Assembly (NCBI GenBank): GCA_964611275.1
Contig: CAZSZS010000107.1
Location: forward strand, 4,720 to 68,719
Origin: an uncultured Eubacteriales bacterium
Lineage (GTDB): Bacteria; Acidobacteriota; Aminicenantia; Aminicenantales; Aminicenantaceae
Reading direction: 5' to 3'
DNA length: 64,000 bases
Each line of letters starts with the position of its first letter. Positions within the stretch are counted from its first letter, which is position 1. Of this stretch, positions 1 to 64,000 are shown one piece after another. The position numbers and the translations under genes were made by a program. The notes beneath the pieces were generated by a model that was not told the origin of the DNA, did not search any database, and saw nothing but the letters and a program-made list of their open reading frames with translations.

Positions 1-144
1 TCTTTGAGGGGTTGAAAGAGACCGTGTTTTGGTATAAACAGAATGAGGATTGGTGGAGGAAAGTCAAACGAAAAAATCCGGAGTTCAAAAAATTTTATAG
101 GGAATACTACAGGAGAAATAAGCGAGACTTGTAAAGGAGGCCTA

Positions 145-1101
145 ATGAGAGTTTTGATCACTGGGATAACAGGATTTGCAGGGAGCCACCTTGCTGATTA
201 CATATTATCAGAGCATAAAGATGTGGAAATCTATGGAATCATACGATGGAGAAGCCGCCGGGATAATATCCATCATATTTTGGACAGGATACATCTTTAT
301 GAGGCTGATTTAAAAGATATTGTTTCTTTAAAGAAAGCCCTTTCACAGATAAAGCCTGACCGCATTTTTCATCTAGCAGCACAGAGTTTTGTACCTACTT
401 CATGGAAGTGTCCTTCGGAAACGTTTGCAATCAATGCCATAGGAGAAATAAATTTGTTTGAAACCGTGCTGGGCCTTGGGATTTACCCGAGGATTCAAAT
501 TGCGGGTTCAAGCGAAGAATACGGACTCGTCCATCCGGATGAAGTGCCCATGACAGAGGATAATCAATTAAGGCCCTTAAGTCCTTATGCTGTAAGCAAA
601 GTCGCCCAGGACCTTCTCGCTTATCAGTATTTCAAGAGTTATGGGTTGGATACGGTAAGGACCAGGGGTTTCAATCATACCGGTCCCCGGAGGGGAGATG
701 TCTTTATTTGCTCGAATTTTGCCAAACAGATCGCCCTGATCGAGAAGAAAAGGCAGGAACCGGTTATTTTTGTAGGGAACCTGGATGCACAAAGAGATTT
801 CACTGATGTACGAGATATGGTGCGCGCTTACTGGTTAAGCCTGGAAAAAGGGGAAAAAGGGGAGGTATACAATATCGGAACCGGGAAAGCCTATCGGATC
901 AAGGAAATCCTTGATAAGCTCCTTTCTCTGGCCGGCGATGATGTGGAGGTCAAAGTGGATCCGGATAGGTTGCGGCCGTCGGATGTGCCCATTCTCCTTT
1001 CTGACAGCACAAAATTCAGAAAAATTACCGGTTGGGAACCCAATATACCCTTCACTCAATCCCTGAGCGACCTTCTGGATTTTTGGAGAGAAAGAGTCTA
1101 A
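145..1101 (+). CDS. gmd: GDP-mannose 4,6-dehydratase
   Basis: N-terminal Rossmann motif (MRVLITGITGFAGSHL). SDR extended-family catalytic YxxxK (YAVSK). An AGGAGG ribosome-binding site sits 5 nt upstream of the ATG at 145. The track ORF 43..1101 carries an in-frame upstream extension that is unlikely to be translated. Confidence 0.85.
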   Translation: MRVLITGITGFAGSHLADYILSEHKDVEIYGIIRWRSRRDNIHHILDRIHLYEADLKDIVSLKKALSQIKPDRIFHLAAQSFVPTSWKCPSETFAINAIGEINLFETVLGLGIYPRIQIAGSSEEYGLVHPDEVPMTEDNQLRPLSPYAVSKVAQDLLAYQYFKSYGLDTVRTRGFNHTGPRRGDVFICSNFAKQIALIEKKRQEPVIFVGNLDAQRDFTDVRDMVRAYWLSLEKGEKGEVYNIGTGKAYRIKEILDKLLSLAGDDVEVKVDPDRLRPSDVPILLSDSTKFRKITGWEPNIPFTQSLSDLLDFWRERV

Positions 1102-1103
1102 CA

Positions 1104-2054
1104 TTGCGGATATTTGTGACCGGTGCAACAGGATTTGTAGGGAATCACCTTTTTGATCTGTTAAGTAAGACAGAGGCAGAGTTTTTTGGGATTTGTTTTC
1201 CGGACGAGCCGGAACCTGGTAAGTATCCACCGGGATTTCACATGCACAAGGCTGATGTGCGTTCCGAGAAGGAGATCGAGGAATCCATAAAATTCTCTAA
1301 ACCGGAGTATATCATCCATCTGGCTGCTGTTTCTAATGTGGGGCAGTCATGGAAAAAGAGGAAAGAGACTTTTGAGGTCAACATAATGGGGACCTTTTAT
1401 CTTTTTGAAGCTGTTAGAAAGCATGCCTCTAAGGCGAGGGTCCTTTTTATCAGCTCTTCGGATGTATATGGTTTGCTGGAGCCCCATTCAAAGCCTTTGA
1501 CTGAAAAGGACCCCGTCCGTCCGGTGAGTCCTTATGGATTTACAAAAATGAGCGGGGAAAACCTGTGCCGGTATTATTCAAAAAACGAGGGTTTGGATAT
1601 CATTACAGCCAGGGCTTTTCCTCATACAGGGCCCGGCCAAAGTCCTGATTTTGTGTGTTCTGACTGGGCGAGTCAGATAGCAAGAATTGAAAAAGAGCTG
1701 TCCCCCCCCATAATAAAAGTAGGGAATATAGAGGCGGAGAGAGATTTTATTGACGTCAGAGATGTGGTTAAAGCCTATTTTTCTTTAATCAAAAAAGGCA
1801 GGAGAGGGCATATCTATAATGTGTCATCAGGAAGGGCCTTATCCTTAAAAAAAGTATTGGATATGCTTTTGGAATATTCCGGGGTCGAAATAGATATTAA
1901 AAAAGACAAGACTAAACTAAGGAAAGTCGATATTCCGGTTTTAGTGGGGGAAAACAGGAAGATCAGGGAAGAGATATCTTGGACTCCGGAAGTGCCTATG
2001 GAACAGACACTTTTGGACTTACTCCAATACTGGCGGGGCGTATATCATTCATAA
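1104..2054 (+). CDS. NAD-dependent epimerase/dehydratase, Gmd/Rmd-like (GDP-4-keto-6-deoxy-D-mannose reductase candidate)
   Basis: Second Gmd paralog immediately downstream of gmd. GxxGxxG motif (IFVTGATGFVGNHL) and SDR YxxxK motif (YGFTK). TTG at 1104 gives an N-terminus (M-RIFVTG) parallel to Gmd. The track ORF starts at 1032 and overlaps the gmd 3' end. Confidence 0.6.
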   Translation: MRIFVTGATGFVGNHLFDLLSKTEAEFFGICFPDEPEPGKYPPGFHMHKADVRSEKEIEESIKFSKPEYIIHLAAVSNVGQSWKKRKETFEVNIMGTFYLFEAVRKHASKARVLFISSSDVYGLLEPHSKPLTEKDPVRPVSPYGFTKMSGENLCRYYSKNEGLDIITARAFPHTGPGQSPDFVCSDWASQIARIEKELSPPIIKVGNIEAERDFIDVRDVVKAYFSLIKKGRRGHIYNVSSGRALSLKKVLDMLLEYSGVEIDIKKDKTKLRKVDIPVLVGENRKIREEISWTPEVPMEQTLLDLLQYWRGVYHS

Positions 2055-2130
2055 ATGCTGCCTGCTTGAAATTTCCCGAAAATCTATTTATAAGTTATAA
2101 TACATAGTTATTTTTTAATGGAGCGAGACG

Positions 2131-3600
2131 ATGTGCGGGATTATCAGTATCTTTGGTTCTGAGGATGTGTTTGAGGATCTTTATCAGGGGATGCTGGCTA
2201 TTCAACACAGAGGCCAGGATTCGGCAGGGATCATCACGTATGACGGCCGATTCCACACAAAAAAGGGAAACGGACTTGTCAATGATATCTTTGACGAAGA
2301 AAATGCCCGAAGATTGAAAGGTCCTATCGGTATAGGCCATACCCGTTATCCCACTATCGGGGGAGGCAGAGGCGAGGATGCCCAGCCGTTTTTTGTGAAT
2401 TCGCCCTTCGGCATCATCATGGCCCATAACGGTAATGTCATCAATTATCCGGAACTTAAAAAGGAGCTTTTTGAAAAGTCCCGCCGGATTTTAAATTCGG
2501 ATAACGATGTAGAGGTCATTCTGAACATATTTGCAAGTGAGCTGGAAAAACAGAACAGCAAGGCGCTTAAACCCGAAAATATTTTCAAAGCAGTGAAAAG
2601 TGTTTTTGAAAAAGTAAAGGGAAGCTATTCGGTGGTCGCCTATATTGCGGAACAGGGGATGCTGGCTTTCAGGGACCCTTTTGGGATCAAGCCCCTGGTT
2701 TATGGGAAAAGGGAAAAAGCCGGGTTTTCTTCCTATGCCTTTGCTTCTGAAAGTGTCAGCTTGAACTTAACCAATTTCACAAAGATACGGGATTTAAAAC
2801 CAGGCCAGGCCGTGTTCTTAGACAACAAAGGGGTACTTCATTCAGAGAGGATAGAGACAAAAAAACATACTCCCTGTCTCTTTGAATGGGTGTATTTTGC
2901 AAGGCCTGATTCGATAATAGATGGAGTCAATGTGTATAAATGCCGCATCAACTTGGGGCGCCTTCTGGCAGAAGAGATAAAGAAGCACGACCTTGATATA
3001 GACGTGGTCATTCCTGTTCCCGATTCAGCGCGGGATGCTGCCATTGAGATCTCCCGGAAGCTTAACCTAAAATATAGAGAAGCTCTGGTAAAAAACCGCT
3101 ACATCGGGAGGACGTTTATCATGCCTTCAGATAAGTCACGGAGGGATTCTATCAAGCAGAAGCTCAATCCCATTGCTTCGGAATTCAGAAATAAGAATGT
3201 ATTGATCGTTGATGATAGTATCGTAAGAGGGAACACATCCCGTTCCATCATTGAAATGGCGCGGGGATGCGGGGCAAAAAAAGTGTATTTTGCTTCCTAT
3301 TCCCCTCCTTTGAGACATCCTTGTGTCTACGGGATCGATATGCAGACATACACAGAATTTGTTGCCAGGGATTTGAACGAGGAACAGGTGGCAAAAAAGA
3401 TAAATGCGGACAGGGTGATCTATCAGTCCATTGAATCCCTAAAAAAAGCGGTCCATGTGGAAAACAAGGAGCTGACTGAATTTTGCGGGGCCTGTTTTGA
3501 CAGAAAATACCCCACCGGCGATATCACATCCCATGTTTTGGCTCAGATAGAAAGAGAGAGGAGCGGGGTTCACAAGAGCCAGATGGATCTCAATATATAG
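2131..3600 (+). CDS. purF: amidophosphoribosyltransferase
   Basis: N-terminal MCGI (Cys1 glutaminase nucleophile of Ntn type), PRTase domain, and a C-terminal Cys-rich segment. Confidence 0.9.
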   Translation: MCGIISIFGSEDVFEDLYQGMLAIQHRGQDSAGIITYDGRFHTKKGNGLVNDIFDEENARRLKGPIGIGHTRYPTIGGGRGEDAQPFFVNSPFGIIMAHNGNVINYPELKKELFEKSRRILNSDNDVEVILNIFASELEKQNSKALKPENIFKAVKSVFEKVKGSYSVVAYIAEQGMLAFRDPFGIKPLVYGKREKAGFSSYAFASESVSLNLTNFTKIRDLKPGQAVFLDNKGVLHSERIETKKHTPCLFEWVYFARPDSIIDGVNVYKCRINLGRLLAEEIKKHDLDIDVVIPVPDSARDAAIEISRKLNLKYREALVKNRYIGRTFIMPSDKSRRDSIKQKLNPIASEFRNKNVLIVDDSIVRGNTSRSIIEMARGCGAKKVYFASYSPPLRHPCVYGIDMQTYTEFVARDLNEEQVAKKINADRVIYQSIESLKKAVHVENKELTEFCGACFDRKYPTGDITSHVLAQIERERSGVHKSQMDLNI

Positions 3601-3634
3601 CCTGGATTATTCACAAGTCGAGGTTGCTGCAGAT
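3601..3634. repeat. 34-bp direct repeat copy A (CCTGGATTATTCACAAGTCGAGGTTGCTGCAGAT)
   Basis: Identical 34-mer found again at 5747..5780 in the same orientation. This copy lies immediately after the purF stop codon. Confidence 0.85.
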
Positions 3635-3642
3635 AGGAGCTG

Positions 3643-4611
3643 TTACTCTTTGATCAGGTTTGACAGCTCTTGGAGAGTAACCACGGCTGTACCTATCTTC
3701 CCGACCACGATTCCTGCGGCTGCATTTGCCAGAAAAGCAGCTTCCTGTATGGACGTGCCGGAGAGAAGAGCCAGACTTGCTGTAGCAATGACCGTATCGC
3801 CGGCTCCTGTTACATCATAAACTTCCTTGGCTGTGGTGGGAATGTGATCGGCCCGTTTGTTTTCATCTATCACGGTCATCCCCATTTTCCCCCGCTTTAT
3901 GATCAGATATTTTACTGATATCTGGGAAAAGATCTCCCTTCCCGCTTTTTCCACTTCCTTGTCCTCATCACAGGGATGATTGACAATAGTCGCTGTTTCA
4001 AAGTGGTTGGGAGTGAGAAGGGTGATGGGAGTGAAAAGGGCTATGTTTTCGATCTTCGGGTCGACAAACACAGGGATATCTCTTTTTCGGGAAAAGGATA
4101 GAAGGCCCTTCATGATATGTTCATTGACAACGCCCTTATTATAGTCGGATATCACGATACCTTCATAGTCTTCTTTTTGTAGGAACTTGAGCATTCTGTT
4201 GTTTGTTTCTTGGGATATAGATTCATTGACTTCTTTATCCACCCTTACTATCTGCTGCTGGTGCGCGATGATCCTTGTCTTGGTGGTGGTGGGCCTGTTT
4301 TTTGTCGTGAAAATGCCTTTCTTACAGTCAAGATTCTTTTTGATCCATTTTCCGCTCTCATCATCTCCTACTGTTCCCAATAAAACAGGGCAGGAACCAA
4401 GGCTTTTTAAGTTCTGGTAGACATTTCCGGCTCCGCCGAGACAGAGTGTATCTTTGCCGACACGGACGACAGGAACAGGAGCTTCAGGTGATATGCGTTC
4501 CACTGTTCCCCATGTGTACCGGTCAAGCATAATATCCCCGAGGACAAGCACTCGCCGGTTTTTGAATTTTCTTATGATAGAGACCAGTCTTTTTCTATTG
4601 ATTGTTTCCAT
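3643..4611 (-). CDS. D-glycero-beta-D-manno-heptose-7-phosphate kinase (RfaE domain I / HldE kinase domain, PfkB family)
   Basis: PfkB ribokinase-like fold, N-terminal VLVLGDIMLDRY motif, GAG/DT motifs. It is 322 aa, so it carries the kinase domain only, with no adenylyltransferase domain. Confidence 0.7.
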   Translation of the reverse strand: METINRKRLVSIIRKFKNRRVLVLGDIMLDRYTWGTVERISPEAPVPVVRVGKDTLCLGGAGNVYQNLKSLGSCPVLLGTVGDDESGKWIKKNLDCKKGIFTTKNRPTTTKTRIIAHQQQIVRVDKEVNESISQETNNRMLKFLQKEDYEGIVISDYNKGVVNEHIMKGLLSFSRKRDIPVFVDPKIENIALFTPITLLTPNHFETATIVNHPCDEDKEVEKAGREIFSQISVKYLIIKRGKMGMTVIDENKRADHIPTTAKEVYDVTGAGDTVIATASLALLSGTSIQEAAFLANAAAGIVVGKIGTAVVTLQELSNLIKE

Positions 4612-5740
4612 ATGTTTTCTCCTGTAGAAAAATCGGATTGGAAAGGATCCAGGGGCAGTTTTTGCTCAATGGAGTTTTTTCCTGAAGATAGACTTCCACA
4701 CGGTACACTCCTGGTTCAATGGGGTTAAAGGAGACAGAGTCTTTGGAGTCAATGAGTACAGGATTCCCGTTATGGATGAGAACGGTTCTGCAGGCGCTGG
4801 AATCCGGAGTTTTAATAAAGAGAGAGATGGATTTGTTAAACAGATGGGATTCACCCATATGTATCCTCTTTTTTCCTGCCTCTGCCCAGAACCGAAAGCC
4901 GTCTGCCGGAGCTGCCGCATCGATGCTGTTATAGAAACAGCCGTTTCGGAGAGCACGGAAGATCTGGTTTTTAGCTTTTTCAAAAGATGAGGATAACTTT
5001 TCTTCTAGCGGCACATGAATTCTGAGCAGGGAAAAAAGTGGTTTATAGAACAGGTGAGCGTCCGTAGCGTAATAAGCATACACAGGATAATCCTTAGTAA
5101 GCATATCCCATTTTCTGAGATTTTTATCAGGATACCTCATTGCTTTCAACAGGGGCAATTCAGGCTCGATGAGAAGAGCGGGAAGATATGCGAGGAGGTA
5201 GATATAGTTTCTTTTGACCATGGCATCGGCATTGATGATTTCTATGCCTGAGTAACCGGCATGTTTTCCCCAGGTCCAGTGTGTTTTCGAATAAGGATGC
5301 GCGATAATAGAGAATCCATTCAGCTGGCTTACCCTGTATGCGGCGGATTCCGCATTCTGGGAGAAGTTTTCCGGAGGGGCTTCAAAGTCCAGTGCCACGA
5401 GATGCCCCCTGCTTACGGAGATCTCACTTCCGGCCAGAATGAGCACCCCTTTTTTCCATCCCTGGCTGTTCAGGCTTTCATAATTGGGATTTCCATGGTC
5501 TGTCAGAATGAAGAAATCCAGGGAAGCTCGAGCCGCAGCTTCTGCGATTTTTTCCACGCTTTTTTTGCCGTCAGAGAGAGCGGAATGGACATGATAGGCT
5601 CCTCTTGCCTCCAGTGGAAGGGATGGCGCTACTGTACTTTTATGAGCCTTAAAGCCTATGAATTGGAAAGAGAGCCAGACAGCATACAGAACAAACATAC
5701 AAAGGATTGAGAGAAGAACCTTTTTTCGTATTGTTGCCAT
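4595..5740 (-). CDS. membrane-anchored PHP-domain metal-dependent phosphoesterase
   Basis: N-terminal transmembrane segment followed by PHP His motifs (YHVHSALSDG, ILTDHG). Overlaps the kinase gene start by 17 nt, so the two are probably co-transcribed. Confidence 0.6.
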   Translation of the reverse strand: MATIRKKVLLSILCMFVLYAVWLSFQFIGFKAHKSTVAPSLPLEARGAYHVHSALSDGKKSVEKIAEAAARASLDFFILTDHGNPNYESLNSQGWKKGVLILAGSEISVSRGHLVALDFEAPPENFSQNAESAAYRVSQLNGFSIIAHPYSKTHWTWGKHAGYSGIEIINADAMVKRNYIYLLAYLPALLIEPELPLLKAMRYPDKNLRKWDMLTKDYPVYAYYATDAHLFYKPLFSLLRIHVPLEEKLSSSFEKAKNQIFRALRNGCFYNSIDAAAPADGFRFWAEAGKKRIHMGESHLFNKSISLFIKTPDSSACRTVLIHNGNPVLIDSKDSVSFNPIEPGVYRVEVYLQEKTPLSKNCPWILSNPIFLQEKTYGNNQ

Positions 5741-5746
5741 ATCTAT

Positions 5747-5780
5747 CCTGGATTATTCACAAGTCGAGGTTGCTGCAGAT
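5747..5780. repeat. 34-bp direct repeat copy B
   Basis: Perfect match to 3601..3634. Located just upstream of the PHP gene start. Confidence 0.85.
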
Positions 5781-5972
5781 GCGAGGCACAGTGTGCGAAG
5801 CTGTGGTCCTTCACCGCGAGTATCCTGTAACGAAGCAGATGCAGTAAGATCGGCTTGCCTATATGGTAAAAAAATGGCGATCAAAATGAAAGTAAAAACG
5901 AACAAAAACATTTCAGTTGTCATTTTTTCTTTTAAAAGCATGTAGTTCCTTAATAGCAAAACAAAAAATGCT

Positions 5973-6001
5973 CATCGCCATTTTTTTATGAATAGGTCAG
6001 G
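5973..6001 (-). repeat. post-stop-codon motif CCTGACCTATTCATAAAAAAATGGCGATG (minus-strand reading)
   Basis: Directly follows the TAG stop of the O-antigen ligase gene. A near-identical motif sits at the 3' end of rdgB (40041..40069). Confidence 0.5.
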
Positions 6002-7156
6002 CTATTTTTTTTCTTGTAACTTGAGTATCCTTTCTGAGGCAAAGGGTATGGTTATCAAGTAAAGAAAGAGAGTGACGACTTCGGAATCACCGAAATTGTA
6101 TTCAAAAAGTCCTGCGGCAAAAAGAGCCAGGAGGCCGGCTAAAGCAGCGGCTGTGAATGGGAAAAGGGAAGGATCCCTGTTCCTGATCAATTTCATCAGG
6201 GAGATAAAAGCCCATATTACAAATGCCAGCCATGCCAGAACAGTAAAAAGGCCTCTTTCGGCAGCGATCTGAATGATGTTATTGTGAAGATGAACATTGT
6301 TGCGGGCATCCTCTGAAAGGTCGTATTTGGGATTTTGAAAGATCACATCCACTGTATCAGGCCCTGTACCGAAGAGAGGATATTCCTTTATGATTTCCCA
6401 TCCTGTTTTTATATATTCTATTCTAATGGCGTTTGAGTAGCTTTTCAGACTGAAAACGCTTAGCGCTCTCTGCTTAATGCTTTTCGGGCTTACAAAAAAT
6501 GCCAGAGCCAGGACTATGGGAAGCAGTGCCACAAGCTTGGGTTTGTAGAGGAGCAGAAGCACAAAGGCAGCGACCACCAGGCCGACCCATGCGTTTCTGG
6601 TCAGAGTCAGCACAAGGGCTATGGAGGAAACAAAAAATGCAGCGCCCCAGAGGCATCTTGTTTTTTTACGAGAAAAAAGAAGCATGCTGAGCGCCAGGGT
6701 GGCAAACAAAAGCAGAAGTCCTGCCTGTGTCATATAATGCCCCATAAATCCGGATATCCTTTCTCCCGGTTCATACTTGAACAGGAAGATGAAAAATGAA
6801 AACAAGATACTGACCAGTCCCGATGCAAGAAGGGCCAGGTTTGACATTCGGATATCTTTTATCTTTTGGAAGCCGGTATAGACCATCGGGACAATGAGAA
6901 ACAGAAGCAGTTCGCGGCTGTCTATGAAACTGACCTCGGGATTATCAGAAAAGACACAGGCCACAAGGGAAAGAAAACTATAGGCAAGGAGAGCCCAGAA
7001 AAAGCCGGGGAATGTAATTTTTTGTTTTGATTTTATCATATAAATGATCCAGAGTATGAACGCGATCCCGAGCATTGCCTGGCTGACTGAAATAGAGACC
7101 ATAGAGAAAAGCAGATAAGAGGCAATAGCGGCAGGCACAAGGTATGATATTTTCAT
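6002..7156 (-). CDS. O-antigen ligase / Wzy_C family polytopic membrane protein
   Basis: Ten or more predicted transmembrane helices with a Wzy_C-like loop region. The ATG at 7156 is preceded by a GGAG sequence. The track start at 7255 is a TTG with no ribosome-binding site. Confidence 0.6.
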   Translation of the reverse strand: MKISYLVPAAIASYLLFSMVSISVSQAMLGIAFILWIIYMIKSKQKITFPGFFWALLAYSFLSLVACVFSDNPEVSFIDSRELLLFLIVPMVYTGFQKIKDIRMSNLALLASGLVSILFSFFIFLFKYEPGERISGFMGHYMTQAGLLLLFATLALSMLLFSRKKTRCLWGAAFFVSSIALVLTLTRNAWVGLVVAAFVLLLLYKPKLVALLPIVLALAFFVSPKSIKQRALSVFSLKSYSNAIRIEYIKTGWEIIKEYPLFGTGPDTVDVIFQNPKYDLSEDARNNVHLHNNIIQIAAERGLFTVLAWLAFVIWAFISLMKLIRNRDPSLFPFTAAALAGLLALFAAGLFEYNFGDSEVVTLFLYLITIPFASERILKLQEKK

Positions 7157-7320
7157 TTGGTTTTTTCTCCGTTTTAAGAATAAAAGGATGATATAACAGA
7201 ACACTAAAAACTTCAAATATCTTATACGGGGATGTCCCCTAATGACCTTGAACAAAGAATATCTTGACTCCTTCTCTAATTAAATTGTAATTTAGGGTTA
7301 CCAAAAAAGGAGACGTCATC

Positions 7321-8970
7321 ATGTCTAAAATCACTTTGGAGAGACGGGAATTTCTCAAATCTTTTTTAGCCGGTATCCCCCTCATAGCCTGGGATTGGGA
7401 TATGTTTCCCAGAGGAAATCAGGAGAAGCCCGGAAGCGGAAGCTATGATGCCATCATCATCGGAGCCGGTCTGGGAGGATTGAGCTGTGCGGCAGCCTTT
7501 GCCAGACAGGGATTCAAACCATTGGTGTTGGAACAGAAGTATATTCCCGGAGGGTATGCCACGGCTTTTAAGCGGCCGGGTGGTTTTACGTTTGATGTCT
7601 CGCTTCATTCTACAACCGTAGGCCTGCGGAACGGAATCCCTAACCTGATTTCCGGATTTCCGGAAATACAGGACATCACATTTGTTCCGCATAAAACACT
7701 GTACCGGACGATTTATCCGGAACACGATATCAGAGTCCCTTATAGAGATGTCGCGGGTTATATCAAGATCCTCCAGGATTATTTTCCTGAAGAAAAAGAA
7801 GGCATCAAAGGGCTTTTTGCGGACATGAAAGGCCTTATCGAGGACCTGAATAAATATCAAAACTCCGGGGGCCAGGTGGACATGAACACCTTCCCTCAGG
7901 AATTTCCCTTTCTGTTCAAAAATTTTAACCGGACATGGGGAGCCATGGTTGATGAGCGCATCGAAGATCCAAAGCTTAAAACCATTATTTCAGCTTTGTG
8001 GGGATATTTTGGCCTCCCCCCGTCCAAGCTTTCGACGTTCTATTATGCTATGCCGCTCATAGGATATCTGGAGGAAGGAGGATATTATCCCATCGGCACT
8101 TCTCAAAAGATCAGCAATGCTTTTGCCAGTCTCATTAAGAACAAGGGCGGGGAGATAAAATGCAACACGAGAGTTACAAAAATACTCACTGAAAACCATG
8201 CTGCCTACGGAGTCCGGACCGAGGATGGGAAGGAATATCTGGGTAAATTCGTGATCTCAAATGCAAACTCTTTTGACACCTTCACCAAGATGCTGGATGA
8301 AAAGGAGCATCTCGAGTCCTATCTGAAAAGAATGGATTCGTTTTCCGTGAGTGCCTCGACTTTCCAGATTTGGCTTGGGTTGAAAAAAGATCTGTTCAGA
8401 GAAGTCGGTATCAAGGACACTGAGATTTTCTATAACACTGGCTATGATATCGAAGCTGACTACAAAGCCATGCTTGAGAGTGATATGACTGATCCCGGTT
8501 TCGGGCTGACCCTGTATGACAATCTTTATAAGGGATACTCACCCGAAGGGAAAAACACGCTCAATATCATCTCACTACAGGGTTACGACCACTGGAAAAC
8601 ATTTGAAGCGAATTATTTTCAGGGGAAAAAAGATGCCTATAATAAAGAAAAACAGCGCATCACCGACATTCTGATCGATAAGGCGGAAGAGACGCTCCTC
8701 CCAGGACTCAGAGACGCCATTGAGGTCAAGGTGGCAGCAACTCCTCTGACGAATGTCCGCTTCACAAGCAATTACAGGGGCGCTATCTACGGCTGGGACC
8801 AGACACTGGAAAATTCAGGAAATAGACGTGTCGATCACAGAACCCCCATCAAGAATCTCTACCTGTCCGGAGCCTGGACCTATCCGGGCGGCGGATATGG
8901 AGCCTGTATTCCCAGCGGCCTGATCTGCTTCTCCAAAGTAATGGAGGACCTGGAGAAAAAAAATCCTTAA
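7321..8970 (+). CDS. Tat-exported FAD-dependent oxidoreductase, phytoene desaturase (CrtI) family
   Basis: Twin-arginine signal (RREFLKSFLAG). FAD Rossmann motif (DAIIIGAGLGGLSCA). AAGGAG ribosome-binding site. Confidence 0.65.
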   Translation: MSKITLERREFLKSFLAGIPLIAWDWDMFPRGNQEKPGSGSYDAIIIGAGLGGLSCAAAFARQGFKPLVLEQKYIPGGYATAFKRPGGFTFDVSLHSTTVGLRNGIPNLISGFPEIQDITFVPHKTLYRTIYPEHDIRVPYRDVAGYIKILQDYFPEEKEGIKGLFADMKGLIEDLNKYQNSGGQVDMNTFPQEFPFLFKNFNRTWGAMVDERIEDPKLKTIISALWGYFGLPPSKLSTFYYAMPLIGYLEEGGYYPIGTSQKISNAFASLIKNKGGEIKCNTRVTKILTENHAAYGVRTEDGKEYLGKFVISNANSFDTFTKMLDEKEHLESYLKRMDSFSVSASTFQIWLGLKKDLFREVGIKDTEIFYNTGYDIEADYKAMLESDMTDPGFGLTLYDNLYKGYSPEGKNTLNIISLQGYDHWKTFEANYFQGKKDAYNKEKQRITDILIDKAEETLLPGLRDAIEVKVAATPLTNVRFTSNYRGAIYGWDQTLENSGNRRVDHRTPIKNLYLSGAWTYPGGGYGACIPSGLICFSKVMEDLEKKNP

Positions 8971-8973
8971 CCG

Positions 8974-10047
8974 TCAGTTTTCTCTCTGTAAATACTCCAG
9001 GCCGGCTTCATACACTTCTTCCGGAGTGATACCCTGAAGGCACCTGAAGTCTTCATGCACACACTGTCTCTGTCTGCAGGGACGGCAGTCAAGATTTTTC
9101 TGGATGATCTTATGTTCCGCACGCCAGGGACCGAAGTTTGCAGGAAGCGTGGGGCCGAAAAGCGCCACAATGGGAGTTCCGGTGGAAGCAGCGATGTGCA
9201 TGGGGCCGCTGTCAGGGCCTACAAAGAGGGATGAATGAGAGATAATGTCTCTGACTTCCCTCAAGCCTAAGTCCCCTACTGAAGATAAAGGTGGGGATTT
9301 TGTCTTTTTTATGATCGCATCTGCGGACTTTTTATCTTCCAGGGCGCCTATGAGCACCACTTTTACCCCCGATTTTTGAGTAAAAAGGCCGCACAGCTTT
9401 ATGTAATTTTTGATATCCCAGCTTCTGAATCTGTTTCCCGCTCCGATGTGCATGGAAATAAATTTAGAATCAGACAGATTATGTCGGGACATTATGTGTT
9501 TGATTTTTTGGTTTTCTTTTTCTATGGAGGAAGGGATGTAGAGGGGTGGTATGGCGCCTGATTTTATGCCCAGTGTTTTCACGAGATTGACATGGTTTTC
9601 AACAGAATGGATGGGTCCGGTTTGGGGGCCTCTCGGGAGCTTGATGTGGTAGATGAAATGTCTGTATTTTATCTTATATCCGATTTTTATATCCGCCCCG
9701 GAAAGCAGGGTCATAAGGGATGACCGGGGGCCTCCGTGGAAATCGATAACCGCATCGAACTTTTTTTTTCTGATTTTTTTGACAACAGAAAAAAAGTCTT
9801 TTATCCGTGCATGAGCGGGGAGTATAAAGGTCTCTGTTATCAGTGGATTGCCTGTGATCAGATCCGCATAGGGTTTTTCGATCACATACGAGAGCGCTGT
9901 CTCAGGAAAATTTTTCTTTAGGACCGAGACGGCGGGAGTTGTCATGATGACATCCCCTATCCGCCTCAGTCTGATTAAAAGTATTTTCTTGATATTTTCG
10001 GGATCAATCCTTGGTTGGTCTTTCAGGTTCAATGGTCGCCTCATCAA
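8974..10047 (-). CDS. ADP-heptose:LPS heptosyltransferase (glycosyltransferase family 9)
   Basis: GT9 N-terminal motif (ILLIRLRRIGDVIMTTPA) and a C-terminal GPDSGPMHIAA motif. Confidence 0.75.
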   Translation of the reverse strand: MMRRPLNLKDQPRIDPENIKKILLIRLRRIGDVIMTTPAVSVLKKNFPETALSYVIEKPYADLITGNPLITETFILPAHARIKDFFSVVKKIRKKKFDAVIDFHGGPRSSLMTLLSGADIKIGYKIKYRHFIYHIKLPRGPQTGPIHSVENHVNLVKTLGIKSGAIPPLYIPSSIEKENQKIKHIMSRHNLSDSKFISMHIGAGNRFRSWDIKNYIKLCGLFTQKSGVKVVLIGALEDKKSADAIIKKTKSPPLSSVGDLGLREVRDIISHSSLFVGPDSGPMHIAASTGTPIVALFGPTLPANFGPWRAEHKIIQKNLDCRPCRQRQCVHEDFRCLQGITPEEVYEAGLEYLQREN

Positions 10048-10192
10048 TAAGCATAACCGGAATGTCTTCTTTTATGGGATAGACGCGGTGGCACTTGATG
10101 CATTTGAGGCCTTTTTCGTCTGAAGTCAATTTGACTTCTGTTTTACAGACCGGACAGGCAAGGATTTCAAGTAAATGGGGATCTATACTCAT
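10004..10192 (-). CDS. Trm112/YcaR (UPF0434) family zinc-ribbon protein
   Basis: LLEILACPVCK...LKCIKCHRVYPIKEDIPVML matches the Trm112-like family. ATG at 10192. Confidence 0.7.
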   Translation of the reverse strand: MSIDPHLLEILACPVCKTEVKLTSDEKGLKCIKCHRVYPIKEDIPVMLIDEATIEPERPTKD

Positions 10193-10411
10193 ATTTTTTC
10201 TCCGGGAGCTTATCATATAACACAGGTTTGTGTTTGTCCAGACACCTTAAGGGCTGTTTTTTGTTGTCAATTCTGCTTTCTATTTCCAGTACATCCTAAT
10301 GTGAGATAGTTTTTTATTCGAGGAGTTTCGGAATCAGTTGCTCCTTGCCTGGGGGAGTCAACACCCCGCCTCAGGTAGCTGCCGCCTAGGGGAATTTTTA
10401 TCAAAAAACCC

Positions 10412-10440
10412 TACACTTTTTATAGGAATTATGCTATAAT
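10412..10440 (+). promoter_or_regulatory. putative sigma-70 promoter for the efflux operon (perfect TATAAT -10 at 10435..10440, weak -35)
   Basis: The TATAAT hexamer lies about 100 nt upstream of the tolC-like start. The -35 element matches only 3 of 6 positions. Confidence 0.25.
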
Positions 10441-10540
10441 TTTTCTTCAAAATTTGGTTCAAGATTCTTCGAAAGGGGAATTCTATAACCTCTTGTTTTA
10501 ATTTTCGTATTAAAACTTTAATAAATTTGTAAGGTTAATC

Positions 10541-11926
10541 ATGATAAGAAGCAAACAGAAAGACATGTTTTTTTTAGAAAAAGTTCTCATCGTAGCCAGC
10601 TGCTTTTTTATAGCCGCGGCAACTGTTTTTGCCTCCCCATCTCAGCAAAAAACAGAGCTCCGCTCTTTCAGCTTGGAAGCGGCCCGTGAGTTCGCTGTCC
10701 AGCACAACTATGATACGATTAGATCAAGGTTGGATATTGAATCCGCTCGAAAAAAACTGCGCGAAACCCTGGCAGGTGGTCTTCCCCAAATCAGTTCTTC
10801 TCTGAATTACTTGAATAATTTAGAGCTGGCCACAGTGCTCATTCCTAATTTTTTTGAAGGGAAGTTTGATGAGAAAATTCCGGTTCAATTCGGAACCCAG
10901 CACAACACCACGTTCACGATTCAGGTCAACCAACTGCTTTTCAACGGCAGTTATTTTGTGGGTCTCAAGACTTCCAGCATTTACCGCCGTCTGGCAGATC
11001 AGGGATTGGAGAGAAGCAAATTAGACGTCCAGGAGACGGTTTCAGACACCTATTTTCTCATTTTGGTATCAGAGGAAAGTGAGAAAATTATGCAGGCCAG
11101 TCTGGATAATCTCAGGAAAACCCATTTAGAGGTCAAAGAACTTTATAAAGAAGGCTTTTTGGCTGAGACGGATGTGGACATGATACAGGTTTCTGTGACC
11201 AGTCTGAATAACGCTCTTCAAGCTCTTCGACGTCAGATAGAGATAGGGTATAACCTTCTGAAATTCCAAATGGGGATGGACCTGGACAAGAAGATCGAGC
11301 TGGAAGACTCCCTGAATTCCTTCATCCATAACCTAAGTCCGGAGGAATGGTTTGAGACTGAATTCAAACTCCAGGAAAATTTGGATTATCAACTTCTTGA
11401 AACGCAGGAAAAACTCGCTGAAATGGGTCTTAAGAACGAAAAAGCCAAGTATCTGCCTACCTTATCGGCTTTCTATACGTATCAGCGCAATGCTTACCAG
11501 GACAAATTCGATATTTTTGGTGAAGATATCAACTGGTTTCGAGCTCAAATTCTGGGTGTTAATGTCAGTATCCCTATCTTTAAAAGCGGAGCTCAATCGG
11601 CCCGGGTCACCCAGGCAAAACTTGAAGTTGAAAAAGCCCGCGAGACCCGGATCCAAGCCGGAGAGGGACTGCGTCTGGAAATGAAGAGAACCATAAGCGG
11701 ATTGGAATCAGCTTACGAGAATTACCTCAACATGAAAGATAACATGAAGTTATCTGAAAAAATTTATAACAAGACTTTAGAAAAATATAAGGAAGGGGTG
11801 TCGTCCAGTATGGAATTGATCCAGGCTCATGATAAATATCTGAACAGTCAATCCCAGTATGTTCAGGCTCTATCAGGACTTTTGAGTGCCAAGAACCAGC
11901 TTGACCGAATCACCCATGATTATTAA
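10541..11926 (+). CDS. TolC-family outer membrane efflux protein
   Basis: Signal peptide plus two OEP-like repeat halves. It is the first gene of a three-gene efflux operon. Confidence 0.8.
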   Translation: MIRSKQKDMFFLEKVLIVASCFFIAAATVFASPSQQKTELRSFSLEAAREFAVQHNYDTIRSRLDIESARKKLRETLAGGLPQISSSLNYLNNLELATVLIPNFFEGKFDEKIPVQFGTQHNTTFTIQVNQLLFNGSYFVGLKTSSIYRRLADQGLERSKLDVQETVSDTYFLILVSEESEKIMQASLDNLRKTHLEVKELYKEGFLAETDVDMIQVSVTSLNNALQALRRQIEIGYNLLKFQMGMDLDKKIELEDSLNSFIHNLSPEEWFETEFKLQENLDYQLLETQEKLAEMGLKNEKAKYLPTLSAFYTYQRNAYQDKFDIFGEDINWFRAQILGVNVSIPIFKSGAQSARVTQAKLEVEKARETRIQAGEGLRLEMKRTISGLESAYENYLNMKDNMKLSEKIYNKTLEKYKEGVSSSMELIQAHDKYLNSQSQYVQALSGLLSAKNQLDRITHDY

Positions 11927-11948
11927 TCAGACAAATAAGGATAAAGCC

Positions 11949-13106
11949 ATGAAACAATCAGCACTAAAAACAAGCCTTATCATAATAGGGTTACTTCTAA
12001 CTCTCTTTGCCTGCGGTCCCAGGGATAATCGATCTGAACTGGAGAGTCTCATAGAGAAGCGAGATGAATTGAATGAAAAAATCGCTCAGCTTAGAGCCGA
12101 GAACTCACCGCAAGTCAGTGAGGAATCTCCTGAGGACTCCATCCCTGTGCGAATTTCTGAGGTGAAATCGCAGGAATTCAAGCATTTCATCACAGTTCAA
12201 GGAACAGTTGAATCTGAATCCAATATCCTGGTCTCGCCTCAAACTCCTGGTTTGGTCCGAACCATCCATGTTCAGACCGGAGACCGGGTAAAAAAAGGAC
12301 AGCTTCTGGCTGAACTCGATGCTTCTGTGATAAAGAGGAGCATTGAAGAAGTTAAAGGGGGACTTGAGTTAGCCCGTACGGTTTATGAGCGGCGGGCCCG
12401 GCTCTGGGAAAAAAATATTGGCAGTGAGATTGAATACCTTCAGGCAAAAAATAGTAAAGAAAGCCTGGAAAAGAAACTGCAGACCCTTCAAGAGCAGTAT
12501 CAAATGACTTTGATCACAGCTCCCATATCCGGATCCATTGATGAAGTCATGATCAAAGAAGGAGAAATGGCTGCCGGGGGCTACGGTACTTTCCGGATCG
12601 TGCAGCTCTCAAGGCTTAAAATAACAGCTTCCCTTTCAGAGAATTACATCGCTCATATCCAGCAAAACGATATCGCGCAGGTATCCATTCCGGTGGCGGG
12701 AAAGGATTTTGAGCAGAAGCTTCATGCTGTATCCCAGGTTATTGACCCCAATAACCGAACTTTTAAGATTGAAATCCGTGTTCCCAGAGAAATCAAGAAT
12801 CTCAAACCCAATATGCTGGCTCTGGTGACCATCAATGACTACACCAATCCCCAAGCTCTGGTTGTGCCCCGGAATATCATTCAGAAAACAGGAGAAAATA
12901 ATTTTTTATTTGTGGTTGTACCGGAGAATGGAAAAATGAAGGCCCGAAAAAGGGTGGTCAAAGTGGGAGAAGAATACGACAGCCTTATTGAGGTCACCGA
13001 GGGTTTGAATCCGGGAGAACAAGTGGTCGTGTTTGGATTTCAGAATCTGGGGGACGGCCAAGTCATTACTGTGAACGGAATCGACAATGAAACATCCTCA
13101 ATTTAA
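11949..13106 (+). CDS. RND efflux periplasmic adaptor (membrane fusion protein), lipoprotein
   Basis: Lipobox (LTLFACG), coiled coil, and HlyD/biotinyl-lipoyl-like domains. ATG at 11949. Confidence 0.8.
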   Translation: MKQSALKTSLIIIGLLLTLFACGPRDNRSELESLIEKRDELNEKIAQLRAENSPQVSEESPEDSIPVRISEVKSQEFKHFITVQGTVESESNILVSPQTPGLVRTIHVQTGDRVKKGQLLAELDASVIKRSIEEVKGGLELARTVYERRARLWEKNIGSEIEYLQAKNSKESLEKKLQTLQEQYQMTLITAPISGSIDEVMIKEGEMAAGGYGTFRIVQLSRLKITASLSENYIAHIQQNDIAQVSIPVAGKDFEQKLHAVSQVIDPNNRTFKIEIRVPREIKNLKPNMLALVTINDYTNPQALVVPRNIIQKTGENNFLFVVVPENGKMKARKRVVKVGEEYDSLIEVTEGLNPGEQVVVFGFQNLGDGQVITVNGIDNETSSI

Positions 13107-16100
13107 AATATCCAACCTGGCTGTAGAGAACCGGACCACGGTCTACATTTTTACCATTCTCCTGATTATCTTTGGGATCATGCAGTACAACAGCACTCCC
13201 AAGGAAAAATTTCCCGAGATTGTTTTTCCCTATTTCATGATCGGAACCATTCATCCCGGGACATCTCCTGTGGATGTGGAAAATCTCATCACTCGGCCGC
13301 TCGAAAAGCACTTAAAAGGCATCAATGGGGTGAAGCACATCAACAGTCAATCCATCCAGGATTATTCGTCCATTTTTATTGAATTTGAATTGTCCGCTGA
13401 TGAAGTTCAGGCATACCTGGATGTCAAACAGGCTGTGGACGAAGCTCGGTCCGAACTGCCTGATGACCTTTTCCAGGAGCCTCAGATCAGCCGGATCGAT
13501 CTCTCTGAAATTCCCATATTGTTCATCAATCTATCCGGAGATGTGGGATTGGTTCAGCTTAAAAGATACGCGGATGACCTTCAAGAGGAGATCGAGGCTC
13601 TGGAAGAGATTTCCAAAGCCGATATTGCCGGAGCCCTGGATCGGGAGATCCAGATCAATGTGGATCTTTACAAAATGCAGGCTGCGGACATATCTTTCAA
13701 TACCATCCAAAACGCAGTGGCTGCTGAGAATCTGACTATTTCAGGCGGCCGTATCGATGAAGGCGGCATGAGACGGAATTTGCGTCTGGTGGGGGAGTTC
13801 AGTACCTCTGAACAGATCGCTGATATCCAGCTTCAAAACGGTATCGCCATCAAAGATATCGCCCGAGTTGTGGATGGATACAAAGAACGGGAAAGCTATG
13901 CCCGGTTGAATTCACAGGATGTGGTGACCCTGAATGTGGTGAAAAAAAGCGGAAAGAATCTGATCTTTGCTGTGGATAAGATCAAAAATATTGTGGAAGA
14001 TTTCAGAGAAAAAGCTCCGGATAACCTGAATATTATTCTGACAGGAGACACCAGCAATCAAACCCGCAACAGTGTCAGTGATTTATTCAACACCATCATG
14101 GTGGGTTTTATTGTGGTGGTTTTTGTTCTTATGTTTTTTATGGGGCAGACCAATGCTCTTTTTGTGGGGGTGGCCATTCCTCTGTCCATCATTGTGGCGT
14201 TTATCTTTGTGCCGGTGGTGGGATACACCATGAATATGGTGGTCTTGATGTCGTTTATCCTGGTGCTGGGTATTGTGGTGGACAATTCCATTGTGGTGGT
14301 GGAAAACATCTACCGTCATTATATGAACACCCCGGATCTGCCCATTATCCCGGCCACTAAGAGAGGAGTGGGCGAAGTGGCCCTGGCTGTTTTTACCGGA
14401 ACCCTCACTACCATGGCGCCTTTTTTTCCTTTGATTTTTATGCCAGGGATCGCAGGGAAATTCATGTCCTTTTTACCGGTGACCATCATCATCGCTCTTT
14501 CCGCATCCATGCTGGTCGCCTATGTCATCAATCCGGTTTTTGCAGTCTCTTTCATGAAATACATTGCTCCGGAAGATAAAAGAAATCCATGGAAAATCCC
14601 CAGAAAAAAACTGATCATTGCGGCTGCTGCCGCGGCTCTGGCTGTGTTGTTTTATCTTTTGGGACAAATGTTTTTGGCTCATGTTTTAATGCTGGGTGTT
14701 CTCCTCTATCTTCTCATGAAAACAGTTCTTCAGTATCTGGTGGAACAGTTTCAATGCTGTGTTCTACCGCGCATGATGAATTTTTATAAAAAGTCTTTGG
14801 CCTTTTTTCTTAAAGGCCGCCGCCCCTATGGAGTATTGGTGGGAATCATTATCCTGATGGTTTTTTCATTCATACTCATGGGTCTGCGCCAGCCCCAGAT
14901 AGTCTTTTTTCCCAAAGGGAGCCCCAATAATCTATATGTGTACATCACCATGCCGGAAGGAACCCATATTCAGGTCACCAATGAGATATGCAAACGGGTG
15001 GAATCCATCGTCTTCGATGTTTTGGGAGAAGACAATCCGGATATAGAGTCTGTGGTGTCTAATGTGGCCGTGAATGCGGGAAGCGGTATGTTCGAACGGT
15101 TCCCTCAGGACAAGCTGGCGAAAGTGACCATCACCTTTGTGGAATACAAATTCCGTACAGATGAAGTGCCCACTCAAGCCTATATGGAAGGACTCAGGGA
15201 AAAGGTGGCCGGGATTCCCGGCGCTGAAATACGAATCGACCGCGATGCTATGGGTCCGCCTTCGGGAATGCCCATTAATATCGAAATCAGCGGGGATGAA
15301 ATTGAAAGATTGGTTGATATTTCTCAACGGCTTCAGGAATTCATCCATAACCTGGGCATACGCGGCATTGAAGAAATGAAATCCAGTATGGAGGTCAGCA
15401 AACCGGAAATCATTTTGAAAGTGGACCGGGATAAAGCCAACCGGCTGGGGATATCCACAGCCCAGATCGGGATGATGCTGCGCACCGCTGTGTATGGTTC
15501 CGAGATTTCTGAATTCAAGGAAGCCGAAGAAGAATACCCTATCCAGCTCCGGCTAAGTGAAGAATTCAGGGATAACCTGGATGCCCTGCTCAGTCTCAGG
15601 ATTGCAGTTCCTCCAAAGGGAAACGGACCCCCAGGCCGAGTTCCCATATCTTCTGTGGCTGATATCACTTACCGGACGAGTTACGGTGGAATCACCCGGG
15701 TGGATAATAAGCGGACCATCACTCTTTCCTCCAATGTCTTGACCGGATACAATGCCAATGAGATCATCCAGAAGATCCAGCGTGCTCTTCCCAAATTTAA
15801 TTTGGAACCGGGTTATTCGGTTCAATTCACCGGGGAACAGGATACTCAAGCCGAAGTGGCTCAGTATTTGGTCAAAGCTCTGTTTATTGCGCTGGCGCTC
15901 ATTTTTATCATTCTGGTGTTTCAGTTCAATTCTTTAGGAAAGCCCCTGATCATCATCACCCAAATATTTTTCAGCTTCACTGGAGTTTTTCTGGGATTCG
16001 CCCTATTCGGATTGGATATATCTGTGATCATGACCGGCATGGGTATCATTGCTGTGGGCGGGATTGTGGTCAAAAATGGAATCATTATTGTGGACTATAC

Positions 16101-16425
16101 GGATAAACGCATCCCGGGGAGTAAGAACAAATTGGACGCGGTGATCGAGGCAGGCGCGACCCGTCTCAACCCCGTGCTTCTGACTGCTATGTCCACTATT
16201 TTAGGGCTGCTGCCTTTGGCTATTGGATTAAACTTTAATTTCCAAACTTTTTTCACCAAGCTGGATCCTCAAATATACTGGGGTGGGGATAATGCGGCTT
16301 TCTGGAATCCCCTTGCCTGGACTATTATTTTTGGACTGGCTTTTGCCACAGTACTGACTCTGATTGTGGTTCCGGCCATGTACACTATTTTTTATGTCAG
16401 AAAATCCAAATCATCTAGAAACTAA
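13087..16425 (+). CDS. RND (HAE1/AcrB-type) efflux permease
   Basis: 1112 aa, 12 transmembrane helices with two large periplasmic loops. Translationally coupled to the adaptor gene. Confidence 0.9.
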   Translation: MKHPQFKISNLAVENRTTVYIFTILLIIFGIMQYNSTPKEKFPEIVFPYFMIGTIHPGTSPVDVENLITRPLEKHLKGINGVKHINSQSIQDYSSIFIEFELSADEVQAYLDVKQAVDEARSELPDDLFQEPQISRIDLSEIPILFINLSGDVGLVQLKRYADDLQEEIEALEEISKADIAGALDREIQINVDLYKMQAADISFNTIQNAVAAENLTISGGRIDEGGMRRNLRLVGEFSTSEQIADIQLQNGIAIKDIARVVDGYKERESYARLNSQDVVTLNVVKKSGKNLIFAVDKIKNIVEDFREKAPDNLNIILTGDTSNQTRNSVSDLFNTIMVGFIVVVFVLMFFMGQTNALFVGVAIPLSIIVAFIFVPVVGYTMNMVVLMSFILVLGIVVDNSIVVVENIYRHYMNTPDLPIIPATKRGVGEVALAVFTGTLTTMAPFFPLIFMPGIAGKFMSFLPVTIIIALSASMLVAYVINPVFAVSFMKYIAPEDKRNPWKIPRKKLIIAAAAAALAVLFYLLGQMFLAHVLMLGVLLYLLMKTVLQYLVEQFQCCVLPRMMNFYKKSLAFFLKGRRPYGVLVGIIILMVFSFILMGLRQPQIVFFPKGSPNNLYVYITMPEGTHIQVTNEICKRVESIVFDVLGEDNPDIESVVSNVAVNAGSGMFERFPQDKLAKVTITFVEYKFRTDEVPTQAYMEGLREKVAGIPGAEIRIDRDAMGPPSGMPINIEISGDEIERLVDISQRLQEFIHNLGIRGIEEMKSSMEVSKPEIILKVDRDKANRLGISTAQIGMMLRTAVYGSEISEFKEAEEEYPIQLRLSEEFRDNLDALLSLRIAVPPKGNGPPGRVPISSVADITYRTSYGGITRVDNKRTITLSSNVLTGYNANEIIQKIQRALPKFNLEPGYSVQFTGEQDTQAEVAQYLVKALFIALALIFIILVFQFNSLGKPLIIITQIFFSFTGVFLGFALFGLDISVIMTGMGIIAVGGIVVKNGIIIVDYTDKRIPGSKNKLDAVIEAGATRLNPVLLTAMSTILGLLPLAIGLNFNFQTFFTKLDPQIYWGGDNAAFWNPLAWTIIFGLAFATVLTLIVVPAMYTIFYVRKSKSSRN

Positions 16426-16650
16426 TCGGCTTCATCGATCATCTTTCTTCTGTGGGCGCTGGTATAGAGGCCGTAATAGCGGACCATAACCTGCCCTTTA
16501 TCAGGAATAGGCGAGGTCACCCGGGCTATAAACTCCAGGTTTGTCCCTGATCTAATCAGGGGTAATCCATAGACTCTGTCTCAGCAGTGTGCTTTCCGTA
16601 TTGATAGGCCACTTGCCCCTGGGTCTTGTCCAGGGATAGTCTTTAAGAGA
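16422..16650 (-). pseudogene. IS91-family (Y2/rolling-circle) transposase C-terminal remnant
   Basis: The minus-strand translation LEFIARVTSPIPDKGQVMVRYYGLYTSAHRRKMIDEAD* matches the conserved C-terminus of IS91/IS801-type transposases (…IP.KG…VRYYG…). It is only about 50 codons; a further frameshifted stretch lies upstream. Confidence 0.35.
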
Positions 16651-16776
16651 ATATTAACTGACTGATTTAAAAAGAGTTAAATTATTTTCAGTCACTTATA
16701 TCAAAAAGAAAACCAATTTTGTTTAAATGTTAATGTTTTGTCCCTTAAGGTTTCTTTCCCTTGCAAATTTTTTGTT

Positions 16777-19700
16777 CTATTTCCAGTCAGGAAGGCGTCC
16801 GGGTGTGTAGGGGGCGCCTATTTCATCGAGCTTCTTTTCGATATTCTTAACGTCTTCTTCTATGATTTTCTTCAGGGCCTCGTAGATGGGGGCAAATTCA
16901 TCCAGCACGATTTGGTAGCTGTCTCTTTGGGTTTGAGTGGGAGCTGATGTCGAACCCCACTGTTCGTAAATAATGGAGTTGATCCGTCTGGCAATACCGG
17001 GTTCTGTATCAAGGTCCAGCTGGCTCAGCATGCGATCTCCGAACATCCGGCGCTGGAATTCTGCCAGTTTTTTCTCGAGGTCCGTGATTTGAGCAAAAAG
17101 TTCCTTATGGGGAACGGTCACGCTTTTTAATGCGACTTTATAATGGGTGACCCTTGTTCCGAGTTCCCTCATCATGCTTGAAGCTGCATTGACTGAATGG
17201 CTGAGCTTCCGGACTTTTCCTTGAAATTCCACTAGGGCTTCTTTATCCTCAGCCGGCAGAGAGGTGTTTCCGAGAGGCTTGGCTTTGAAAACTACGGGGT
17301 CGGTCATCTGTGTGATTTCTCCGTCAACGCACTTGGACATAAAGACCTTGTATGTTCCCGGGAGAACAAAAGTGGAAGAGGGCCCGGAAGAGGTCGGATT
17401 TGCATCTCTGACATTGGTCGGATTCAGAGCCGGATAGCAGAGGTCCCAGGTTATGCGGTGCAGCCCCTTTTGAGCCGGGGCCCTTAGGTGTCTCATTACA
17501 TGGTCGTCTTCATCCTGGATTGTGAACAGAAGATAAGGTGTCATCTCCTCTTCCTCTGCCCGCATCTGTTCATAGGATGGATAATACACGGGCTTTTTCT
17601 GCTTGGCATTTTCCTGTTCCTGCTCACGCCTTTGATCCCTTAAGGTTTTGACGCTCTCCTTGAGATAATAAGTGAAAGTGGCAGCCACAGGGGGATTGGG
17701 AACAGTAAAGTAATTTTCGCCCTGAAAACCTTTGCTTCTGGACCCAAGAGTTCCCAGAGGTGTTTTTTCGACAAACATGAGGGCGTCCTTAATGGAAAAG
17801 ATGTGCCCCTCTTTTGCGAGGGTGTCTTCGGTCAAGGTCCTCATCGGGGAAAAGTCATCCAGGATATAAAATCCGCGTCCAAAGGTAGCCAGCACCAGGT
17901 CGTTTTCTCTTTTCTGTATGGCCAGGTCGCGCACAGCAATAGTGGGCAGACCGTTTTTAAGCTGCTTCCAGTTTTTCCCTCCGTCAAGAGAGGCGAAGAC
18001 TCCGAATTCGGTCCCTGCAAACAAAAGGTCTTTGTTGATGTGGTCTTCGGCCAGAGCGTAAACAGAGCCCCGTTCCGGAAGCCTGGAGGATAGGGAAGTC
18101 CAGGTTTTTCCGGCATCTGTGCTTTTAAGGACATACGGTTTGAAGTCTCCGTTTTTATGGTTGTTAAAGGCCGCGTAGACCGTGTTTGGCTCATGATGAG
18201 ATGCGATGATGTCATTGACATAGGTTCGTTCAGGGACACCCGGAAAACTCTCTATCTTTCTCCAGTTCTCTCCTCCGTCCTCTGTGACCTGAATCAGGCC
18301 GTCATCTGTGCCCACATACACCATTTCTTCTTTTACAGGGGATTCATCCAGAGCCACGATGTTACCGTAGGAAGATGTGGAGGCATTCTTGGCTACAGCA
18401 TCCATAGGCCAGATTTTTCCCATCACTTCCAGTTTGTTCCGGTCGATCTGTCTGGTCAGGTCCGGGCTTATGACCTTCCAGGTGTTTCCCCTGTCATCGC
18501 TCCGGAATAATTTATTGGCAGCAAAGTACAAACGTGTGTGTGAGTGTGGGCTTATGAGCAGGGGAGCGTCCCAGTTCCAGCGGTATTCTTTTTCTCCTTT
18601 TCTGGGTTTGGGCTGTATCCCCATACTTTCTCCGCTTTTTTTGTCGAAGCGGACAAGGTTCCCATGCTGTGACTGGGCATAGACGATGTTCGGGTCTTCA
18701 GGATCCACCTGGGATTCGAATCCGTCACCTCCCTGGGTCGTGTACCAGTCAGCATTCACGATCCCGTGAGCACTGTTGGTACGGGACGGTCCTCCCAGGC
18801 TGTAGTTGTCCTGAGTGCCTCCGTAGACATTGTAAAAAGGCTCGGCATGATCAACCGCGATTTTATAGAATTGGGTCACAGGAAGATTGGGCATGAACTT
18901 CCAAGTTTTGCCCCTGTCAAAGGACTCATACACTCCTCCATCGTTTCCGTTGAGGTAGTAATCCGTATTTTCCGGATTGATCCAGAGGGCATGGCTGTCC
19001 CAGTGTTTGCTGCGGTCTCCCAGGGCTGTCCAGGTATTTCCTCCGTCGTCAGTGACCTGAAGAAAGGTATCCATGGAGTAAACGCGGTCCCTGTCTTTTG
19101 GGTCGCATATGATTTCCTGGTAGTAGTTGCCCGAAGAGGCATAGCTGTTCTGTTTTTCCCAGGAAACCCCTCCGTTTAAACTGCGGAAGAAACCGGCCCG
19201 GCCTCTCTGTGCTTCCACGATAGCGTATAGATAATCCGGGTCAGCCGGAGAGATGGCCAGTCCTATTCTTCCTTTATCTCCGGGAGGAAGTCCTTTGTTG
19301 ATCTTTTTCCAGGTTTTTCCGGCATCCACGGATTTGTAAACACCTGACTCAGGGCCGCCGTCAACAAGTGTGAACACATGCCTCCGGCGCTGATGGGCAG
19401 CTGCATAGATGACATCCGGGTTCCTGGGATCAAAATGGACTTCATTCACACCTGTGTGCTCGCTGATGGTGAGGATGGGCGTCCAGGTCTCTCCACTGTC
19501 TGTGGTTTTGTAAAGCCCCCTGTCGCCTCCGGCACTCCATAGAGGGCCGTAAGCCGCCGCGTAGACCACATTGGAGTCTCGGGGGTCCACAATGATCATG
19601 CCGATATGCTCTGAGTTTTTGAGGCCCATATGCTTCCAGGATGCGCCACCGTCAGCAGATTTATAGATTCCGTCTCCGTAGGCAACGCTTCTTTGATTGT

Positions 19701-20076
19701 TGTTCTCTCCTGTTCCCACCCAGATTATGTTCGGATTATTGGGATCCATGGTGATGCAGCCGATGGAGTAAGATCCCTGATGATCGAAAATCGGAGTGAA
19801 GGTCGTGCCGGCATTGATGGTCTTCCAAACTCCGCCTGATGCGGATGCCACGTAAAATTCGCTCGGGTTTTTCGGATTGACCGCAAAGTCTGATATTCTC
19901 CCTGATGTGAGGGCCGGCCCGATAGATCTGAGTTTGAACGCATTGAGGGAGAGGGAAGCCAGGGGATCTGTATTGCTTTTATCTGCGGGCTTATTTGTCT
20001 TTGAATAGCCGAGAAAAGGCAGGCAAAGTAAAAACACAAAGATCAAGCAGAATGATATAAATATTGGTTTTTTCAT
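16777..20076 (-). CDS. secreted BNR/Asp-box repeat protein with VPS10/sortilin-like beta-propellers
   Basis: Signal peptide and at least 10 Asp-box motifs (SxDxGxTW: SADGGASW, TDSGETW, VDAGKTW, TDDGGNTW, FDRGKTW, TDAGKTW, and others). An approximately 350-aa C-terminal region is of unknown function. Confidence 0.75.
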   Translation of the reverse strand: MKKPIFISFCLIFVFLLCLPFLGYSKTNKPADKSNTDPLASLSLNAFKLRSIGPALTSGRISDFAVNPKNPSEFYVASASGGVWKTINAGTTFTPIFDHQGSYSIGCITMDPNNPNIIWVGTGENNNQRSVAYGDGIYKSADGGASWKHMGLKNSEHIGMIIVDPRDSNVVYAAAYGPLWSAGGDRGLYKTTDSGETWTPILTISEHTGVNEVHFDPRNPDVIYAAAHQRRRHVFTLVDGGPESGVYKSVDAGKTWKKINKGLPPGDKGRIGLAISPADPDYLYAIVEAQRGRAGFFRSLNGGVSWEKQNSYASSGNYYQEIICDPKDRDRVYSMDTFLQVTDDGGNTWTALGDRSKHWDSHALWINPENTDYYLNGNDGGVYESFDRGKTWKFMPNLPVTQFYKIAVDHAEPFYNVYGGTQDNYSLGGPSRTNSAHGIVNADWYTTQGGDGFESQVDPEDPNIVYAQSQHGNLVRFDKKSGESMGIQPKPRKGEKEYRWNWDAPLLISPHSHTRLYFAANKLFRSDDRGNTWKVISPDLTRQIDRNKLEVMGKIWPMDAVAKNASTSSYGNIVALDESPVKEEMVYVGTDDGLIQVTEDGGENWRKIESFPGVPERTYVNDIIASHHEPNTVYAAFNNHKNGDFKPYVLKSTDAGKTWTSLSSRLPERGSVYALAEDHINKDLLFAGTEFGVFASLDGGKNWKQLKNGLPTIAVRDLAIQKRENDLVLATFGRGFYILDDFSPMRTLTEDTLAKEGHIFSIKDALMFVEKTPLGTLGSRSKGFQGENYFTVPNPPVAATFTYYLKESVKTLRDQRREQEQENAKQKKPVYYPSYEQMRAEEEEMTPYLLFTIQDEDDHVMRHLRAPAQKGLHRITWDLCYPALNPTNVRDANPTSSGPSSTFVLPGTYKVFMSKCVDGEITQMTDPVVFKAKPLGNTSLPAEDKEALVEFQGKVRKLSHSVNAASSMMRELGTRVTHYKVALKSVTVPHKELFAQITDLEKKLAEFQRRMFGDRMLSQLDLDTEPGIARRINSIIYEQWGSTSAPTQTQRDSYQIVLDEFAPIYEALKKIIEEDVKNIEKKLDEIGAPYTPGRLPDWK

Positions 20077-20383
20077 ACGTTCCTCCTTTTAGGGAATGTT
20101 AGGGTTTGTGAAAATAAGGAAATATCATATACCATTATTTTATTTTAATGTGTTACTCTTACCAAACGTCCGGTTATGTGTCAAGAAGAAGTTCGCTGGA
20201 AGGGAATATTCCGGCTGGATCATCATGTGAGCCTGTGGCTAAAAGGTTATTACGATGAGACAGTGTGCGGGATTTTTTTTGATATTATCCGATTTCTGGA
20301 ACAAATCTCTTGACAAATGAATCTATATGTTCCAGAATATGGAAGTTATGAATATATCACATGAATGGATTGGAAGAAATCTT

Positions 20384-21997
20384 ATGATCGATGCGAAGAG
20401 AAACAGGTGTAAAAAAAGAGGGTTATTATCCATATCGATTGCCCTATTTTTTGTATGCTGCGGTTTGTTCTTAAAAATAAACGGAGATTTTGAAAGCCCT
20501 GCTCAAGTGGAAAAAGTAAAAAAACACGGAAAGGGTGAATTAAGGATTATTGAAGGAATTCCTTTCTTGAAATTATCCGGAAGCTATTATGAGATGGGTG
20601 AACAATACGGAGTCCTGCTAAAGGATAAGTTAAAAAAAATATATCATGAAGTATTGCCTTATAAAGCGATCATTTTGGTAAAGCAAGCGGATGATATATA
20701 CAGTGAACTCGAGAGACTGACATCCGATAAATTCATTTATCAGTTAGAAGGAATGTCAGCAGGCTCAGGATTGCCGTATAGTGATTTGCTGTTAGCTTTG
20801 TATTTTGGAGTTTTGGAACGCGGGGGCTGCTCTTCCATACTAGCGAAGATTAAGGGTGAAAATGATATTCTTCGAATAGTTCATGGGAGAAACTTTGATT
20901 ACGGCAAAGGAATGGGAAAATACCCTATAGTTGTGGAGTATCAACCGGACGGAGAATGGAAACATATAGCTATCGGGACCATTGCTTCTGCGGGTATGGC
21001 CGAGGGAATGAATGAGAAAGGGATAACGATTTCAGGAAATTTAGCTCCGGGAGATCTTAAGAATAATACCGTTCAAAACGCATCTCCTGATATCTTTTTT
21101 AGAGAAATATTAAGCTCAGCTTCATCTTTGAAAGAGGTCGATGCATTGATGAAAGGATATGCATCGGATGTAGGAAATACGTTCACTATTGGGAGCGGCA
21201 CCGAGACCGATGGAATTATTTATGACATGAACTATGATAATGTGAAAAAGAATTATTTTCACAAACAAAATTGTCTCTTTGCCACGAATGGCTATGTACA
21301 TAAGGATCTGAATCCGGAAAAAGACGACCTCAGATATCAAATTATCCGGGGATATGCGGATGACGGCAATATCAGCACAGTCGATGGAATGATTGAGGTT
21401 CTTTCGGATCCGGGCACATCGTTTGGTGTCAATAATCCGAGCACCATTCATGCCATTGTATTTGATCCCCAACAAAAAACCATATATATGGCATTCAACA
21501 CAAAATTTGCCGCCTGGAGCCAATGGTTAAAGTATGATTGGGGTAAGGGATCGGTTAGTGTTTACAAAAAGGCTGATGAAGATAAGTTACAAAACACCGG
21601 CCGTGTTGAATTAACTGAGGTCCATATAAGCGGAGCGTATTGGAACGGACATCTGCCTATCCGGGGCGGAGGACCAAAATCAAAGCAGCCATTTTTTTGG
21701 GTTTCAATAAAGGAATGGCTCAAAGAAAAAAATGCTGAGCAGCTGAACGAATTTAGAGAACGGGCAGCTAAAGAAATGATATTAAAGGCTGAAGACCTGC
21801 CTGATATTAAAGCAACTGTAACAAAAGGAATGATAGCAATGGAAAATTTCCATGGATTCATGTTTGAGATAAATGAAGAAGATGTCCCGAAGATGGTTCC
21901 TAACACACCTTATACAATCCATTTTGAAAACACGAGCGCTGTCTATAAATGGATCAATGAAGAAGGAGTCACACTTATCAAACCTGAAGATAAATAA
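20384..21997 (+). CDS. peptidase C45 family protein (acyl-CoA:6-aminopenicillanic-acid acyltransferase-like Ntn hydrolase) with membrane anchor and C-terminal extension
   Basis: GGCSS nucleophile motif. The N-terminal hydrophobic anchor follows the ATG at 20384, which has a GGAAG ribosome-binding site. The track start at 20327 lacks a ribosome-binding site. A TTGACA -35-like element is present at 20311. Confidence 0.55.
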   Translation: MIDAKRNRCKKRGLLSISIALFFVCCGLFLKINGDFESPAQVEKVKKHGKGELRIIEGIPFLKLSGSYYEMGEQYGVLLKDKLKKIYHEVLPYKAIILVKQADDIYSELERLTSDKFIYQLEGMSAGSGLPYSDLLLALYFGVLERGGCSSILAKIKGENDILRIVHGRNFDYGKGMGKYPIVVEYQPDGEWKHIAIGTIASAGMAEGMNEKGITISGNLAPGDLKNNTVQNASPDIFFREILSSASSLKEVDALMKGYASDVGNTFTIGSGTETDGIIYDMNYDNVKKNYFHKQNCLFATNGYVHKDLNPEKDDLRYQIIRGYADDGNISTVDGMIEVLSDPGTSFGVNNPSTIHAIVFDPQQKTIYMAFNTKFAAWSQWLKYDWGKGSVSVYKKADEDKLQNTGRVELTEVHISGAYWNGHLPIRGGGPKSKQPFFWVSIKEWLKEKNAEQLNEFRERAAKEMILKAEDLPDIKATVTKGMIAMENFHGFMFEINEEDVPKMVPNTPYTIHFENTSAVYKWINEEGVTLIKPEDK

Positions 21998-22048
21998 TGA
22001 ATATATTTATTTCAGAATACGGAAGCAAATGATTTTGAGGAGAATGAA

Positions 22049-22381
22049 ATGAAACTTTTATCAAGGTCAGAGGAACTGGTTCTTCTGACGGTCATGAAAC
22101 TGCAGGAGGGTGCCTACTGCATTCCCATTCGTGAGGAGCTGATAGAGGTTACCGGGAGGACGTGGTCTTTTGGTTCAGTTTACGATCCACTGGACCGCTT
22201 AGAGAAAAAAGGACTTCTCAAATCCTATTTAACCGAGCCTGTTAAGGAAAGAGGGGGAAGAAGCAAGAGGATCTACCAGCTGACTTCTCTGGGGAAAAGG
22301 TCTTTGATCGAAGTCCGCGGTATCCAGGATGCCCTGTGGGACAGGATCCCTTCTCTGGAAACAGATACGGAAAAGACGTAA
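22049..22381 (+). CDS. PadR family transcriptional regulator
   Basis: Winged-helix PadR signature (YCIPIREEL…DPLDRLEKKGLL). Good ribosome-binding site (GAGGAG). Confidence 0.85.
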   Translation: MKLLSRSEELVLLTVMKLQEGAYCIPIREELIEVTGRTWSFGSVYDPLDRLEKKGLLKSYLTEPVKERGGRSKRIYQLTSLGKRSLIEVRGIQDALWDRIPSLETDTEKT

Positions 22382-22383
22382 CA

Positions 22384-24990
22384 ATGAGCCGAAAAAACCG
22401 CTTCACTCCCCCGCTCCTCGCAGAAAAAATGCTCGGTATCATCTATTCCGATAAGGGACAGTTCACTCATCTTGGGGATTTCGAGGAGATGTTTCTTCAC
22501 ATTTGTGAAAACAAAGGTAAAGGTTATGCCCGGATTTGGTACCGGCTTCAGGTCATGAAGTCTTTACCGGGATTCATAAAGAACAAACTGTACTGGAGTA
22601 CGGCCATGCTGAAAAATTATATTTTAATCGCCCTCAGGAATGGCATTAAAAACAAGGGTTTTTCATTCATCAATGTTACCGGGCTTGCCGTGGGAATGGC
22701 CTGTTTCCTTCTCATCATAGCTTATGTCCAGCATGAATCGAGCTATGACCGGCTTCATGAAAAAAGCGATCGGATCTTCCGCCTTCTTTCCAGAGAATCT
22801 ACAAAGGACGGACAAAAATCCGTGGAGGAGTATGAAGATTCTTTTCCCGAGGTAATGACTCCTCTTCTCATTTCTGATTTTCCTGATGTCAAAAACGCCA
22901 CGTGCTTTATGGGTGCATTTCAGGATAAAGCTGTTCTCAAAGCCGGGGAGAAACTCTTTTATCAATCCGGATTGTATGCGGACAGAAATTTTCTGGAGAT
23001 TTTTAGTTTCCCGCTTATTCATGGAGACAGTCAGAGTGTGCTCTCTGAATCCAACACCATTGTGATTACTGAAGACGTTTCAAAAAAGCTTTTCGGAAAC
23101 GAAAACCCGATTGGCCGGTTCCTCAGCTACAAAGAGAGAAGACGGCAGTATGATGTGGTGGTCAGCGGAGTGGTGGAAAACATCCCCCAAAATTCCAGTC
23201 TAAAGTTCGATTATCTTCTGTCCCTTGCAACGTTAAGGGCGGATAAGTCAAACAGTTTCATGTTCGATAATTGGAATGTGGGTAACTTTCATATTTTTGT
23301 AGAGCTTACAGAAACAGGGGATAAAACCGAAGCGGAAAAAAAGCTCACTGAATTTGCCCAAACCAAAAGAGATGGGACAAAGCTGGCTCTCCAACCCATA
23401 GAAGATATCCATCTGAGGTCTCAGATCTCAGGAGAACTTGACACCAATAATGAGATCCGTTATGTGCGTCTTTTTTCTTTCATTGCCGTGATGGTTCTGC
23501 TCATAGCCTGTGTGAATTCCATGAATCTGGGTGTGGCCTGTTCCACAAAAAGGGCTAAAGAGATCGGTGTGCGAAAAGTTAACGGGGCCAACCGCAGGCA
23601 GATCCTGCACCAGTTTTTGGGAGAATCTTTGTTTATGTCCCTATTATCTTTGTTTGCTGCATTGCTTCTTATGAAGATGTTCCTGCCCCGCTTCAGTCTC
23701 ATCCTGGGAGTGGAGCTGAAACCGGATTTTCTGAACAATATCTTTCTTATCCTTGTGATGGCAGGGACGACCCTTTTTGTGGCTCTGGCATCCGGGAGCT
23801 ATCCCGCTCTGATGCTTTCTGCCCTGCCGCCGGTGAGCTCCATGAAGGAACAGGCCGCATCCGTGAGCCGGAGCGGGAGGCTGAGGAACATCCTCATGGT
23901 TTTTCAGTTTGCGGTTTCCGTGACCCTGATCATCTGTACGGTTGTTGTGTTTAAACAGATGGATTTCATCAAGACCAGGGAATTGGGGTTTGACAGGGAG
24001 CATGTGGTCGTGATTCCCTTAAATGAAAGGGAAACATTGGACAAACGGCAGGTCTTAAAGACATCCTTTCTTGAAATTCCCCAGGTCCAGGGGGTATCGG
24101 TTTCGAGCGGCCTGCCCATAAATATACGAAGCCGCCTCATCAACCATGGTTTTATAAAAGATGATGGCGAAAAAGTCACAATGGATATCACGTTTGACTA
24201 TGTAGATGAGGATTTTGTGGATGTGTTCAAGATCAATGTTTTGAAAGGAAGGAACTTTTCAAAGGATTTTAGTGAGGACAAATACGGGATGCTGATCAAT
24301 GAGACCGCTGTAAAAAAGTTAGGATGGTCTGATCCCATAGGGAAAGAATTCTCCTTCATGAGAGACAAATACCATGTTGTGGGTGTGGTTGAGGATTTCC
24401 AGTTTGCCACTTTTCACCATCAGATCGAACCCATGGTGTTGTTCAATGAAATAGGTTCCAACATTTCGGTCCGGATCCATCCGGGGGATGTTCAGGCTAT
24501 CCTGGGCACTTTAAGGAGGGCATTTGAGGAAACAACCAAGAGCCAGCCTTTTGAATTCTATTTTCTGGATGCTGCCTTTAACAGGCTCTATCAGAAAGAG
24601 ATGAGAATAGGAGAGATATTCGGAACTTTTGCCGGGATCACGGTTTTTATCGCCTGCATGGGTCTTTTCGGATTGGCTGCCTTCATGATCGACAGGAGGA
24701 CCAAAGAGATCGGCATCCGGAAAGTACTCGGCGCCTCTGTGTCTCAGATCGTGATCCTTTTGACCAGAGAATTCGCCGGGCTTGTTCTGCTTTCAAACCT
24801 GATCGCCTGGCCCGTAGCTTACATTATCATGAGAATTTGGCTTCAGGATTTCGCTTTTCGGATAAACATAGGCGTCTGGATCTTTATCCTATCCAGCGCT
24901 TTGGTGCTTTTTATCTCTTTTGTGACCGTGAGTGTCCATACCTTCAGGGCGGCGGCCTCAAATCCTGTCGATACCCTCAGGTATGAGTGA
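22384..24990 (+). CDS. ABC transporter permease, FtsX/MacB-type with two FtsX domains
   Basis: About 870 aa. Each half has a MacB_PCD-like periplasmic domain followed by 4 transmembrane helices. ATG at 22384 overlaps the padR stop, as in the common PadR-permease pairing. Confidence 0.8.
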   Translation: MSRKNRFTPPLLAEKMLGIIYSDKGQFTHLGDFEEMFLHICENKGKGYARIWYRLQVMKSLPGFIKNKLYWSTAMLKNYILIALRNGIKNKGFSFINVTGLAVGMACFLLIIAYVQHESSYDRLHEKSDRIFRLLSRESTKDGQKSVEEYEDSFPEVMTPLLISDFPDVKNATCFMGAFQDKAVLKAGEKLFYQSGLYADRNFLEIFSFPLIHGDSQSVLSESNTIVITEDVSKKLFGNENPIGRFLSYKERRRQYDVVVSGVVENIPQNSSLKFDYLLSLATLRADKSNSFMFDNWNVGNFHIFVELTETGDKTEAEKKLTEFAQTKRDGTKLALQPIEDIHLRSQISGELDTNNEIRYVRLFSFIAVMVLLIACVNSMNLGVACSTKRAKEIGVRKVNGANRRQILHQFLGESLFMSLLSLFAALLLMKMFLPRFSLILGVELKPDFLNNIFLILVMAGTTLFVALASGSYPALMLSALPPVSSMKEQAASVSRSGRLRNILMVFQFAVSVTLIICTVVVFKQMDFIKTRELGFDREHVVVIPLNERETLDKRQVLKTSFLEIPQVQGVSVSSGLPINIRSRLINHGFIKDDGEKVTMDITFDYVDEDFVDVFKINVLKGRNFSKDFSEDKYGMLINETAVKKLGWSDPIGKEFSFMRDKYHVVGVVEDFQFATFHHQIEPMVLFNEIGSNISVRIHPGDVQAILGTLRRAFEETTKSQPFEFYFLDAAFNRLYQKEMRIGEIFGTFAGITVFIACMGLFGLAAFMIDRRTKEIGIRKVLGASVSQIVILLTREFAGLVLLSNLIAWPVAYIIMRIWLQDFAFRINIGVWIFILSSALVLFISFVTVSVHTFRAAASNPVDTLRYE

Positions 24991-25004
24991 GTTAGAATTC
25001 ATAT

Positions 25005-26309
25005 TTACCTGTACCGGCCGTATCTTGACCTTCCTCCAAATCGAGGATTGACAACATTGCTGTAAACAGAGCCGAAGGTGTAGCTGAATCCGATATCTAT
25101 GGAATATTCGTAGTTTGTTGCCAGTTCCTTTCTCTGAAGAAGGATCTCATCCAGTGAAGCCCCTTCAATGGGAAGTGACAGCTGGTCACGGACCCGGTCG
25201 TATCTTCCGCTGAGGTTTATGGAAAATCCCCTGAAAATTTGGAATGAGAGAAATCCTCTGAGCTCAAGGCGGTTTTTTGATAAGTCATGAAAATAATGAG
25301 ATCCTTCCAGAGACGTTGAAGCACTTCCCCAGGGTTCTCTTATTTCCAAACTCAATGTCAGAGACTCATTGAAGAGATTTTCTTTGGTCTTGTTAAAGAT
25401 AGTCTTTTCGATATAGTTCACCGAATGAAAGCCCACTCTGTACAGGCAGCGAAGCTGTCTTCTTGTGGATTCTGAATAAGGAAAGAAGTTATACTCAAGA
25501 GCCGGAGCGACCATATAATGGGAATCAATATTGCTGTATGTGGACGAAGAAGCCTCTATCCAGCTTCCGATCGACCAATGTTCGTTTAAACTTTTTACAA
25601 AAAGTCCCCTGAAATCTTTTTCTTCGGAAATGCTCTTAATAGAGTAGTCTTCATAGTCATAATTGTCTTCTTCATAATCGCCGGAAACTCCCAACTGGAT
25701 TTTCCATTCAGGGGTCACTCTGTTTGCGGAAAGGTCTAAGCTGAGCTGTGTTGTTTTCTGGCTTGACTCTTCCTGTAGTTCTCCGCTGACCCGGATATTA
25801 AAAACCCAAAAATTCCAGTTATCTTTGACCGAAGTCGGCTCAAGATCTTGTTTGCACTGAATAGAGAGCAGGTCCGCTATGGGGGTCTTCATGAGGAATG
25901 GGAAAAGACCTTTTTTCATGACTTCGAGCATCCCTTCCCTGACCTCGTCCCTGGTTTCGGTTTCGTTTGAGGAATAGGTTAGTGTGTTTTCCGTATCCTC
26001 AAATTGATTTCTTCCCATGAACGTCAGAGTGTATTTATTTCCGCCGCTTCCGGTATTTTCGTCCGTCACCAGGATATGGATATCCGCATCTGTCCGGTCG
26101 CGGACAAAATTCACATAGGTTATTTCTTTCCGTATATAATCTCTATCGCATCGCCAGCAGTCCAGAAAGACTTTAGGTGCGTTTTCTTTTAGTTCATCCA
26201 TAGTCGTCCGGTTTGTTTCCGCATGCATTCGTGGAGTAAATATGAGAACGCTTATGGTGAGTATTAGAGCAATAAATTCGGTTTTTCTCGTCATCGTATA
26301 TATCCTCAC
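25005..26309 (-). CDS. hypothetical secreted protein, probable outer-membrane beta-barrel
   Basis: Signal peptide, alternating amphipathic beta-strand pattern, and an aromatic-rich C-terminus. Confidence 0.4.
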   Translation of the reverse strand: MRIYTMTRKTEFIALILTISVLIFTPRMHAETNRTTMDELKENAPKVFLDCWRCDRDYIRKEITYVNFVRDRTDADIHILVTDENTGSGGNKYTLTFMGRNQFEDTENTLTYSSNETETRDEVREGMLEVMKKGLFPFLMKTPIADLLSIQCKQDLEPTSVKDNWNFWVFNIRVSGELQEESSQKTTQLSLDLSANRVTPEWKIQLGVSGDYEEDNYDYEDYSIKSISEEKDFRGLFVKSLNEHWSIGSWIEASSSTYSNIDSHYMVAPALEYNFFPYSESTRRQLRCLYRVGFHSVNYIEKTIFNKTKENLFNESLTLSLEIREPWGSASTSLEGSHYFHDLSKNRLELRGFLSFQIFRGFSINLSGRYDRVRDQLSLPIEGASLDEILLQRKELATNYEYSIDIGFSYTFGSVYSNVVNPRFGGRSRYGRYR

Positions 26310-26464
26310 ATATTGTATTCATAAGTAATGATAGTCAGTTACTGCCGTTCTTGACTATGCAATTGGCAAAGATTATAACAGATTACTATTAAATATAAAT
26401 GAATAAAATATTAAAAAATTTTAATATTTTAATTTTGATTGAACGATTAAGAAATAGTGCTCCT

Positions 26465-28048
26465 TTAGAATTCTTGAATGAAGAAGATCTTAATAGCGCT
26501 TTTTGTTGCGCTGCTGTTGGTGTCTAGAATAGTACCCTGTCTGATGTAGCAATCATATCCAAAGTTTATTTTCGAGGTTTTGGTTATATCCAATCTTATG
26601 TTAAAGGAAGAAACAGACAATGATTCCTGGGCTTCTGAGAAGAGTGAATTGATCCAGTACTGTGAAAATTTAGCGAGGATGCTGCCAAAACCTTTCTTCC
26701 CCACCTCTATTCTGAATCTGGACATCAGGCCGGGTCCGAAATAATAAGGCTTCTGGTTTTTTTCGCCGAATTGACATTTTTCGATATCAAGAGAGGGACT
26801 GGAGCCTCCTAGCACAAAGGATAAAACACCGGAAGCCTCTGTGAAAAAATTTGGTTCAGAATAATAAGATGAGACAGCTCCCATTCCGATTCCCGTTGTA
26901 GAGATCATTTCGATGATCTGGGTTTCTATATAATCATACACTCCGAACAGGCCCCTAAGGCCGTTTTTTGTTTTAGTGCCGCTCAGCAGTACTGTGGCGG
27001 ATATCTCCTTATCCCAGTAACTATCCTTTCGAAAGCCCAATCTTCCGTCGAAAAGAAACCAGTCATATGGTTTGATATATTCCAGTCCTTTTTCCAAATA
27101 ATCCCTGTTTTCAACGTATATTCCAAGCAGGTATCTTTGCTTGTTTGTTGCGGACCAGTAGGTTCCGAGTGGGAGTTGAAAGCGGTAGTAGTGCTCTTCT
27201 GTAAAGAAGTTTAGTCCTGACTGGTTCTTTGAGAACAAATGGAAACTATAAGAGGGGTTTATGATGAGAATGAGAGATTTTTGAAAGAATCCATTAAGTC
27301 CTCTTGAATTCTGGCTGTACAGAGTGCCGGCCATTTGATGGAGAGGTCCTCCCAGGATGTACCCCCCGAGAGTGGTCATGATCACGTCGTTTATAGAGGG
27401 GTAGTTGGATTCAAAAAACAGCTCCCACATAAGACTCCCAGCAGATGTAAAGAATGTAGACTCCCCAATGTCCAGACCGTTCAGCCGGGCCGCTGAAAAA
27501 TACAGGGCTCCATGATAAAGATGAGTCAGATGATTGCTTATAAAGATGCCTCTGTCCCATTCGAATCCGTGGTCGAGATTGGAAACTATTGACTTGAGTG
27601 ATATTTGAGCCCAGGATTTTTTGAGGATAAAGCTGTCCAAAGACCATACCGCAACATTTATCCCGCTGATGTCCATGATAGTATTTGAGTAAGATTTATT
27701 CCCTTCTTGGTACCGGGGCATATAAGAAGACAGCCTGAAGTCATACTGACTGGATCCGTATTTATCCAGCCTGAATTCAGTGACGAGAGCCTTTATTTGA
27801 GAGTCAAAATCGGTGTTGAAGAGATCCGTTCCCCCTTTTATTGATGGGATAGAGAATGCAGGGGTTTTGTTTTTTCGAGAGTTAGAGGAGAGAGAGAAAG
27901 ATTCGGTGTAAAGGGAATAATGTGCGGAAATGGCCTCTGTCTTCTGTTTGGTCTTTGTTTCATTTGTTTCGTTAGCAAACAGAGGAGAAAGACTGAATAA
28001 AAAAGATATTAAAGTAAGTAATGCACTTTTTTTCATTTCCCCTCCCAT
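26465..28048 (-). CDS. hypothetical outer-membrane protein (C-terminal Phe, beta-strand-rich)
   Basis: Signal peptide (MKKSALLTLISFLFSL) and a C-terminal …FFIQEF, typical of outer-membrane beta-barrels. Confidence 0.4.
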   Translation of the reverse strand: MGGEMKKSALLTLISFLFSLSPLFANETNETKTKQKTEAISAHYSLYTESFSLSSNSRKNKTPAFSIPSIKGGTDLFNTDFDSQIKALVTEFRLDKYGSSQYDFRLSSYMPRYQEGNKSYSNTIMDISGINVAVWSLDSFILKKSWAQISLKSIVSNLDHGFEWDRGIFISNHLTHLYHGALYFSAARLNGLDIGESTFFTSAGSLMWELFFESNYPSINDVIMTTLGGYILGGPLHQMAGTLYSQNSRGLNGFFQKSLILIINPSYSFHLFSKNQSGLNFFTEEHYYRFQLPLGTYWSATNKQRYLLGIYVENRDYLEKGLEYIKPYDWFLFDGRLGFRKDSYWDKEISATVLLSGTKTKNGLRGLFGVYDYIETQIIEMISTTGIGMGAVSSYYSEPNFFTEASGVLSFVLGGSSPSLDIEKCQFGEKNQKPYYFGPGLMSRFRIEVGKKGFGSILAKFSQYWINSLFSEAQESLSVSSFNIRLDITKTSKINFGYDCYIRQGTILDTNSSATKSAIKIFFIQEF

Positions 28049-28212
28049 TCTCGTTGTTTATAGGGGGAAATATGAATGTTATCAATAAATGTAAAATGTA
28101 TGATTTCAAGCCGTTTATACCATATTTCCCGTAAGAAATCAATAGGCCGGGCTGAAAAGGGACGGGAATGGATCCCCACACTTGCCAGGATAGGAGCGAT
28201 TTGTTTCCAGTG

Positions 28213-28241
28213 TTCAAAAACCGGTGTTAAGGGTTTATAAT
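28213..28241 (+). promoter_or_regulatory. sigma-70-type promoter TTCAAA-17-TATAAT
   Basis: A perfect -10 hexamer with a 4/6 -35 match, 25 nt upstream of the LPS-kinase ATG at 28266. Confidence 0.4.
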
Positions 28242-28265
28242 AGAGAGAATGAAAATGGGTTTCTT

Positions 28266-29123
28266 ATGTTTATTCAACCCTGTGAGAAAGAGAAAAGAGT
28301 GAAAAGAGAAGACTTCGGAATCCCCCTTTCAGGGTCAGAGTTTAGGGGAAGGCTGGATGTGTGTTTCAATAAGGCGGATCTCGATCCTATTCTGTCCTGC
28401 CCCAAAAAACTGTGGGAAAATTCTTCAATGAAGATGCTGCTTGATGCGAGAAACCGTGTAGGCGCTGTGGATGTCGAGCTCAACGGTCGTGTATTTAGAG
28501 TGGTTGTCAAGTCCTTCCGCATCAGGGGGATTAACAGAGTGAAAAGCATGGTCTTTCCATCCAAGGCTCAAAAAGCCTGGTGCGGAAGTCGTATTCTCAA
28601 AAAGATCAATATAAGCACTCCTTTTCCAATTGCGTTTTTTGAAAGGAGAGAAGGGGGTTCGGTCAGGGAATCCTATTTTTTGTCAGAAATGGTGCAAGGG
28701 ACTCAGGAGATCAGGGTTCTTTTCAAAAGCTTCGAGGGGAAAGATATGGAGGCCCTGCTTAAAGATTTAGCCGGTTTTCTTTCTTTTGTTAGAACCAGAG
28801 GGGTCCTTCACCGGGATTTATCGGATGGCAATATACTGGTCCGCGGGTCCCGGACTGAAGGGTATCAGTTCTTTCTTATAGATACGAACCGGGTAAGAAA
28901 AATAAAGGCTTTTTTTGTCTTAAGAGGACTTAAAAGCCTCATACGCCTGGGCATCCCTTTCCCTTATCAGCGCTCTTTTCTCGAACTCTATTTAAAGCCT
29001 ATGCCGCTGAAAAATTGGTATTGGAGCTGGTACAGGGTCAATAAGGTATTCTTTTCCACATATATTCGGCTTAAGAAAAAGTTGCGTATAAAAAAAATAG
29101 CCCATAAACTGAAGATTCAGTGA
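28266..29123 (+). CDS. lipopolysaccharide kinase (Kdo/WaaP/InaA) family protein
   Basis: Protein-kinase-like catalytic loop (HRDLSDGNIL) and a DTN motif. The track ORF start at 28224 is a GTG that overlaps the promoter. Confidence 0.7.
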   Translation: MFIQPCEKEKRVKREDFGIPLSGSEFRGRLDVCFNKADLDPILSCPKKLWENSSMKMLLDARNRVGAVDVELNGRVFRVVVKSFRIRGINRVKSMVFPSKAQKAWCGSRILKKINISTPFPIAFFERREGGSVRESYFLSEMVQGTQEIRVLFKSFEGKDMEALLKDLAGFLSFVRTRGVLHRDLSDGNILVRGSRTEGYQFFLIDTNRVRKIKAFFVLRGLKSLIRLGIPFPYQRSFLELYLKPMPLKNWYWSWYRVNKVFFSTYIRLKKKLRIKKIAHKLKIQ

Positions 29124-29131
29124 GGATGAGA

Positions 29132-30415
29132 ATGGATTCAAATAAATTTAGCTGGAATCCTTATGCGGACCAACCGCATAATGTCGCCTCCAGGTCACAG
29201 CGTTTCAAAGCGCACTTTTCCTATGCAGGAAGTTATTTGAGGATGGCAACCGCAAACCTGCAGAAATTGGTCCCCGTCCTCATACGATACAGAGCATACA
29301 GGAGGACACTCCATAAAAAGTGCGTGCCTATCGGAGATCCTTTTGCTGTTTCGGTCTCTCTATTAAATGGAAAGGAAGATGATATTTTACAGGCATTAAA
29401 AGAGACAGGAGTGAACCACACCTTGGTGCGTGTCCCTTCATGGGAAAGGGACCGGCTCCATGAATACGAAGTATTTATCGATAGGCTCAGAAACAGCGGG
29501 ATGGATGTGGTCATTGCCTTGCTCCAGAACCGCGAAGACGTGCTTGACAAAAAAAGATGGATCGATTTTCTCAACCGTGTATTTTCCCGTTTTTCTAGCA
29601 AAAGCCTGTTTTTTGAGGTCGGCCATGCCTGGAACCGGACAAAATGGGGATTGTGGGATTACAGGGAGTATCTGGAGCTTGCGGGACCTGCTTTCTCAGC
29701 CGCACGAACTTACGGAGTGAACTTATTAGGTCCGGCTGTCATTGATTTTGAGTTTCATTTATATCCTCCTGTTTTGAAGGCGGTCGATTTTGATGCCATC
29801 ACGTCTCTTCTTTATGTGGACCGGGTAGGAGCCCCTGAAAACAACCAGTTCGGTTGGGACCTTTCAAAAAAAATCACCTTATTGAAAGCAGCGGTTGACC
29901 AGTGCAGCCGAAAAGGAAAGGAACTGTGGATCACCGAATTCAACTGGCCCTTAAAGGGAACTGGAAAATATTCACCTGCTTCAGGAAAACCGAATGTTTC
30001 TGAGGAACAGCAGGCGAATTTTCTTGTCCGCTATTTTATACTGGCTTTATCCACTGGAATGGTCAAAAGGATATACTGGTGGCAGCTTGCGGCTCCGGGA
30101 TACGGGCTTATAGACAACCATGGGAAACAGTGGAGGAAAAGGCCTTCTTTTTTGGCCTTAAAAACGCTTGTGGCTCACTTGAGAAACAGTGAATTTATAA
30201 GAAAAGAAATGAATGCCGATGCAGAGATATTCCTCTTAAGAAAAAACAAGGATGTATTGGCGGCGTGCTGGACCAAAAAAGGACGTTTGGTCCATTCCTT
30301 TTCTGATAGGATTTTAAAAGTGCTGGACAGGGATGGAAAAACGGTTGATTTTTCAGGCAGCAGTATTGTGTTAACTGAAAAACCGGTGTATGTTTCTTTT
30401 GAATCAAGGGAATAG
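29132..30415 (+). CDS. cytoplasmic TIM-barrel glycoside-hydrolase-like protein (GH5/GH39-like catalytic Glu pair)
   Basis: FEVGHAWNR (acid/base-like) and WITEFNWP (nucleophile-like) motifs. No signal peptide. GAGG ribosome-binding site before the ATG at 29132. Confidence 0.4.
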   Translation: MDSNKFSWNPYADQPHNVASRSQRFKAHFSYAGSYLRMATANLQKLVPVLIRYRAYRRTLHKKCVPIGDPFAVSVSLLNGKEDDILQALKETGVNHTLVRVPSWERDRLHEYEVFIDRLRNSGMDVVIALLQNREDVLDKKRWIDFLNRVFSRFSSKSLFFEVGHAWNRTKWGLWDYREYLELAGPAFSAARTYGVNLLGPAVIDFEFHLYPPVLKAVDFDAITSLLYVDRVGAPENNQFGWDLSKKITLLKAAVDQCSRKGKELWITEFNWPLKGTGKYSPASGKPNVSEEQQANFLVRYFILALSTGMVKRIYWWQLAAPGYGLIDNHGKQWRKRPSFLALKTLVAHLRNSEFIRKEMNADAEIFLLRKNKDVLAACWTKKGRLVHSFSDRILKVLDRDGKTVDFSGSSIVLTEKPVYVSFESRE

Positions 30416-30471
30416 CCTGGATTAAGAATCCGGGAAGAATCCTGAAAAGAGAGGATGTGAGACGAGAAGAT

Positions 30472-31146
30472 ATGTCTTTTAAAGATCATGAAGTCCTTGA
30501 TTACGAGAAGAAGAGATACAGAGGTTTTGACCAGAAGATAGTGGACTGGCGAGAGAGAAGGGTCATAAAAAAATTGATAAAGGAAGCAAAGGGGGAAGCC
30601 GAAAAGGTCCTTGACCTTCCGTGTGGATACGGCAGGTTTTCTGAGTTACTCAAAGAGGAAACTCCCTGCCTTATTAGCGGAGACCAATCTTTTTCCATGG
30701 TCAAAAGAGCAATGCGAAACCGGGCCGCCTCGAATATGGATTCCGGGAAGGGAGCGGTGTGTGATGCTGTTGAGGGACTGCCTTTTAAAGCAGGGGCATT
30801 TGACGGCATTTTTTCCATGAGGTTCTTTCATCATCTCCACACAAGGAATGCTCGATTGAAAGTGATGAAAGAATTTTTCCGCACCTCATCGGATTGGATT
30901 ATCATCTCTTTCTACAGTCTGAACCCGGTTCACAAATTTCAGAGAAGGATGAGAAAGGCGGCGGGAAAGAGCAGGACCGATATCAACATGATGTCACAAA
31001 AGGATTTTGTTTCGGAAGCCGAAGAGGCAGGACTTAATGTCAAAAGGATATGCCCTTTGTTCAAGGGGATGCATTCCCAGCATATAGCCTTACTTAAAAA
31101 GACTGAATTTTATCCTGAAGCCGGCCTGAAGGGAAAGGCCGGATAA
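30472..31146 (+). CDS. class I SAM-dependent methyltransferase
   Basis: Motif I (VLDLPCGYGRF) and motif II (DGIFSM). The start is ambiguous: GTG at 30457 or ATG at 30472. Confidence 0.65.
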   Translation: MSFKDHEVLDYEKKRYRGFDQKIVDWRERRVIKKLIKEAKGEAEKVLDLPCGYGRFSELLKEETPCLISGDQSFSMVKRAMRNRAASNMDSGKGAVCDAVEGLPFKAGAFDGIFSMRFFHHLHTRNARLKVMKEFFRTSSDWIIISFYSLNPVHKFQRRMRKAAGKSRTDINMMSQKDFVSEAEEAGLNVKRICPLFKGMHSQHIALLKKTEFYPEAGLKGKAG

Positions 31147-32301
31147 ATCAATAGAGGCCCTCTCCGGGTCTGAAACCCCGTATCCGGATGGTGTTTTATC
31201 CCTCACGAAAACAAGGGGAAAAGTATTCTTATTAAGCACTTCTCCCTGATAAATGTACATGTATCCTTTTTCCTTGTATTCAACGTCGGTGGAATCCCTA
31301 TAAAGACCTTCTCCCTTGAGGTTGTTGGCTACGGCATAACGGCCGGAGGCTTCTAGGAACACACTCAAAAAACGGCCAAAGTCATGGACAAATCCCAGCC
31401 CCAGATATCCTCCGATTTGACCTGAGTCAGCTTTTCCGTTCCATTCCTGCCAGGTATCGTTTTCAGTCATTCTATACAGATAGGAGCATTCAGTGAAAAT
31501 GTATTCGATCCCCCCTTTTATATAAAATTCTGGTCGGATGTGATAGAGGAGAAAGATTCTGACCGGAAGAACCTTTATTTCCGGCCGGGTTTGAATAGTG
31601 ACGGAGACAGGCTGTGAAAAATTGACTGAGGTTTCTTTCTTTCCGAAATAGTAGTCAGCTCCGACCCCAAAATGAAGCACTGATCCCAGCGGCACACTCA
31701 CCTCTCCTCCGAATATGCAGTTCAGGTTTAGAGGCTGGAATTTCCCGCTTTTTTCTGCCTCAAGAGTGCTTTGATAGTAGTCAATAAAGCCTTCGGCTCC
31801 CTCATTTATGTCCCCCACTATTGAATAATTCGCTCCGCCTGAAATATTTATGTGGATTTGAGAAACGGGAGGCAGGCCGGGGACTTTTTTTGTTGAGGGA
31901 TTGGGAACCGGTTTTGAGGTTATGATTTTTTCCTTTTTTACGGGAATTTGCTTTGCTTCCACTTTCCGGAGAGGCTTCTCTTTTTCCTCTTCTGTGACCG
32001 GAGCTGAGGATCGGATTTTTTTTACGAGACTTTCATGCACATAGCCTTCGATTGTTTTTTCGTCATCAAGAGTGATCCTTATATGGTACCAGGGGCCTTC
32101 CTGCCCGAGAACATCCATGGTCGTTCCCTGAGAGGCAAGATGAATGATAGGGCTTCCTATATCAGGTTCTTCCCTTATATTGGCCAGCTCAGTGACCACC
32201 TCAAGCTTGATGACCTGACCCTGGGGGATACCATAGAGAAGACTAAAAAGTAATGATTGAACTAAAAAAATAAGTAATATAAAATAATATTTTCTTTTCA
32301 T
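31090..32301 (-). CDS. SH3b-domain protein fused to a porin-like outer-membrane beta-barrel
   Basis: Signal peptide, a bacterial SH3 domain (ANIREEPDIGSPIIHLASQGTTMDVL), a Pro/Lys-rich linker, and a C-terminal beta-barrel ending in an aromatic residue. Confidence 0.55.
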   Translation of the reverse strand: MKRKYYFILLIFLVQSLLFSLLYGIPQGQVIKLEVVTELANIREEPDIGSPIIHLASQGTTMDVLGQEGPWYHIRITLDDEKTIEGYVHESLVKKIRSSAPVTEEEKEKPLRKVEAKQIPVKKEKIITSKPVPNPSTKKVPGLPPVSQIHINISGGANYSIVGDINEGAEGFIDYYQSTLEAEKSGKFQPLNLNCIFGGEVSVPLGSVLHFGVGADYYFGKKETSVNFSQPVSVTIQTRPEIKVLPVRIFLLYHIRPEFYIKGGIEYIFTECSYLYRMTENDTWQEWNGKADSGQIGGYLGLGFVHDFGRFLSVFLEASGRYAVANNLKGEGLYRDSTDVEYKEKGYMYIYQGEVLNKNTFPLVFVRDKTPSGYGVSDPERASIDLSGLSLQAGFRIKFSLFK

Positions 32302-32428
32302 TCCTTTCACTTTGACCGTCCTTTGAAGGGAATTATAGAAGAGGGTCATTTAACTGTCAAGAAACATAAGAGAAGATACTTTAATAAAAATGGAAAAAGA
32401 TGGTATCATAAAAAAAACGGTGACAGTC

Positions 32429-33217
32429 ATGAAGAGCAAAAAAGAAATCATAGTCTTTTTTGTTGTGGGTTTTTTTATTTTTTCCGCATATCTCAAGGCT
32501 CTAAATGAACCGAAGATAATCTTTGATAATGAAAAAATTGATTTTGGCAGGGCTAAACAGGGAGCCGAACTGACACACAAGTTTTCATTTGAAAATGCTG
32601 GCGGTTCACTTCTTGCAATTGAAAAGATCAGGACATCTTGTGGCTGCACAGCCGCTCTTGCGTCCAAGGAGAGCCTGAAGCCAGGAGAGAAAGGGAATAT
32701 AGAAGTAACCTTTAACACAAGGGGTTACAGTGGGGAAGTATCCAAATACGTCTATGTGTATACCAATGATCCTGGGAGTCCACGGGTCATGTTATCGGTT
32801 TCCGCTCATATTGAAGTTCCGCCGGGTCCTAAAATAAAGCTTGATAGAACCAGTGAGGATATCGGTCTGGTAATCGAAGGGGATGCTATCCAGTCTGGAT
32901 TGGAGATAAAAAACACGGGCGAGCTTGAACTGGATGTGGAATTTTCTCATAAAGATGCCCGGTTTTTTCATGACGGTAAAGAGATAAAGAAGTCGCTGAA
33001 GATAGCCTCAGGCAAGCAAATATATGTTGATATAAAGGTAGGCACTCCTGCACAAGCAGGTTCCATCAGAGAGTATATCCTGTTAAAGACCAATGATCCT
33101 GTGCGCTCCACTCTTTCTTTTTACATAAGGGGCTATGCGGTCACTGAGAAACAGCTTAAAGAACTTTTTGAAAAATACAAACATTTGATCAGAGATAAAG
33201 CAAAAGGATACGGATGA
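32429..33217 (+). CDS. DUF1573 domain protein (two Ig-like repeats, CGCT motif)
   Basis: Signal anchor and an RTSCGCTA motif characteristic of DUF1573. Confidence 0.55.
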   Translation: MKSKKEIIVFFVVGFFIFSAYLKALNEPKIIFDNEKIDFGRAKQGAELTHKFSFENAGGSLLAIEKIRTSCGCTAALASKESLKPGEKGNIEVTFNTRGYSGEVSKYVYVYTNDPGSPRVMLSVSAHIEVPPGPKIKLDRTSEDIGLVIEGDAIQSGLEIKNTGELELDVEFSHKDARFFHDGKEIKKSLKIASGKQIYVDIKVGTPAQAGSIREYILLKTNDPVRSTLSFYIRGYAVTEKQLKELFEKYKHLIRDKAKGYG

Positions 33218-33537
33218 TTTTTTTTGCCAAGTTATTGTACGCTGTATCAAGAATCGCTCACTATATCCTGAACATATATGTATGGATTATCTTTGCTCAT
33301 GTCGTTCTTTCATGGATCAGAACACCTTCCCTCTATCAGATAAGATTGATTCTTTATAAGTTAACCGAACCGGTTTTAGCCCCGATCAGAAAGTTAGTGC
33401 CGCCTTATAAGTTCGGGGGACTGGATATCAGTCCCATCATTGCGTTTGTATTGATCCTTCTGATCGATAGGATTGTCCTGGGGTCTCTCTCTCTCTCTGC
33501 GGTTCAGCTTCTAGGCCCGAGGACTTATTCGTTCTAG
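33214..33537 (+). CDS. YggT family membrane protein
   Basis: YggT/Ycf19 signature with a two-transmembrane repeat. Partnered with yggU-like as in many genomes. Confidence 0.75.
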   Translation: MIFFAKLLYAVSRIAHYILNIYVWIIFAHVVLSWIRTPSLYQIRLILYKLTEPVLAPIRKLVPPYKFGGLDISPIIAFVLILLIDRIVLGSLSLSAVQLLGPRTYSF

Positions 33538-33597
33538 CTTTTTAAAATGTTTGTGAATATATATACGCTGTCCAGCCTGTTCAGGAGAAAGTAAACG

Positions 33598-33825
33598 GTG
33601 CGCATTTCCGTAAAGGTCAATCCCAAATCCGTAAAACCGGGGATAGAAAGACTCGGAGACAGCGTGTTCAAAATTAAAGTAAAGTCTGCTCCTGAAAAGG
33701 GGAAAGCAAACAAAGAGGTCGTGGAGATAATCGCTGATTATTTTCATGTCCCAAAGTCAACGGTCCGTATTCTCAGAGGTCATACCGCTCAAACAAAGAT
33801 GATCGAGATCACGGGTCTTGAATGA
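33598..33825 (+). CDS. DUF167 (YggU/UPF0235) protein
   Basis: A 75-aa protein, RISVKVNPKS…GKANKEVV…ILRG, matching DUF167. GTG start with an AGGAG ribosome-binding site. Confidence 0.75.
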   Translation: MRISVKVNPKSVKPGIERLGDSVFKIKVKSAPEKGKANKEVVEIIADYFHVPKSTVRILRGHTAQTKMIEITGLE

Positions 33826-33870
33826 GTTAAAGGATATGGTTGAGGACGAGACTATGAGGTGACAAACGGC

Positions 33871-35181
33871 ATGGGGATTTATAATTTTGTAAGCCTTCTG
33901 GGTGTTTTTGCCATTGCCGTGTTTGCATGGTTGTGTTCATCAAACCGGCGCGTTATTAATTGGCGGGTTATATTCTGGGGGGTCATGCTTCAGTTCCTCA
34001 TCGCTGTTTTTATCTTTGTGCTTCCGGTGGGAGCAAAATTTTTTCTTTTCATAAATAATCTGGTCGTATCTGTTCTGGACAGCGCCAAAGAAGGGGCTGA
34101 GTTCGTCTTCGGACGTCTGGCCTTAGCACCGGGAGAGACAAATGAAGCCGGTGAGACTTCCCTTGGTTCTTTTCTGGCCTTTCAGGCTCTTCCGACCATA
34201 ATTTTTTTTGCTGCCCTGGTTTCAGCTCTCTATTATCTGAAAATTATGCCTTTGATTATAAAAGGGTTTTCTTATGTTTTTACCAAACTGATGAGGATCA
34301 GCGGTGCGGAATCCCTCAGTGCGTCAAGCAACATTTTTGTAGGGATCGAATCCTCTCTGGTGATAAAACCTCACCTGGATGATATGACAAAGTCTGAATT
34401 GACGACTGTTCTGGCTGCAGGGATGGGCACCATAGCTTCGAGTGTGCTTGCCCTTTATGTGTTCACTCTTCAGGAACAGCTGCCGACCATTGCAGGGCAT
34501 CTTGTATCTGCCTCCCTTCTTTCTGCACCTGCTGCTGTCGTAATGTCCAAGCTGATTGTCCCGGAAACAGAGAAACCAAGGACCTTAGGTGTGGATGTGA
34601 AGCCGTACTATAAAAAAGAAGACAATCTTGTCGCGGCCATTGTCGAAGGAGCCAACAGCGGACTGCGGCTTCTTGGAGGGATCATTGCGCTTCTTATCGC
34701 ATTTCTAGGATTGGTTGCTCTTTTGAATTTGATTCTAGGCTGGGGAGGAGAGAATATAAACCATCTTTTCAACATAAACTTTGATTGGTCCCTTAGATCG
34801 ATCTTGGGTTATGTGTTTTACCCTTTTACTTTGGTACTGGGAGTTCCTCCGGGCGATGCTTTTGAAGTCGCTAAACTTCTTGGAGAGAGGACAGTGGCGA
34901 CAGAGGTGGTCTCATATCAAAATTTGTCACAGCTTATGGCCGATGATGTCCTTATTCATTCCCGTTCTGCCATCATTGCTTCGTACGCTCTATGTGGATT
35001 CGCTCATTTCGCATCATTGGCTATTTTTATTGGGGGGATAAGCGCTCTGGCCCCGAAAAGATTAAAGGATCTTTCAAGGGTGGGACTCAGGGCCTTACTT
35101 GCCGCAACGCTCGCATGTCTTATGACAGGCGCTGTTGCAGGGATATTTTTCTCCTCGGGCTCTCTCCTGTTGGGAAATTGA
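33871..35181 (+). CDS. NupC/CNT-family concentrative nucleoside transporter
   Basis: N-terminal RRxINWRxVxWG…LQF motif and typical CNT topology. Confidence 0.75.
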   Translation: MGIYNFVSLLGVFAIAVFAWLCSSNRRVINWRVIFWGVMLQFLIAVFIFVLPVGAKFFLFINNLVVSVLDSAKEGAEFVFGRLALAPGETNEAGETSLGSFLAFQALPTIIFFAALVSALYYLKIMPLIIKGFSYVFTKLMRISGAESLSASSNIFVGIESSLVIKPHLDDMTKSELTTVLAAGMGTIASSVLALYVFTLQEQLPTIAGHLVSASLLSAPAAVVMSKLIVPETEKPRTLGVDVKPYYKKEDNLVAAIVEGANSGLRLLGGIIALLIAFLGLVALLNLILGWGGENINHLFNINFDWSLRSILGYVFYPFTLVLGVPPGDAFEVAKLLGERTVATEVVSYQNLSQLMADDVLIHSRSAIIASYALCGFAHFASLAIFIGGISALAPKRLKDLSRVGLRALLAATLACLMTGAVAGIFFSSGSLLLGN

Positions 35182-35256
35182 TGCGTTCTTATTACAACTT
35201 GCGTTTTCGTTTTTTCTTGTTACAATAATTTCGAAATCCCTAAAATAAAAGAGAAC

Positions 35257-36357
35257 TTGGAACAAAATCTTAGATACTGGATTGCTTTTAATCATCTCTT
35301 TGCAGAAGATCTAGGTTCTGCACAAAAGATATTTCAACATTTTTCTTCTGTTAAAGACATATTTGAATCACCAGCTGAAGATTTTACAGGCTTGGGTCTT
35401 AAAAAAGAAATCACTGAGTCCATAAAATCTCCAAAAACGATTGAAAAGGCCGTAAGAGAGCTTGACAGAATAAATAAAAAGGGCTATACAGTCCTAACTA
35501 TAGAGGATGACAGATATCCTGAGTATTTAAGAGAAATTTTTGATCCTCCGTACGTCCTTTATTGTGCAGGCGATCTGGATGTGCTGAAGAAACCTGCCGT
35601 TTCCATTGTGGGGGCCAGAATATCGTCACCTTATGGGAGAGCGGTAGCGGAGAGGCTGGCTTTTGAGTTAGCTTCCCGCGGTATCTTGATTGTCAGCGGC
35701 ATGGCGCGCGGGATCGACTCCATGGCTCACTGGGGTGCGTTAAAAGGAGGTAAAACAGTGGCTGTGCTAGGTTCTGGGATGAATAATATTTATCCCAGAG
35801 AAAACAAGAGGCTTTTTGATAAGATCATTGAATCAGGGGCCGTTATCACAGAATATCCTTTAAACTCAATGCCTCTTGGATTTCATTTTCCGTTAAGGAA
35901 CAGGATTATCAGCGGCCTGTCTATGGCTGTGGTTGTGGTGGAAGCTGCAGAGAGGAGCGGGTCGCTTATTTCGGCCAGACTCGCTCTGGAACAGAACAGG
36001 GAAGTGATGGCCGTTCCCGGCAACATTACGTCAAAGCTGAGTAGGGGAACGAACTGGTTGATAAAAAACGGCGCAAAACTTATAGAAGAGTGGGAGGATA
36101 TTATTGAAGAGCTGCCTTCCTATGTCAAAGAGGGCATGGATTTGGAGCCTGAGACAAAAGAGCAGGAGAAAGTGAAGTTAAGTCCCCGGGAGGAAGATAT
36201 TATCAGGCCTCTTAAGACAGACGCTCTGACCCATATAGATATTATCGTAAAAAAAACCGGTTTAAGTGTATCCGAAGTTTTGTCGGTCCTGTTGCAACTG
36301 GAGCTTAAAGGGATTGTCACCCAGAGCCCCGGAAAATATTTTCAAAGGAAATGGTAA
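35257..36357 (+). CDS. dprA: DNA-processing protein DprA (Smf)
   Basis: Rossmann-like DprA core (GARISSPYG…SGMARGIDSMAH) and a C-terminal winged-helix domain. Apparent TTG start. Confidence 0.8.
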   Translation: MEQNLRYWIAFNHLFAEDLGSAQKIFQHFSSVKDIFESPAEDFTGLGLKKEITESIKSPKTIEKAVRELDRINKKGYTVLTIEDDRYPEYLREIFDPPYVLYCAGDLDVLKKPAVSIVGARISSPYGRAVAERLAFELASRGILIVSGMARGIDSMAHWGALKGGKTVAVLGSGMNNIYPRENKRLFDKIIESGAVITEYPLNSMPLGFHFPLRNRIISGLSMAVVVVEAAERSGSLISARLALEQNREVMAVPGNITSKLSRGTNWLIKNGAKLIEEWEDIIEELPSYVKEGMDLEPETKEQEKVKLSPREEDIIRPLKTDALTHIDIIVKKTGLSVSEVLSVLLQLELKGIVTQSPGKYFQRKW

Positions 36358-38639
36358 TGAACAAAAAATTAGTAATTGTGGAATCTCCGGCAAAAGCGAG
36401 AACCGTAAACCGCTATCTGGGCTCAGATTGCTCAGTCAGAGCTTCATATGGCCACATTCGGGACCTCCCTGAGAAGAGTCTGGGAGTGGATATTGACAAT
36501 GATTTCGAGCCTGAGTACAGAATAATACCGGCAAGGAAGAAGATGGTATCGCAGCTTCAGAAAGAAGCTGAAAAAAGTGATTCTGTCATATTAGCTGCGG
36601 ATCCGGACAGGGAGGGCGAGGCCATCTGCTGGCATTTATCAGAGGTCTTAAAGAAATACAATAAAGAGATCCACCGGGTTCTTTTTCATGAAATAACAAA
36701 GAAGGCAGTGGAAGGAGCCTTTAAAAGATTTCTTTCATTGGATGAAGATAAAATTGAGGCCCAACAGGCAAGGAGGATACTGGATAGACTCGTGGGATAC
36801 AGGATAAGCCCGCTCCTGTGGAAGAAGATCGGCAAAGGCTTGAGTGCGGGAAGAGTCCAGTCAATCGCCCTTCGTTTGATTTGCGAACGGGAGAAAGAAA
36901 TTAATGATTTTATTCCGAAGGAATTCTGGGACATCACAGCTCAGCTCAGAGCTTCATCTCTTCCTGTATTTAAAGCTGGTCTTGTAAAGATCAAAGGGAA
37001 AAAAGCCGAGGTCAAGGATGGCAAGACAGCAAAAAAGATATTATCCGATCTGGAAAAAGCCCGGTTTGTGCTTGAGGATTTAAAGGTAAAATTAAAGAAA
37101 AAAAATCCCTATCCCCCTTATATAACAAGCACGCTCCAACAAGATAGTTACCGCATCAATAGGTTTCCTGTAAAGAAGACCATGATGATCGCTCAAAAGC
37201 TTTACGAGGGAAAGGAAATAGGGGGAAGAGGATTAGTGGGTCTTATCACCTATATGAGAACAGATTCTGTCCGGATTTCAGAAGAGGCTTTGAGAAAAGG
37301 ACGGGCCTATATAAAGAAAAAGTTTAGTGGGGATTCCTTCTCGCGTACAGAAAATGGTGATAATCCTTATCTTTCAAATACTCCAAGGAGGTTCAAAAAC
37401 AAGAAAAAAGCTCAGGATGCTCACGAGGCCATACGGCCTACTTCTTTTGATCTTCCTCCTGAAACTGTGGAGCCGTATTTAAACAGAGATGAGCTCAGAA
37501 TTTATTCCATGATATGGAAACGTTTTATCGCATCTCAAATGAGCCCTGCCAAAATTGAAGAAACGGTCTTTGAAATAAAGGCCGGGGATTATCATTTTCG
37601 GGCTAAGGGAGAGGTCATGAAGTTCAAAGGATTCCTTGCTGTCTATCCAGATATGAAGAGCAAGGATGAAAGGCTCCCCCCTGCAGAGAAAGGCGAACAC
37701 CTTAAACTGGAAAAACTAGACAGCGAACAGAAATTTACCCAGCCTCCCCCCCGTTATTCCGAAGGAACGCTTGTTAAAGAACTGGAATCCAGAGGTATCG
37801 GGCGTCCCAGCACTTATGCACCTATTATATCCACGATTCAAGGAAGAGAATATGTTTCAAAGAGCAAAGGAAGGTTTATCCCTACCGAGGTGGGCATATT
37901 TGTCAATGATTATCTCATCGAGAACTTTCCCGATCTAATGAAGTTTGAGTTTACAGCCCAGCTTGAAGAGGCTCTTGACCTGATAAGTGAGGGAGAAAAA
38001 AATTGGAGGGAATATATAAGATCTTATAATGAACTTCTTGATGAGGATTTAGAAAAAGCAGAAAAAAAAGAGGGAGTGAAGTCCAAAGGCATTCCTTCCG
38101 AAGAGAAATGTCCTGAATGCGGCCGGCCGCTGGTCATAAAATCCGGAAAATATGGAAAGTTCAAAGCCTGCTCAGGTTTTCCCGAATGCCGTTATAAAAA
38201 AAGCCTAAATACCAAAGAAGTAAAGCCGGTAGACGAGAAATGTCCCCAATGCGGTTCCCAACTTGTCCTTCGTCAGGGGCGTTACGGGTCTTTCGTCGCT
38301 TGTTCGAATTATCCGAAATGCAAATATATCAAAAAGGAAAAAAAGGATACCGGGATAGGATGTCCTGAATGCAGCGGCACGATTGTGATGAAAAAGACGA
38401 GAAAAGGAAAGGTCTTTTTTGGGTGCAGCAATTTCCCAAAATGTAAGTTCGCTTCATGGGACGAACCGGTCTCACAGCCATGTCCCGAATGCGGAAGGGT
38501 TTTGGTATTCAGGAAAAATATGATTAAAGGGAAGTCTTATTTATACTGCGGTAAAAAAGACTGTAGTTATAAGGAATTTATCGATAAAGAAAAGATATGG
38601 GAAAAAAAGGGAAGAAAGAGGTTGAGGCCAGTTGATTAA
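36351..38639 (+). CDS. topA: DNA topoisomerase I with C-terminal Zn-ribbon repeats
   Basis: TOPRIM (VIVESPAKA, DPDREGE), catalytic Tyr region, and four C4 zinc ribbons. Confidence 0.9.
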   Translation: MVMNKKLVIVESPAKARTVNRYLGSDCSVRASYGHIRDLPEKSLGVDIDNDFEPEYRIIPARKKMVSQLQKEAEKSDSVILAADPDREGEAICWHLSEVLKKYNKEIHRVLFHEITKKAVEGAFKRFLSLDEDKIEAQQARRILDRLVGYRISPLLWKKIGKGLSAGRVQSIALRLICEREKEINDFIPKEFWDITAQLRASSLPVFKAGLVKIKGKKAEVKDGKTAKKILSDLEKARFVLEDLKVKLKKKNPYPPYITSTLQQDSYRINRFPVKKTMMIAQKLYEGKEIGGRGLVGLITYMRTDSVRISEEALRKGRAYIKKKFSGDSFSRTENGDNPYLSNTPRRFKNKKKAQDAHEAIRPTSFDLPPETVEPYLNRDELRIYSMIWKRFIASQMSPAKIEETVFEIKAGDYHFRAKGEVMKFKGFLAVYPDMKSKDERLPPAEKGEHLKLEKLDSEQKFTQPPPRYSEGTLVKELESRGIGRPSTYAPIISTIQGREYVSKSKGRFIPTEVGIFVNDYLIENFPDLMKFEFTAQLEEALDLISEGEKNWREYIRSYNELLDEDLEKAEKKEGVKSKGIPSEEKCPECGRPLVIKSGKYGKFKACSGFPECRYKKSLNTKEVKPVDEKCPQCGSQLVLRQGRYGSFVACSNYPKCKYIKKEKKDTGIGCPECSGTIVMKKTRKGKVFFGCSNFPKCKFASWDEPVSQPCPECGRVLVFRKNMIKGKSYLYCGKKDCSYKEFIDKEKIWEKKGRKRLRPVD

Positions 38640-39516
38640 GGAGTTGAAGGAATTTTTAGATTATCTTGAATTAGAAAAAAATTCATCACCCCACACTTTA
38701 TCCGCTTACCGCCGTGATCTGGAGCAGTATATTTCTTTTATTGAATCAAAGAAAAAAAACTACGATCAGGCTGATAATATTTTGATTAGAAGCTTTCTTG
38801 CCTTTCTTTATAATAACAATATCAAGAAATCAAGCGCGGCAAGAAAATTGGCTGCCATACGTTCGTTTTATCAGTACTGTGTTCACAGGCGTTGGATCAA
38901 TGAAAATCCAGCCAAGGTGGTCAGTACTCCCAAGCAGGAAAAAAGCGTTCCTTCGTTTTTATCAGAAGAAGAGATGGCTGTGTTTCTGGATATTCCGGTG
39001 TCTGCCAAGCCGCTTGAGATGAGGGACAGGGCTCTTCTCGAACTGCTGTATGCTACAGGTTTTAGGGTCAGTGAATTGGTGGGGATAGATGTATCTGATA
39101 TAAATTTTGAAGATAGGCTTATCCGGGTCCGCGGAAAAGGGAAAAAAGAACGTATCGTCCCTTTTGGAAGTCAAGCTGAGAAAAAACTCAACCAATACCT
39201 AATAAAAAGATTTTTGATACATAAAGGGAAGATCGATGAAACGGCTTTATTTTTAAACTACAGGGGAGAGAGGCTAAGTGCCAGGTCAGTGCAAAGGATA
39301 GTGGATGGATATTTTAGGAAGTCTGCCATAAAGAGAAAGCTCAGCCCTCATTCTTTACGCCATTCATTTGCCTCTCATTTACTGAGCCGGGGGGCAGACC
39401 TGCGTGTCATCCAGGAGCTTTTGGGCCATGAAAGTCTGGCTACGACTCAGAAATACACCCATCTCGACTTAAAAAGACTGCTTGAGGTCTATAAAAAAAG
39501 TCATCCGCGGTCATAG
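38632..39516 (+). CDS. tyrosine recombinase XerC/XerD family
   Basis: R…HxxR…Y catalytic residues (HSLRHSFASHLL … TQKYTH). Sits downstream of dprA-topA. Confidence 0.8.
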   Translation: MIKELKEFLDYLELEKNSSPHTLSAYRRDLEQYISFIESKKKNYDQADNILIRSFLAFLYNNNIKKSSAARKLAAIRSFYQYCVHRRWINENPAKVVSTPKQEKSVPSFLSEEEMAVFLDIPVSAKPLEMRDRALLELLYATGFRVSELVGIDVSDINFEDRLIRVRGKGKKERIVPFGSQAEKKLNQYLIKRFLIHKGKIDETALFLNYRGERLSARSVQRIVDGYFRKSAIKRKLSPHSLRHSFASHLLSRGADLRVIQELLGHESLATTQKYTHLDLKRLLEVYKKSHPRS

Positions 39517-39525
39517 AATCCGACA

Positions 39526-39550
39526 GAAGAGAGGGGTTTTCCCTCTCTTC
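39526..39550. terminator. bidirectional hairpin GAAGAGAGGG-gtttt-CCCTCTCTTC between convergent xer and comEA genes
   Basis: 10-bp perfect stem. No strong U-tract. Confidence 0.4.
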
Positions 39551-39552
39551 CG

Positions 39553-39861
39553 TTACTTCACTGATCCGACTGTGATGAGGTCCTTGATATTCATGAATGT
39601 CTTTTCTCCGATTCCCTTCACTTTCATTATTTCTTCGATTCTCTTGAACTTTCCGTTTTCCTCTCTGAAGTCGACGATCCTTTTGGCCACTACTTCTCCT
39701 ATACGGGGAAGTTCTTGGAGTTCAGACAGAGATGCTGTATTGATGTTGATTTTTTCAGCTCCCGTTGTAGAACCCAAACCCCCTTGTACGGACACTGCAG
39801 TTGTGAGCGCGAAGATAACGGCCAATCCTGCAGCCAAACTTTTTGTGATTAGATTTTTCAT
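39553..39861 (-). CDS. ComEA-like helix-hairpin-helix DNA-binding protein
   Basis: Signal peptide plus tandem HhH motifs (INTASLSELQELPRIGEVVAKRIV). Confidence 0.75.
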   Translation of the reverse strand: MKNLITKSLAAGLAVIFALTTAVSVQGGLGSTTGAEKININTASLSELQELPRIGEVVAKRIVDFREENGKFKRIEEIMKVKGIGEKTFMNIKDLITVGSVK

Positions 39862-40040
39862 TTAAACCTCCTTTTGCTTTCGAATAATTGCAATATTCAG
39901 GCCAGAATGGAAAATTTTGCAACTAATTTGATATCAACGAGTTAAAAATGGATTTTGTTTTAGAGTGTAAGCCAAAGTTCACTTTTACCGGTGCTGTGTG
40001 TTGACAGACGTTGGCATCAAGGAAGAGTATTTTAAATGAA

Positions 40041-40069
40041 CATCGCCATTTTTTTATGAATGGTCCAGG
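40041..40069 (-). repeat. second copy of the post-stop motif (CCTGGACCATTCATAAAAAAATGGCGATG), overlapping the rdgB stop codon
   Basis: 25 of 29 nt identical to the motif at 5973..6001. Confidence 0.5.
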
Positions 40070-40656
40070 TTAAGGAAGGTCTTTAATTTTTTCAAAGCCT
40101 TGCCTCTGTGGCTGACCGAGTTCTTCTCTTCGGCAGAAAGCTGGGCAAATGTTTTGTTAAGAGGAGGATAAAAGAAGATGGGATCATAACCGAATCCGTT
40201 TTCTCCTTGTTTTTGTGTGAGTATATATCCGGAGACATGTTCTTTGATTCTGTATACTATCTTGTCCTTTATGGCTAAAGCCATACAGGATACAAATCTG
40301 GCTTTTCTCTTTTCTCTCGGGACTCCTTTTAACAGTTGAAGGACTTTCTCTATGTTTTTCTCGTCTGTGGCCAGTTCTCCTGAAAATCTTGCTGATAACA
40401 CCCCGGGGGCACCGGAAAGGTATTCGATCTCAAGTCCGGAGTCCTCTCCCAGTGTCAGTCCCGGCCATATTCGGCTGTAAAATAGGGTTTTTCCTTCTGC
40501 ATTCTCCATAAATGTTTTTCCTGTTTCTATGAATATATAGGCAGAGCTTATGTCTTTTATGGAGAGGACTTCCAAAGAAAGATGGGACAGAGAATGCTTG
40601 ATCTCTTTTACTTTTCCTTGATTAGCAGTGGCGAGAAGAAGTTTTTTTTCAGTCAA
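40054..40656 (-). CDS. rdgB: non-canonical purine NTP pyrophosphatase (RdgB/HAM1)
   Basis: LLLATANQGKVKE motif and the ITPase fold. Confidence 0.85.
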   Translation of the reverse strand: MTEKKLLLATANQGKVKEIKHSLSHLSLEVLSIKDISSAYIFIETGKTFMENAEGKTLFYSRIWPGLTLGEDSGLEIEYLSGAPGVLSARFSGELATDEKNIEKVLQLLKGVPREKRKARFVSCMALAIKDKIVYRIKEHVSGYILTQKQGENGFGYDPIFFYPPLNKTFAQLSAEEKNSVSHRGKALKKLKTFLNLDHS

Positions 40657-41296
40657 TTTTAAGTTCAGTGATTTCTTTTATATCTGTAAGGCTTTTATAA
40701 AAACTCTGTTCTTTTTCATCAGAAGCTTCAAAGGCAAAGGATATGGTGCTCAAAGGCCCTTCTTTTTTATGGGAGATTTCCTTGAATTTAATGCCTTCAT
40801 GGAGAGCGATTTTTTTTATGTCTAACAGGATTTTTTTCGAAGACTCTGATGTTACCTTGTAGCGGTACATTCCCTTTTTAAGATGTCCTGATTCGACCTT
40901 CCCTAGAAGGAAAAGAGTCAGGATGATGACTGCCGTAAAGATAACAGCATACAAATAATAGCCCGAACCAATGACGAGCCCGAGCACCGCCACAGCCCAA
41001 AGCCCTGCCGCCGTCGTAAGACCGATGATCATTCCTCTGGACTGAATGATAGTCCCGGCTCCCATAAATCCTATCCCGGTTATGACCCCTGCTGCAATCC
41101 TTGTTAAATCCACCATGGATTCGTTTTTGTCCTTGAGAAGGAGCCCTGATAAGATCATCATCATGGTCGCTCCCAAGCATATGAGGATATTGGTTCTAAA
41201 GCCCGCTGGTTTTTTGCTGGATTCTCTTTCCAGTCCGATAAGACCTCCTAGAGCCGTGGCGAGGAGAAGCTTTAAAACGACTTCAGCTGTTTGCAT
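40649..41296 (-). CDS. MgtC/SapB family membrane protein
   Basis: MgtC N-terminal domain (LLLATALGGLIGLERE) and a C-terminal ACT-like region. Confidence 0.8.
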   Translation of the reverse strand: MQTAEVVLKLLLATALGGLIGLERESSKKPAGFRTNILICLGATMMMILSGLLLKDKNESMVDLTRIAAGVITGIGFMGAGTIIQSRGMIIGLTTAAGLWAVAVLGLVIGSGYYLYAVIFTAVIILTLFLLGKVESGHLKKGMYRYKVTSESSKKILLDIKKIALHEGIKFKEISHKKEGPLSTISFAFEASDEKEQSFYKSLTDIKEITELKID

Positions 41297-41396
41297 AATA
41301 CGTCCCTTTTCAAAGGATACAGGTAATTTATCATAAGCTGTGGTATAAAAACAAGCTGATAGGTTTTTTTTAAGTGTTTTTTATGGCCGCCCCGGG

Positions 41397-42305
41397 TTAT
41401 TGGCCGAGTTTATCGAAAAGAAAGGATATGAAAAAGGTGATGACTATTAACAGAGTGTAGCCGGCGAATAAGGGATTTTTAAGAAGTCTTTCCGGCTCTT
41501 CCATCACTTCACTTTTTTGCAGGGTGTGTTTGAAGAAGATCATGAAATAGACCAGCAGCAGGGGCGACAGATAGAGAAAGGATTGGAGTTTGAAAGACAC
41601 GGCAAAATAAAAGTATGTGACAAAGAAAAACAGGACACTTATTCCCATCCCTGAGATCAGGTATTTTTTGGAGTACTTTTTAAGAGAAGCTCTGTAGTTC
41701 CCGGCGTTTTCTTTGAGAAACCTGAATTCAGAAAGCCTTTTTGCCACCATAAGAAAATTGCCGAACGCCCACCAGCATATCAATAATGACAGAGGAGGGA
41801 GGATGTCAGCCTGGGCAAATGCAAACCATCCGATGAGAAAGCGGATGGGATTGTTAGCGGATTCAGAAACGGAGTCAAGAAAAGGGATGTCTTTTGTTCG
41901 AATAGGCTTAATATTGTAGATGAATCCTGCGGCCAGCAGCGAAAGGAGAGATAGAAAAAAGGCCTTATTGAAAAGCAAATAGGCTGCTGTCAGACTGCTC
42001 ACTGACAGAATCAGGCCGAGGAGAAAAAATGGGAATTTTTTTATTTCGCCTTTAATCAGCGGACGGTTTTTTTTGGTGGGATGGTGGATGTCAAAAGGCG
42101 CATCAGCTATTTCATTAATGATATAGTTGGCTGTAGATATGGTCCAGGTGAGGAGGAATACAAGCAGGCTTTTCAATAAAGCCGCACCCAGAGCAAGGGA
42201 ACCCATCTGCTCTCTGTAGAGAAAAAAGAAGGAGGCTGTGCCCACGAAAATGGCTAAACTTCTCGGCCATCTCTCAGGACGTACGGCTTTTACATAAGGA
42301 TTCAT
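41397..42305 (-). CDS. UbiA-family prenyltransferase-like polytopic membrane protein
   Basis: Eight to nine transmembrane helices and a NxxxD-like motif (YIINEIAD). Confidence 0.55.
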   Translation of the reverse strand: MNPYVKAVRPERWPRSLAIFVGTASFFFLYREQMGSLALGAALLKSLLVFLLTWTISTANYIINEIADAPFDIHHPTKKNRPLIKGEIKKFPFFLLGLILSVSSLTAAYLLFNKAFFLSLLSLLAAGFIYNIKPIRTKDIPFLDSVSESANNPIRFLIGWFAFAQADILPPLSLLICWWAFGNFLMVAKRLSEFRFLKENAGNYRASLKKYSKKYLISGMGISVLFFFVTYFYFAVSFKLQSFLYLSPLLLVYFMIFFKHTLQKSEVMEEPERLLKNPLFAGYTLLIVITFFISFLFDKLGQ

Positions 42306-42306
42306 G

Positions 42307-43236
42307 TTATTTTTTTTGAGCGTAAATCTCTATTGAATCACCGAGAGCCAATTTTATCGGAATTTTCCTAAAAAAAGAAGAAAGAAAATGGCTTTTGAGC
42401 AGAAAATCCAGAAAGGTAAGTCGTGATATAAGATAATGCGCGGAAAACGTCCAGGTATAGTTTCTTGTTTTTATGACCTTAAAACCGGCTCTTTCCAGAA
42501 GTCTGTGGAGGCTTGCATTGGAAAAGTAATGAATATGGGCCGGCCTGAAGTGCCACCATTTTCCGCCCGAAATTTTTGCAGCCAGACTGTGGAGATTAGG
42601 CGTTACCAGACACAATACTCCATTTTGTGTTAAGATTTTGTGAGCCTTGAGTACAGCTTGATAGGGATTAGGAATGTGCTCAATAAAGTCAATCATGGTG
42701 ACGGCTTGATAGAGGTTCTCTTTTATAGGGGTTGATTCAAAGGCTCCTTTGTTTATTTTAAGGTTGTATTTTCTTAAAGCGGTATCAACCGCCCAGGTAC
42801 TGGCTTCTATACCGTCAGGTATCCATCCGTACTTGCGGGCTGAGTTTAAAAAAATCCCGGTAGCTGCACCCACATCTAGGATGTTACCCCTCTTTGGATG
42901 GATCCCGTTGATGTTCCATAAAATGGGAAGAAAATTTTTTTCCCTGCCTCCCGACTCTTCCTCATAGGACGGATCTTTGATTTGTGCGTAAAGACGCCGG
43001 ATGTAATCGGCGGTTGGACAGGGGTTAGCAAAAACATGCGTGCAGTCAGCGCACTGGTTTAAATCCCATATTTTCCCGTAGTCTTTGTCCGTGATTTTTA
43101 TTTGGTTATGATTGAACTCTTTATAGGATATGTTTCCCCGTCTGATTGTTTTTATGTTTGAGCTGAAACATACAGGGCATTCTGTTCTGGTCCAAAAACA
43201 AGGCGAATCTTTTTTCATTTTAAAGTTTTTTAACAC
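42307..43236 (-). CDS. SAM-dependent methyltransferase with N-terminal C4 zinc ribbon
   Basis: CPVC…CADC zinc ribbon followed by class I methyltransferase motifs (ILDVGAATG). Confidence 0.65.
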   Translation of the reverse strand: MLKNFKMKKDSPCFWTRTECPVCFSSNIKTIRRGNISYKEFNHNQIKITDKDYGKIWDLNQCADCTHVFANPCPTADYIRRLYAQIKDPSYEEESGGREKNFLPILWNINGIHPKRGNILDVGAATGIFLNSARKYGWIPDGIEASTWAVDTALRKYNLKINKGAFESTPIKENLYQAVTMIDFIEHIPNPYQAVLKAHKILTQNGVLCLVTPNLHSLAAKISGGKWWHFRPAHIHYFSNASLHRLLERAGFKVIKTRNYTWTFSAHYLISRLTFLDFLLKSHFLSSFFRKIPIKLALGDSIEIYAQKK

Positions 43237-43279
43237 TGAAATGAACGCTTGTCAAACCGTGATCGAATTTTTACCTGTT

Positions 43280-46200
43280 TCATGAGAAAAGTTTCATTTG
43301 GGAAGCTTTTTTTTGAAAAGTTCTGGGAGAGGCCTTTTTTATGAGTTTTTCCTCAATGGCATCAAGAAAGCGGCTTCTCCTCGGTTCTCTATGTTTACCC
43401 TGGATAAATCTTTTTTTGGCGTAGGTCAGGTACAGATATTTTTCAGCTCTGGTCATGCCCACATAGAGAAGCCGTCTTTCCTCCTCCAAGTCAGATGTGT
43501 GACCGGGGAACAGGGAGTATGGGAGGATGCCTTCTTCACAGCCTGTAATAAAAACACACGGGAACTCGAGGCCTTTGGCTGCGTGAAGTGTCATCAGAGT
43601 AACGCATTCCAGGGAAGAGTCATAGGTATCAGCACCTGAGCCCAGGAATATGTGTTTCATAAATTCTTCTGTGTTTTCGTCGAATTTATTCACCATATCA
43701 ATAAGCCTTTTAAAGGAGTCCTCTGATTCTTCTTTCTGCCGGATGAAAAAACGGTCTATAATGGCATTAAGGCTCTTGGTTGTGGGCATGTTTTTTGTTA
43801 TTTCATAAAGGCTGGAGACATCCTCGGTCTTTATGACTTTTCTTTTTGTCAAACTCTGTTTGAGAAAAACGCTCTCTTTATTAAGGCTGAGTCTCAATAT
43901 ATCGATCGCAGATCTTATAGGCTCCTCCCTGAAAAAAGGGATTTCTCCGATCTTTTGGAAAGGAATGCTGTGGTCGTTTAGGGCTTTTTCAATAGCCTTC
44001 ATTTGTTCTTTGATCCGGCACAGCACAGCAAAATCAGAAAGGCTGTTTATGTCTTCTTTTTCCTCGCCTTCACTGATATCGGAGTCCATGGAGAAAAATC
44101 TCAATCCGCCTATGGTGTCTTCGATTGTTCTGGCGACGAATTCAGCTTCACTCTTATCTGTGGTGTTTTCAGCCAGATTGATCTTCACTCCCCTGTGCAG
44201 TCCTTTGAGCAGATCTTCCTCAGATGCCGCTTTATTTATCATTTTTCCCGAAGCTTTAAGGATTAAGTCAGAGCACCTGTAGCTTTTCTTGAGTTTATAT
44301 AGGGAAGCCCCGGGATGATCTTTGAGGAAGTCGCTCATAAAACGAACATCAGCGCCCCTGAACCCATATATGGCCTGGTCAGGGTCTCCAATGGTATACA
44401 GGGAGGCATCCTGTCCCGGCATCAGTCTTTTTATCATCCGGTACTGGGCAAGATTGACATCCTGGAACTCGTCCACCAGTAAATGGGCATATCTGTTTTT
44501 ATAATCGTTCCATACAGACGGGACCTGTGAAAAAAGAATCAGGGGTTTATACAGGCAGTCATCCAGGTCGAAGAGGTCTGATTTTTTTAGCGTGTCTTCA
44601 TATGATTCAAATAGAGAAAAGAGGTTGGCATCTTTTATTTCCCCCGGTAATTTGAGGTTCTGTTTGATATTTTTTATGGATTTGGCAGTGGCTGTGGCGT
44701 CTTTACGTTTGAGACCGAATAAATCTCGGATCAGGATGTTTCTTTCTTCATCGTCAAGGATTGAAAACTTTTTACTTCTGCCCAGGTATTCAGGGTGTTT
44801 TTTGAGGATCCCATAGCCAAATGCATGAAAGGTGGATATGCTGAGTCCGGACAGGTCTGTTTCGTTGGGGAGCCACTCCTTCAATCTCTTTTGCATTTCC
44901 TGGGCAGCCTTGTTCGTAAACGTAACGGCAAGGATTTTTTCAAGGGGGACTCCTTTTTCCTGGATAAGATACGCTATTCTGCAGCACAGAGTATGGGTTT
45001 TTCCTGTTCCGGGCCCTGCAATGACCGCAGCCGGGCCTTTATCATGCAGGACAGCCTGTTTTTGCTCTCTGTTAAGCTTTTCCAGGGCAGCCAATTTTCC
45101 GTATTTTTCAGATCTGTCTTCCGCGATCTCCAGCTTTCTTTGAGACGGAGCCAGGGGCATTTTTGCCTGAAGCATTCTGTACTCATTGAGGTCAAAATTA
45201 ATGATTTTTCTTTTGGGTATGGCTGAGGGAGCCTCTGGTTTTTTATCAAACAGAAAGACCTGGCTCTCCGGTGATTGGAGTTCCTCCTTATTGAATACCT
45301 TTATTTTGCCGTACTCGCCGTCAAAGCCTTCCTGAATCAGAACCTGTCTGGAGCGCATCCTTTTTATGGCCTCGGCTAGTATTTCGTATCCTTCCTTTTT
45401 AAGTTCTTCTATCGGCAAATCAAGGAGAATACTTAATTCAGGCCCGTTTCTATTGATCAGAGAAAAGTATGCGGAATCGACTTTTTTGGAAGCGGTTCCG
45501 ACCCGTATGATCTCAGAGAGGATTTCTTTCAGGGGAATGATGGAATAGAAGGGCCGTTTATTCGGGCGCTCGTCAAGGTCTTCCCTGTCAGAAAGTTCGA
45601 CCACCCTGTTCATGACACCCACGGTGACTTTTTTCCCGCATTCGGGGCATACCCCCTTGTTCTGTAACGTCTGAACAGGGTTCCATCGTATACCGCATTT
45701 TCTATGGCCGTCGTAGTGATATTTTCCTTCCTGGGGGAAGAGGTCAATGGTGCCTAGAAATTTTTGAGGGTCTCCTGATTTCATGGCTTTGATGATATCT
45801 GTGTAAGACAAGTTCGTGTCAAGGATGTTGGCATTGCGGCCCAGTTTTTCGGGGGAATGAGCATCTGAATTTGAAACCAGTGTGTATTTATCCAAAAATG
45901 AGCACATCCAGTGCATGGGAGCGTCCGTGGAAAGACCGGTTTCAACAGCGGATATATGCGGTGTCAGGTCTTCAAAACACTCCTCAATGGAATCAAAGCC
46001 TGATTTTGACCCGAGCACAGAAAACCAGGGAGTCCATATATGGGCTGGAATAAAATACGTTCTATCCGAAGCTTCCAGAGTCATATCCAGGAGATCTCTG
46101 GAGTCAAGGCCTAAAATGGGTCTTCCGTCGGATGTGATGTTTCCGCCGATCCGCAGCAGGGAATTTTGTATTTTCTCAGCGGTCTGGAAATCAGGGGCCA

Positions 46201-46534
46201 GAATAACGTTATGTACCTTTCTGACTCTGCCGTTTTTTTTATATATGCTGCTTATTTCCGCTGAGAGCAAGAATCTGATTTCCGGACAGAGGTCAACGGC
46301 TTCGGGGATATTCAGCTCTTTTTGATACTCTTTTTTGAGCTTAAACAGGCCTTCTTCTGAAGGGGCCAGTTTTTCCTTGAGCTCTTTCAGCCATCCGGGA
46401 TGAGAAAAGTCTCCGGTACCTACCACGGAGATACCTTTCACCCCTGCCCAATAATGGATAAATTCAGGGGCAAGTTTCTTGCTGGTCGCCCGTGAGAAGT
46501 GGGAATGGATATGGAGGTCAGCAATAAACCGCAT
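43280..46534 (-). CDS. fusion protein: N-terminal PHP-domain (COG1379-type, with Zn ribbon) + C-terminal UvrD/PcrA superfamily-1 helicase
   Basis: PHP motifs (DLHIHSHFS, DAHSPE) and a CPECGKK zinc ribbon in the first ~400 aa. UvrD motifs I (AGPGTGKTHT), II (DEFQD) and VI (HAAKGLEF) in the C-terminal ~650 aa. Confidence 0.75.
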   Translation of the reverse strand: MRFIADLHIHSHFSRATSKKLAPEFIHYWAGVKGISVVGTGDFSHPGWLKELKEKLAPSEEGLFKLKKEYQKELNIPEAVDLCPEIRFLLSAEISSIYKKNGRVRKVHNVILAPDFQTAEKIQNSLLRIGGNITSDGRPILGLDSRDLLDMTLEASDRTYFIPAHIWTPWFSVLGSKSGFDSIEECFEDLTPHISAVETGLSTDAPMHWMCSFLDKYTLVSNSDAHSPEKLGRNANILDTNLSYTDIIKAMKSGDPQKFLGTIDLFPQEGKYHYDGHRKCGIRWNPVQTLQNKGVCPECGKKVTVGVMNRVVELSDREDLDERPNKRPFYSIIPLKEILSEIIRVGTASKKVDSAYFSLINRNGPELSILLDLPIEELKKEGYEILAEAIKRMRSRQVLIQEGFDGEYGKIKVFNKEELQSPESQVFLFDKKPEAPSAIPKRKIINFDLNEYRMLQAKMPLAPSQRKLEIAEDRSEKYGKLAALEKLNREQKQAVLHDKGPAAVIAGPGTGKTHTLCCRIAYLIQEKGVPLEKILAVTFTNKAAQEMQKRLKEWLPNETDLSGLSISTFHAFGYGILKKHPEYLGRSKKFSILDDEERNILIRDLFGLKRKDATATAKSIKNIKQNLKLPGEIKDANLFSLFESYEDTLKKSDLFDLDDCLYKPLILFSQVPSVWNDYKNRYAHLLVDEFQDVNLAQYRMIKRLMPGQDASLYTIGDPDQAIYGFRGADVRFMSDFLKDHPGASLYKLKKSYRCSDLILKASGKMINKAASEEDLLKGLHRGVKINLAENTTDKSEAEFVARTIEDTIGGLRFFSMDSDISEGEEKEDINSLSDFAVLCRIKEQMKAIEKALNDHSIPFQKIGEIPFFREEPIRSAIDILRLSLNKESVFLKQSLTKRKVIKTEDVSSLYEITKNMPTTKSLNAIIDRFFIRQKEESEDSFKRLIDMVNKFDENTEEFMKHIFLGSGADTYDSSLECVTLMTLHAAKGLEFPCVFITGCEEGILPYSLFPGHTSDLEEERRLLYVGMTRAEKYLYLTYAKKRFIQGKHREPRRSRFLDAIEEKLIKKASPRTFQKKASQMKLFS

Positions 46535-46604
46535 CTTGTTTCTATTTTAAACAAAAAACGGGGATGGTTCTATTTTTTTATTTGCTGCCCCATATTGTTT
46601 TAAG

Positions 46605-46650
46605 GAAAAATAAAAAGGCACTCCCCCATTTAAGGAGAGTGCCATTTTTT
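46605..46650. terminator. rho-independent terminator (GGCACTC…GAGTGCC + T-tract), usable on both strands
   Basis: Hairpin at 46617..46642 flanked by A- and T-runs. Lies downstream of cspA. Confidence 0.6.
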
Positions 46651-46673
46651 GTCTTGCGTATAGCGTAATCGAG

Positions 46674-46874
46674 TTAAACGACAGTCACATTTTTTGCCGC
46701 AGGTCCTTTGGGACCCTGCTCGATCTCAAAGGTAACTTTATCGCCTTCTTTGAGAGATTTGAAACCAGATGCGTTGATCGCTGAATGATGGACAAACACA
46801 TCCGGCCCGTCTTCCTGCTCAATGAAGCCGTAACCTTTGCTGCTATTGAACCACTTTACAGTTCCATTAGCCAT
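46674..46874 (-). CDS. cold-shock protein CspA family
   Basis: RNP1/RNP2 motifs (KGYGFI, VFVHH). AAGGAG ribosome-binding site. Confidence 0.9.
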
Positions 46875-47189
46875 TGTGGCATTCTCCTTTCCTAAGATAC
46901 TCAAGGTTTCAAACTGGGGGATGCCACTTAAAAAAATGGTACTCTCCTGCAGAACGAAACCGGCTTGCTCCTAAGAACAAACCTTTACTGATTTGACATA
47001 TTCTATCATATTTTTAAAAAAAAATACAGATATAGGGAAAAAACAAAAATATTTTTATATATTTTTCTTAAAAATCACATAAGTTCAGGTTTGAATCAGA
47101 TGCCAAAGAGAATGTGATCAAAATAGTCGGACTCCATATCCACGGGAACCAGGATGAGTCCTTACGTGATGGATAAGAGGGTCCCTGAT

Positions 47190-47537
47190 CTATTCGATTT
47201 CAAGTTCCATTTTTTCCAGATATAAATCAGTTCCGTCAAGTGTCTCCAGGTTAATGGAACCACATGAGCTGCAGTTAAGGACCAGGTCGTCTTTAATGGT
47301 CAATGCGCCGCAGTCCTTGCATTTCAGTTTAAGAGGGACTTTTTCGATTTCCAGCTCAGCCTCTGAAGCCAGGGTTTCTTTTTTGTAGATACCAAAGGCT
47401 GTCTCCAGCAGTTCCGGGACAGCTCCGGAAAGCACTCCGACTCGAAGCTTGACATAGGTGATTTTTTTGGAATTTTTTTCCTTTGCCTTCTGCTCCATGA
47501 TTTCAAACAGATTGGCGATTAGAGAAAGTTCATGCAT
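47190..47537 (-). CDS. hypA: hydrogenase Ni-insertion metallochaperone HypA
   Basis: MHE N-terminus (Ni site) and a CxxC…CxxC zinc site. Confidence 0.85.
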   Translation of the reverse strand: MHELSLIANLFEIMEQKAKEKNSKKITYVKLRVGVLSGAVPELLETAFGIYKKETLASEAELEIEKVPLKLKCKDCGALTIKDDLVLNCSSCGSINLETLDGTDLYLEKMELEIE

Positions 47538-48201
47538 TTGCCCGGCGCAGTTTTTTTAGGTTTTTTACGAGATAATCTACGAACTCTTTGATACCGGTTC
47601 CCTCAACAGAACTGATCTTGAATACTTCCAATTTCGGATTGACATCCAGGCTTTCCTGAACGGCCCGGTCTACGTTAAAGGGCATTTTATCTAAAAGGTC
47701 GGTTTTGCTGATGATAAGGGCGTCTGAAGTAAAAAACGCTTTGGGGTACTTTTTGGGTTTATCGTCTCCTTCCGGGACAGAAAGAAGCACACACCGAAGG
47801 CTTTCCCCCAGATCAAAGCTGGCAGGGCATACCAGGTTACCGACATTTTCTATAAACAGAAGATCCAGGTCAGCAGGGATTTCTGAGAATACTTTACCGA
47901 CCATTTTTGCATCCAGATGACAGGCGCCTCCGGTAGATATCTGCCATGCTTGAATCCCTTTTGCTCTTATTCTCTCTGCATCCCTTTCGGTTTCAATGTC
48001 CCCTTCTATCACTGCCATTTTATAACCGGGGGTGAGGACTTCTGAGAGATTTTCAAGCAGGGATGTTTTGCCTGCTCCGGGAGAGCTGAGGAGATTGATG
48101 GCAAGAATTCCCTTTTCAGATAATTTTCTCCTGATATCTCCGGCTATTTTCTTGTTTGAACCAAGCAGGTCTTCCAAAACCATGACTTCTTGTTTTTTCA
48201 T
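47530..48201 (-). CDS. hypB: hydrogenase Ni-incorporation GTPase HypB
   Basis: P-loop (SSPGAGKTSL), CH motif, and SIMIBI GTPase fold. Confidence 0.85.
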   Translation of the reverse strand: MKKQEVMVLEDLLGSNKKIAGDIRRKLSEKGILAINLLSSPGAGKTSLLENLSEVLTPGYKMAVIEGDIETERDAERIRAKGIQAWQISTGGACHLDAKMVGKVFSEIPADLDLLFIENVGNLVCPASFDLGESLRCVLLSVPEGDDKPKKYPKAFFTSDALIISKTDLLDKMPFNVDRAVQESLDVNPKLEVFKISSVEGTGIKEFVDYLVKNLKKLRRANA

Positions 48202-48374
48202 TTTGAAATATCTTTCAATAAGGATTTTAATTTTTTTATAACCACTGGTATCTTCTTTTTCATTTCCTCGGTCAATTTTTCTCCGAGATTGTACATGTTT
48301 TTTGCTTCTATGGCTATTATTTTTATACTTTTAGGGGCTTTCAGGCCTTTTTCAAAAATGGCAACTGAATGGAT

Positions 48375-49493
48375 TCAGCCTTTTGTCTCCTTGTGTTTGG
48401 GGAGAGACACAGAAAACGTGCTTCCTTTTCCCGGAGTGCTCGAGACATCAATAGTGCCCGAATGAGCATCTATTATTTTTTTTGATATGGAAAGTCCCAA
48501 TCCTGAGCCTTTCCCTTGCTTGCTTACGTTCCGGTTGACCCGAAAAAACTGATTGAAGAGCTGGGGAATATGTTTTTCTTCTATTCCCACACCGGTGTCT
48601 TTGATGTCAGTGATGATATACCCATCCTTTTCCCTGAACGATATTTTTACCGAACCGTTTGGTTTGTTGTATTTGACCGCATTGTTCATCAGGTTTGCGA
48701 ACGCCTGTTCCAGAGTTTCCTCGTCTCCCCTGACCGTGCTCTTTCCTGTGGGAGGTTCGATCTCAAGATTTATTTTATTCTTTTCTGCAACAGGCTGCAG
48801 AAATTCGATCTGTTTTTTTAAAAGAGCGAAAAGGGAGACCTGTTTGAATTTTTCCACAAGCTGCCCCTTATCGATCCGGGCCGCATCAAGCCAGTCATTG
48901 ATAAGTTCCAGCAGGCTTTCGACTCTGTTTCTGGCTTTGGATAACATGTCTTTATGCTCTTTTGACATCTCTCCCACAGAACCTGAGAGCATGACCTCAA
49001 AGTACTGGGCAATGGCAACCAGGGGGCTTCTGAGCTGATGGGATACCATTGTGATGAAGTTTTCTTCTATGCGCTTTTTTTCTTTCCTGAGCGATTCAGC
49101 TTCCCTGGACAGCTTTATTTTTTCCAGGCCTCTTTTTATGATGACCCTGAGTTGTTCGGGGGTAAAAGGTTTGGGAAGAAAGTCATATGCGCCTTTTTTC
49201 ATGGCCTCTACGGCTGACTCGACTGTTGCGTAACCTGTAATGACGATCGGAACGGTATCCGGGGATATTTCTCTTATTTTTTCAATCACATCCAAGCCGC
49301 CGATGCCGGGCATTTTTAAGTCAACCAGCGCAATGTCCGGTTTCATTTCTTCTACTTTTTCAAGACCTTTTTTTCCGTCTTCTGCTGTTTCGGTGAGGAA
49401 ACCGTCTTTTTCAAGTATCATACGGCAGGAATCACGCATTGATTCTTCATCGTCTATAACTACGGTAGAATGATTTTTTTTCTGCATGAACAC
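48375..49493 (-). CDS. hybrid response-regulator/histidine kinase (REC-HisKA-HATPase_c)
   Basis: N-terminal receiver domain (Asp in VDLKMPG), H-box (HQLRSPL), and N/G boxes. Confidence 0.8.
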   Translation of the reverse strand: MFMQKKNHSTVVIDDEESMRDSCRMILEKDGFLTETAEDGKKGLEKVEEMKPDIALVDLKMPGIGGLDVIEKIREISPDTVPIVITGYATVESAVEAMKKGAYDFLPKPFTPEQLRVIIKRGLEKIKLSREAESLRKEKKRIEENFITMVSHQLRSPLVAIAQYFEVMLSGSVGEMSKEHKDMLSKARNRVESLLELINDWLDAARIDKGQLVEKFKQVSLFALLKKQIEFLQPVAEKNKINLEIEPPTGKSTVRGDEETLEQAFANLMNNAVKYNKPNGSVKISFREKDGYIITDIKDTGVGIEEKHIPQLFNQFFRVNRNVSKQGKGSGLGLSISKKIIDAHSGTIDVSSTPGKGSTFSVSLPKHKETKG

Positions 49494-49567
49494 TTCCTTA
49501 TCTGGATTAATATTAGTTTATACGAGATTGAGTCCTGTTGTCCAGAGCAATGTTTTTCTAGATACAA

Positions 49568-52500
49568 TCAGGCCCGAAAAATACCTTCTATCTCAGCAAT
49601 GATTTGTGTGTCAGAGAAATGCTTGGCTGTAGAGGCTGAGGACGGACATGCTGACACACAGGTCCCGCATCCTTTGCAGAGGGCTTCGTTCACAACAGAT
49701 ACGCTTCTTTCTTCATCAAAGCTTATGGCTCCGTAGGGACATAGATTGTTGCACAGCCTGCAGCCCGCGCAGAGCTCCGGATCGATTTCAGCTTGAATGG
49801 GTTCGAGTTCTATTTGACCTTTGGAGATATTGGATAATATTCTTGCTGCGGCTGAGCTTGCTTGAGCTACCGAATCTGGAATATCCTTGGGCCCCTGACA
49901 GCATCCGGCAATATAGACTCCGTCTGTCGCCGTACTTGTCGGATCAAGCTTGGGATGTTTTTCAAGAAAGAAGCCGTCAGGGCTTCGGCTTATGGAAAAG
50001 AGCCTTGCCGTTTTTTCCACATCACGCTGCGGTTCTATAGCGTTGCAGAGAATGACCATATCTACCGGTATTTCCCTGTATTTTTTTATCAGAGTATCTT
50101 CACATTTGATGATAAGCGGTTCTGTCCCGTTATCAGAATGCCCGGCTCTAATGACTTCTGATACTTTTCCCCTTATAACGTTTACATCTTCATCGAGTAT
50201 CCTTGAATAGAATTCTTCATATCCTTTTCCGAATGAACGCATATCAATATAGAACTGATAGACTTCCGCATTTGATCTGTCTTTTATTAGATGAGCGAAT
50301 TTAAGGGCGTACATGCAGCATACACGGGAGCAGTATGGATGAAAGTTGATATCTCTGGATCCAACACAATGTATGATACCTATGGCCCTGGGTTCTTTTC
50401 CTTCTTTGGTCACAATAGTGCCTTTAGTCGGCCCGGTGGAGCTCACGATCCTTTCAAACTCCAGGCTTGTGTACACATTATCGAACTCTCCGTATCCGTA
50501 AGGAGTGAGAGCTTTTGAATCAAGAGTGTCATACCCTGTAGTCAAAAGAATCTGGCCGACATTGATCTCTTCTATTTCATCTGCCATACCATGGTCAATG
50601 GCCTGGGCTTCACAAACGGTTTCACAAACATGGCACTCAACGCAGAGTCCGCAGTTCAGGCATCTCGAGGCTTCTTTTGTTGCTTCTTCTTCGGAATAGC
50701 CCAGTTCCACTTCTTCGAAAGTGTAACGCCGCTTTTCAGGATCAAGCGCTTTCATTTCGGTGCGGTCCTTTTTAGGCAGATTCTTGAAAGGAAGGGAATA
50801 CCTGTGGGGCCGATCGTTTTCGTCTCGTTCAGGAAGGGAGTTACACTTTCTTGTTTTAAAATCACTTAGGGGTTCACCCTTGATGAATTTATCAATCACT
50901 TCAGCGGCTCGTTTTCCGTCCCCCATGGCTGTTATAACGGCATCTGGACCGCGAGCCACGTCTCCTCCTGCGAAAACTCCTTTTATTTCAGTTTCCATGG
51001 TATCCGGGTTGATATCAATGGTATTCCATTTCGTAAGTTTGAGATGGGCTTCTTTTTCAGCGTAATTGATTTCAGGTGACTGGCTGACTGCAATAATGAT
51101 GGTATCAATTTTCAGATCATACTCGCTGCCTTTTATGGGTATGGGACGCCGCCTTCCGCTTGAGTCAGGTTCTCCGAGTTCCATTTTTATACATTTCATT
51201 CCCGTTACTTTTCCGGATTTCCCTAAAACTTCGACAGGAGCAGTCAGATACTTTATACGGACCCCTTCTGCCTCGGCAGCCTGGATTTCAGCTTCTTCAG
51301 CAGGCATTTCTTTTCGTGTTCTTCTGTAAAGTATGGTCACTTCATCGGCTTTAAGGCGCAGGGCGGTCCTGGCTGCGTCAATAGCTGTGTTTCCTCCTCC
51401 GATGATGGCCACATTTTTTCCAACCGGTTGAGGTTTTTGAAGGCTTATATTGCGGAGAAAATCAACTCCGTGATAAACTCCTTCGTATTCTTCTTCTCCG
51501 GGAATATCCATTTTTCTGCTGCTGTGGGCACCTGTGGCTATATACACAGCCTGGTACCCCATCTTTTTCAGGGCTTTGATGTCAAAGTCTTTACCCAGAG
51601 CTTTATTTGTCTTTATATCCACACCCAGTTTTTTGATGTATTCTATATCTCGCTTAAGGATTTTCTTTGGGAGCCTGTATTCCGGAATTCCTACCGTGAG
51701 CATACCGCCTTCAACAGGGAGCTTTTCAAAGATGGTGACATCGTATCCTTTTAAGGCCAGGTCATGGCCGCACACAAGGCCTGACGGGCCTGAACCGATG
51801 ATAGCAATTTTTTCTTCTCTTTTCTTCTTGATTTCTGGGGGGTCAGGTTCTCCTTTATTCTCAAATTCCCAATCAATGGCATATCTTTTAAGATTTTTTA
51901 TGGAAACCGCCTTGTCCACAAATTTACGGTTGCATTCTGATTCACACGGGTGGTAGCAGACACGACCGCAGACACTGGGAAGAGCATTTTGCTGCCTTAT
52001 GAGACGGGCTGCTTCCTCAAAGCGCCCCTTTGAGATAAGAGTCACATAGCCTGCGGCTTCCTGGTCGATGGGACAGGTTTCGCGGCACGGAGGCCTGCTG
52101 TCTTTATCAATGACATAGGTATTGGGGATTGCCTGGGGAAAGGTTTTATATATGGCAGAACGTAAAGACTGGTTCTCTTCAAAAGGATTGGGGATGCTGA
52201 TCGGACACGCCTCGGAACATTCTCCGCAGGATGTGCAGTCATCTTTGACGAAACGGGCTTTCTTCCGTACTTTGACCGTGAAATTTCCTATGGATCCCTC
52301 CACTTCTTCCACTTCACTCAAGCTTAGGAGCTTGATATTTTTGTTTTGGGCAACAGATACCATTTTCGGAGTAAGGATACAAGCGGAGCAGTCAAGAGTT
52401 GGGAATGTTTTGTCAAATTTAGCCATTTTACCGCCTATAGTGGATTCTTTTTCTACTAAATAGACGTTATTTCCTGATTCAGCTATCTCTATAGCGGCTT

Positions 52501-52972
52501 GTATTCCGGCAATGCCGGCTCCCACTATCAAAGTGTCTGGATTGACATTAACCTTTACCGGTTCGAGAGGCTGTTGAAGGGCCACTCTGTTTACGGCCGC
52601 TCTTATAAGGGAAGTGGCTTTTTTCGTGGCGCTTTCAATATCTTTATGAATCCAAGAACACTGCTCTCTTATATTGACCATCTGGAACAGATACCGGTTC
52701 ACACCTGCTTTTTCACAGGCCATCCTGAATGTGGGTTCGTGCATTAAAGGGGAGCAGGAAGCGACGATGATCCGGTTCAGCCCCATTTCTTTGATGTCCT
52801 TCATGATAAGGTCCTGTCCGGGTTCAGAACACATGAATTTGTAGTCACGGACAACTTGTACATTTGGCTCATTTTTTATGGCATCGCGCGATTTTTCCAC
52901 ATCTACGGTGGCTGCTATGTTAGATCCACAGTGACATATATAAACCCCTATTTTTATGTTGTTGTCAGTCAT
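49568..52972 (-). CDS. HdrA-like heterodisulfide reductase flavoprotein with inserted GltD-like NAD(P)H domain (HdrL-type), 1134 aa
   Basis: HdrA N-terminal Cys cluster (IGVYICHCGSNIA). FAD motif (GAGIAGIQAA). Inserted ferredoxin. GltD-like 4Fe-4S region with a second dinucleotide fold (IIGSGPSGLVCGHDLA, IIGGGNTAIDAA). HdrA-type CSRVCC motif. C-terminal 2x[4Fe-4S] ferredoxin. Confidence 0.8.
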   Translation of the reverse strand: MTDNNIKIGVYICHCGSNIAATVDVEKSRDAIKNEPNVQVVRDYKFMCSEPGQDLIMKDIKEMGLNRIIVASCSPLMHEPTFRMACEKAGVNRYLFQMVNIREQCSWIHKDIESATKKATSLIRAAVNRVALQQPLEPVKVNVNPDTLIVGAGIAGIQAAIEIAESGNNVYLVEKESTIGGKMAKFDKTFPTLDCSACILTPKMVSVAQNKNIKLLSLSEVEEVEGSIGNFTVKVRKKARFVKDDCTSCGECSEACPISIPNPFEENQSLRSAIYKTFPQAIPNTYVIDKDSRPPCRETCPIDQEAAGYVTLISKGRFEEAARLIRQQNALPSVCGRVCYHPCESECNRKFVDKAVSIKNLKRYAIDWEFENKGEPDPPEIKKKREEKIAIIGSGPSGLVCGHDLALKGYDVTIFEKLPVEGGMLTVGIPEYRLPKKILKRDIEYIKKLGVDIKTNKALGKDFDIKALKKMGYQAVYIATGAHSSRKMDIPGEEEYEGVYHGVDFLRNISLQKPQPVGKNVAIIGGGNTAIDAARTALRLKADEVTILYRRTRKEMPAEEAEIQAAEAEGVRIKYLTAPVEVLGKSGKVTGMKCIKMELGEPDSSGRRRPIPIKGSEYDLKIDTIIIAVSQSPEINYAEKEAHLKLTKWNTIDINPDTMETEIKGVFAGGDVARGPDAVITAMGDGKRAAEVIDKFIKGEPLSDFKTRKCNSLPERDENDRPHRYSLPFKNLPKKDRTEMKALDPEKRRYTFEEVELGYSEEEATKEASRCLNCGLCVECHVCETVCEAQAIDHGMADEIEEINVGQILLTTGYDTLDSKALTPYGYGEFDNVYTSLEFERIVSSTGPTKGTIVTKEGKEPRAIGIIHCVGSRDINFHPYCSRVCCMYALKFAHLIKDRSNAEVYQFYIDMRSFGKGYEEFYSRILDEDVNVIRGKVSEVIRAGHSDNGTEPLIIKCEDTLIKKYREIPVDMVILCNAIEPQRDVEKTARLFSISRSPDGFFLEKHPKLDPTSTATDGVYIAGCCQGPKDIPDSVAQASSAAARILSNISKGQIELEPIQAEIDPELCAGCRLCNNLCPYGAISFDEERSVSVVNEALCKGCGTCVSACPSSASTAKHFSDTQIIAEIEGIFRA

Positions 52973-53844
52973 CTTTGTACCTCTCTTGATATTTTTTCTG
53001 GTTCAAAAGGTATGAGTGAACGGTTGAGGCCCAGCTCGCGGGGAGAGCCACCCAGAGCGTGACCGACGATCTGTGTGAAAAAAAGTACGGGGATCTTAAA
53101 ATCCGTTTCAAATTTTTTATTTATTTTGTTTTGATAGGCTTCCAAGTTGATCTGGCAGAGGGGGCAGGTTGTGATAATTATATCCGCGCCGTTTTCTTTA
53201 GCGCACTCCAGAAGTTTTTTATTGAGGCCCAGACCCACATCAGGATAGGTCGTCATGAGCATCCCGCCGCAGCACTGAGTCTTCATTGGGAAGTAGACAT
53301 TTTTAGCTCCAAGGGCTTCACACAGATCGTCCATCATCTGTGGATTGTCTTGATCGTCCAGTCCCCTTTCAGGTCTCACTATCTGGCAGCCGTAGTATTG
53401 AGCGATCTTTAGGCCTTCCAGGGATTTTTTTGCTTTGGCGGCTATCGTCTCGATGCCCACATCGTTAACCAGGACTTCAAGAGGATGCCTGACCTCGACA
53501 CTTAGATTATACCCGAGTCCTACTTTTCTTAAAGCTTGATTGACTTTTTCCCTCAGGATGCGGTTGTTTTTCAGGATATGATTTGTCTTATAAAGGATCG
53601 TATAGCAGGAACTGCATGGTGCTATGATATCCAGTCCTTTTTTTTCAGCAATAGCCAGGTTTCTGGCAGATATGACAAGAGATATAGTCTCTTTTGTGGC
53701 CATGTAATACGTGGCCCCGCAGCAGTTCCAGTCATCTATTTCTATGAGTTCATGTCCTAACTCATTGAAGACATAGTGCACAGATTCATCATATCCTTTC
53801 GCTGATGCCTCTAGGCTGCATCCCGGATAATAAGAGTAATTCAT
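52969..53844 (-). CDS. HdrB-like subunit (two CCG domains)
   Basis: CCGATYYMA and CCGGMLMTT cysteine-rich (CCG) motifs. Confidence 0.85.
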   Translation of the reverse strand: MNYSYYPGCSLEASAKGYDESVHYVFNELGHELIEIDDWNCCGATYYMATKETISLVISARNLAIAEKKGLDIIAPCSSCYTILYKTNHILKNNRILREKVNQALRKVGLGYNLSVEVRHPLEVLVNDVGIETIAAKAKKSLEGLKIAQYYGCQIVRPERGLDDQDNPQMMDDLCEALGAKNVYFPMKTQCCGGMLMTTYPDVGLGLNKKLLECAKENGADIIITTCPLCQINLEAYQNKINKKFETDFKIPVLFFTQIVGHALGGSPRELGLNRSLIPFEPEKISREVQR

Positions 53845-53897
53845 TTTTTTGCCTCCGAAAACATAAAGGAAGAGGAATGAGAAAGGGATATGATTGC

Positions 53898-54521
53898 TTA
53901 TGATTCCTGCATGGGAATAATATTTTCTACTATCTCTGCTTCCTTAAGTATTTTGGAAAAATTTTTTTTGTGTTTTATTTTTCTGGGGAAAAACCCTATC
54001 CTGCCGTTTTTAGCTAATTTTAAAAACAGAGGGATCATTCCTAAAAGTTTAAATGGATTTGTTCTTAAATAGTAAGCAACTAAAAGACCTGGTTCATAAC
54101 TCAGACCTAAATGGTTTACAAGCCAGACAAAAGAATTGGACAGCGCATAAACAGGGAATTTTTTTGGAAAAATTTCGTTTTCTATAGCCAGCCTTTTCAG
54201 TGTGTAAATAATATCTGTGACTTTAACTCCCTGAGGACACCGGACAGTACAGGAGTAGCAGGAAGCACAGATCCAGATGGTTCTGCTCGAGAGTATGGTA
54301 TCGATATCTTTCGCTCTGAAAAGGGCAATGATTTCCCTTGGCGTTATATCCATGGTATAGCTGACAGGACATGTAGCTGTGCATGTGCCGCACTGGATGC
54401 ATTTTTTTATACTTTCTCCACCCGGGATATTTTGTACTTGGAGCAGGAAAGAATTTCTTAGTTCTTTTTCTTTTTCATTGAGTATGCCAGGTAATATCTG
54501 GCCTGCCTTCCCTTTGGTCAT
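53898..54521 (-). CDS. HdrC-like 2x[4Fe-4S] ferredoxin subunit
   Basis: CIQCGTCTATCP and CASCYSCTVRCP cluster motifs. Confidence 0.8.
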   Translation of the reverse strand: MTKGKAGQILPGILNEKEKELRNSFLLQVQNIPGGESIKKCIQCGTCTATCPVSYTMDITPREIIALFRAKDIDTILSSRTIWICASCYSCTVRCPQGVKVTDIIYTLKRLAIENEIFPKKFPVYALSNSFVWLVNHLGLSYEPGLLVAYYLRTNPFKLLGMIPLFLKLAKNGRIGFFPRKIKHKKNFSKILKEAEIVENIIPMQES

Positions 54522-54925
54522 TTTTTCAGAAGCCTCTCTATGCGTTCGATCAGGTCGTCAGCTTTGACAGGTTTATCTATATAGTCGTCCGGTCCTTCCA
54601 TTCCTTCTTTATCTCCTTTGAATTGGAATCTGGAGCCGGTTACTTCTTTGACTGCAGAAATAAAAATCACAGGTGTGTTTTGGGCGGACTTGAATTCTTT
54701 TGAGGTTTTTATGGCATGACACAATGAGAATCCGTCAAAAAGACTGTCCATCATAATATCCAGAAGAATAAGATCAGGTTTTTCAGATAGGATTTTTTTC
54801 TTTCCTTCTTCGGGATTAGAAGCTGTGATGGCATCATAAGATGCGGAATGAAGGATTGGAGTGATAGCATCTCTGAAATCGGGATCGTCATCGATGATTA
54901 AAATTTTTGCTTTTGCTTTTTCCAT
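54518..54925 (-). CDS. single-domain response regulator (CheY-like REC)
   Basis: DD…D…K receiver residues. No output domain. Confidence 0.8.
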   Translation of the reverse strand: MEKAKAKILIIDDDPDFRDAITPILHSASYDAITASNPEEGKKKILSEKPDLILLDIMMDSLFDGFSLCHAIKTSKEFKSAQNTPVIFISAVKEVTGSRFQFKGDKEGMEGPDDYIDKPVKADDLIERIERLLKK

Positions 54926-54937
54926 TTTATTTCTCCT

Positions 54938-55309
54938 TTATTTACTGAAAGCATTTTTAATTGCCAGTTTTAATTCTTCCTTTCCAAATGATTTTATAAA
55001 ATAATAAAAGATATCTTGTTCTCTTACTTTCGCCTCTAATTCTTTCGTATTTTTTTTGGTTGTCATTATGACTTTTGTATCCGAGTCTATATTTTTTATT
55101 ATGGAAACAGCTTCGTATCCTTTCATCTCTGGAAGTTCGACCGCCATTATAGCACAATGAAAATGATTGGATGTGATTTTTTTTATGGCATCTGTAAGCC
55201 CTTTTCCTGTTTCTACTTGATACTCTTTTTGTTGAAGAAAGGATAATAATGATTTTCTGTCTTTCTCATCAGGGTCAATTATGAGAATTTTTTTCTTAAG
55301 ATTTTTCAT
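54938..55309 (-). CDS. single-domain response regulator (CheY-like REC)
   Basis: Receiver-domain fold. No output domain. Confidence 0.8.
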   Translation of the reverse strand: MKNLKKKILIIDPDEKDRKSLLSFLQQKEYQVETGKGLTDAIKKITSNHFHCAIMAVELPEMKGYEAVSIIKNIDSDTKVIMTTKKNTKELEAKVREQDIFYYFIKSFGKEELKLAIKNAFSK

Positions 55310-55342
55310 TTATAATATCCTTGCATTGTACATTGAGTATAA

Positions 55343-55358
55343 CTGCAATAATTGTGCC
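55343..55358 (-). promoter_or_regulatory. sigma-54 promoter TGGCAC-AATTA-TTGCA (-24/-12)
   Basis: Minus-strand TTGGCACAATTATTGCAG has canonical GG-N10-GC spacing. Lies about 35 nt upstream of the first REC gene start (55309). Confidence 0.6.
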
Positions 55359-55475
55359 AAATCTAAATTTACTTTTCTGCATTTGTAAATATCTTTTAAG
55401 TCTTTAAAAACAAAAAAGTTAATACATTTTCAACTCAAAAAAAACAAAAAAACATTCTACATATATCCACCATAT

Positions 55476-55494
55476 GAGTGGAAATATTCCACAC
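55476..55494. promoter_or_regulatory. palindromic upstream activator site AGTGGAAATATTCCACAC
   Basis: 6-3-6 perfect inverted repeat (GTGGAA-ATA-TTCCAC) about 125 bp upstream of the sigma-54 promoter. The same motif recurs at 60354..60372. Confidence 0.45.
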
Positions 55495-55541
55495 AGTGTA
55501 TGAACATGCCCCAGACAGGAGAACATTCATCAGTTGTAAGT

Positions 55542-55569
55542 GAAGGGCTTGTCAGGAGACAAGCCCTTC
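55542..55569. terminator. strong hairpin GAAGGGCTTGTC-agga-GACAAGCCCTTC downstream of the hydrogenase large-subunit gene
   Basis: 12-bp perfect stem. No long U-tract. Confidence 0.45.
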
Positions 55570-55705
55570 GTATAAAATATTTATGAAAAAGAAAACCGTC
55601 CAGAGGTGATATAGATTGATACAGGAAAAAACAGGTGGGAAGTTATTTGTTGAGGAAACACTATCCTATGATGGCCACCTCTAAGGACGATTCTTCTCAT
55701 CGGTT

Positions 55706-57448
55706 TTAATTCTTCAAATGGTTTATGATTTCAAGGACAGCCTTTTGTACTGGGGGACTTAATTTATTTCCCGGGGCTACTGAATCCGGCTGTATCCCTA
55801 CTACATACGCATTTTTTTGCATGGACAGATTTTTAATGCTTGATATAAATGGTATGAATTTATGGCTCACACTGGATTGGCTGAGGATGTATTCCAAAGG
55901 AAGAACGGTTATCTTGCCTGCTTTTTCATTAAAATCAACCGCATCAAAGAAAACGAGAGGTTTCTTTTCGCTGGAGCTTTTCAGGCTGTCGTTTCTGATT
56001 ATTTCTGATTCAAGCCATACATCTTTAAATCCGAGACCGCATAGTTTTTTTGCTATATCAATACCGCAGCCGTCGTCACTGCGGTCTTCCTTTCCAGCCC
56101 CTATATAGATTGGTGTTCTGTCTTTCCTTATCTCTTCCAGTTTGTTTTTCCAGTTTCCGGAGGGAGCGTGTGTGACTTTAGCCAAATGGGCGGAGCAGCT
56201 GATACAGGGGTCAAAGGCCCTGACAACGATTTCCATTCTTTGTTTGATCTCATCTTCTTTTCCTGAATCAAGGAGATTTTGGGCAGCGATGTGGCAGTAC
56301 TTCTCGATATCTTCCGCATTCTGGGCCGTAGGGGTCACGATGTCCACATAGGAAATGCGTCCATCGCTGATTTCATGATGATGGATGAGAAGCCCTCTTG
56401 GGGCTTCCACCAGTCCTGTTCCTTTTCCGTTTTTTGCCGTGTATTTGACGGGCTTTGGGGTTTCTTCAAACTTGAGGATTTCATCCACCAGTTCTATGAT
56501 CCTTTCAAAACAGTAACTGATTTCCAGAGCCTGGGCGGCATTATGAAACAAGGGATTGACTTCCCAGCGTTTATTGAAATATTTTTTATACATTTTCCCT
56601 GTTTCACCCTTGAACCTTTTCCCTAAGTTGTTGACTCTGGCTAAGGCTCCTACAGAGTAAGGCTTTCCTTTGTAGCGGCTGCGCTTGCAAAAGGAATGAG
56701 AAACAACAAACTCGTTCGTGAGTTTTTGGTAATCGTCTCTAAAGAATTTTTCGCCTGTGGAAAGCATTATTTCGTCTCCCCAGAATCCATAGTTGTTATT
56801 CCCTGGTTCACAGCAGGCATAGATGGTTTCTTTTTCGGGGACTTCGGGATAATCAAGAGTGCAGAAGAGATCGACGGTCTTTTTAACAAAGGGCATGAAT
56901 TGGACTGCTCTGTTTTTTATAAAGACAAGTTCCTCTAGGGATGGGAATGCGCCGAAACCACCGATGATGGGATTTTCGCCGTGAATATAACGCCCGCTCA
57001 GGACTTTCATGACATGGTTGGCAAAATGCTTCATCTCCAGAGCGATTTTGACTTCAAGTTCGAAGTCCGATGCCATGGCTATGGCATTGGGATATCCCAA
57101 GTAATCAGGGAGAGCAAGGTAGTATGTGTGAAGAGAATGGCTTTCGATCATTTCTCCCATATGCATGAGTTCTCTGCAGAGATAGGATTTGGGATGTATT
57201 TTAATATTAAGTGCGTTTTCCATAGACCGGAGAACTGCGTTTTTATGTGAAAGAGTGCAGATGGCACATATCCGGGGAGACATACTGACATCTTCTTCAG
57301 GAGTTAGGCCGATGGTCAGCTTTTCTATGAGGCGGGGGCCTTCATATATACTGAATTTAACGTCTGATACAACTTTTCCGTCAATGGTGGCTGATATGCC
57401 ACCGTTTCCTTCAACTCTGGCTAGATGGTCTACACTTATCTTTTTCAT
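55706..57448 (-). CDS. [NiFe]-hydrogenase large (alpha) subunit, group 3, fused at its C-terminus to a hydrogenase maturation endopeptidase (HycI/HybD-like) domain
   Basis: N-terminal RICAICTLSH (RxCxxCxxxH) and C-terminal DPCISCSAH Ni-Fe site motifs. The additional ~150 aa after the His carry protease-family motifs (IYIGAGKEDRSDDGCGI, FFDAVDF, SxH). Confidence 0.85.
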   Translation of the reverse strand: MKKISVDHLARVEGNGGISATIDGKVVSDVKFSIYEGPRLIEKLTIGLTPEEDVSMSPRICAICTLSHKNAVLRSMENALNIKIHPKSYLCRELMHMGEMIESHSLHTYYLALPDYLGYPNAIAMASDFELEVKIALEMKHFANHVMKVLSGRYIHGENPIIGGFGAFPSLEELVFIKNRAVQFMPFVKKTVDLFCTLDYPEVPEKETIYACCEPGNNNYGFWGDEIMLSTGEKFFRDDYQKLTNEFVVSHSFCKRSRYKGKPYSVGALARVNNLGKRFKGETGKMYKKYFNKRWEVNPLFHNAAQALEISYCFERIIELVDEILKFEETPKPVKYTAKNGKGTGLVEAPRGLLIHHHEISDGRISYVDIVTPTAQNAEDIEKYCHIAAQNLLDSGKEDEIKQRMEIVVRAFDPCISCSAHLAKVTHAPSGNWKNKLEEIRKDRTPIYIGAGKEDRSDDGCGIDIAKKLCGLGFKDVWLESEIIRNDSLKSSSEKKPLVFFDAVDFNEKAGKITVLPLEYILSQSSVSHKFIPFISSIKNLSMQKNAYVVGIQPDSVAPGNKLSPPVQKAVLEIINHLKN

Positions 57449-58227
57449 TTTGACTCCTTTTTAAATTGTTTCAAAAAATCGATCAGCTTTGTGCCTGAAT
57501 AATTAGCCATTCGTTTCTTTATGGATTCAATGTCAAACCCTTTTTCCTGTAAAAGATAATATTCAGAGGTGAAATTGGCCCCTTCCACATGTCCCCAGCA
57601 ACCGAAGCAGGGCACATTGTGATTCGGACATATGGAGCCGCACCCATCTGCTGTCAGGGGGCCCAAGCAGGGGATTCCTTTATTTAAAAGGCAGTCATTC
57701 TCATTGTATTTGCATGTGACACAGACTGGCCGCGGATATCTTTCCGGAAGACTCCCTTTTACAGCCCGGGTAAAGAGGTCGAGAAACTGTTCTTTCCCAA
57801 TAGGACAGCCAGGGAGATAATGATCTACTTTTATATAAGCATCTATGGGCTTGGACTGGACAGGTTTGGTGTGGGTCATCTCTATATCTCCGTAGACTTC
57901 CTTGTATTTCTTTTTCCACTCATTTGGGTCGGTGAATCTTGCCTGTATGCCACCGACAGTAGCGCACAGTCCTATGGCGATCACGATTTCAGCTCTTTCT
58001 CTTATGTCTTTGAGCTCTTCGATCTCTCTTTCTGTGCTCACAGAGCCTTCTACCAGAGCGATGTCAAGCTTTCCATCTATGTTCTCACTGCTAGCCATGA
58101 GAAAGGACTGTATGTCCACAGCTTTAAATATATCAAGCAGTTCTTTTTCGCAGTCAAGAATGAGTAAAGCATCTCCGGCACATCCTGTTAACTCATAAAT
58201 TCCGATTTTTAATTTTCCATTATTCAT
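57445..58227 (-). CDS. [NiFe]-hydrogenase small (delta) subunit, group 3
   Basis: IGIYELTGCAGD proximal-cluster motif and C-terminal Cys clusters. No selenocysteine. Confidence 0.85.
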   Translation of the reverse strand: MNNGKLKIGIYELTGCAGDALLILDCEKELLDIFKAVDIQSFLMASSENIDGKLDIALVEGSVSTEREIEELKDIRERAEIVIAIGLCATVGGIQARFTDPNEWKKKYKEVYGDIEMTHTKPVQSKPIDAYIKVDHYLPGCPIGKEQFLDLFTRAVKGSLPERYPRPVCVTCKYNENDCLLNKGIPCLGPLTADGCGSICPNHNVPCFGCWGHVEGANFTSEYYLLQEKGFDIESIKKRMANYSGTKLIDFLKQFKKESK

Positions 58228-58237
58228 TGTATCCCCC

Positions 58238-59098
58238 TTAGATGAGCTCTCTCATATGAGTGACATCCCAGTATGTGAAAACAGGGCCGTCTAGACATGT
58301 GTAAATGTAGTCTATGGCGCAGTGTCCGCATTTGCCGACACCGCATTTCATACGTCTTTCAAGAGTCATCAGGATCTGGTCCTTTGGTATATTGAGTTTT
58401 AACAGTTCACTAAGGACAAATTTATACATAACAGGGGGACCGCAAACCAGACTGTAAGTGGTTGATGGATTTATATTCTTTATTTTTGGGAAAAGAGTGG
58501 TCACTACCCCGATGTTTTCCGTCCATTTCCCTGTATCGTCTTGATCCACAGAAAGGAAGCATTCTAAGTCCTCTCGTTCCTTCAGCGAGAGAAATTCTTC
58601 TCTGAGTAGCATTTCCGCCGGTCTTTTGGCTCCGTGCAGGAGAATCACCCTGCCGAACTGGTCCCGATTATCAAGGCAGTAGAGCAGAACTGAGCGAAGG
58701 GGGGCTGCTCCGAGACCGCCCATAACGATCAAGATGTCCTTTCCTTTCATTTGCTCCACAGGAAATCCGTTGCCGTAAGGGCCTCTGATTCCAATCATGT
58801 CGTTTTCTTTAAGCCGGAAGATAGCATCGGTGACTATGCCCGTCCTGCGGATACAGAATTCAAGGAGTCCCGGCCGGGAAGGAGTGGATGAGATTGAAAA
58901 AGGAGCCTCTCCGGCTCCGAGAACGGAGATCATGGCAAACTGCCCGATTCTGTATCTAAAGGAAAGAGCTTTTTCCATATCAGCGATCCGGACTTGAAAG
59001 AATTTGACGTCTTCGGTCAGATGATAGGCACGGACTATTCTTGCTGGTTCAGGGAGAAATGGATTCTCTGTTTGGTTGGCTTTGTTTTCACTGTTCAT
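58238..59098 (-). CDS. hydrogenase gamma subunit: FAD/NAD(P)-binding oxidoreductase with C-terminal [2Fe-2S] (HydG/AsrB/PyrK-like)
   Basis: Ferredoxin-NADP-reductase-like fold and a CGVGKCGHC cluster. Confidence 0.8.
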   Translation of the reverse strand: MNSENKANQTENPFLPEPARIVRAYHLTEDVKFFQVRIADMEKALSFRYRIGQFAMISVLGAGEAPFSISSTPSRPGLLEFCIRRTGIVTDAIFRLKENDMIGIRGPYGNGFPVEQMKGKDILIVMGGLGAAPLRSVLLYCLDNRDQFGRVILLHGAKRPAEMLLREEFLSLKEREDLECFLSVDQDDTGKWTENIGVVTTLFPKIKNINPSTTYSLVCGPPVMYKFVLSELLKLNIPKDQILMTLERRMKCGVGKCGHCAIDYIYTCLDGPVFTYWDVTHMRELI

Positions 59099-60156
59099 TT
59101 TGTCACCTCTTTGCTTAATCTCTTCCAGAAGGCATCCACTTTTTCTCCATCCAAGGATTTGCCTACTGTTTTTACATTTATGTCAACAGGGCAGGTAGCC
59201 ACACATCTGCCGCAGCCTACACAGCCAGGTTTGCCGTACTTTGATATATAAGCCTGAAGTTTATGTGTGTACCATAGTTTCAGCCTGTCAGCGCGCTTTT
59301 TTCTGAAATTTTCTCCTCCTGCTACCTCAGAATAACTTTCTAAGGTACAGGCATCCCAACATCTTTTTATGTCCGAATATTCTTTCTCCAGAGCAGGCCT
59401 GTCTGCCACATTATAGCAGTTGCAGGTAGGGCATACGTTTGAACAGGATCCACAGGCCAAACAGGCATTTCCTAACTCTTCCCACATGGGATCATTGTAC
59501 ATGAGTTCCAAGAGATCACCCAGGGAGTCAAAGTTTATTTCTGTTTTAAAGGCATTCTCTCTTTGATCGCACCATTCAGCGTATTCCTCTATGTCTTTGT
59601 CAGATATGCCTTCTTCAAAGAGATCTGCCTTTGTCCTTATGAGGTCATCCCCTTTGCTGGAACCGATCCACACAATGTATCTTCCTTTAAGTTCGGAAAA
59701 AAAGAGGTCATATCCTTCTTTGATGATATGGGTTCTTGTCGATTTGCACAGGCAGTTTTCATCAGGCCAGCAGGAATGTCCCAGGAGGAGAGTGTTTTTT
59801 CTGGATTCCATGTAATAGGGGTCATAGAATTCATGAGTGAAAAAGTCGTCCATTATCAGAATGCCGTGAATATCACAGGGGTGGATGCCAAAGATTATTT
59901 TTTTGGAAACGTGTGAAAAATCTTCCTTGTATTCTTTTTCAGAAGCTCGAAACATATTGATGGAAGGAGGAAGAAGGATCTTTCTGGGCGGTAGAATCGT
60001 TCTTGTACAATCAGTATCAATTTTATTCAAATCCTGAATGGCTTCGAATTTATGTCTATCCGGTGCAACTTTTACGGGAGCCCATAGATCTGCTTCCTTG
60101 GAAATCTCTTCTAGGAAAGAAGGTAAATTGTCTTCCTTTAGTTTTACGATTTTCAT
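59095..60156 (-). CDS. hydrogenase beta subunit: 2x[4Fe-4S] protein (HydB/AsrA-like)
   Basis: CLACGSCSNVCPTC and CVGCGRCVATCP motifs. The beta-gamma-delta-alpha gene order matches sulfhydrogenase-type group 3b enzymes. Confidence 0.75.
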   Translation of the reverse strand: MKIVKLKEDNLPSFLEEISKEADLWAPVKVAPDRHKFEAIQDLNKIDTDCTRTILPPRKILLPPSINMFRASEKEYKEDFSHVSKKIIFGIHPCDIHGILIMDDFFTHEFYDPYYMESRKNTLLLGHSCWPDENCLCKSTRTHIIKEGYDLFFSELKGRYIVWIGSSKGDDLIRTKADLFEEGISDKDIEEYAEWCDQRENAFKTEINFDSLGDLLELMYNDPMWEELGNACLACGSCSNVCPTCNCYNVADRPALEKEYSDIKRCWDACTLESYSEVAGGENFRKKRADRLKLWYTHKLQAYISKYGKPGCVGCGRCVATCPVDINVKTVGKSLDGEKVDAFWKRLSKEVTK

Positions 60157-60225
60157 TTAAGGTGTCCTTTGATGTTCATAGAATTTTTTATAAAAAAGTA
60201 AGCATCACTCATCCGTTTGTCATTA

Positions 60226-60241
60226 TGCAAATTATGTGCCT
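60226..60241 (-). promoter_or_regulatory. sigma-54 promoter AGGCAC-ATAAT-TTGCA (-24/-12)
   Basis: Minus-strand GG-N10-GC with a TTGCA -12 box, about 70 nt upstream of the beta-subunit start. Confidence 0.55.
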
Positions 60242-60353
60242 ATTGAATGGCAAAATGGCCATTTTTTGATAAAGATCTAAATCATTGAATTAAAAGGAAG
60301 TAGGCGGTTTTGTTTCGATAAGTGGAAAATCGCTTGAATAAAAAAACGAAATT

Positions 60354-60372
60354 GTGTGGAAAAATTCCACAC
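60354..60372. promoter_or_regulatory. palindromic upstream activator site GTGTGGAA-AAA-TTCCACAC
   Basis: Perfect 8-3-8 inverted repeat about 125 bp upstream of the sigma-54 promoter. A half-site AAGTGGAAAAT lies at 60320..60330. Confidence 0.45.
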
Positions 60373-60412
60373 TAGGTGTTTAGATATGACATAGGTAGAT
60401 GCGGGGTTTTGA

Positions 60413-61774
60413 TCACCTGATCTTGTGTTTTTTTATTTTTGAATAAAGAGTCTTTCTGTCTATTCCAAGAATTTTTGCTGTTTTGCTTTTGTTCCCATGT
60501 TGAGATTTGAGGACAGATTCCATGTATTCTTTTTCAATTTCTTCTAATGTTTTATATTTTCCTCCTGTCGGGAGAATCATGGAGCGGGAAGTGCTTATCC
60601 CATGATAGATGAGGTCATCCAATTCAACTTTTTTACTTCTTGTCAGCACCATGGCTCTCTCTATGGTGTTTTGGAGTTCTCTTATGTTTCCGGGCCAATC
60701 ATAGTCCATAATGGCCTTTTTCGCTTCAGTTGTGAAACCTTTGATGTCTTTGGATAATTTTTGATTGTATTTATGAAGGAAATGTTCGAAGAGCGGGGGA
60801 ATGTCTTCTTTCCTTTCCCTCAAAGGAGGTATGTTTATGGGGACCACACTCAGGCGGTAGAAGAGGTCTTCCCTGAATTTATTCTGTTTCACACGTTCGG
60901 CAAGGCTTACATTAGTGGCGGCAAGTATACGGATATCGACTTTAATGGATTTGGTACTTCCGATTCTGGTGACCTCCCGTTCCTGAATGACTCTGAGGAG
61001 TTTTGCTTGTATATTCATGCTGATATTGCTTATTTCATCCAGGAATATGGTGCCGCCGTCTGCCACTTCAAACCGACCGTGCTTGGTTACATGAGCACCC
61101 GTAAAAGAACCTTTGACATGACCGAAGAGCTCGCTCTCAAAGAGAGTCTCAACCAGTGCTCCGCAGTCGACCACAACAAATGGAGCCTGTTTTCTTTTGC
61201 TGTGTTTGTGTATTTCTGAGGCCAGAAGTTCTTTCCCGGTCCCGCTTTCTCCGGTGATGAGGACCGTGCTTTCAGTGGGGCTGACTCTTTTCATAATGTC
61301 TATGACCTTTTCCATTGAGGTGCTTTTTCCCACGACCATAGACAGTTTATTCTGTTCAGGGTCTTTACTTTGTGCAAAACCTGCTTTAGCCTCAGTTGTG
61401 TTTAGGGCTTTTTTCACTATTGTGCGCAGCTCTTCCGGGCTGAAAGGTTTAGCCAGATAGTCAAAGGCTCCCTGCTTGATGGTATTGACAGCGGATTCTA
61501 TGGAAGCAAATCCGGTGATGATTATGACCGGAACCTCCGGTGTGGATTTTATTATTTTTTTCAGGATATTGATTCCTGGAATTCCCGGGAGTTTGAGATC
61601 CAGCAGAATGACATCGAATCCGGATTTATTTAATATGTTTACAGCCTCTCGTCCATCCGAAGAAGTCTGGACCTCGTACCCGTCTTTCGTAAGAACCTGG
61701 GTACAGGAATCCCTTATGGATTCTTCATCGTCAATGATAAATATTCTTACTTTCTTAGTCTTTTTCGGGTTCAT
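60413..61774 (-). CDS. sigma-54-dependent response regulator (NtrC family: REC + AAA+ sigma-54 activator + Fis-type HTH)
   Basis: Receiver Asp, Walker A (GESGTGKE), GAFTGA-like loop (GSFTGA), and a C-terminal HTH. Confidence 0.9.
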   Translation of the reverse strand: MNPKKTKKVRIFIIDDEESIRDSCTQVLTKDGYEVQTSSDGREAVNILNKSGFDVILLDLKLPGIPGINILKKIIKSTPEVPVIIITGFASIESAVNTIKQGAFDYLAKPFSPEELRTIVKKALNTTEAKAGFAQSKDPEQNKLSMVVGKSTSMEKVIDIMKRVSPTESTVLITGESGTGKELLASEIHKHSKRKQAPFVVVDCGALVETLFESELFGHVKGSFTGAHVTKHGRFEVADGGTIFLDEISNISMNIQAKLLRVIQEREVTRIGSTKSIKVDIRILAATNVSLAERVKQNKFREDLFYRLSVVPINIPPLRERKEDIPPLFEHFLHKYNQKLSKDIKGFTTEAKKAIMDYDWPGNIRELQNTIERAMVLTRSKKVELDDLIYHGISTSRSMILPTGGKYKTLEEIEKEYMESVLKSQHGNKSKTAKILGIDRKTLYSKIKKHKIR

Positions 61775-63740
61775 TTTTTATAGGTAGTATGACAATAAAC
61801 GTGGAACCTTCACCTACTTTGCTTTGGACCTCTATGGTTCCTTTATGCTTTCTTATGAAACTGTAACTGATGGCAAGACCCAGACCTGTTCCTTTGCCGA
61901 CCTCTTTGGTTGTAAAAAAAGGTTCGAAAAGCCTGCTTTTTACATCTTCAGGAATCCCGGGCCCGGTATCCCGGAAATGAATATAGAGGGTATTGTTATG
62001 CCTATCGATTCCGGTTTTTATGGTCAGAGACCCATTTCCTTCCATTGCTTCTGCGGCATTTATGATTATGTTGATAAAGACCTGCTGGAGTTGAGCGCTG
62101 TCAGCTGTGATTTTCGGAAGGGAAGAAGAGTATTCCTTTTTGATTGTGATATTTTGAAAGAGGGTTTTGGTTTCCATAATAGAGAGTGCTTTTTCCAAGA
62201 CATCGTTTATATTGATCAGGCTTGTCTCAGGGTCTTTGGGACGGGCAAACTCAAGCAGTCCTTTCACGATTTCTTTACACCTTGTTGTTTCTTTGACTAT
62301 TTTTCTTAGATTATCGTAATAAGGTATGTCTTTGTCCAAGTCTTCCAGGATCAGATGGCTGTATATGAGTATTCCTCCGAGAGGATTGTTGATTTCGTGG
62401 GCCACTCCTGCGGCCAGTTTTCCGAGAGAGGCTAGTTTTTCAGACTGAATAAGATGGGCCTGCATTTCTCTCAGTTCTTTGGTGCGCTCTTCCACTTTCT
62501 TTTCAAGTGTTTTTCCCCATTCCAACAATTTTTTGTTTGCCGCATCAAGGTCTTCGGTCATTTTGTTAAATGATTCAGCAAGGTAGCCTATTTCGTCTGT
62601 TGAGTCCACGTTGACTTTATGAGAGAGATCTCCTTTTGCGATTTTCCGGGTGGCCTCGACTATTTTGAACAGAGGATCCGTGATTTTGTTTGTGAAAAAG
62701 TAGAGAAGCACAAGCAGCAGGACCACGCATAAAGAGGCCATCAGGATGAACGTCATCATCACTTTTTGGGCTGTGTCGATGTACGGCTTTTCAAGCATGC
62801 CCACATACAGGATCCCTATGATATGATTTTTTGAGTTTTTTATGGGTTCATAGGCTGTGATGTACCAGTCATTAACCACAAAGGCTCTGTCAATCCATGA
62901 TTTGCCTTCCTTTAGTACGGCATCATTGACTTTTTTGGATACCCTGGTTCCAAGAGCTCTTGAACCGTCACTGTTTTCAACGTTGGTTGATATGCGGAGG
63001 TCATGCTGGAATATTGTGGCGGTCCCTATTTCCTTCCCTTTATATTTTTCCTCTTTATAGACTATTTCCTTGACTCTGTCCACGATTTCATAGTTCCTGT
63101 TTATGAGCACTCCCCCATACAAAACTCCAAGAAGATTGTTATCTTCATCCAGAATAGGAGAGGCGGCTTTCAGAATCATCCCGCTTGTCTCTTTATTTTT
63201 GGTTGACTCTGCTGCCTTGGGTGTTAGCTTGATCTCTATGACAGCCTTTTCAGCGAGATCTTTTCCTTCTCTTAATAGGAGTTCTCTAGAAATTATCTGA
63301 GGGGATGCGGCGACTTCCTTTGATAAGGCTCTCTCTATTATTTCGTCTTGGGATCTGTCATCTCCTGTTATGCTGGGATTTCGTGTCCTTATGATGACAA
63401 TTCCTTTGGGATCTGTCACATTAAGTATATCCAGTCTGTATTTTTTTCTCAGTTGGTTTAGGCATTCTGATATGGGAGCATAATCTTTTTTTTTCAAGCT
63501 ATCTTCAAGTCTTTCCCTTTCAGAGGTTAAGCTGACGAATTCTTTTATATCGCTCACTCTTTCGTTGAATACCATCCATGCTGATGATAGGTCGTGTTTG
63601 ACTTTATCTTGAGCCTGTGAAATGAGGGTATTCCGAATAAGTCTTGAGCCAAGAATAAGGGTTATGATGCCCCCAAGTAATATGACAAGAAGAAAGCTTA
63701 GTATTATTTTTTTTCTGATTGAAAAGTGAGGAATCTTCAT
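61755..63740 (-). CDS. sensor histidine kinase with periplasmic Cache-like domain, HAMP, HisKA and HATPase_c
   Basis: Two transmembrane segments flank an approximately 280-aa periplasmic domain. H-box (HEINNPL) and N/G1/G2 boxes. Overlaps the ntrC-like gene. Confidence 0.85.
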
Positions 63741-63896
63741 TGATTGAATGTATGCTAAATTGTTCGTATCAAAATAATTATACTGTATTTATAGAACCGA
63801 CTCAAGTTGCCGGTTCTGCTTTGTGTTGTTTAGAGATGACCCGGCATTATAGATGATTTGGGATTATTTTGAAAGACACTCTTGCTATGGTTGTCT

Positions 63897-64000
63897 TTAT
63901 TCAAAAAAAATGCCTTCGATTTCAGCTAGTATCTGTTTGTCTTTAAAATGTCTCTGCTGGGAAGCACCTGAAGGACAAGCTGAAACACATGTTCCGCACC
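63897..64000 (-). CDS. 3' end of a second HdrA-like gene (partial, runs off the window edge)
   Basis: The minus-strand translation …[33 protein letters not shown] parallels the C-terminus of the 1134-aa HdrL (…[33 protein letters not shown]). Confidence 0.5.

Follow-up and report, generated by a model that had tools for sequence, protein, structure and literature searches.

A Conserved Signalling Cassette Interspersed with Hydrogenase and hdr Genes in a Predicted Sigma-54 Regulon of an Aminicenantes-Type Bacterium

A preliminary description of the window (the whole 64-kb stretch of DNA analysed) singled out eight minus-strand genes at 55309-47190, namely REC, REC, hdrC, hdrB, hdrL, a Rec-HisKA-HATPase kinase, hypB and hypA, and all eight are present with strong domain matches. 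The system exceeds these eight genes: encoded upstream are a group-3b-type [NiFe] hydrogenase of four subunits, an activator of the NtrC type and a sensor kinase with a Cache domain. The hydrogenase structural genes (60156-55706), which had been overlooked, lie directly upstream of the REC1 unit. The genes are as follows.

61755..63740, minus strand: sensor histidine kinase, 661 aa (Pfam; best NCBIfam match AtoS)
60413..61774, minus strand: NtrC-type sigma-54 enhancer-binding response regulator (the activator), 453 aa (Pfam; NCBIfam AtoC/NtrC/ZraR-like)
59095..60156, minus strand: hydrogenase beta subunit (HydB/ShyB-like, Fer4_22; domain/family matches)
58238..59098, minus strand: hydrogenase gamma subunit (FAD/NAD(P)-binding, HydG/ShyC-like; domain/family matches)
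57445..58227, minus strand: hydrogenase delta (small) subunit (domain/family matches)
55706..57448, minus strand: hydrogenase alpha (large) subunit HydA, group-3b type in residues 1-424
54938..55309, minus strand: REC1, stand-alone pseudo-receiver, 123 aa (Response_reg E 5e-19)
54518..54925, minus strand: REC2, canonical stand-alone receiver, 135 aa (E 2.9e-19; Asp56, Ser90, Lys118-Pro)
53898..54521, minus strand: hdrC, 2x[4Fe-4S] subunit (best TIGR03290 E 3e-22)
52969..53844, minus strand: hdrB, two CCG domains (TIGR03288 E 2e-65)
49568..52972, minus strand: hdrL, 1134 aa (HdrA match NF040770, 795 bits)
48375..49487, minus strand: Rec-controlled histidine kinase (Rec-kinase), 370 aa (ATG 49487, alternative GTG 49493; domain matches)
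48198..48374, minus strand: remnant of a deleted hycI gene, corresponding to HycI residues 94-161 (tblastn E 5e-13 against the HycI of L089)
47530..48201, minus strand: hypB, nickel-insertion GTPase (TIGR00073, 252 bits, cut-off 121)
47190..47537, minus strand: hypA, nickel metallochaperone (TIGR00100, 94 bits, cut-off 88)

Gene products of the locus

The sensor kinase possesses two transmembrane helices (residues 12-30 and 331-349) that flank an extracytoplasmic sCache_3_3 domain of approximately 300 aa, followed by HAMP, HisKA and HATPase domains. Its H-box (AHEINNPL, His448) is NtrB/AtoS-like, and its gene overlaps the activator gene by 20 nt. The activator is made up of a REC domain (Asp59), an AAA+ domain with a GSFTGA loop, and an HTH_8 domain.

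Both of the CheY-like proteins described previously are present, but only REC2 is phosphorylatable here, as REC1 has Ala56 at the phospho-Asp position. The acidic pair of REC1 is D-P, and Ser follows Lys106. This phospho-Asp has been lost in the lineage of the window and retained in most relatives, and consequently the role of REC1 may vary by lineage. REC2 is of the PhoB/OmpR receiver type (PhoB/PhoP-like), contains a conserved insertion of ~20 aa ahead of beta5, and shows remodelling of its alpha4-beta5 output face, which is conserved across phyla in this form. A single ORF fuses REC1 and REC2 in L002 and L003.

The Rec-kinase contains an NtrC1-like REC domain (Asp56), a helical linker, a DHp domain (His150, H-box SHQLRSPL) and a CA domain; a domain search found no sensor domain besides REC. 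Its core is PhoR/HK853-like, and the phospho-residues are all invariant among 22 orthologues. The residue beside the phospho-His is Gln in place of the usual acidic residue, and this Gln is invariant in the clade. A Gln at this position in HisKA kinases could weaken autophosphorylation. The protein aligns to LvrB (PDB 8vc9, E 3e-21) and, judged from its sequence, belongs to the LvrB/PhcR class of Rec-controlled histidine kinases.

HydA matches PDB 5yxy_A across residues 4-424 (E 4.6e-100). Beyond the motif DPCISCSAH421, alignment of the tail reveals a fused HycI-like maturation-protease domain of ~159 aa, residues 449-578 of which match TIGR00072 (51.5 bits, cut-off 47.45). The hycI gene is intact between the kinase gene and hypB in L001, L003, L004, L007, L009, L016, L017 and L089; the remnant in the window holds a 32-codon ORF (48296-48198) whose stop codon overlaps the ATG of hypB. 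The preliminary description regarded the placement of hypAB after the hdr genes as unusual. This is not the case, as hypBA end a hydrogenase cluster with structural genes 400 nt upstream of REC1. The HdrA portion of hdrL (HdrL as defined in PMC2702500 and PMC5947623) is interrupted by an Fe-S/FAD/NAD(P)H module that resembles GltD (PRK12771, 536 bits, above the cut-off), and the C-terminus is a 2x[4Fe-4S] domain.

Promoters and transcription units

The following regulatory elements were identified.

55344..55359, minus strand: sigma-54 promoter TGGCACaattaTTGCA, perfect -24/-12 match, predicted start near 55333
60226..60241, minus strand: sigma-54-like -24/-12 element AGGCACataatTTGCA, one mismatch, 70 nt before hydB
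60355..60371, unstranded: predicted enhancer (UAS) palindrome TGTGGAAtttTTCCACA, ~115 nt upstream of the hydrogenase promoter
55477..55493, unstranded: predicted enhancer (UAS) palindrome TGTGGAAtatTTCCAC(T), ~120 nt upstream of the -24 element before REC1
55540..55567, minus strand: GC-rich 12-bp hairpin downstream of hydA (dG -23.1 kcal/mol, z -9.2)

The promoter before REC1 is the sole exact sigma-54 -24/-12 match in the 64-kb window. Such an element lies 39-50 nt before REC1 in the window and in nearly all relatives whose REC1 upstream region was examined (L001, L002, L004, L006, L007, L009, L011, L012, L016, L017, L019, L022, L086 and L089), and none precedes hdrC, the kinase gene, hycI or hypB in the window or in these relatives. 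Across loci, the sigma-54 promoter is confined to those that bear the activator, where it directly precedes the REC/Rec-HK genes. The window shows no rpoN gene.

From REC1 to hypA, the successive intergenic gaps are 12, -4, 53, -4, 80, 173 and -8 nt, and start and stop codons of signalling genes overlap those of enzyme genes. The small gaps and overlaps noted previously are thus present, except that the 173-nt "gap" is what is left of the 3' part of hycI. No significant hairpins were found in the internal gaps. REC1 to hypA is likely one sigma-54-driven transcription unit, in agreement with the co-transcription originally proposed. Sigma-70-like hexamers are found inside the hycI remnant, before hypB, and hypBA may therefore have an additional promoter. 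The hairpin downstream of hydA stands between that gene and the REC1-side enhancer, and non-homologous hairpins occupy the same place in relatives; it is probably a terminator or stabiliser that divides two transcription units.

The palindrome TGTGGAA-N3-TTCCAC is located ~115-125 nt upstream of both sigma-54 promoters, with the half-sites of the hydB-side copy recurring in the copy upstream of REC1. L012 has TGGGGAAaaaTTCCCCA at the place equivalent to the hydB-side palindrome. Ten loci carry the strict pattern between -168 and -189 relative to the start of REC1, on a background of 0.1 hits per kb, and imperfect palindromes are visible in other loci. The clade of the window shows a joint shift of both enhancer sites from TGGGGAA to TGTGGAA. 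On the hydB side, the promoter and the enhancer are weaker and go undetected in some relatives; AGGCAT/TGGCAT-N5-TTGC elements precede hydB in L009, L012, L016 and L020. Because the same palindrome precedes both promoters, the suggested tie between the REC1-hypA unit and the NtrC-like activator is likely, but direct kinase-to-activator feedback is not the best-supported wiring (the preliminary description named feedback on the activator as an example).

The signalling cassette in related loci

The gene order of the window was compared with that of ~35 related loci from Aminicenantes, Chloroflexota, Verrucomicrobiota and others, and conservation of order in relatives, proposed earlier as a check, was found. 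The order of the signalling genes is constant across these loci, while the hydrogenase, hdr, formate-dehydrogenase-like and hyp genes vary in their position among them, and hdrCBL is found in just about half. Thus, it is the enzyme genes that appear to be threaded through the signalling cassette and not the reverse. Gene order indicates that the sensor kinase, activator, REC1, REC2 and Rec-kinase genes are one conserved cassette that acts as the scaffold, with hdrCBL as an optional insert. This reverses the original picture of signalling genes embedded in a metabolic redox operon: hdrL occurs in 8 of 18 close loci, and sister loci that lack hdr read hydBGDA-REC1-REC2-kinase-hycI-hypBA.

Several arrangements of the cassette are found. 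It is uninterrupted in L014 (senHK-EBP-REC1-REC2-RecHK), and L018 has the same arrangement with REC1 not detected. In L021 and L022 the cassette is followed by hydBGDA. The cassette is split by hydBGDA alone in L002, L009, L010, L012, L016, L017 and L020, and by both hydBGDA and hdrCBL in the window, L004, L006, L007, L011, L019, L086 and L089. L001 matches the latter group over its visible part; hydBGDA is not seen there because the contig stops just upstream of REC1. Genes for hdr, hydrogenase or hyp functions accompany the cassette in 17 of 18 close loci and in 15 of 19 loci whose kinases are 40-55% identical. A cassette with inserted enzyme genes points to a previously undescribed control of hydrogen and redox metabolism in uncultured anaerobes.

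Predicted wiring, alternatives and precedents

The receivers of the activator and the Rec-kinase are 46-47% identical in the window (mean ~49% across 16 genomes) and share the alpha1 motif DDEES(I/M)RDSC, while each is just 20-29% identical to REC1 and REC2. These comparisons indicate that the Rec-kinase receiver is a paralogue of the activator receiver. Identity between the two is 49.4% within genomes versus 48.4% otherwise, and with no same-genome excess, co-evolution of the receivers is not demonstrated. Paralogy, together with family-type matching of DHp and receiver sequences, provides leads, not tests, for a predicted wiring that runs from the sensor kinase to the activator and from the sensor kinase through the Rec-kinase to REC2.

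According to this scheme, the sensor kinase would phosphorylate two paralogous receivers, that of the activator and that of the Rec-kinase. The phosphorylated activator would turn on both operons, hydBGDA and REC1-REC2-hdrC-hdrB-hdrL-RecHK-(hycI remnant)-hypB-hypA. Phosphorylation of its Rec domain would free the Rec-kinase core, as in LvrB, to phosphorylate the PhoB-type stand-alone REC2. Since the activator would also induce the Rec-kinase and REC2, we infer a feed-forward/feedback loop atop a plain two-component switch. REC2-P may work through protein binding on some target, with the Asp-less REC1 as a phosphorylation-independent partner of REC2. The common currency of the co-regulated enzymes may be NAD(P)H: the hydrogenase would interconvert H2 and NAD(P)H, HdrCBL would link NAD(P)H to disulfide and ferredoxin, and maturation of the hydrogenase would fall to HypAB and to the HydA-fused protease domain. 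In the best explanation, an Aminicenantes-type bacterium has a sigma-54 regulon with two promoters, and the flagged stretch is its distal operon. This explanation, which combines the sensor/activator pair, the shared palindrome, both promoters, the cassette and the predicted phospho-wiring, is given slightly better than even chances as a whole.

Post-translational control would fit the main explanation as its missing output step, and is therefore a rival for that step only. Here the Rec-kinase and REC2 (with REC1) would act directly on Hdr/hydrogenase complexes and not on transcription, for example by REC2-P gating electron flow or assembly via HdrCBL or HydBGDA. A sensor kinase-RecHK-REC trio beside or inside hdr clusters in Chloroflexota, Verrucomicrobiota, Gemmatimonadota, Ignavibacteriales and Elusimicrobia (trio-hdrC-hdrB-hdrA-mvhD-mvhG-mvhA-hycI in L038; hdrA-trio-hdrC-hdrB-molybdopterin oxidoreductase in L027), with neither an activator nor a sigma-54 promoter nearby, is consistent with such a role, as is the remodelled output face of REC2. 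However, the cassette flanks in L014 and L025/L026 lack hdr and hydrogenase genes, L018 has merely a distantly related hydrogenase nearby, and hdr is absent at the locus in about half of the close relatives, leaving this reading a serious but unlikely one.

The feedback originally suggested could take the form of a Rec-kinase that serves the NtrC-like activator as a second kinase and (de)phosphorylates it, while both CheY-like proteins act as phosphate sinks, but this is doubtful. Some feedback is built in, as the activator would induce the kinase and receivers, and PMC8578825 states that receiver-only proteins can serve as sinks. However, at the positions that usually set specificity, the DHp helix of the Rec-kinase (SHQLRSPLVAIAQY) differs from the one in the cognate kinase of the activator, and the PhoR/HK853 family type of the Rec-kinase fits REC2, not NtrC-type receivers. 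Moreover, it is the receiver of the Rec-kinase, not its His domain, that resembles the activator's partner surface, REC1 is unable to take phosphate here, and the same kinase-REC pair occurs in loci without the activator.

In Ralstonia eutropha and Rhodobacter capsulatus, hydrogenase genes are controlled by an activator of the NtrC family together with a sigma-54 promoter. An H2-sensing circuit like HoxJ/HoxA or HupT/HupR, where a hydrogenase signals H2 to the kinase of such an activator, is nevertheless very improbable here, as the window contains neither a group-2b regulatory hydrogenase nor a PAS-containing soluble kinase, the Cache domain of the sensor kinase is extracytoplasmic and the Rec-kinase carries no sensor domain apart from REC. 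Two-component genes are abundant, but that these are orphans with unrelated partners, coincidentally placed among redox genes, is scarcely credible and already disfavoured given order and adjacency kept in >30 loci from at least 6 phyla (kinase identity down to ~40%), the conserved sigma-54 promoter directly before REC1, and the start/stop overlaps with enzyme genes.

The favoured regulon and its predicted relay have partial precedents. The Ralstonia phcB-phcS-phcR-phcQ quorum-sensing operon (PMC8578825, PMC13320629) likewise combines a sensor kinase in the membrane with a soluble Rec-HisKA-HATPase protein that lacks a DNA-binding domain, and with a receiver-only protein, PhcQ, that operates by binding another regulator. 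The Phc proteins are not orthologues of those in the window; their pathway takes a quorum signal as input and has the LysR regulator PhcA as output, and there is no sigma-54 activator branch, second (pseudo-)receiver or tie to hydrogenase or Hdr genes. LvrB, the prototype for the Rec-HK activation mechanism, belongs to the Leptospira pathway LvrA -> LvrB -> LvrC (PMC13269768) and shares with the window kinase the Rec-linker-DHp-CA layout, a phospho-Asp at 56 and the predicted order of transfer, from an upstream kinase to Rec, then to His and on to a downstream receiver. It differs in the residue beside the phospho-His (Gln in the window), in its partner (LvrC is a Rec/anti-sigma fusion, not a receiver-only protein) and in its unrelated virulence role.

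In Desulfovibrio vulgaris, the sigma-54 two-component system DVU2394/DVU2395 uses an NtrC-type regulator with a GSFTGA loop to control the sigma-54 operon adh-hdrCBA-flx, which encodes an NADH-linked cytoplasmic Hdr complex (PMC3333781, PMC4641369). Embedded Rec-kinase/receiver-only genes are not described for this operon in those two reports, its binding site is a direct repeat in contrast to the predicted palindrome, and it has no link to [NiFe] hydrogenase or hyp genes. The MvhADG-HdrABC and HdrL-type complexes (PMC2702500, PMC5947623; Mvh-Hdr structure as cited in PMC6472368) also have HdrB with two CCG domains, HdrC and an HdrA-type flavoprotein, with an NAD(P)H-binding insertion in the HdrL form as in the window, and Mvh-Hdr genes also place hydrogenase and Hdr side by side. 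The window differs in its group 3b (HydBGDA) hydrogenase, as opposed to Mvh (3c), and in lacking mvhD and selenocysteine. FhlA and sigma-54 control the hyc and hyp operons of E. coli. In that system the regulator senses formate as a one-component protein and has no receiver, the hydrogenase belongs to group 4 and is membrane-associated, and a second kinase tier is absent, but sigma-54 similarly co-regulates hydrogenase structural genes, hypA/hypB and the HycI protease.

Composition of the REC1-to-hypA unit

The unit that runs on the minus strand from 55309 to 47190 contains eight open reading frames, exactly as listed in the preliminary description, and each has strong family matches, which rules out chance or miscalled reading frames. 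The genes of the unit, preceded by that of the hydrogenase large subunit, are as follows.

55706-57448, minus strand: hydA, hydrogenase large subunit with a fused HycI-like domain (TIGR00072) directly after DPCISCSAH
54938-55309, minus strand: REC1, receiver-only protein of 123 aa
Minus strand: REC2, receiver-only protein of 135 aa
Minus strand: hdrC, 2x[4Fe-4S] domain
Minus strand: hdrB, two CCG domains
Minus strand: hdrL, 1134 aa, HdrA with a GltD-like NAD(P)H module set into it
48375-49487, minus strand: RecHK, Rec-HisKA-HATPase kinase of 370 aa
Minus strand: hypB and hypA, both scoring above the NCBI curated cut-offs

The spacings along the eight-gene unit are 12, -4, 53, -4, 80, 173, and -8 nt. 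The 173-nt gap between RecHK and hypB (48198-48374, minus strand) holds what a deletion has left of the 3' part of a hycI protease gene (tblastn E 5e-13, matching HycI residues 94-161). A 32-codon reading frame is left in this remnant (48296-48198), the stop of which overlaps the hypB ATG, and sigma-70-like hexamers are also found there. The deletion is common to the window and L086, a 92% relative; hycI is intact in L089, an 84% relative. Two other related loci, L002 and L003, differ solely in the presence of hycI. Within the unit, the sole minus-strand matches from a scan for internal terminators are weak and lie inside the hdrL and hypB coding sequences. Folding of the gaps inside the unit revealed no significant structure (z -1.45, 0.08, 0.41), and no Rfam family was matched at the gathering threshold in the intergenic regions of 46000-64000. 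As judged from sequence, co-transcription from REC1 through hypA is likely.

The preliminary description had considered the position of hypAB odd. This view is not borne out, as hydBGDA is located 400 nt upstream and sister loci have the order hydBGDA-REC1-REC2-kinase-hycI-hypBA. With hydBGDA directly upstream and a hycI remnant before hypB, the hypBA genes are not misplaced and instead close a hydrogenase and maturation cluster. The hydBGDA genes (60156-55706, same strand) encode a cytoplasmic group-3b-type [NiFe] hydrogenase with all four subunits present (Pfam: Fer4_22 beta, FAD/NAD(P) gamma, small or delta, and large or alpha). The closest named enzyme models for all four are the Hyd/Shy (sulfhydrogenase) subunits of Pyrococcus/Thermococcus, and the large subunit matches PDB 5yxy at E 4.6e-100 (5yxy and 9nez both about 1e-100). 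HydA, HydB, HydD, and HydG fall below the NCBIfam equivalog cut-offs (193-371 bits vs 460-880); since these models are Thermococcales-specific, the window enzyme is a distant member of the group-3b type and not an equivalog.

The large subunit carries both Ni-binding motifs, RxCxxC near the N-terminus (RICAICTLSH) and DPCxxCxxH towards the C-terminus (DPCISCSAH). In hydrogenase large subunits, a short C-terminal peptide is normally removed by a maturation protease; the window protein ends instead in a HycI-like domain of about 159 aa. This tail scores 51.5 bits against TIGR00072, the maturation protease family (cut-off 47.45), and keeps the three metal-ligand motifs G.G....SDD..G, FxDAxD, and LSH(K/R). 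A protease-like tail is present in 12 Aminicenantes-type loci (window, L002, L004, L006, L007, L009, L012, L016, L017, L020, L086, and L089), and the HydA homologues of TA06 (L021) and Aerophobetes (L022) have normal tails of 11 and 5 residues. The fused domain suggests self-processing in cis, and the deletion of stand-alone hycI in exactly the lineage of the window is consistent with this role. No report of a natural fusion between a hydrogenase large subunit and its protease was found in a literature search.

The Hdr proteins have also been assigned on the basis of domain composition. HdrL fits the definition of Strittmatter et al. 2009, wherein an HdrA core is combined with a GltD-like NAD(P)H-binding module. 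The HdrA2 model matches two stretches of the protein (1-300 and about 775-1132), residues 276-802 match PRK12771 (536 bits vs a cut-off of 516), and Fer4_20 and Pyr_redox_2 are identified by Pfam. This architecture was defined in Desulfobacterium autotrophicum and Syntrophobacter (PMC2702500, PMC5947623). A domain search found no FlpD/MvhD domain in HdrL or the neighbouring genes. In contrast, mvhD is located beside all three hdrL loci of D. autotrophicum, although it is a usual associate of hdrL and not definitional. HdrB contains CCG in two stretches (E 3e-28) and HdrC contains Fer4_8/17/9, the composition of an HdrBC catalytic module; both proteins score below the equivalog cut-offs of the methanogen HdrB/HdrC models. 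Group 3b hydrogenases are stated to interconvert H2 and NAD(P)H (PMC6472368), and HdrL has an NAD(P)H module; the two enzymes make metabolic sense together.

Promoters and conservation of the signalling genes

The sigma-54 promoter previously proposed to precede the unit corresponds to an exact -24/-12 match, TGGCACaattaTTGCA, at 55359-55344 before REC1. It is the sole exact match in the 64-kb window and is kept in nearly all related loci examined, where the element precedes the REC1 start by 39-50 nt (arrangements A, B, and D below). In these loci it is never located before hdrC, the kinase, hycI, or hypB. The hydBGDA genes have a sigma-54-like element of their own, AGGCACataatTTGCA, at 60241-60226. 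Palindromes of one type are located about 115-125 nt upstream of both promoters (TGTGGAAtttTTCCACA at 60371-60355 and TGTGGAAtatTTCCAC at 55493-55478). The region before REC1 has the composition of a sigma-54 target promoter, in which a GG-N10-GC element is accompanied by a putative enhancer site approximately 100-150 nt upstream. A 12-bp hairpin (dG -23.1 kcal/mol, z -9.2) is located between hydA and the second palindrome.

In most relatives the palindrome reads TGGGGAA-N3-4-TTCCCCA. By a strict pattern, 10 loci have it between -168 and -189 relative to the start of REC1 (background 0.1 per kb), and an imperfect form is visible in the remaining loci. The half-site at the REC1 promoter is TGTGGAA in the window, L086, and L089, which form the window's own clade, and both window palindromes (55477-55493 and 60355-60371, the latter at the hydB promoter) read TGTGGAA..TTCCAC. 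The concerted change of the two sites argues that one protein reads both.

The activator and sensor kinase genes are located upstream of hydBGDA and overlap by 20 nt. The activator has the composition of the NtrC family, with a receiver, an AAA+ sigma-54 interaction domain, and HTH_8 (Pfam), as well as a cognate kinase encoded adjacently; its GAFTGA-type loop is GSFTGA at residue 222. The sensor kinase is AtoS/NtrB-like (H-box AHEINNPL) and possesses an extracytoplasmic sCache_3_3 region of about 300 aa flanked by two TM helices. A HoxJ/HoxA-type H2-sensing system, which would call for a regulatory (group 2b) hydrogenase and a soluble PAS histidine kinase, is unlikely, since the window encodes neither a PAS domain nor a further hydrogenase. 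There is good comparative evidence that REC1 heads a predicted sigma-54 operon under the neighbouring activator, and that the most conserved putative target of this activator is the signalling operon itself.

The preliminary description had proposed a comparison of gene order among relatives. About 85 loci were collected from look-ups of genomic context and from a scan that took a single genome for each species, and they were mapped with tblastn. The signalling genes keep their order across the four arrangements below, and the redox genes vary.

Arrangement A: hydBGDA-REC1-REC2-hdrC-hdrB-hdrL-RecHK-(hycI)-hypBA, in the window, L004, L006, L007, L011, L019, L086, and L089, and from REC1 onward in L001, the contig of which ends just upstream of REC1
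Arrangement B: as A without hdr, in L002/3, L009, L010, L012, L016, L017, and L020
Arrangement C: sensor kinase-activator-REC1-REC2-RecHK, contiguous and uninterrupted by such enzyme genes, in L014; L018 is similar, with REC1 undetected
Arrangement D: the five signalling genes followed by hydBGDA, in L021 (candidate division TA06) and L022 (Aerophobetes)

In L014 (Ca. Zhuqueibacter MAG, 11670-15219), the genes downstream of the five-gene cassette encode a fusion of a receiver with GcvH (lipoyl-carrier-like), a Fer4_11 protein, and an NrfD/cytochrome c7 fusion, and a second NtrC-type activator is encoded upstream. From their predicted products, the downstream genes make up a redox module of a different kind, joined to the same cassette.

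Cassettes are also found in more distant loci. In shorter-cassette loci with an activator (L025, L026, and L028), a sigma-54 element is located directly before REC2-RecHK. In activator-less loci no plausibly placed sigma-54 promoter was found, the one strict match in L033 (position 8359) being well downstream of hdrB. At 40-45% kinase identity, the trio of sensor kinase, RecHK, and receiver-only REC adjoins or sits inside hdr clusters, and hdr-linked trios are found in Chloroflexota, Verrucomicrobiota, Gemmatimonadota, Ignavibacteriales, and Elusimicrobia. The order in L038 is trio-hdrC-hdrB-hdrA-mvhD-mvhG-mvhA-hycI. In L027 (Verrucomicrobia MAG, 5828-16964), the order is hdrA-trio-hdrC-hdrB-molybdopterin oxidoreductase-HydB-like-HydG-like; the oxidoreductase is formate-dehydrogenase-like and the HydB/HydG-like proteins are NAD(P)H subunits. 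Judged by these predicted proteins, L027 is an Hdr cluster with another electron-input module and the same regulators. With NAD(P)H as their link, the group-3b hydrogenase and HdrCBL of the window could replace the H2-driven Mvh-Hdr unit that stands beside the same trio in other phyla. When loci of at least 9 kb were binned by kinase identity, hdr, hydrogenase, or hyp genes were present in 17 of 18 loci at 56% or more, in 15 of 19 at 40-55%, and in 8 of 33 below 40%. Taken together, the arrangements and locus counts indicate that the signalling genes are a constant scaffold and that the redox genes are variable inserts.

Receivers, Rec-kinase, and a predicted phosphorelay

RecHK has the domain order of the Rec-HK (LvrB/PhcR) class (Pfam: Response_reg 11-119, HisKA 144-210, HATPase_c 256-367), with no sensor domain other than its own receiver. 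More than 100 homologues, labelled Aminicenantes, Acidobacteriota, or similar, share this architecture and length at 59-92% identity. RecHK has the full set of catalytic residues (D12, D13, D56, T84, K106, H150, and the N/G boxes), none of which varies among 22 orthologues; Cys21 in the alpha1 helix of the receiver is invariant too. At the position where this class has a coiled-coil-forming alphaS linker, RecHK carries a stretch of helical, charged character, 118-GLEKIKLSREAESLRKEKKRIEENF-143, and residues 7-145 align to the receiver plus linker of Aquifex NtrC1, the best structural relative. The RecHK receiver shares 46-47% identity with the activator receiver in the window (about 49% on average across 16 genomes), whereas both share only 20-29% identity with REC1/REC2. 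A kinase-docking helix, DDEES(I/M)RDSC, is common to the RecHK and activator receivers. Comparison of these receivers within genomes gave no signal of co-evolution (49.4% vs 48.4% identity). The kinase core is PhoR/PnpS/HK853-like. An acidic residue following the phospho-His is normally needed for autophosphorylation. In RecHK this residue (151) is Gln (SHQLRSPL) in all 22 close orthologues and the whole Aminicenantes clade, and Glu in distant relatives. Given Gln151, RecHK may be a weak kinase, or may function mainly as a phosphatase or transfer hub.

The two receiver-only proteins differ in their active sites. REC2 is a canonical PhoB/PhoP-type receiver that possesses Asp12/13, Asp56, Ser90, and Lys118, as well as a conserved 20-residue insertion before beta5. 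REC1 departs from the canonical receiver in having D-P for D-D and Ala56 for the phospho-Asp, with Thr83 and Lys106 present; D-P/S/T replaces the acidic pair in the whole REC1 family. Residue 56 is Ala (codon GCG) in the window, L086, and L089, Asp in most other orthologues, and Glu in one (L016). The presence of the same GCG codon in two independent relatives (L086 and L089) rules out a sequencing error. Consequently, REC1 is a pseudo-receiver in the lineage of the window that is still under selection there. The rest of the protein is highly conserved, so REC1 seems to have acquired a fixed function in this sub-lineage that does not depend on phosphorylation. In L002/L003 (7131-7919, plus strand; MAG labelled Candidatus Desulfaltia), REC1 and REC2 are fused as one 262-aa dual-receiver reading frame, a Rosetta-stone hint which suggests that the two proteins act together.

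A mechanism can be proposed for the cassette. First, the sensor kinase would phosphorylate the activator, leading to transcription of both operons. The sensor kinase could also phosphorylate the RecHK receiver, as suggested by the identity of this receiver to that of the activator. Phosphorylation of the receiver would then free the RecHK kinase core, as in LvrB, for which core release on Rec phosphorylation has been demonstrated structurally (PMC13269768). Finally, the freed core would phosphorylate REC2. Phosphorylated REC2 probably acts by binding a protein, much as PhcQ binds PhcA and stabilises it (PMC13320629). Because RecHK and REC2 are themselves products of the putative activator-dependent operon, they would form a feed-forward or feedback layer.

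Relation to known systems and significance

In E. coli, FhlA controls hydrogenase and hyp genes through sigma-54. An hdr operon under a sigma-54 two-component system is already known from D. vulgaris (DVU2394; PMC3333781, PMC4641369). The combination of sensor kinase, Rec-HK, and receiver-only protein is the design of phcSRQ in Ralstonia (PMC8578825) and is likewise known from LvrA/LvrB/LvrC. A literature search did not find descriptions of the two designs combined, of the systematic embedding of the cassette in hydrogenase/Hdr clusters across phyla, or of the pseudo-receiver partner, and a search for signalling genes with group-3b hydrogenase or mvhD/hdrA found no relevant paper. A tentative and rather doubtful extension is that the trio could be a dedicated, previously undescribed regulator of Hdr-type flavin-based electron-bifurcating modules (with H2, formate, or NAD(P)H input units) common to at least six bacterial phyla, wherein the phospho-receiver would act directly on the enzyme complex or on another regulator and the Aminicenantes sigma-54 activator would be a later add-on. 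If the association of the cassette with Hdr-type bifurcating enzymes is a specific one, this class of enzymes would for the first time have a regulatory system of its own that spans phyla.

In anoxic sediments, few redox genes are as abundant as those for group 3b/3c hydrogenases and bacterial Hdr complexes. For uncultured lineages, Aminicenantes included, nothing is known to our knowledge about the regulation of 3b/3c hydrogenases and Hdr. What the 3c/Hdr genes do in bacteria is described as unresolved (PMC6472368). A recognisable, conserved cassette with a defined promoter, a putative enhancer site, and predicted wiring offers a handle for finding the inducing signal. In metagenomes, the cassette can also flag redox modules that are co-regulated, and it is a natural test case, outside pathogens, for the recently solved mechanism of Rec-controlled kinases.

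Other reading frames in the window (an efflux pump, a BNR-repeat protein, a MacB-type transporter, a topoisomerase, DprA, and others) have no bearing on this finding. The window also encodes, at 43280-46534 (minus strand), a UvrD/PcrA-type helicase of 1084 aa with an N-terminal TIGR00375-family domain of about 410 aa (180 bits), which in L086 is labelled MJ0043_C by precomputed Pfam annotation. This helicase has an unusual architecture, and its gene is kept next to cspA in L086 and L089.

Follow-up and report, generated by a model that had tools for sequence, protein, structure and literature searches.

An HdrL-type protein with an inserted GltD/NfnB-like NADPH module, encoded beside a predicted group 3b [NiFe] hydrogenase in Aminicenantes

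Within the window, the whole 64-kb stretch of DNA analysed here, an uninterrupted open reading frame (ATG start, 1134 amino acids, no internal stops) on the minus strand encodes an HdrL-type protein, a complete HdrA combined with a GltD/NfnB-type NADPH module. All motifs quoted in the original prediction are found in it: CHCGSNIA at residues 12-19, IIGSGPSGL at 390-398, IIGGGNTAIDAA at 522-533 and CSRVCC at 880-885. The gene and its parts are as follows:

49568..52972, minus strand: hdrL, 1134-residue HdrA with an inserted GltD/NfnB-like NADPH module (open reading frame, Pfam and NCBIfam, structure alignments, orthologues)
52100..52972, minus strand: HdrL residues 1-291, comprising the Fe-S domain at the HdrA N-terminus, the FAD domain's first half and the inserted ferredoxin domain's first Cys motif (aligned to 5odc_A 5-291)
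50648..52099, minus strand: HdrL residues 292-775, GltD/NfnB-like insert with two [4Fe-4S] clusters and sites for FAD and NADPH, in circularly permuted order compared with NfnB (phmmer against PDB)
49568..50647, minus strand: HdrL residues 776-1134, from the inserted ferredoxin domain's second Cys motif through the FAD domain's second half to the C-terminal ferredoxin domain and stop codon (aligned to 5odc_A 293-651)

Other datasets contain a protein identical to HdrL (100%; P0001), and over 100 clusters with lengths of 1130-1147 amino acids share 59-87% identity with it across 99-100% of its length, so the gene is not an assembly artefact. Confirmed genomic relatives number 594, and the architecture is widespread.

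The HdrA structures 8rvu and 5odc match HdrL (E ~1e-208) in exactly two pieces, with residues 5-291 aligned to HdrA 11-299 and residues 776-1131 to HdrA 300-652, and there is a single insertion point, at HdrA residue 291/293, which accommodates 484 residues. Every Fe-S ligand, the FAD site and the flavin lysine of HdrA are kept: the N-terminal cluster ligands (C12, C14, C47, C72), the FAD motif (G150-G155, with C194 and C197), both motifs of the inserted ferredoxin domain (C245, C248, C251, C255 and C776, C779, C782, C786), the FAD-domain cluster (C868, C880, C884, C885), K890, which is equivalent to the conserved Lys409 at the HdrA flavin, and the C-terminal ferredoxin motifs (C1067 to C1077 and C1098 to C1108), where Pfam also places Fer4 domains. 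All Cys ligands, together with K890 and C197, are invariant in a set of 16 sequences from several phyla; five of these are Aminicenantes sequences from loci without MvhD, which speaks for continued use of the C-terminal ferredoxin domain as a port. Three details of the original prediction need revision: its pair of HdrA-like FAD regions belong to a single thioredoxin-reductase-like FAD domain that the insert cuts into halves, CSRVCC supplies Fe-S ligands and is not a flavin motif, and the dinucleotide-binding motifs number three in all (G150-G155 for the HdrA FAD, G392-G397 for the insert FAD and G524-A529 for the insert NADPH).

The domain searches agree that the central region is a pyridine-nucleotide module (Fer4_20, 1.5e-23; Pyr_redox_2 at residues 388-686, 5.5e-48), and the structure alignments to HdrA and NfnB bear out the prediction of an inserted GltD-like unit. 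Against the PDB, the insert matches the GltD-like domains of Bfu-type NfnA (9bov_A, 445 bits; 9n5u_A, 412 bits), NfnB (4ylf_B, 370 bits, 1e-109; 5jca_L, 330 bits) and StnC (8oh5_C, 352 bits). It shares with NfnAB the fold, FAD, NADPH and two [4Fe-4S] clusters, but is circularly permuted, with NfnB 46-462 corresponding to HdrL 294-699 and NfnB 2-42 to HdrL 733-773, has a Lys where NfnB has a Glu cluster ligand, and comes with no dedicated NfnA partner; the permutation is a new detail. StnC and Bfu-type NfnA, the best structural-sequence matches, are colinear with the insert through the C-terminal EAxRCLxCG motif and have a conserved NADPH site (PMC10482914, PMC11829005). The Lys, K361, occupies the position of StnC K170, and R432 that of StnC R239; R432 and Y548-R549-R550 are conserved, and the YRR...EMPA segment and both Rossmann motifs are common to the insert and to the NADPH-dependent NfnB, StnC and Bfu-type NfnA. 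C334 is retained as in NfnB, unlike in StnC and Bfu-type NfnA, whose domain forms part of a NuoG-like subunit and passes electrons to an FMN-based bifurcating HydBC-like module, whereas the insert here sits in HdrA. The insert appears to resemble most closely the non-bifurcating StnC type, also a new detail. In that type the flavin does not bifurcate, and the module is a simple NADPH entry point that functions without an NfnA partner (PMC10482914). Residue Lys361 fits a plain NADPH entry module of this kind and is silent on bifurcation at the HdrA flavin.

The insert interrupts HdrA's inserted ferredoxin domain, splitting its two Cys motifs, such that its distal cluster ligands (C770, C773) directly adjoin the HdrA ligands C776 to C786. 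A pyridine-nucleotide module joined to the HdrA core, as the original prediction had it, is thus present, but its position and StnC-like character make it other than a generic link. In the solved methanogen complexes this ferredoxin domain is the low-potential exit arm (PMC9012536, PMC13518236), a location that counts against NADPH as a donor; if NADPH is the donor, the arms must work differently here.

The HdrL-type protein has already been described and is not new, since its architecture is that of published HdrL (2009; PMC2702500) and of ANME-1 HdrA9/10/11 (2022; PMC9012536); the new variant is only the gene context. HdrL of Desulfobacterium autotrophicum HRM2 and Syntrophobacter fumaroxidans (Sfum_0824) is the same fusion, a large HdrA joined with an NAD(P)H-binding region like that of glutamate synthase (PMC2702500, PMC5947623), and relatives from Desulfobacterales and Syntrophobacteraceae align to residues 4-1133 at ~50% identity. 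In those two species MvhD and an FrhB/FdhB-like Fe-S protein are encoded after hdrL, which also adjoins a second, normal hdrABC set, and some of the hdrL products contain selenocysteine, whereas hdrL here lacks MvhD, a second HdrA and selenocysteine and has a 3b hydrogenase as neighbour. The ANME-1 proteins (Chadwick et al. 2022) have exactly the arrangement of the present protein, in which 484 residues lie between HdrA 291 and 293, but are archaeal, act in methane metabolism and have CoM-S-S-CoB as presumed substrate, whereas the protein here is bacterial and hydrogenase-linked. The methanogen complexes MvhADG-HdrABC and Vhu/Fdh-Hdr-Fwd (5odc, 8rvu, 7bkb; PMC13518236) share with this locus HdrB, HdrC and the HdrA core with all its cofactor ligands; here, in contrast, both MvhD and a group 3c hydrogenase are absent, and an NADPH module sits on the ferredoxin-side arm. 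CoM and CoB are not expected in the host organism. Use of NAD(P)H has been proposed for both HdrL and the ANME-1 HdrA-NfnB fusions (PMC2702500, PMC9012536). The papers found contain no biochemical characterisation of any HdrL, and its partners and substrates are, as the prediction stated, without assignment in the literature (PMC2702500, PMC5947623).

The genes closest to hdrL encode HdrB- and HdrC-like proteins and regulators, followed by hydrogenase maturation genes:

55344..55359, minus strand: sigma54-type promoter TGGCACAATTATTGCA, perfect -24/-12 consensus, 35 nt before the RR1 ATG (motif scan)
54938..55309, minus strand: RR1, single-domain response regulator, 123 aa, opening the second sigma54 unit (Pfam Response_reg 5e-19; synteny conserved)
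54518..54925, minus strand: RR2, single-domain response regulator, 135 aa (Pfam Response_reg 2.9e-19)
53898..54521, minus strand: hdrC-like gene, 207 aa, overlapping the upstream RR2 gene by 4 nt (Fer4_8 and Fer4_17)
52969..53844, minus strand: hdrB-like gene, 291 aa, its stop codon overlapping the hdrL start codon by 4 nt (two Pfam CCG domains, 3.4e-28)
48375..49493, minus strand: hybrid response regulator/histidine kinase, 372 aa, directly downstream of hdrL (Pfam Response_reg, HisKA, HATPase_c)
47190..48201, minus strand: hypB (47530-48201) and hypA (47190-47537), nickel-insertion proteins for hydrogenase (Pfam cobW/HypB, HypA; synteny conserved)
46617..46643, minus strand: strong intrinsic terminator-like hairpin after hypA, 11-bp stem with 7 G-C pairs and a T-run (best such site in a scan of 46400-60600)

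The predicted HdrB, with two CCG domains, and HdrC are present, although the coding-strand order hdrC-hdrB-hdrL places them upstream and not downstream of hdrL as first thought. Both Cys motifs of the HdrB-like protein are intact (C9/C41/C42/C77/C80 and C153/C190/C191/C226/C229), and the HdrC-like protein has two CxxCxxCxxxCP motifs. HdrA, HdrB (221 bits against a cutoff of 345 for TIGR03288) and HdrC (3e-22 for TIGR03290) all fall short of the NCBIfam equivalog cutoffs set for their methanogen counterparts. The scan found no strong terminator ahead of the hairpin after hypA, and hypBA close the transcription unit that holds hdrCBL. These two genes, which the hydrogenase alone requires, lie after hdrL, and we count this position in favour of a link between Hdr and hydrogenase.

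Further upstream lies a complete NAD(P)-type [NiFe] hydrogenase of four subunits (55706-60156), as the original prediction had indicated, with its own regulators:

61755..63740, minus strand: sensor histidine kinase, 661 aa (Pfam sCache_3, HAMP, HisKA, HATPase; upstream partner kept in related loci)
60413..61774, minus strand: NtrC-type sigma54 activator with REC, AAA+ and HTH_8, 453 aa (Pfam Sigma54_activat 1.8e-70)
60226..60241, minus strand: sigma54-type promoter-like site AGGCACATAATTTGCA, one mismatch, upstream of hydB (motif scan)
59095..60156, minus strand: group 3b hydrogenase beta, AsrA-like Fe-S protein, 353 aa (Pfam Fer4_22; NCBIfam sulfhyd_ShyB 9e-88)
58238..59098, minus strand: group 3b hydrogenase gamma, PyrK/NfnA-like with FAD, NAD(P) and [2Fe-2S] sites, 286 aa (Pfam FAD_binding_6, NAD_binding_1, DHODB_Fe-S_bind)
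57445..58227, minus strand: group 3b hydrogenase small subunit (delta), 260 aa (Pfam Oxidored_q6; NCBIfam sulfhyd_ShyD 2.9e-61)
55706..57448, minus strand: group 3b hydrogenase alpha (large subunit) with a HycI-type maturation protease fused to it, 580 aa (Pfam NiFeSe_Hases and HycI; NCBIfam sulfhyd_HydA 7.6e-111)

Subunit set, gene order and best structural matches all point to group 3b. Alpha carries the L1 motif RICAICTLSH and the L2 motif DPCISCSAH and matches 5yxy_A (339 bits) and 9nez_D (336 bits) over residues 4-424, and gamma matches 9nez_C (237 bits). Sulfhydrogenase I of Pyrococcus/Thermococcus (group 3b; 9nez, 5yxy) has the same four subunits in the same beta-gamma-delta-alpha order; the large subunit here differs in its fused protease, and the locus in its response regulators, hdrCBL and sigma54 control. 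TGGCACAATTATTGCA is the only perfect sigma54 match in the window, and a perfect site recurs at its position in at least 11 related loci (L001-L006, L051, L086, L102, L122, L142). The AGGCACATAATTTGCA position holds a perfect site in L001 and an AGGCAC...TTGCA form in L122, L142, L102 and L103, and this site adjoins the NtrC-type activator gene. The hydrogenase is accordingly predicted, from promoter positions, to form a sigma54 transcription unit of its own, separate from the hdrCBL unit.

Among Aminicenantes loci at 75-88% HdrL identity the order HK-NtrC-hydBGDA-RR-RR-hdrCBL-RR/HK-hypBA is kept, with RR2 in the same position in all, while many other Aminicenantes have the same hydrogenase, regulator and hyp locus without hdrCBL. 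The association of hydrogenase and hdrCBL is thus real but facultative, with hydrogenase not dependent on Hdr, and hdrCBL is a facultative cassette in a sigma54-driven unit, RR-RR-[hdrCBL]-RR/HK-hypBA. The hybrid kinase occupies the slot that MvhD holds in most other HdrL loci examined, nearest outgroups included, where it often accompanies Mvh hydrogenase; MvhD lies within 1.5 kb of hdrL in 34 of 45 full-length HdrL loci. Neither the window nor the loci of the closest relatives (L081, L119, L122) contain MvhD; the hdrCBL locus here has no Mvh hydrogenase, and the window has no gene for ferredoxin, DsrC/TusE or another candidate substrate. The order hdrCB-hdrL-mvhD-mvhG-mvhA occurs in the nearest outgroups and in the cultured Rosettibacter firmus, and the Aminicenantes HdrL clade is nested among such loci in a neighbour-joining tree (no bootstrap support), which suggests that a hydrogenase partner is ancestral and that the NADP-linked hydrogenase here replaces an Fe-S-wired one.

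The reading to which we give an even chance is that HdrL, HdrB and HdrC link NADPH, a disulfide and a third partner, probably ferredoxin, by bifurcation, with H2 joining through the NADPH pool. The three proteins would most likely form a soluble (HdrL-B-C)2 complex, and the 4-nt overlaps of hdrB with hdrL and of RR2 with hdrC make translational coupling probable. Three redox ports are envisaged: NADP(H) would be served by the HdrL insert, a disulfide/thiol pair by HdrB with its two non-cubane clusters, and a one-electron partner, most probably ferredoxin, by the C-terminal ferredoxin domain, which is retained. As NADP(H) has the middle potential of the three couples, the reaction would be 2 NADPH + Fd(ox) + R-S-S-R' -> 2 NADP+ + Fd(red) + 2 thiols, or else confurcation in the opposite direction, and the NADPH pool, not MvhD, would couple it to H2. 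The H2/NAD(P)H/disulfide bifurcation module originally put forward is reasonable as a proposal rather than as a result; the hydrogenase is predicted to be a separate unit, and no complex of hydrogenase and Hdr is indicated. Domain architecture, cofactor ligands, synteny and promoters are read from the sequences, while assembly of the complex, specificity for NADPH, the role of ferredoxin, bifurcation and the in vivo direction are inferred. Weighing against the scheme are the Aminicenantes that have the hydrogenase locus but not hdrCBL, the window's lack of candidate substrate genes, the HdrB and HdrC scores under the methanogen cutoffs, and the MvhD-MvhGA of sister lineages. The proposed HdrL-B-C scheme has the logic of FlxABCD-HdrABC of Desulfovibrio, a proposed NADH-dependent Hdr complex reducing a protein disulfide (DsrC) and ferredoxin, in which the NADH module consists of separate Flx proteins joined through the MvhD-like FlxD and is not a domain within HdrA.

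Electron transfer from NADPH to a disulfide is exergonic on its own, and the complex could instead be a linear, non-bifurcating NADPH:disulfide reductase, an H2- or NADPH-driven disulfide (or polysulfide) sink in which ferredoxin takes no part. Electrons would pass from NADPH through the insert FAD and two clusters, the inserted-ferredoxin and N-terminal clusters of HdrA and the HdrA FAD to HdrC, HdrB and the disulfide; the insert's place in series with HdrA's own cluster chain, its likeness to the simple StnC entry type (PMC10482914) and a locus without MvhD or a ferredoxin gene all suit such a route. We nevertheless regard it as unlikely, as K890 and all eight Cys residues in the C-terminal ferredoxin domain are invariant in Aminicenantes, which is unexpected for two off-pathway clusters, and the characterised HdrA-containing complexes in the cited literature all bifurcate.

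Alternatively, NADP+ could replace ferredoxin as acceptor of the low-potential arm, with a mid-potential donor at the MvhD docking site encoded elsewhere, so that NADPH and thiols are made from H2 or another donor. This fits the location of the insert on the exit arm of the solved complexes (PMC9012536, PMC13518236) and the MvhD counts above, as well as the gene order of the outgroups and R. firmus, and is what we would predict for hdrCB-hdrL-mvhDGA loci; sister lineages (L142, L102 and others) have MvhD-MvhGA a few kb away and sister Aminicenantes mvhDGA ~10 kb away, and MvhD-MvhGA could be encoded elsewhere in this genome. However, where Aminicenantes have mvhDGA it comes after a different, Bfu-like cluster, whose last gene carries an HdrA-like C-terminal half of its own, such that mvhDGA is probably the partner of that cluster. 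With MvhD absent from the window and from the three closest loci, and a co-encoded 3b hydrogenase that already yields NADPH from H2, we think this arrangement unlikely for the present locus.

Distinctly improbable, in our judgment, is a hard-wired supercomplex in which hydrogenase gamma docks on the HdrL insert as NfnA does on NfnB and H2 electrons bypass free NADPH. Gamma is homologous to NfnA (4ylf_A, 5e-13) and to gamma of P. furiosus sulfhydrogenase I (SHI), some Chloroflexota and archaeal loci (L017, L028, L034, L044, L045, L060, L067) have beta/gamma-like pairs beside HdrL-MvhD-FrhB-like genes but no catalytic subunits of a hydrogenase, and a 3b hydrogenase adjoins HdrL in the Dehalococcoidales locus L012. 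However, the hydrogenase locus is unchanged in the many relatives without hdrCBL, the two sets of genes are predicted to be separate transcription units, and the StnC type works without an NfnA partner (PMC10482914).

That hdrCBL merely landed in a sigma54 operon and serves a pathway unrelated to H2, the adjacency being regulatory or historical, is very improbable, since HdrL loci are hydrogenase-associated in several independent phyla, hypBA follow hdrL in one unit and NADP(H) is predicted for both enzymes, although the cassette is facultative and may have travelled with its regulators, as a Cache-type histidine kinase, a hybrid response regulator/histidine kinase and a response regulator also accompany classical hdrCBA-mvhDGA loci (L125 and others).

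The genes of interest run on the coding strand in the order kinase-NtrC-hydBGDA-RR-RR-hdrC-hdrB-hdrL-RR/HK-hypB-hypA, where RR denotes a single-domain response regulator and RR/HK a hybrid response-regulator/kinase:

61755-63740, minus strand, Cache/HAMP histidine kinase (Pfam)
60413-61774, minus strand, NtrC-type sigma54 activator (Pfam)
59095-60156, minus strand, hydB, hydrogenase beta subunit (Pfam, NCBIfam)
58238-59098, minus strand, hydG, gamma subunit (Pfam, PDB matches)
57445-58227, minus strand, hydD, delta subunit (Pfam, NCBIfam)
55706-57448, minus strand, hydA, alpha subunit (Pfam, NCBIfam, PDB matches)
54938-55309 and 54518-54925, minus strand, single-domain response regulators RR1 and RR2 (Pfam)
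53898-54521, minus strand, hdrC (two cluster motifs)
52969-53844, minus strand, hdrB (both complete CCG Cys motifs)
49568-52972, minus strand, hdrL (HdrA/NfnB-type matches)
48375-49493, minus strand, RR/HK hybrid (Pfam)
47190-48201, minus strand, hypB and hypA (Pfam)

Overlaps of 4 nt occur at RR2/hdrC, hdrB/hdrL, hydB/hydG and hydD/hydA. The HdrBC-like genes are encoded beside hdrL as originally predicted, although on the minus coding strand they lie upstream rather than downstream of it, and both products score under the NCBIfam cutoffs for the methanogen enzymes. The NAD(P)-type group 3 hydrogenase expected upstream of hdrL was recovered with four subunits in hydBGDA order and, judged by its subunit matches, belongs to group 3b, the sulfhydrogenase type: the alpha subunit, which carries the RxCxxC and DPCxxCxxH motifs, scores 339 bits against T. 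kodakarensis Hyh, 336 against P. furiosus sulfhydrogenase I (SHI) and 140 against Mvh, the gamma subunit is of the FAD/NAD(P) type (237 bits to SHI gamma, with homology to NfnA and PyrK too), and the beta subunit is AsrA-like. Using tblastn, we found no MvhD anywhere in the 64-kb window, in which hdrL is followed by the RR/HK hybrid gene, and the window encodes no group 3c hydrogenase. A scan of the rest of the window likewise yielded no candidate for a disulfide carrier, ferredoxin or MvhD; the other genes there concern the envelope, efflux and DNA housekeeping.

The hdrL reading frame (49568..52972, minus strand) encodes 1134 aa from an ATG start with no internal stops, and every motif for which it was first singled out is present: CHCGSNIA at residues 12-19, IIGSGPSGL at 390-398, IIGGGNTAIDAA at 522-533 and CSRVCC at 880-885. 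Pfam assigns Fer4_20 (1.5e-23) and Pyr_redox_2 (5.5e-48, residues 388-686) to the middle of the protein; FAD-type Rossmann matches (residue 146) precede them and 4Fe-4S dicluster domains (1061-1113) follow. A protein 100% identical to HdrL is present in other datasets, and more than 100 clusters of 1130-1147 aa are 59-87% identical to it across the whole length; those with names belong to Aminicenantes, Ignavibacteria, Calditrichia, Latescibacteria or cultured Rosettibacter firmus. Our search returned 8000 scored hits, and 594 genomic relatives were confirmed in a scan of one genome per species, spanning Desulfobacterota, Chloroflexota, Ignavibacteriota, Acidobacteriota and archaea. Given the identical protein, the full-length clusters and these relatives, we conclude that the fusion is a real conserved gene, and not the split gene or mis-assembly that had been raised as a concern.

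Solved HdrA chains (8rvu, 5odc) match HdrL at E ~1e-208 as two pieces, with HdrL 5-291 corresponding to HdrA 11-299 and HdrL 776-1131 to HdrA 300-652. There is one insertion point, of 484 residues, which falls between residues 291 and 293 of 5odc_A and separates the two Cys motifs of the HdrA inserted ferredoxin domain (C245, C248, C251 and C255 before it; C776, C779, C782 and C786 after it). The inserted and C-terminal 2x[4Fe-4S] ferredoxin domains are thus both present, the former split. In a 16-sequence alignment covering several phyla, the N-terminal [4Fe-4S] ligands C12, C14, C47 and C72 together with C194/C197 align with 5odc_A and are invariant, C197 being the trans ligand; equally invariant are the FAD motif G150-G155, the FAD-domain cluster ligands C868, C880, C884 and C885 (the last three in the CSxVCC motif), the C-terminal ferredoxin domain in both of its Cys motifs, and K890, the counterpart of 5odc Lys409, a residue that hydrogen-bonds to flavin N5 (PMC6405883). 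These ligands and the two-piece match mean that the "two HdrA-like FAD regions" of the original prediction are halves of one thioredoxin-reductase-like FAD domain, with CSRVCC an iron-sulfur motif. The protein falls below the equivalog cutoffs for methanogen HdrA and HdrA2 (794.7 bits against 1100 for NF040770; 597.8 against 1400 for NF041778). An AlphaFold2 model built from the 16-sequence alignment had a mean pLDDT of 70.9 and a pTM of 0.52 and was confident for the insert only.

The insert matches NADPH-dependent GltD-fold modules, which together with Pyr_redox_2 bears out the assignment of the central region as a pyridine-nucleotide module. Its best matches are the GltD-like domains of Bfu-type NfnA (9bov_A, 445 bits; 9n5u_A, 412) and of StnC (8oh5_C, 352), followed by NfnB of T. 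maritima (4ylf_B, 370 bits) and NfnL of P. furiosus (5jca_L, 330 bits), and then by GltD and dihydropyrimidine dehydrogenase. The FAD, NADPH-site and two [4Fe-4S] motifs of NfnB/NfnL all align in the insert, which is circularly permuted relative to NfnB: NfnB 46-462 corresponds to HdrL 294-699, and NfnB 2-42, in which the first cluster motif starts with EAxRCLxC, to HdrL 733-773. This permuted order, with the GltD core before EAxRCLxCG, is shared by StnC and Bfu-type NfnA, and the colinear alignment with 9bov_A, 9n5u_A and 8oh5_C runs through residue 784; in those proteins the host of the domain is the NuoG-like subunit of a HydBC-type complex, whereas in HdrL it is HdrA. As a consequence of the permutation, the GltD-type ligands C770 and C773 immediately precede the HdrA ligands C776-C786, and the predicted distal cluster of the module and those of the HdrA inserted domain share one Cys-rich segment.

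Where NfnB has a Glu ligand at the FAD-proximal cluster, HdrL has the invariant Lys361, equivalent to K170 of StnC, whose flavin has been shown to be non-bifurcating (PMC10482914). R432 is conserved (NfnB R201, StnC R239), as is the YRR...EMPA segment common to all these NADPH enzymes, and from these two features NADPH specificity may be inferred. Given the StnC-like Lys361 and the conserved segments, we read the insert as a probable NADPH:Fe-S entry or exit module rather than a second bifurcation site. In the solved complexes of methanogens, low-potential electrons leave through the inserted ferredoxin domain towards ferredoxin or polyferredoxin, and the donor enters via MvhD/VhuD (PMC9012536; PMC13518236); since the insert splits that domain, the ferredoxin arm is where the NADPH module is placed. 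A direct pyridine-nucleotide link to the bifurcating core had been predicted; this position is more specific than such a link and matters for mechanism. The permutation, the shared Cys-rich segment and Lys361 are details beyond the published descriptions that we found.

Starting from the architecture, ligands, synteny and promoters observed here, HdrL, HdrB and HdrC would most probably form an HdrABC-like complex, and its dimerisation is indicated by the retention of C197. If the partners are ferredoxin, NADP(H) and, at HdrB, a disulfide, then NADP(H) is the middle-potential couple, and NADPH would have to drive the co-reduction of ferredoxin and disulfide, or the reverse confurcation would occur, a scheme in agreement with earlier proposals (PMC2702500, PMC9012536). 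The co-encoded 3b hydrogenase would then couple H2 to the complex via NADPH. We give this three-substrate enzyme, fed with H2 through NADPH, about an even chance of being correct. In its favour, the C-terminal ferredoxin domain stays invariant in Aminicenantes HdrL sequences whose loci lack MvhD, which argues for a third port and so for three substrates. A linear NADPH:disulfide reductase appears unlikely. The position of the module on the ferredoxin arm and its StnC type bear on whether NADPH is the donor or a low-potential acceptor; we regard it as slightly less likely still that NADP+ is the acceptor on the low-potential arm, a reading in which the donor would be encoded outside the locus.

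No nfnA gene was found in the locus, and its sole NfnA homologue is the hydrogenase gamma subunit. In a joint reading, the 3b hydrogenase and HdrL-HdrBC would be hard-wired into one machine with this NfnA-like gamma subunit docked on the NfnB-like insert. It would amount to an Nfn-type flavin pair rebuilt inside an Hdr complex, with H2, NADP(H), disulfide and ferredoxin coupled by two serial flavin sites and without MvhD; we consider this reading improbable. Least credible, and very improbable, is adjacency of the hydrogenase to the hdrC-hdrB-hdrL cassette (hdrCBL) without functional coupling.

The promoter positions suggest how the locus is transcribed. Only one sigma54 site in the 64-kb window fits the consensus perfectly: TGGCACAATTATTGCA (55344-55359, minus strand), 35 nt ahead of the start codon of RR1. 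A site with one mismatch (60226-60241, minus strand) precedes hydB. Consensus matches across the window are not above chance (23 found against 25 expected), and therefore all that counts for these two sites is where they lie, on which strand, and how far they are conserved between loci. The RR1 site is perfect and in the same place in L001-L006, L051, L086, L102, L122 and L142; that of hydB is perfect in L001 and kept in L122, L142, L102 and L103. The strongest terminator-like hairpin within the 46400-60600 scan lies at 46643-46617, after hypA. We infer two sigma54 units, hydBGDA and RR-RR-hdrCBL-RR/HK-hypBA, a division that would place the hydrogenase nickel-insertion genes hypBA in the Hdr unit.

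We compared loci in other genomes by tblastn with the window proteins. Aminicenantes loci at 75-88% HdrL identity (L001, L003-L006, L051) retain the complete arrangement. MvhD, the usual gene after HdrL elsewhere, lies within 1.5 kb of hdrL in 34 of the 45 full-length loci with enough flank, and it is followed by mvhG and mvhA in Melioribacteraceae, Bacteroidota, Vicinamibacteria, Saprospiraceae, Actinomycetes, Sumerlaeia and some Dehalococcoidia; this context was confirmed by Pfam for L009 and is also found in R. firmus. Desulfobacterota HdrL loci have MvhD, then an FrhB-like protein, a normal HdrA and HdrCB, the arrangement published for S. fumaroxidans (PMC5947623), and those of Chloroflexota and archaea have MvhD, then an FrhB-like protein and a beta/gamma-like pair. 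In a rough neighbour-joining tree without bootstrap, the Aminicenantes HdrL clade nests inside the mvhDGA-linked clade, and the outgroup loci L007-L010 and L160 encode both MvhD and a group 3c hydrogenase; this nesting suggests that an Fe-S-wired Mvh hydrogenase was replaced by an NADP-linked 3b hydrogenase in Aminicenantes. A 3b hydrogenase is paired with HdrL in the Dehalococcoidales locus L012 too.

The limits of the cassette were examined by anchoring the comparison on the kinase gene. Eight Aminicenantes loci (L086, L103, L135, L101, L102, L104, L114, L124) have the kinase-NtrC-3b-RR-RR-RR/HK-hyp arrangement without hdrCBL, a presence/absence polymorphism that places the cassette site between RR2 and the RR/HK gene; hdrCBL is therefore facultative and the hydrogenase independent of it. 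In the sister lineages L142 (84% kinase identity), L090, L096, L101, L102, L104, L108 and L111, mvhD-mvhG-mvhA lies directly upstream of the kinase gene, and we therefore rejected a general statement that Aminicenantes lack MvhD; it is absent from the window and from the loci of its closest relatives (L081, L119, L122). The same regulator types occur in more distant loci, L125 among them, beside a classical hdrC-hdrB-hdrA-mvhDGA set in which HdrA has no insert. Signalling genes are unusually dense at the hydrogenase/Hdr locus (a Cache-type kinase, an NtrC-type activator, two stand-alone receivers and a receiver-kinase hybrid), and the kinase and hybrid types with one stand-alone receiver also flank the classical loci.

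The HdrL protein type is already known and widespread, though biochemically uncharacterised. Like the HdrL of Strittmatter et al. 2009 (PMC2702500), the window protein joins HdrA and a glutamate-synthase-like NAD(P)H region in one large soluble polypeptide; the typical gene precedes mvhD, whereas the window hdrL has no MvhD neighbour. Identity to the Desulfobacterales/Syntrophobacteraceae proteins, found in an HdrL-MvhD-FeS-HdrABC context, is ~50% over residues 4-1133. With its 484-aa insert the protein also falls within the definition of ANME-1 HdrA9-11 (HdrA-NfnB; PMC9012536), and the locus differs from the MvhADG-HdrABC type, in which MvhD and a group 3c hydrogenase are encoded with hdr. 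The evolution of HdrA is the subject of a 2024 preprint (10.1101/2024.09.26.615249), which considers proteins of 640-775 aa only and is silent on the insert. So far as the searched literature shows, the context appears to be new: a cassette placed, without MvhD, in the putative sigma54-driven operon of accessory genes for a 3b hydrogenase. We found no description of this operon in a literature search of limited coverage on Hdr, sulfhydrogenase and 3b hydrogenase in Aminicenantes, which leaves novelty unproven.

HdrL-type proteins are very common in anaerobes, without a demonstrated reaction. The Aminicenantes context is the most stripped-down among those compared, with HdrL, HdrB and HdrC only and neither MvhD nor a second HdrA, and beside an enzyme predicted to interconvert H2 and NADPH it yields a testable prediction of NADPH-dependent disulfide reduction, with or without ferredoxin. 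Natural controls exist in the Aminicenantes locus without the cassette and in cultured R. firmus with the Mvh-linked form. The ferredoxin-arm position and StnC-type module also bear on the recombination of two families of bifurcating enzymes. Our finding overturns nothing, and provides a minimal natural system with clear controls for HdrL function.

Several further observations concern neighbouring genes. At 55706-57448 (minus strand), HydA (residues 4-424) is fused in frame to a HycI-type maturation endopeptidase (residues ~449-579) that begins directly after DPCISCSAH, the normal cut site of that protease, and whose Asp/Asp/His metal-ligand motifs appear intact. The best 120 clusters for this fusion (64-91% identity) all measure between 572 and 597 aa, with nearly all of them at least 579, and the named ones among them are all Aminicenantes or Acidobacteriota. 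This suggests that the hydrogenase may process itself in cis; a brief literature search found no description of the fusion. A separate HycI-like gene precedes hypB in L001, L002 and L004 and is absent from the window. At 43280-46534 (minus strand), a UvrD/Rep-type helicase of 1084 aa has helicase domains from residue ~486 only, the N-terminal ~485 residues having no Pfam match at the threshold used.

The last 95 nt of the window (63906-64000, minus strand) encode the C-terminus of a 590-aa protein. A tblastn match to the HdrL C-terminus had made this a candidate second HdrL paralogue, which we rejected, as the gene is a NuoG-like/HdrA chimera in close relatives. In the close relative L122 (1-9791), the protein has a NuoG-like N-terminus with [2Fe-2S] and 4Fe-4S motifs, and its residues 236-588 are 58% identical, gap-free, to HdrL 780-1132, the HdrA half after the insert. 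The chimera is preceded in relatives by genes for a HydS-like sensory [FeFe] protein, DRTGG, HATPase and PHP, and also by a NuoE-like gene and a 1024-aa NuoF::GltD fusion. The cluster is Bfu/Stn-like, with the order of GltD module followed by HdrA C-half divided between two genes. Only a 165-nt gap separates chimera and kinase gene in the window; in the sister Aminicenantes with mvhDGA upstream of the kinase gene (L142, L090, L096, L101, L102, L104, L108, L111), those genes lie between the two, which would make a Bfu-type [NiFe] hydrogenase carrying an additional NADPH module possible there.

In R. firmus, an Ignavibacteriota isolate in culture (GCA_036860695.1), locus L160 comprises hypFCDE and genes for a sigma54 activator, HycI and rubrerythrin, with a sigma54-like site 39 nt before hycI, as well as hdrC, hdrB, an hdrL whose product is 63% identical to the window HdrL, mvhD, mvhG and mvhA, which makes R. 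firmus a tractable organism in which to test HdrL. In two Dehalococcoidia loci (L017, L028), hdrC-hdrB-hdrL is followed by a gene for a fused MetF/MetV-like methylene-tetrahydrofolate reductase, with a beta/gamma-like pair, an FrhB-like gene and mvhD on the opposite strand, an arrangement reminiscent of the Moorella HdrABC-MvhD-MetFV complex.

Follow-up and report, generated by a model that had tools for sequence, protein, structure and literature searches.

How would a NiFe hydrogenase operon and a neighbouring operon with receiver, Hdr and nickel-insertion genes be switched on in an uncultured bacterium of the Aminicenantes, a phylum that lacks a cultured model organism and abounds in anoxic sediments and in hydrocarbon-rich environments (PMC6472368)? 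The question is raised by a 64-kb stretch of DNA (the window), in which both operons are preceded by a sigma-54-type promoter and by the same inverted repeat. The whole system is read here as a conventional two-component sigma-54 enhancer circuit, in which one activator would act at both promoters (probability approximately 0.78). Observed directly, in the sequence and by comparison with related loci, were the elements themselves, how they are arranged and conserved, and how they covary with the activator.

Gene content

The genes and the transcript element on which the analysis is based are as follows.

61755..63740, minus strand: sensor histidine kinase (Pfam and translation)
60413..61774, minus strand: NtrC-type enhancer-binding response regulator (Pfam and sequence)
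55706..60156, minus strand: NiFe hydrogenase operon, sulfhydrogenase-like, group 3b-type (Pfam)
59095-60156, minus strand: hydrogenase beta (4Fe-4S)
58238-59098, minus strand: hydrogenase gamma (FAD/NAD)
57445-58227, minus strand: hydrogenase delta (small subunit)
55706-57448, minus strand: hydrogenase alpha (large subunit)
55542..55700, minus strand: conserved RNA-like structured element, beginning immediately past the stop codon of hydA
47190..55309, minus strand: second operon (Pfam and NCBIfam)
54938-55309, minus strand: receiver (REC)
54518-54925, minus strand: receiver (REC)
53898-54521, minus strand: HdrC
52969-53844, minus strand: HdrB
49568-52972, minus strand: HdrA/GltD fusion ('HdrL')
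48375-49493, minus strand: REC-histidine kinase
47530-48201, minus strand: HypB
47190-47537, minus strand: HypA

The kinase, the activator, the hydrogenase beta-gamma-delta-alpha genes and the REC-REC-HdrC-HdrB-HdrA/L-like genes described in an earlier note on this DNA were all confirmed by Pfam; the downstream REC-kinase, HypB and HypA genes had not been listed there. Beta, gamma, delta and alpha subunits lie in one operon with the Pfam architecture of group 3b; the top NCBIfam matches are sulfhydrogenase HydB/ShyB and HydA/ShyA, all under their cutoffs. A HycI-like protease domain is fused to the C terminus of the alpha subunit. The RNA-like element ends in a 12-bp GC hairpin (55542-55569, -21.6 kcal/mol), at which the hyd transcript probably ends. 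RNAalifold gave 39 pairs for the element, six of them with compensatory changes, all in or adjacent to the terminal hairpin, and the element had no match in Rfam.

The second operon, as predicted, contains gaps of 74 and 173 nt. It had been described as an hdr operon; the operon and its promoter stand, but the hdr genes are not its defining content and are regarded as a lineage-specific passenger because hdrCBL is absent from the operon in two orthologous loci (L056 and L057). Judged from this comparison, the operon is ancestrally REC-REC-(REC-kinase)-HycI/HypB/HypA, with hdrCBL as a lineage-specific insert.

Proposed sigma-54 promoters and upstream activating sites

Two promoters and two palindromes were located.

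60226-60241, minus strand: sigma-54 promoter of the hydrogenase operon, AGGCAC-ATAAT-TTGCA (AGGCACATAATTTGCA), exact motif match
55344-55359, minus strand: sigma-54 promoter of the second operon, TGGCAC-AATTA-TTGCA (TGGCACAATTATTGCA), exact motif match
60354-60372, unstranded: upstream activating site 1, GTGTGGAAAAATTCCACAC, position kept in all orthologues
55476-55494, unstranded: upstream activating site 2, GAGTGGAAATATTCCACAC

Both promoters carry GG at -24 and GC at -12, ten bases apart, as in TGGCAC-N5-TTGCW, and exact GGCAC-N5-TTGCA occurs at only these two places in the window (2 observed, 0.11 expected). The GC dinucleotides are intergenic, on the coding strand, 70 nt (hydB) and 35 nt (REC) upstream of the start codons; transcription starts predicted near 60215 and 55333 would leave 5' UTRs of ∼59 nt and ∼24 nt, respectively. 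No rpoN or IHF genes were found among the ORFs of the 64-kb window; that the organism encodes RpoN is implied, since a sigma-54 interaction domain protein is present.

Site 1 is composed of GTGTGGAA-TTT-TTCCACAC and site 2, in minus-strand reading, of GTGTGGAA-TAT-TTCCACTC; their centres lie at about -148 and -152 relative to the predicted hyd and REC/hdr transcription starts. Exact GTGGAA-N3-TTCCAC was found in the window only at 55478-55492 and 60356-60370 (2 observed against 0.00 expected from 100 shuffles), and both palindrome/promoter pairs occupy appropriate intergenic gaps on the minus strand. The earlier note had placed the palindromes at 60354..60372 and 55476..55494, the hyd promoter AGGCAC-N5-TTGCA at 60226..60241, and the palindromes about 125 bp from the promoters; all of this was recovered, with the palindrome centres 123 nt (hyd) and 127 nt (REC/hdr) from the first G of GG. 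Its second promoter was correct as to motif (TGGCAC-N5-TTGCA) but one base off in position (55343..55358 instead of 55344-55359). The palindrome, which it could not assign to a characterised regulator, was not tied to any regulator by any paper found in literature searches either; the motif GTGGAA-N3-TTCCAC is apparently undescribed.

Conservation in orthologous loci

About 20 syntenic Aminicenantes loci were compared, with activators 62-92 % identical to that of the window; every relative examined, to activator identities as low as 62 %, shares the gene order kinase-activator-hydBGDA-REC-REC. Anchored alignments were made of the first intergenic region, between the activator gene and hydB (IGR1, 12 loci), and of IGR2 (11 loci). 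The aligned spacers hold only three conserved islands, namely the palindrome, a mid-spacer block and the -24/-12 elements, and the remainder is diverged. GGCAY-N5-TTGCA is invariant in the 12 IGR1 orthologues, and GGCAY-N5-TTGC in the 12 IGR1 and 11 IGR2 sequences; the second promoter is missing in the orthologous loci L011 and L067. Despite indels in the spacer, the distance from palindrome centre to GG remains at 118-128 nt at both promoters across the loci, with outliers in IGR1 only (110 nt in L010, 113 nt in L064). One half-site of site 1 is often degenerate in the orthologues. Eight orthologues keep the site 2 core GTGTGGAAT-N-TTTCCACT unchanged between diverged flanks, with a different central spacer base in L032. 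At both promoters an inverted repeat conserved in orthologues lies within 80-200 bp upstream of the -24/-12 elements, the arrangement of an enhancer; the enhancer geometry proposed before is supported by this spacing and by the islands conserved in otherwise diverged intergenic DNA.

Four further elements were noted in the intergenic regions.

60376..60391, minus strand: conserved TGTCATATCTAAACAC block (TGT-N9-ACA), its centre 21 bp upstream of that of palindrome 1
60323..60330, unstranded: GTGGAAAA, a possible auxiliary half-site 34 bp from palindrome 1 on the promoter side
60278..60290, minus strand: IHF-like element ATTCAATGATTTA
55393..55421, minus strand: mid-spacer block TAACTT..TTTAAAGACTTA, conserved, IHF-like

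The TGTCATATCTAAACAC block is kept in IGR1 of close orthologues and has no conserved counterpart in IGR2. The half-site GTGGAAAA is the second-best site match (7/12 positions), and GATTTTTCC is only partly conserved among close relatives; an auxiliary role for GTGGAAAA is suggested with low confidence. The IHF-like element, about midway between activating site 1 and the promoter, agrees at 12/13 positions with the IHF consensus WATCAANNNNTTR and coincides with the only conserved island of the IGR1 spacer, WWTTCARNRANTTA. A perfect TATCAACGAGTTA stands in the IGR2 mid-spacer block of L056. The mid-spacer blocks may be bend sites of the IHF/HU type.

Kinase, activator and recognition helix

The kinase is predicted to cross the membrane at about residues 12-32 and again at about 327-349; between the two helices lies a periplasmic region of ∼290 aa with an sCache_3_3 domain, and HAMP, HisKA and HATPase domains follow the second helix. 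Upstream of the gene, at 63873-63777, are two matches to a sigma-70-like consensus, as pattern matches only.

The activator has the order REC (PF00072, 1.7e-31), sigma-54 AAA+ (PF00158, 1.8e-70) and C-terminal Fis-type HTH (HTH_8, PF02954, 2.2e-15). It has the Walker motifs A (GESGTGKE) and B (DEIS), its sigma-54 contact (activation) loop reads GSFTGA, one substitution from the canonical GAFTGA, and the C-terminal helix-turn-helix reads GNKSKTAKILGIDRKTLYSKIKK. The nearest solved structure is Aquifex NtrC1 (4l4u). No NCBIfam equivalog cutoff was reached: the best score was AtoC (441 vs 714 bits), with NtrC (438 vs ∼558-559), ZraR (418 vs 760), GlrR (368 vs 763) and FhlA (281 vs 830) below it.

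Kinase and activator are encoded immediately upstream in every relative examined, and the sites change in step with the activator helix. Activators with DRKTLYSKI face GTGGAA..T(T/C)CCAC at both promoters, those with DRKTLWAK(I/L) (L056, L057 and L066) face GGGGAA..T(G/A)CC(C/A/T)C at both, and L010, with the helix DRKTLHAK, has intermediate or mixed sites. In the more distant orthologues both sites shift jointly to GGGGAA..TGCCCC as the recognition helix passes from DRKTLYSK to DRKTLWAK; perhaps two or three independent lineage changes are represented. The loci of 69 other activators (39-48 % identical) showed no such site-plus-promoter, and 52 of these activators carry different recognition helices. 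The helix-turn-helix is fairly conserved family-wide, and controls reach 65 % identity over 23 residues. One group of soil activators has the same DRKTLYNKLK helix and no adjacent palindrome. The earlier suggestion that the adjacent NtrC-type activator and Cache kinase act through these sites gains support from the constant adjacency and the site/helix covariation, which argue for binding by this activator at the level of sequence.

Distribution of the motif and other readings of the palindromes

When the GTDB representative genomes were scanned with the combined pattern, the only matches of Aminicenantes type were these two promoters. Genome-wide, 44 matches were obtained, of which 37 fall in families linked to enhancer-binding proteins (EBPs). 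The other seven are in no EBP-linked family; five of them overlap a mechanical ORF, and the loci of all seven lack an NtrC-type activator. Their number agrees with our own rough estimate of chance matches. For the palindromes themselves chance, that is, AT-rich intergenic DNA happening to hold two similar inverted repeats, is of negligible probability: the sample in the window is small, with two sites, but none of the 100 shuffles gave any exact match, the sites are kept in ∼20 orthologous loci, and 37/44 matches are EBP-linked. Conservation across the orthologous loci refutes a chance origin.

In ∼33 Bacteroidales loci the same palindrome lies 100-103 nt upstream of TGGCAC-N5-TTGCA, as against a gap of 115-120 nt between site and promoter in Aminicenantes. 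An NtrC-type activator was found within the 8-kb locus in 22 of the 33, often ending 0-60 nt before the palindrome; the remaining 11 sites have no activator gene within 8 kb. These loci (L012-L055) share with the Aminicenantes locus the extended palindrome (A)GTGTGGAA-N3-TTCCACAC(T), the TGGCAC-N5-TTGCA promoter and, often, an activator gene immediately upstream. The helix LGIDRKT(L/I)YNK is present in 21/22 of the activators, which are all those with the C terminus inside the locus, and identity over the 23 residues compared above is 61-74 %, against up to 65 % in the controls, for 17 of the 19 scored (L015 and L050, with the helix at the extreme C terminus, were omitted). Over their length, however, the activators are only 37-43 % identical to the Aminicenantes activator. 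The targets also differ: one type comprises a small secreted protein, a TonB-dependent receptor and DUF4876, and others are a hybrid kinase with the activator, or Usp with baeRF. No publication describing these loci was found in literature searches. By sequence, the motif is not private to the Aminicenantes circuit but common to Bacteroidales activators with unrelated targets, where at least six different activator paralogue groups adjoin the same consensus; this qualifies the earlier note's description of the regulon as dedicated. It is conceivable, though rather doubtful, that GTGTGGAA-N3-TTCCACAC is a recognition 'word' common to a large cross-phylum clade of NtrC-type activators (Aminicenantes/Acidobacteriota and Bacteroidales).

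The palindromes might instead be RNA hairpins that terminate the transcripts of the activator gene and hydA or stabilise their 3' ends, with incidental proximity to promoters. A terminator scan flags 60372-60354 on the minus strand (8-bp stem, 3-nt loop, then AATTTCGTTT; a weak pattern), this hairpin (-9.3 kcal/mol) lies 41 nt past the activator stop codon, and the Bacteroidales palindrome often begins 0-60 nt past one. Yet palindrome 2 is without a T-run, which leaves palindrome 1 alone in fitting the terminator pattern, and the hyd transcript would already end at the separate strong hairpin, with compensatory changes, that precedes palindrome 2. Among orthologous sites hairpin stability varies from -9.3 to -0.6 kcal/mol while half-sites and promoter distance are conserved; the distance to the upstream stop codon is variable (0-177 nt), that to GG is fixed, and the same sequence, beyond the same pairing, recurs in a different phylum. 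The combination expected of an intrinsic terminator (stable hairpin, U-tract, pairing kept in orthologues) is not seen in the palindromes, and this reading is considered very improbable.

An unlikely but less remote reading has the palindrome bound by some other protein, a global redox/carbon regulator or a CRP/FNR-like one (TGTG..CACA recalls CRP sites), with the activator at the TGTCATATCTAAACAC block or acting from solution. In its favour, a second conserved block (60376-60391) adjoins palindrome 1, several Bacteroidales paralogue groups stand beside one consensus, which is unusual for specific cognate sites, and 11/33 of the Bacteroidales sites are those without a nearby activator gene. 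Against this, in two phyla the site is found together with genes for NtrC-type activators and, at enhancer distance, with -24/-12 promoters, and both sites of a genome vary in step with the recognition helix. The TGTCATATC block is missing from IGR2 and from distant orthologues. The spacing of CRP sites is 5-6-5 and that of FNR sites 5-4-5, neither of which fits the 6-3-6 of the palindrome. Binding by the neighbouring activator is preferred.

Relation to characterised systems

NtrB/NtrC at glnAp2 of enteric bacteria is the textbook two-component sigma-54 enhancer, with the NtrC consensus TGCACC-N5-GGTGCA. Shared with it are palindromes lying over 100 bp ahead of a GG-N10-GC promoter and, in the proposed circuit, a REC-AAA+-Fis-type HTH activator that would be phosphorylated by a histidine kinase and would act by looping. 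Different are the site sequence, which is unrelated to that consensus, the kinase (a membrane Cache sensor instead of the cytoplasmic, PII-controlled NtrB), the single clear dimer site per promoter instead of two strong sites, and the activator score under the NCBIfam NtrC cutoff. AtoS/AtoC of E. coli gave the best-scoring NCBIfam models for kinase and regulator and likewise comprises a membrane kinase and an NtrC-type regulator directly upstream of the sigma-54 operon activated; the AtoC enhancer is an inverted repeat roughly 110-150 bp upstream. Both scores are nevertheless far under the equivalog cutoffs (441 vs 714 bits for the regulator, 264 vs 646 bits for the kinase), and targets and sensor domain differ.

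In E. coli FhlA one sigma-54 activator similarly serves a hydrogenase structural operon and hyp maturation genes; its targets hyc, hyp, fdhF and hydN-hypF have separate promoters with upstream activating sites and IHF. FhlA is, however, a one-component, formate-binding GAF activator rather than a response regulator (281 vs 830 bits), and its hydrogenase belongs to group 4 and not to a group 3b-like type. HoxJ/HoxA-HoxBC (Cupriavidus necator) and HupT/HupR-HupUV (Rhodobacter capsulatus) also combine an NtrC-family regulator and a kinase with hydrogenase operons and an upstream palindrome. There, H2 is detected by a regulatory hydrogenase that binds a soluble kinase, whereas the kinase described here combines two membrane helices with a periplasmic Cache domain. 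HupR also works with sigma-70, unphosphorylated and at TTG-N5-CAA, in all of which it differs from the circuit proposed for Aminicenantes. No sensor-type hydrogenase is adjacent, the neighbouring hydrogenases of relatives being FeFe (HydABC-like) and Mvh-like. An H2-sensing circuit of the HoxBC-HoxJ-HoxA or HupUV-HupT-HupR type was rejected on these two grounds, the membrane-bound kinase and the lack of such a neighbour. The design itself is of the ordinary enhancer type, with a site motif absent from the papers searched.

Proposed regulatory model

We infer the following sequence of events. The membrane Cache-domain histidine kinase would sense an extracytoplasmic small molecule and phosphorylate the neighbouring NtrC-type response regulator, dimers of which would bind GTGTGGAA-N3-TTCCAC(A/T)C through the C-terminal Fis-type helix-turn-helix, at palindromes centred ∼148-152 bp upstream of each of the two predicted transcription starts. 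The regulator would then form an active AAA+ ring and contact RNA polymerase-sigma-54 held at the -24/-12 elements by DNA looping, probably aided by an IHF/HU-type bend at the conserved mid-spacer block, and ATP hydrolysis would open both promoters. From promoter 1 the four-subunit sulfhydrogenase-type NiFe hydrogenase would be expressed; from promoter 2 the two single-domain receivers, HdrCB and the HdrA/NAD(P)H-oxidoreductase fusion, and probably also the REC-kinase and the nickel-insertion genes hypB and hypA. Because one circuit would open both promoters, the hydrogenase would be switched on jointly with its partners in maturation and electron handling and with receiver proteins that form a feedback layer.

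Significance

The NAD(P)-linked cytoplasmic hydrogenase, the nickel-insertion genes and the Hdr-type module are probably switched by an extracellular cue read by the Cache sensor, and probably not by H2 itself. This provides a concrete regulatory model for hydrogen metabolism in Aminicenantes. The motif also marks sigma-54 promoters beside NtrC-type regulators in human-gut Bacteroidales, whose sigma-54 regulons are poorly charted, and the paired helix/site change bears on how Fis-type HTH domains read DNA. Should the cross-phylum recognition word hold, the core site would not give the paralogues their target specificity, which would have to arise from adjacency of gene and target, from bases in the flanks or spacer, or from deliberate cross-regulation; the Y-to-W change in the helix, together with the T-to-G change in the site, would represent a natural specificity switch, and with the motif one could predict sigma-54 regulons directly, both in gut Bacteroidales and in uncultured bacteria of sediments.

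Gene order and features of the locus

All of the genes concerned lie on the minus strand, and each of the two operons is preceded by a gap that holds one palindrome and one sigma-54 element.

Features of the locus (window coordinates)
63740-61755, minus strand: Cache/HAMP histidine kinase
61774-60413, minus strand: NtrC-type activator, REC-AAA+-HTH_8
256 nt, between the activator and hydrogenase beta genes: gap with palindrome 1 and promoter 1 (IGR1)
60354-60372: palindrome 1, GTGTGGAAAAATTCCACAC
60241-60226, minus strand: promoter 1, sigma-54 element AGGCACATAATTTGCA
60156-55706, minus strand: hydrogenase beta, gamma, delta and alpha genes, sulfhydrogenase-type (hyd)
396 nt, between the hydrogenase alpha gene and the first REC gene: gap with palindrome 2 and promoter 2 (IGR2)
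55476-55494: palindrome 2, GAGTGGAAATATTCCACAC
55359-55344, minus strand: promoter 2, sigma-54 element TGGCACAATTATTGCA
Minus strand: second operon, encoding REC, REC, HdrC, HdrB, a 1134-aa HdrA/GltD fusion, REC-histidine kinase, HypB and HypA (REC/hdr)

The kinase has two membrane helices around a periplasmic region of ∼290 residues with sCache_3_3. Pattern matches to a sigma-70-type consensus were found upstream of its gene (63873-63777), and the kinase-activator pair is probably transcribed from promoters of this type. The C-terminal part of hydrogenase alpha (55706-57448, minus strand; residues ∼449-578) is a fused HycI-type maturation protease domain; in the related locus L056 the protease is encoded by a separate downstream gene, unfused to the large subunit. 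The remaining genes of the window serve housekeeping and envelope functions, and no rpoN or IHF gene was found when they were annotated. An XerC/D-type tyrosine recombinase (38632-39516), which follows DprA and topoisomerase I, is an ordinary housekeeping arrangement and no sign of a mobile element.

Palindromes and promoters

The exact core GTGGAA-N3-TTCCAC was matched twice in the 64 kb (0.00 expected from shuffled sequence) and exact GGCAC-N5-TTGCA also twice (0.11 expected); a chance origin of the palindrome pairs is excluded. With up to two mismatches allowed, only seven more core matches were obtained in the window, each with two mismatches. The palindrome centre lies 123 nt from the first G of the GG dinucleotide at hyd and 127 nt at REC/hdr. 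The pairing of palindrome and sigma-54 promoter at both operons, proposed in the earlier note, was borne out, with all elements present at this spacing; its coordinates for the hyd element (60226-60241) stand, and those for the second (55343..55358) were moved by one base to 55344-55359.

A near-copy of the core, ATGGAAAATTTCCAT (21839-21853), is located within an ORF (20327-21997) that gave no Pfam match and has no sigma-54 element close by; it is probably due to chance. Conservation of the block TGTCATATCTAAACAC (TGT-N9-ACA; 60376-60391), 21 bp upstream of palindrome 1, is limited to the IGR1 sequences of closer orthologues. A CRP/FNR-type reading of the palindrome (TGTG..CACA) was dropped for reasons of spacing and context.

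Conservation in relatives

The order kinase-activator-hydBGDA-REC-REC is kept in all contigs with an activator 92-65 % identical to that of the window, as well as in L028 (62 %) and L067 (67 %). When both intergenic regions were aligned with MAFFT, the sequence proved diverged outside three islands, formed by the palindrome, a block in mid-spacer and the -24/-12 element. In IGR2 eight loci share an invariant site core, GTGTGGAAT-N-TTTCCACT, the central spacer base alone varying (in L032), and in IGR1 a good half-site is kept opposite a less strict one (for example, GTGTGGAATTTCTCTACAC and CTGTAGAACATCTCCACAT). From its centre to GG the palindrome is 118-128 nt away in all loci except IGR1 of L010 (110 nt) and of L064 (113 nt). 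Both mid-spacer blocks are similar to the IHF consensus: in the window ATTCAATGATTTA lies at 60278-60290 (IGR1), and IGR2 of L056 has a perfect match, TATCAACGAGTTA.

A terminator scan flagged palindrome 1, the pattern of which would fit a terminator, but hairpin energy is not conserved among orthologous sites (-9.3 to -0.6 kcal mol−1), palindrome 2 comes after a separate covarying hairpin (-21.6 kcal mol−1), and what stays constant is how far the palindrome lies from the promoter rather than from the stop codon.

Naming the hdr operon as second target, as had been done from the sequence of the window, holds there, where promoter 2 would drive REC/hdr, but not in L056 and L057. Since the second operon of these two (REC-REC-(REC-kinase)-HycI-HypB-HypA) is without hdrCBL, the hdrCBL genes are an insertion in the clade of the window, with regulatory and maturation genes as the ancestral second target. 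L011 and L067 lack the second promoter, REC coming directly after hydA.

What lies upstream of the kinase was examined in relatives, in which contigs extend past the end of the window; no palindrome and no -24/-12 element was seen ahead of the kinase or in front of the adjacent FeFe and Mvh-like hydrogenase clusters. In L001, L004, L005, L007, L008, L010, L056 and L057 (positions 1-8000 of each) the kinase is preceded by an FeFe hydrogenase cluster of HydABC type with PHP, DRTGG and HATPase accessory genes, accompanied in most of them by an Mvh-like cluster (FlpD, small subunit, HoxH). From the gene content of these relatives the locus is read as a multi-hydrogenase island, with the window stopping short of its FeFe and Mvh-like part.

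RNA element after hydA

A structured RNA-like element of ∼160 nt directly follows the hydA stop codon (55542-55700, minus strand). Its parts are a long-range helix of 13 bp (GAGAAGAAUCGUCC paired with GGACGGUUUUCUU), two inner helices and an invariant unpaired stretch, UUCUUCCUGCAUCAAU, anti-Shine-Dalgarno-like in look; its end is formed by a GC hairpin of 12 bp that shows compensatory changes. The element is kept even in L011, where the second promoter is missing downstream. No Rfam family reached the gathering threshold anywhere in the window, and 55300-55720 gave just a meaningless 12.7-bit IsrM match. The element could be a small RNA derived from the 3′ UTR, or could act in processing or stability. 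A 38-codon ORF after hydA was dropped, since L004 lacks a start codon at that place and a conserved structure covers the region.

Genome scan and Bacteroidales loci

A scan of 185 579 species genomes with the pattern GTGGAA-N3-TYCCAC-N{100,125}-GGCAY-N5-TTGCA matched 44 loci. Four of these (L013, L017, L028, L032) are hyd/REC promoters of Aminicenantes type. Seven are scattered over Streptomyces, Roseburia, Chloroflexia, Akkermansiaceae, a gammaproteobacterium and Faecousia, which agrees with our rough estimate of ∼7 chance matches; five of the seven overlap a mechanical ORF, and an NtrC-type activator is present in none. The other 33 are of Bacteroidales type (Bacteroides, Phocaeicola, Prevotella, Parabacteroides, Barnesiella) and carry the extended palindrome (A)GTGTGGAA-N3-TTCCACAC(T), followed after a gap of 100-103 nt by TGGCAC-N5-TTGCA (for example, L018:1425-1554, L024:4501-4631, L051, L046).

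The 8-kb locus of 22 of these 33 encodes an NtrC-type activator with 37-43 % identity to the query; its gene often stops 0-60 nt upstream of the palindrome or sits inside the driven operon. The motif GNKSKAA.LLGIDRKT(L/I)YNK was found in the activators with the C terminus inside the locus (21/22). The contexts are several and non-homologous, the targets including a small secreted protein, combined either with a TonB-dependent receptor and DUF4876 or with a hybrid kinase and the activator, as well as Usp with baeRF. In L018, L023, L025 and L034 no ORF was found downstream on the promoter strand, which leaves a small RNA or a very small protein as the possible product. The motif of the regulon that the earlier note put forward as dedicated is shared with these 33 Bacteroidales-type loci, which have unrelated targets. 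As a control, 69 other metagenome activators (39-48 % identical) were inspected; site plus promoter was found in none of their loci, and the helices differ in 52 of them.

Two MAGs labelled 'uncultured Eubacteriales bacterium' (L017, L032) have hyd/REC/hdr genes 84-95 % identical to those of the window, and a 'Paratractidigestivibacter' contig (L053) is homologous to Bacteroidaceae loci; these labels probably reflect mis-binning or mislabelling.

Covariation of sites and activator helix

Activator helices and the sites found with them
DRKTLYSKI, window clade: GTGGAA..T(T/C)CCAC at both promoters
DRKTLWAK(I/L), L056, L057 and L066: GGGGAA..T(G/A)CC(C/A/T)C at both promoters
DRKTLHAK, L010: one site of each of the two types above
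DRKTLLSK, L067: GGGACA..TTCCCC

The joint change of the sites at both promoters and of the activator helix, in few independent events, is as expected from a single cognate binder. Binding by a protein other than the adjacent activator is disfavoured by this covariation and by the association of the palindrome with enhancer-binding proteins in two phyla. Helix similarity discriminates weakly as a predictor of the palindrome because the helix motif is conserved family-wide. Some soil metagenome activators (a subset of L110-L137) have the helix NIDRKTLYNKLKS, with the recognition residues DRKTLYNKLK of the palindrome-linked activators, and no palindrome was found adjoining their genes; TGGCATAGTTTTTCC recurs ∼300 nt downstream of the activator stop codon, and their targets may lie elsewhere.

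Comparison with known systems

The activator scores below the curated equivalog cutoffs for AtoC (441 vs. 714 bits), NtrC (438 vs. 559) and ZraR (418 vs. 760), and the circuit has the same architecture as NtrC-type enhancers. A functional parallel is FhlA, a single activator that governs hydrogenase structural genes and hyp genes alike; HoxA and HupR rely on a regulatory hydrogenase as sensor, whereas the window encodes a periplasmic Cache kinase instead. NiFe hydrogenase genes under sigma-54 control have been recorded chiefly in Proteobacteria (PMC12316311). Most Desulfovibrio enhancer sites are no more than a few hundred bp away from their promoters (PMC4641369), with which the geometry in the window is consistent. 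In the literature searched on the motif, Bacteroides RpoN regulons, the Desulfovibrio sigma-54 regulome, NtrC4 and HoxA/HupR, no paper was found that names the palindrome, in keeping with the earlier view that it could not be assigned to a characterised regulator.

The comparisons argue for a real, well-conserved and mechanistically conventional sigma-54 circuit, and the palindrome common to the Aminicenantes locus and the Bacteroidales activator loci is its most interesting lead.
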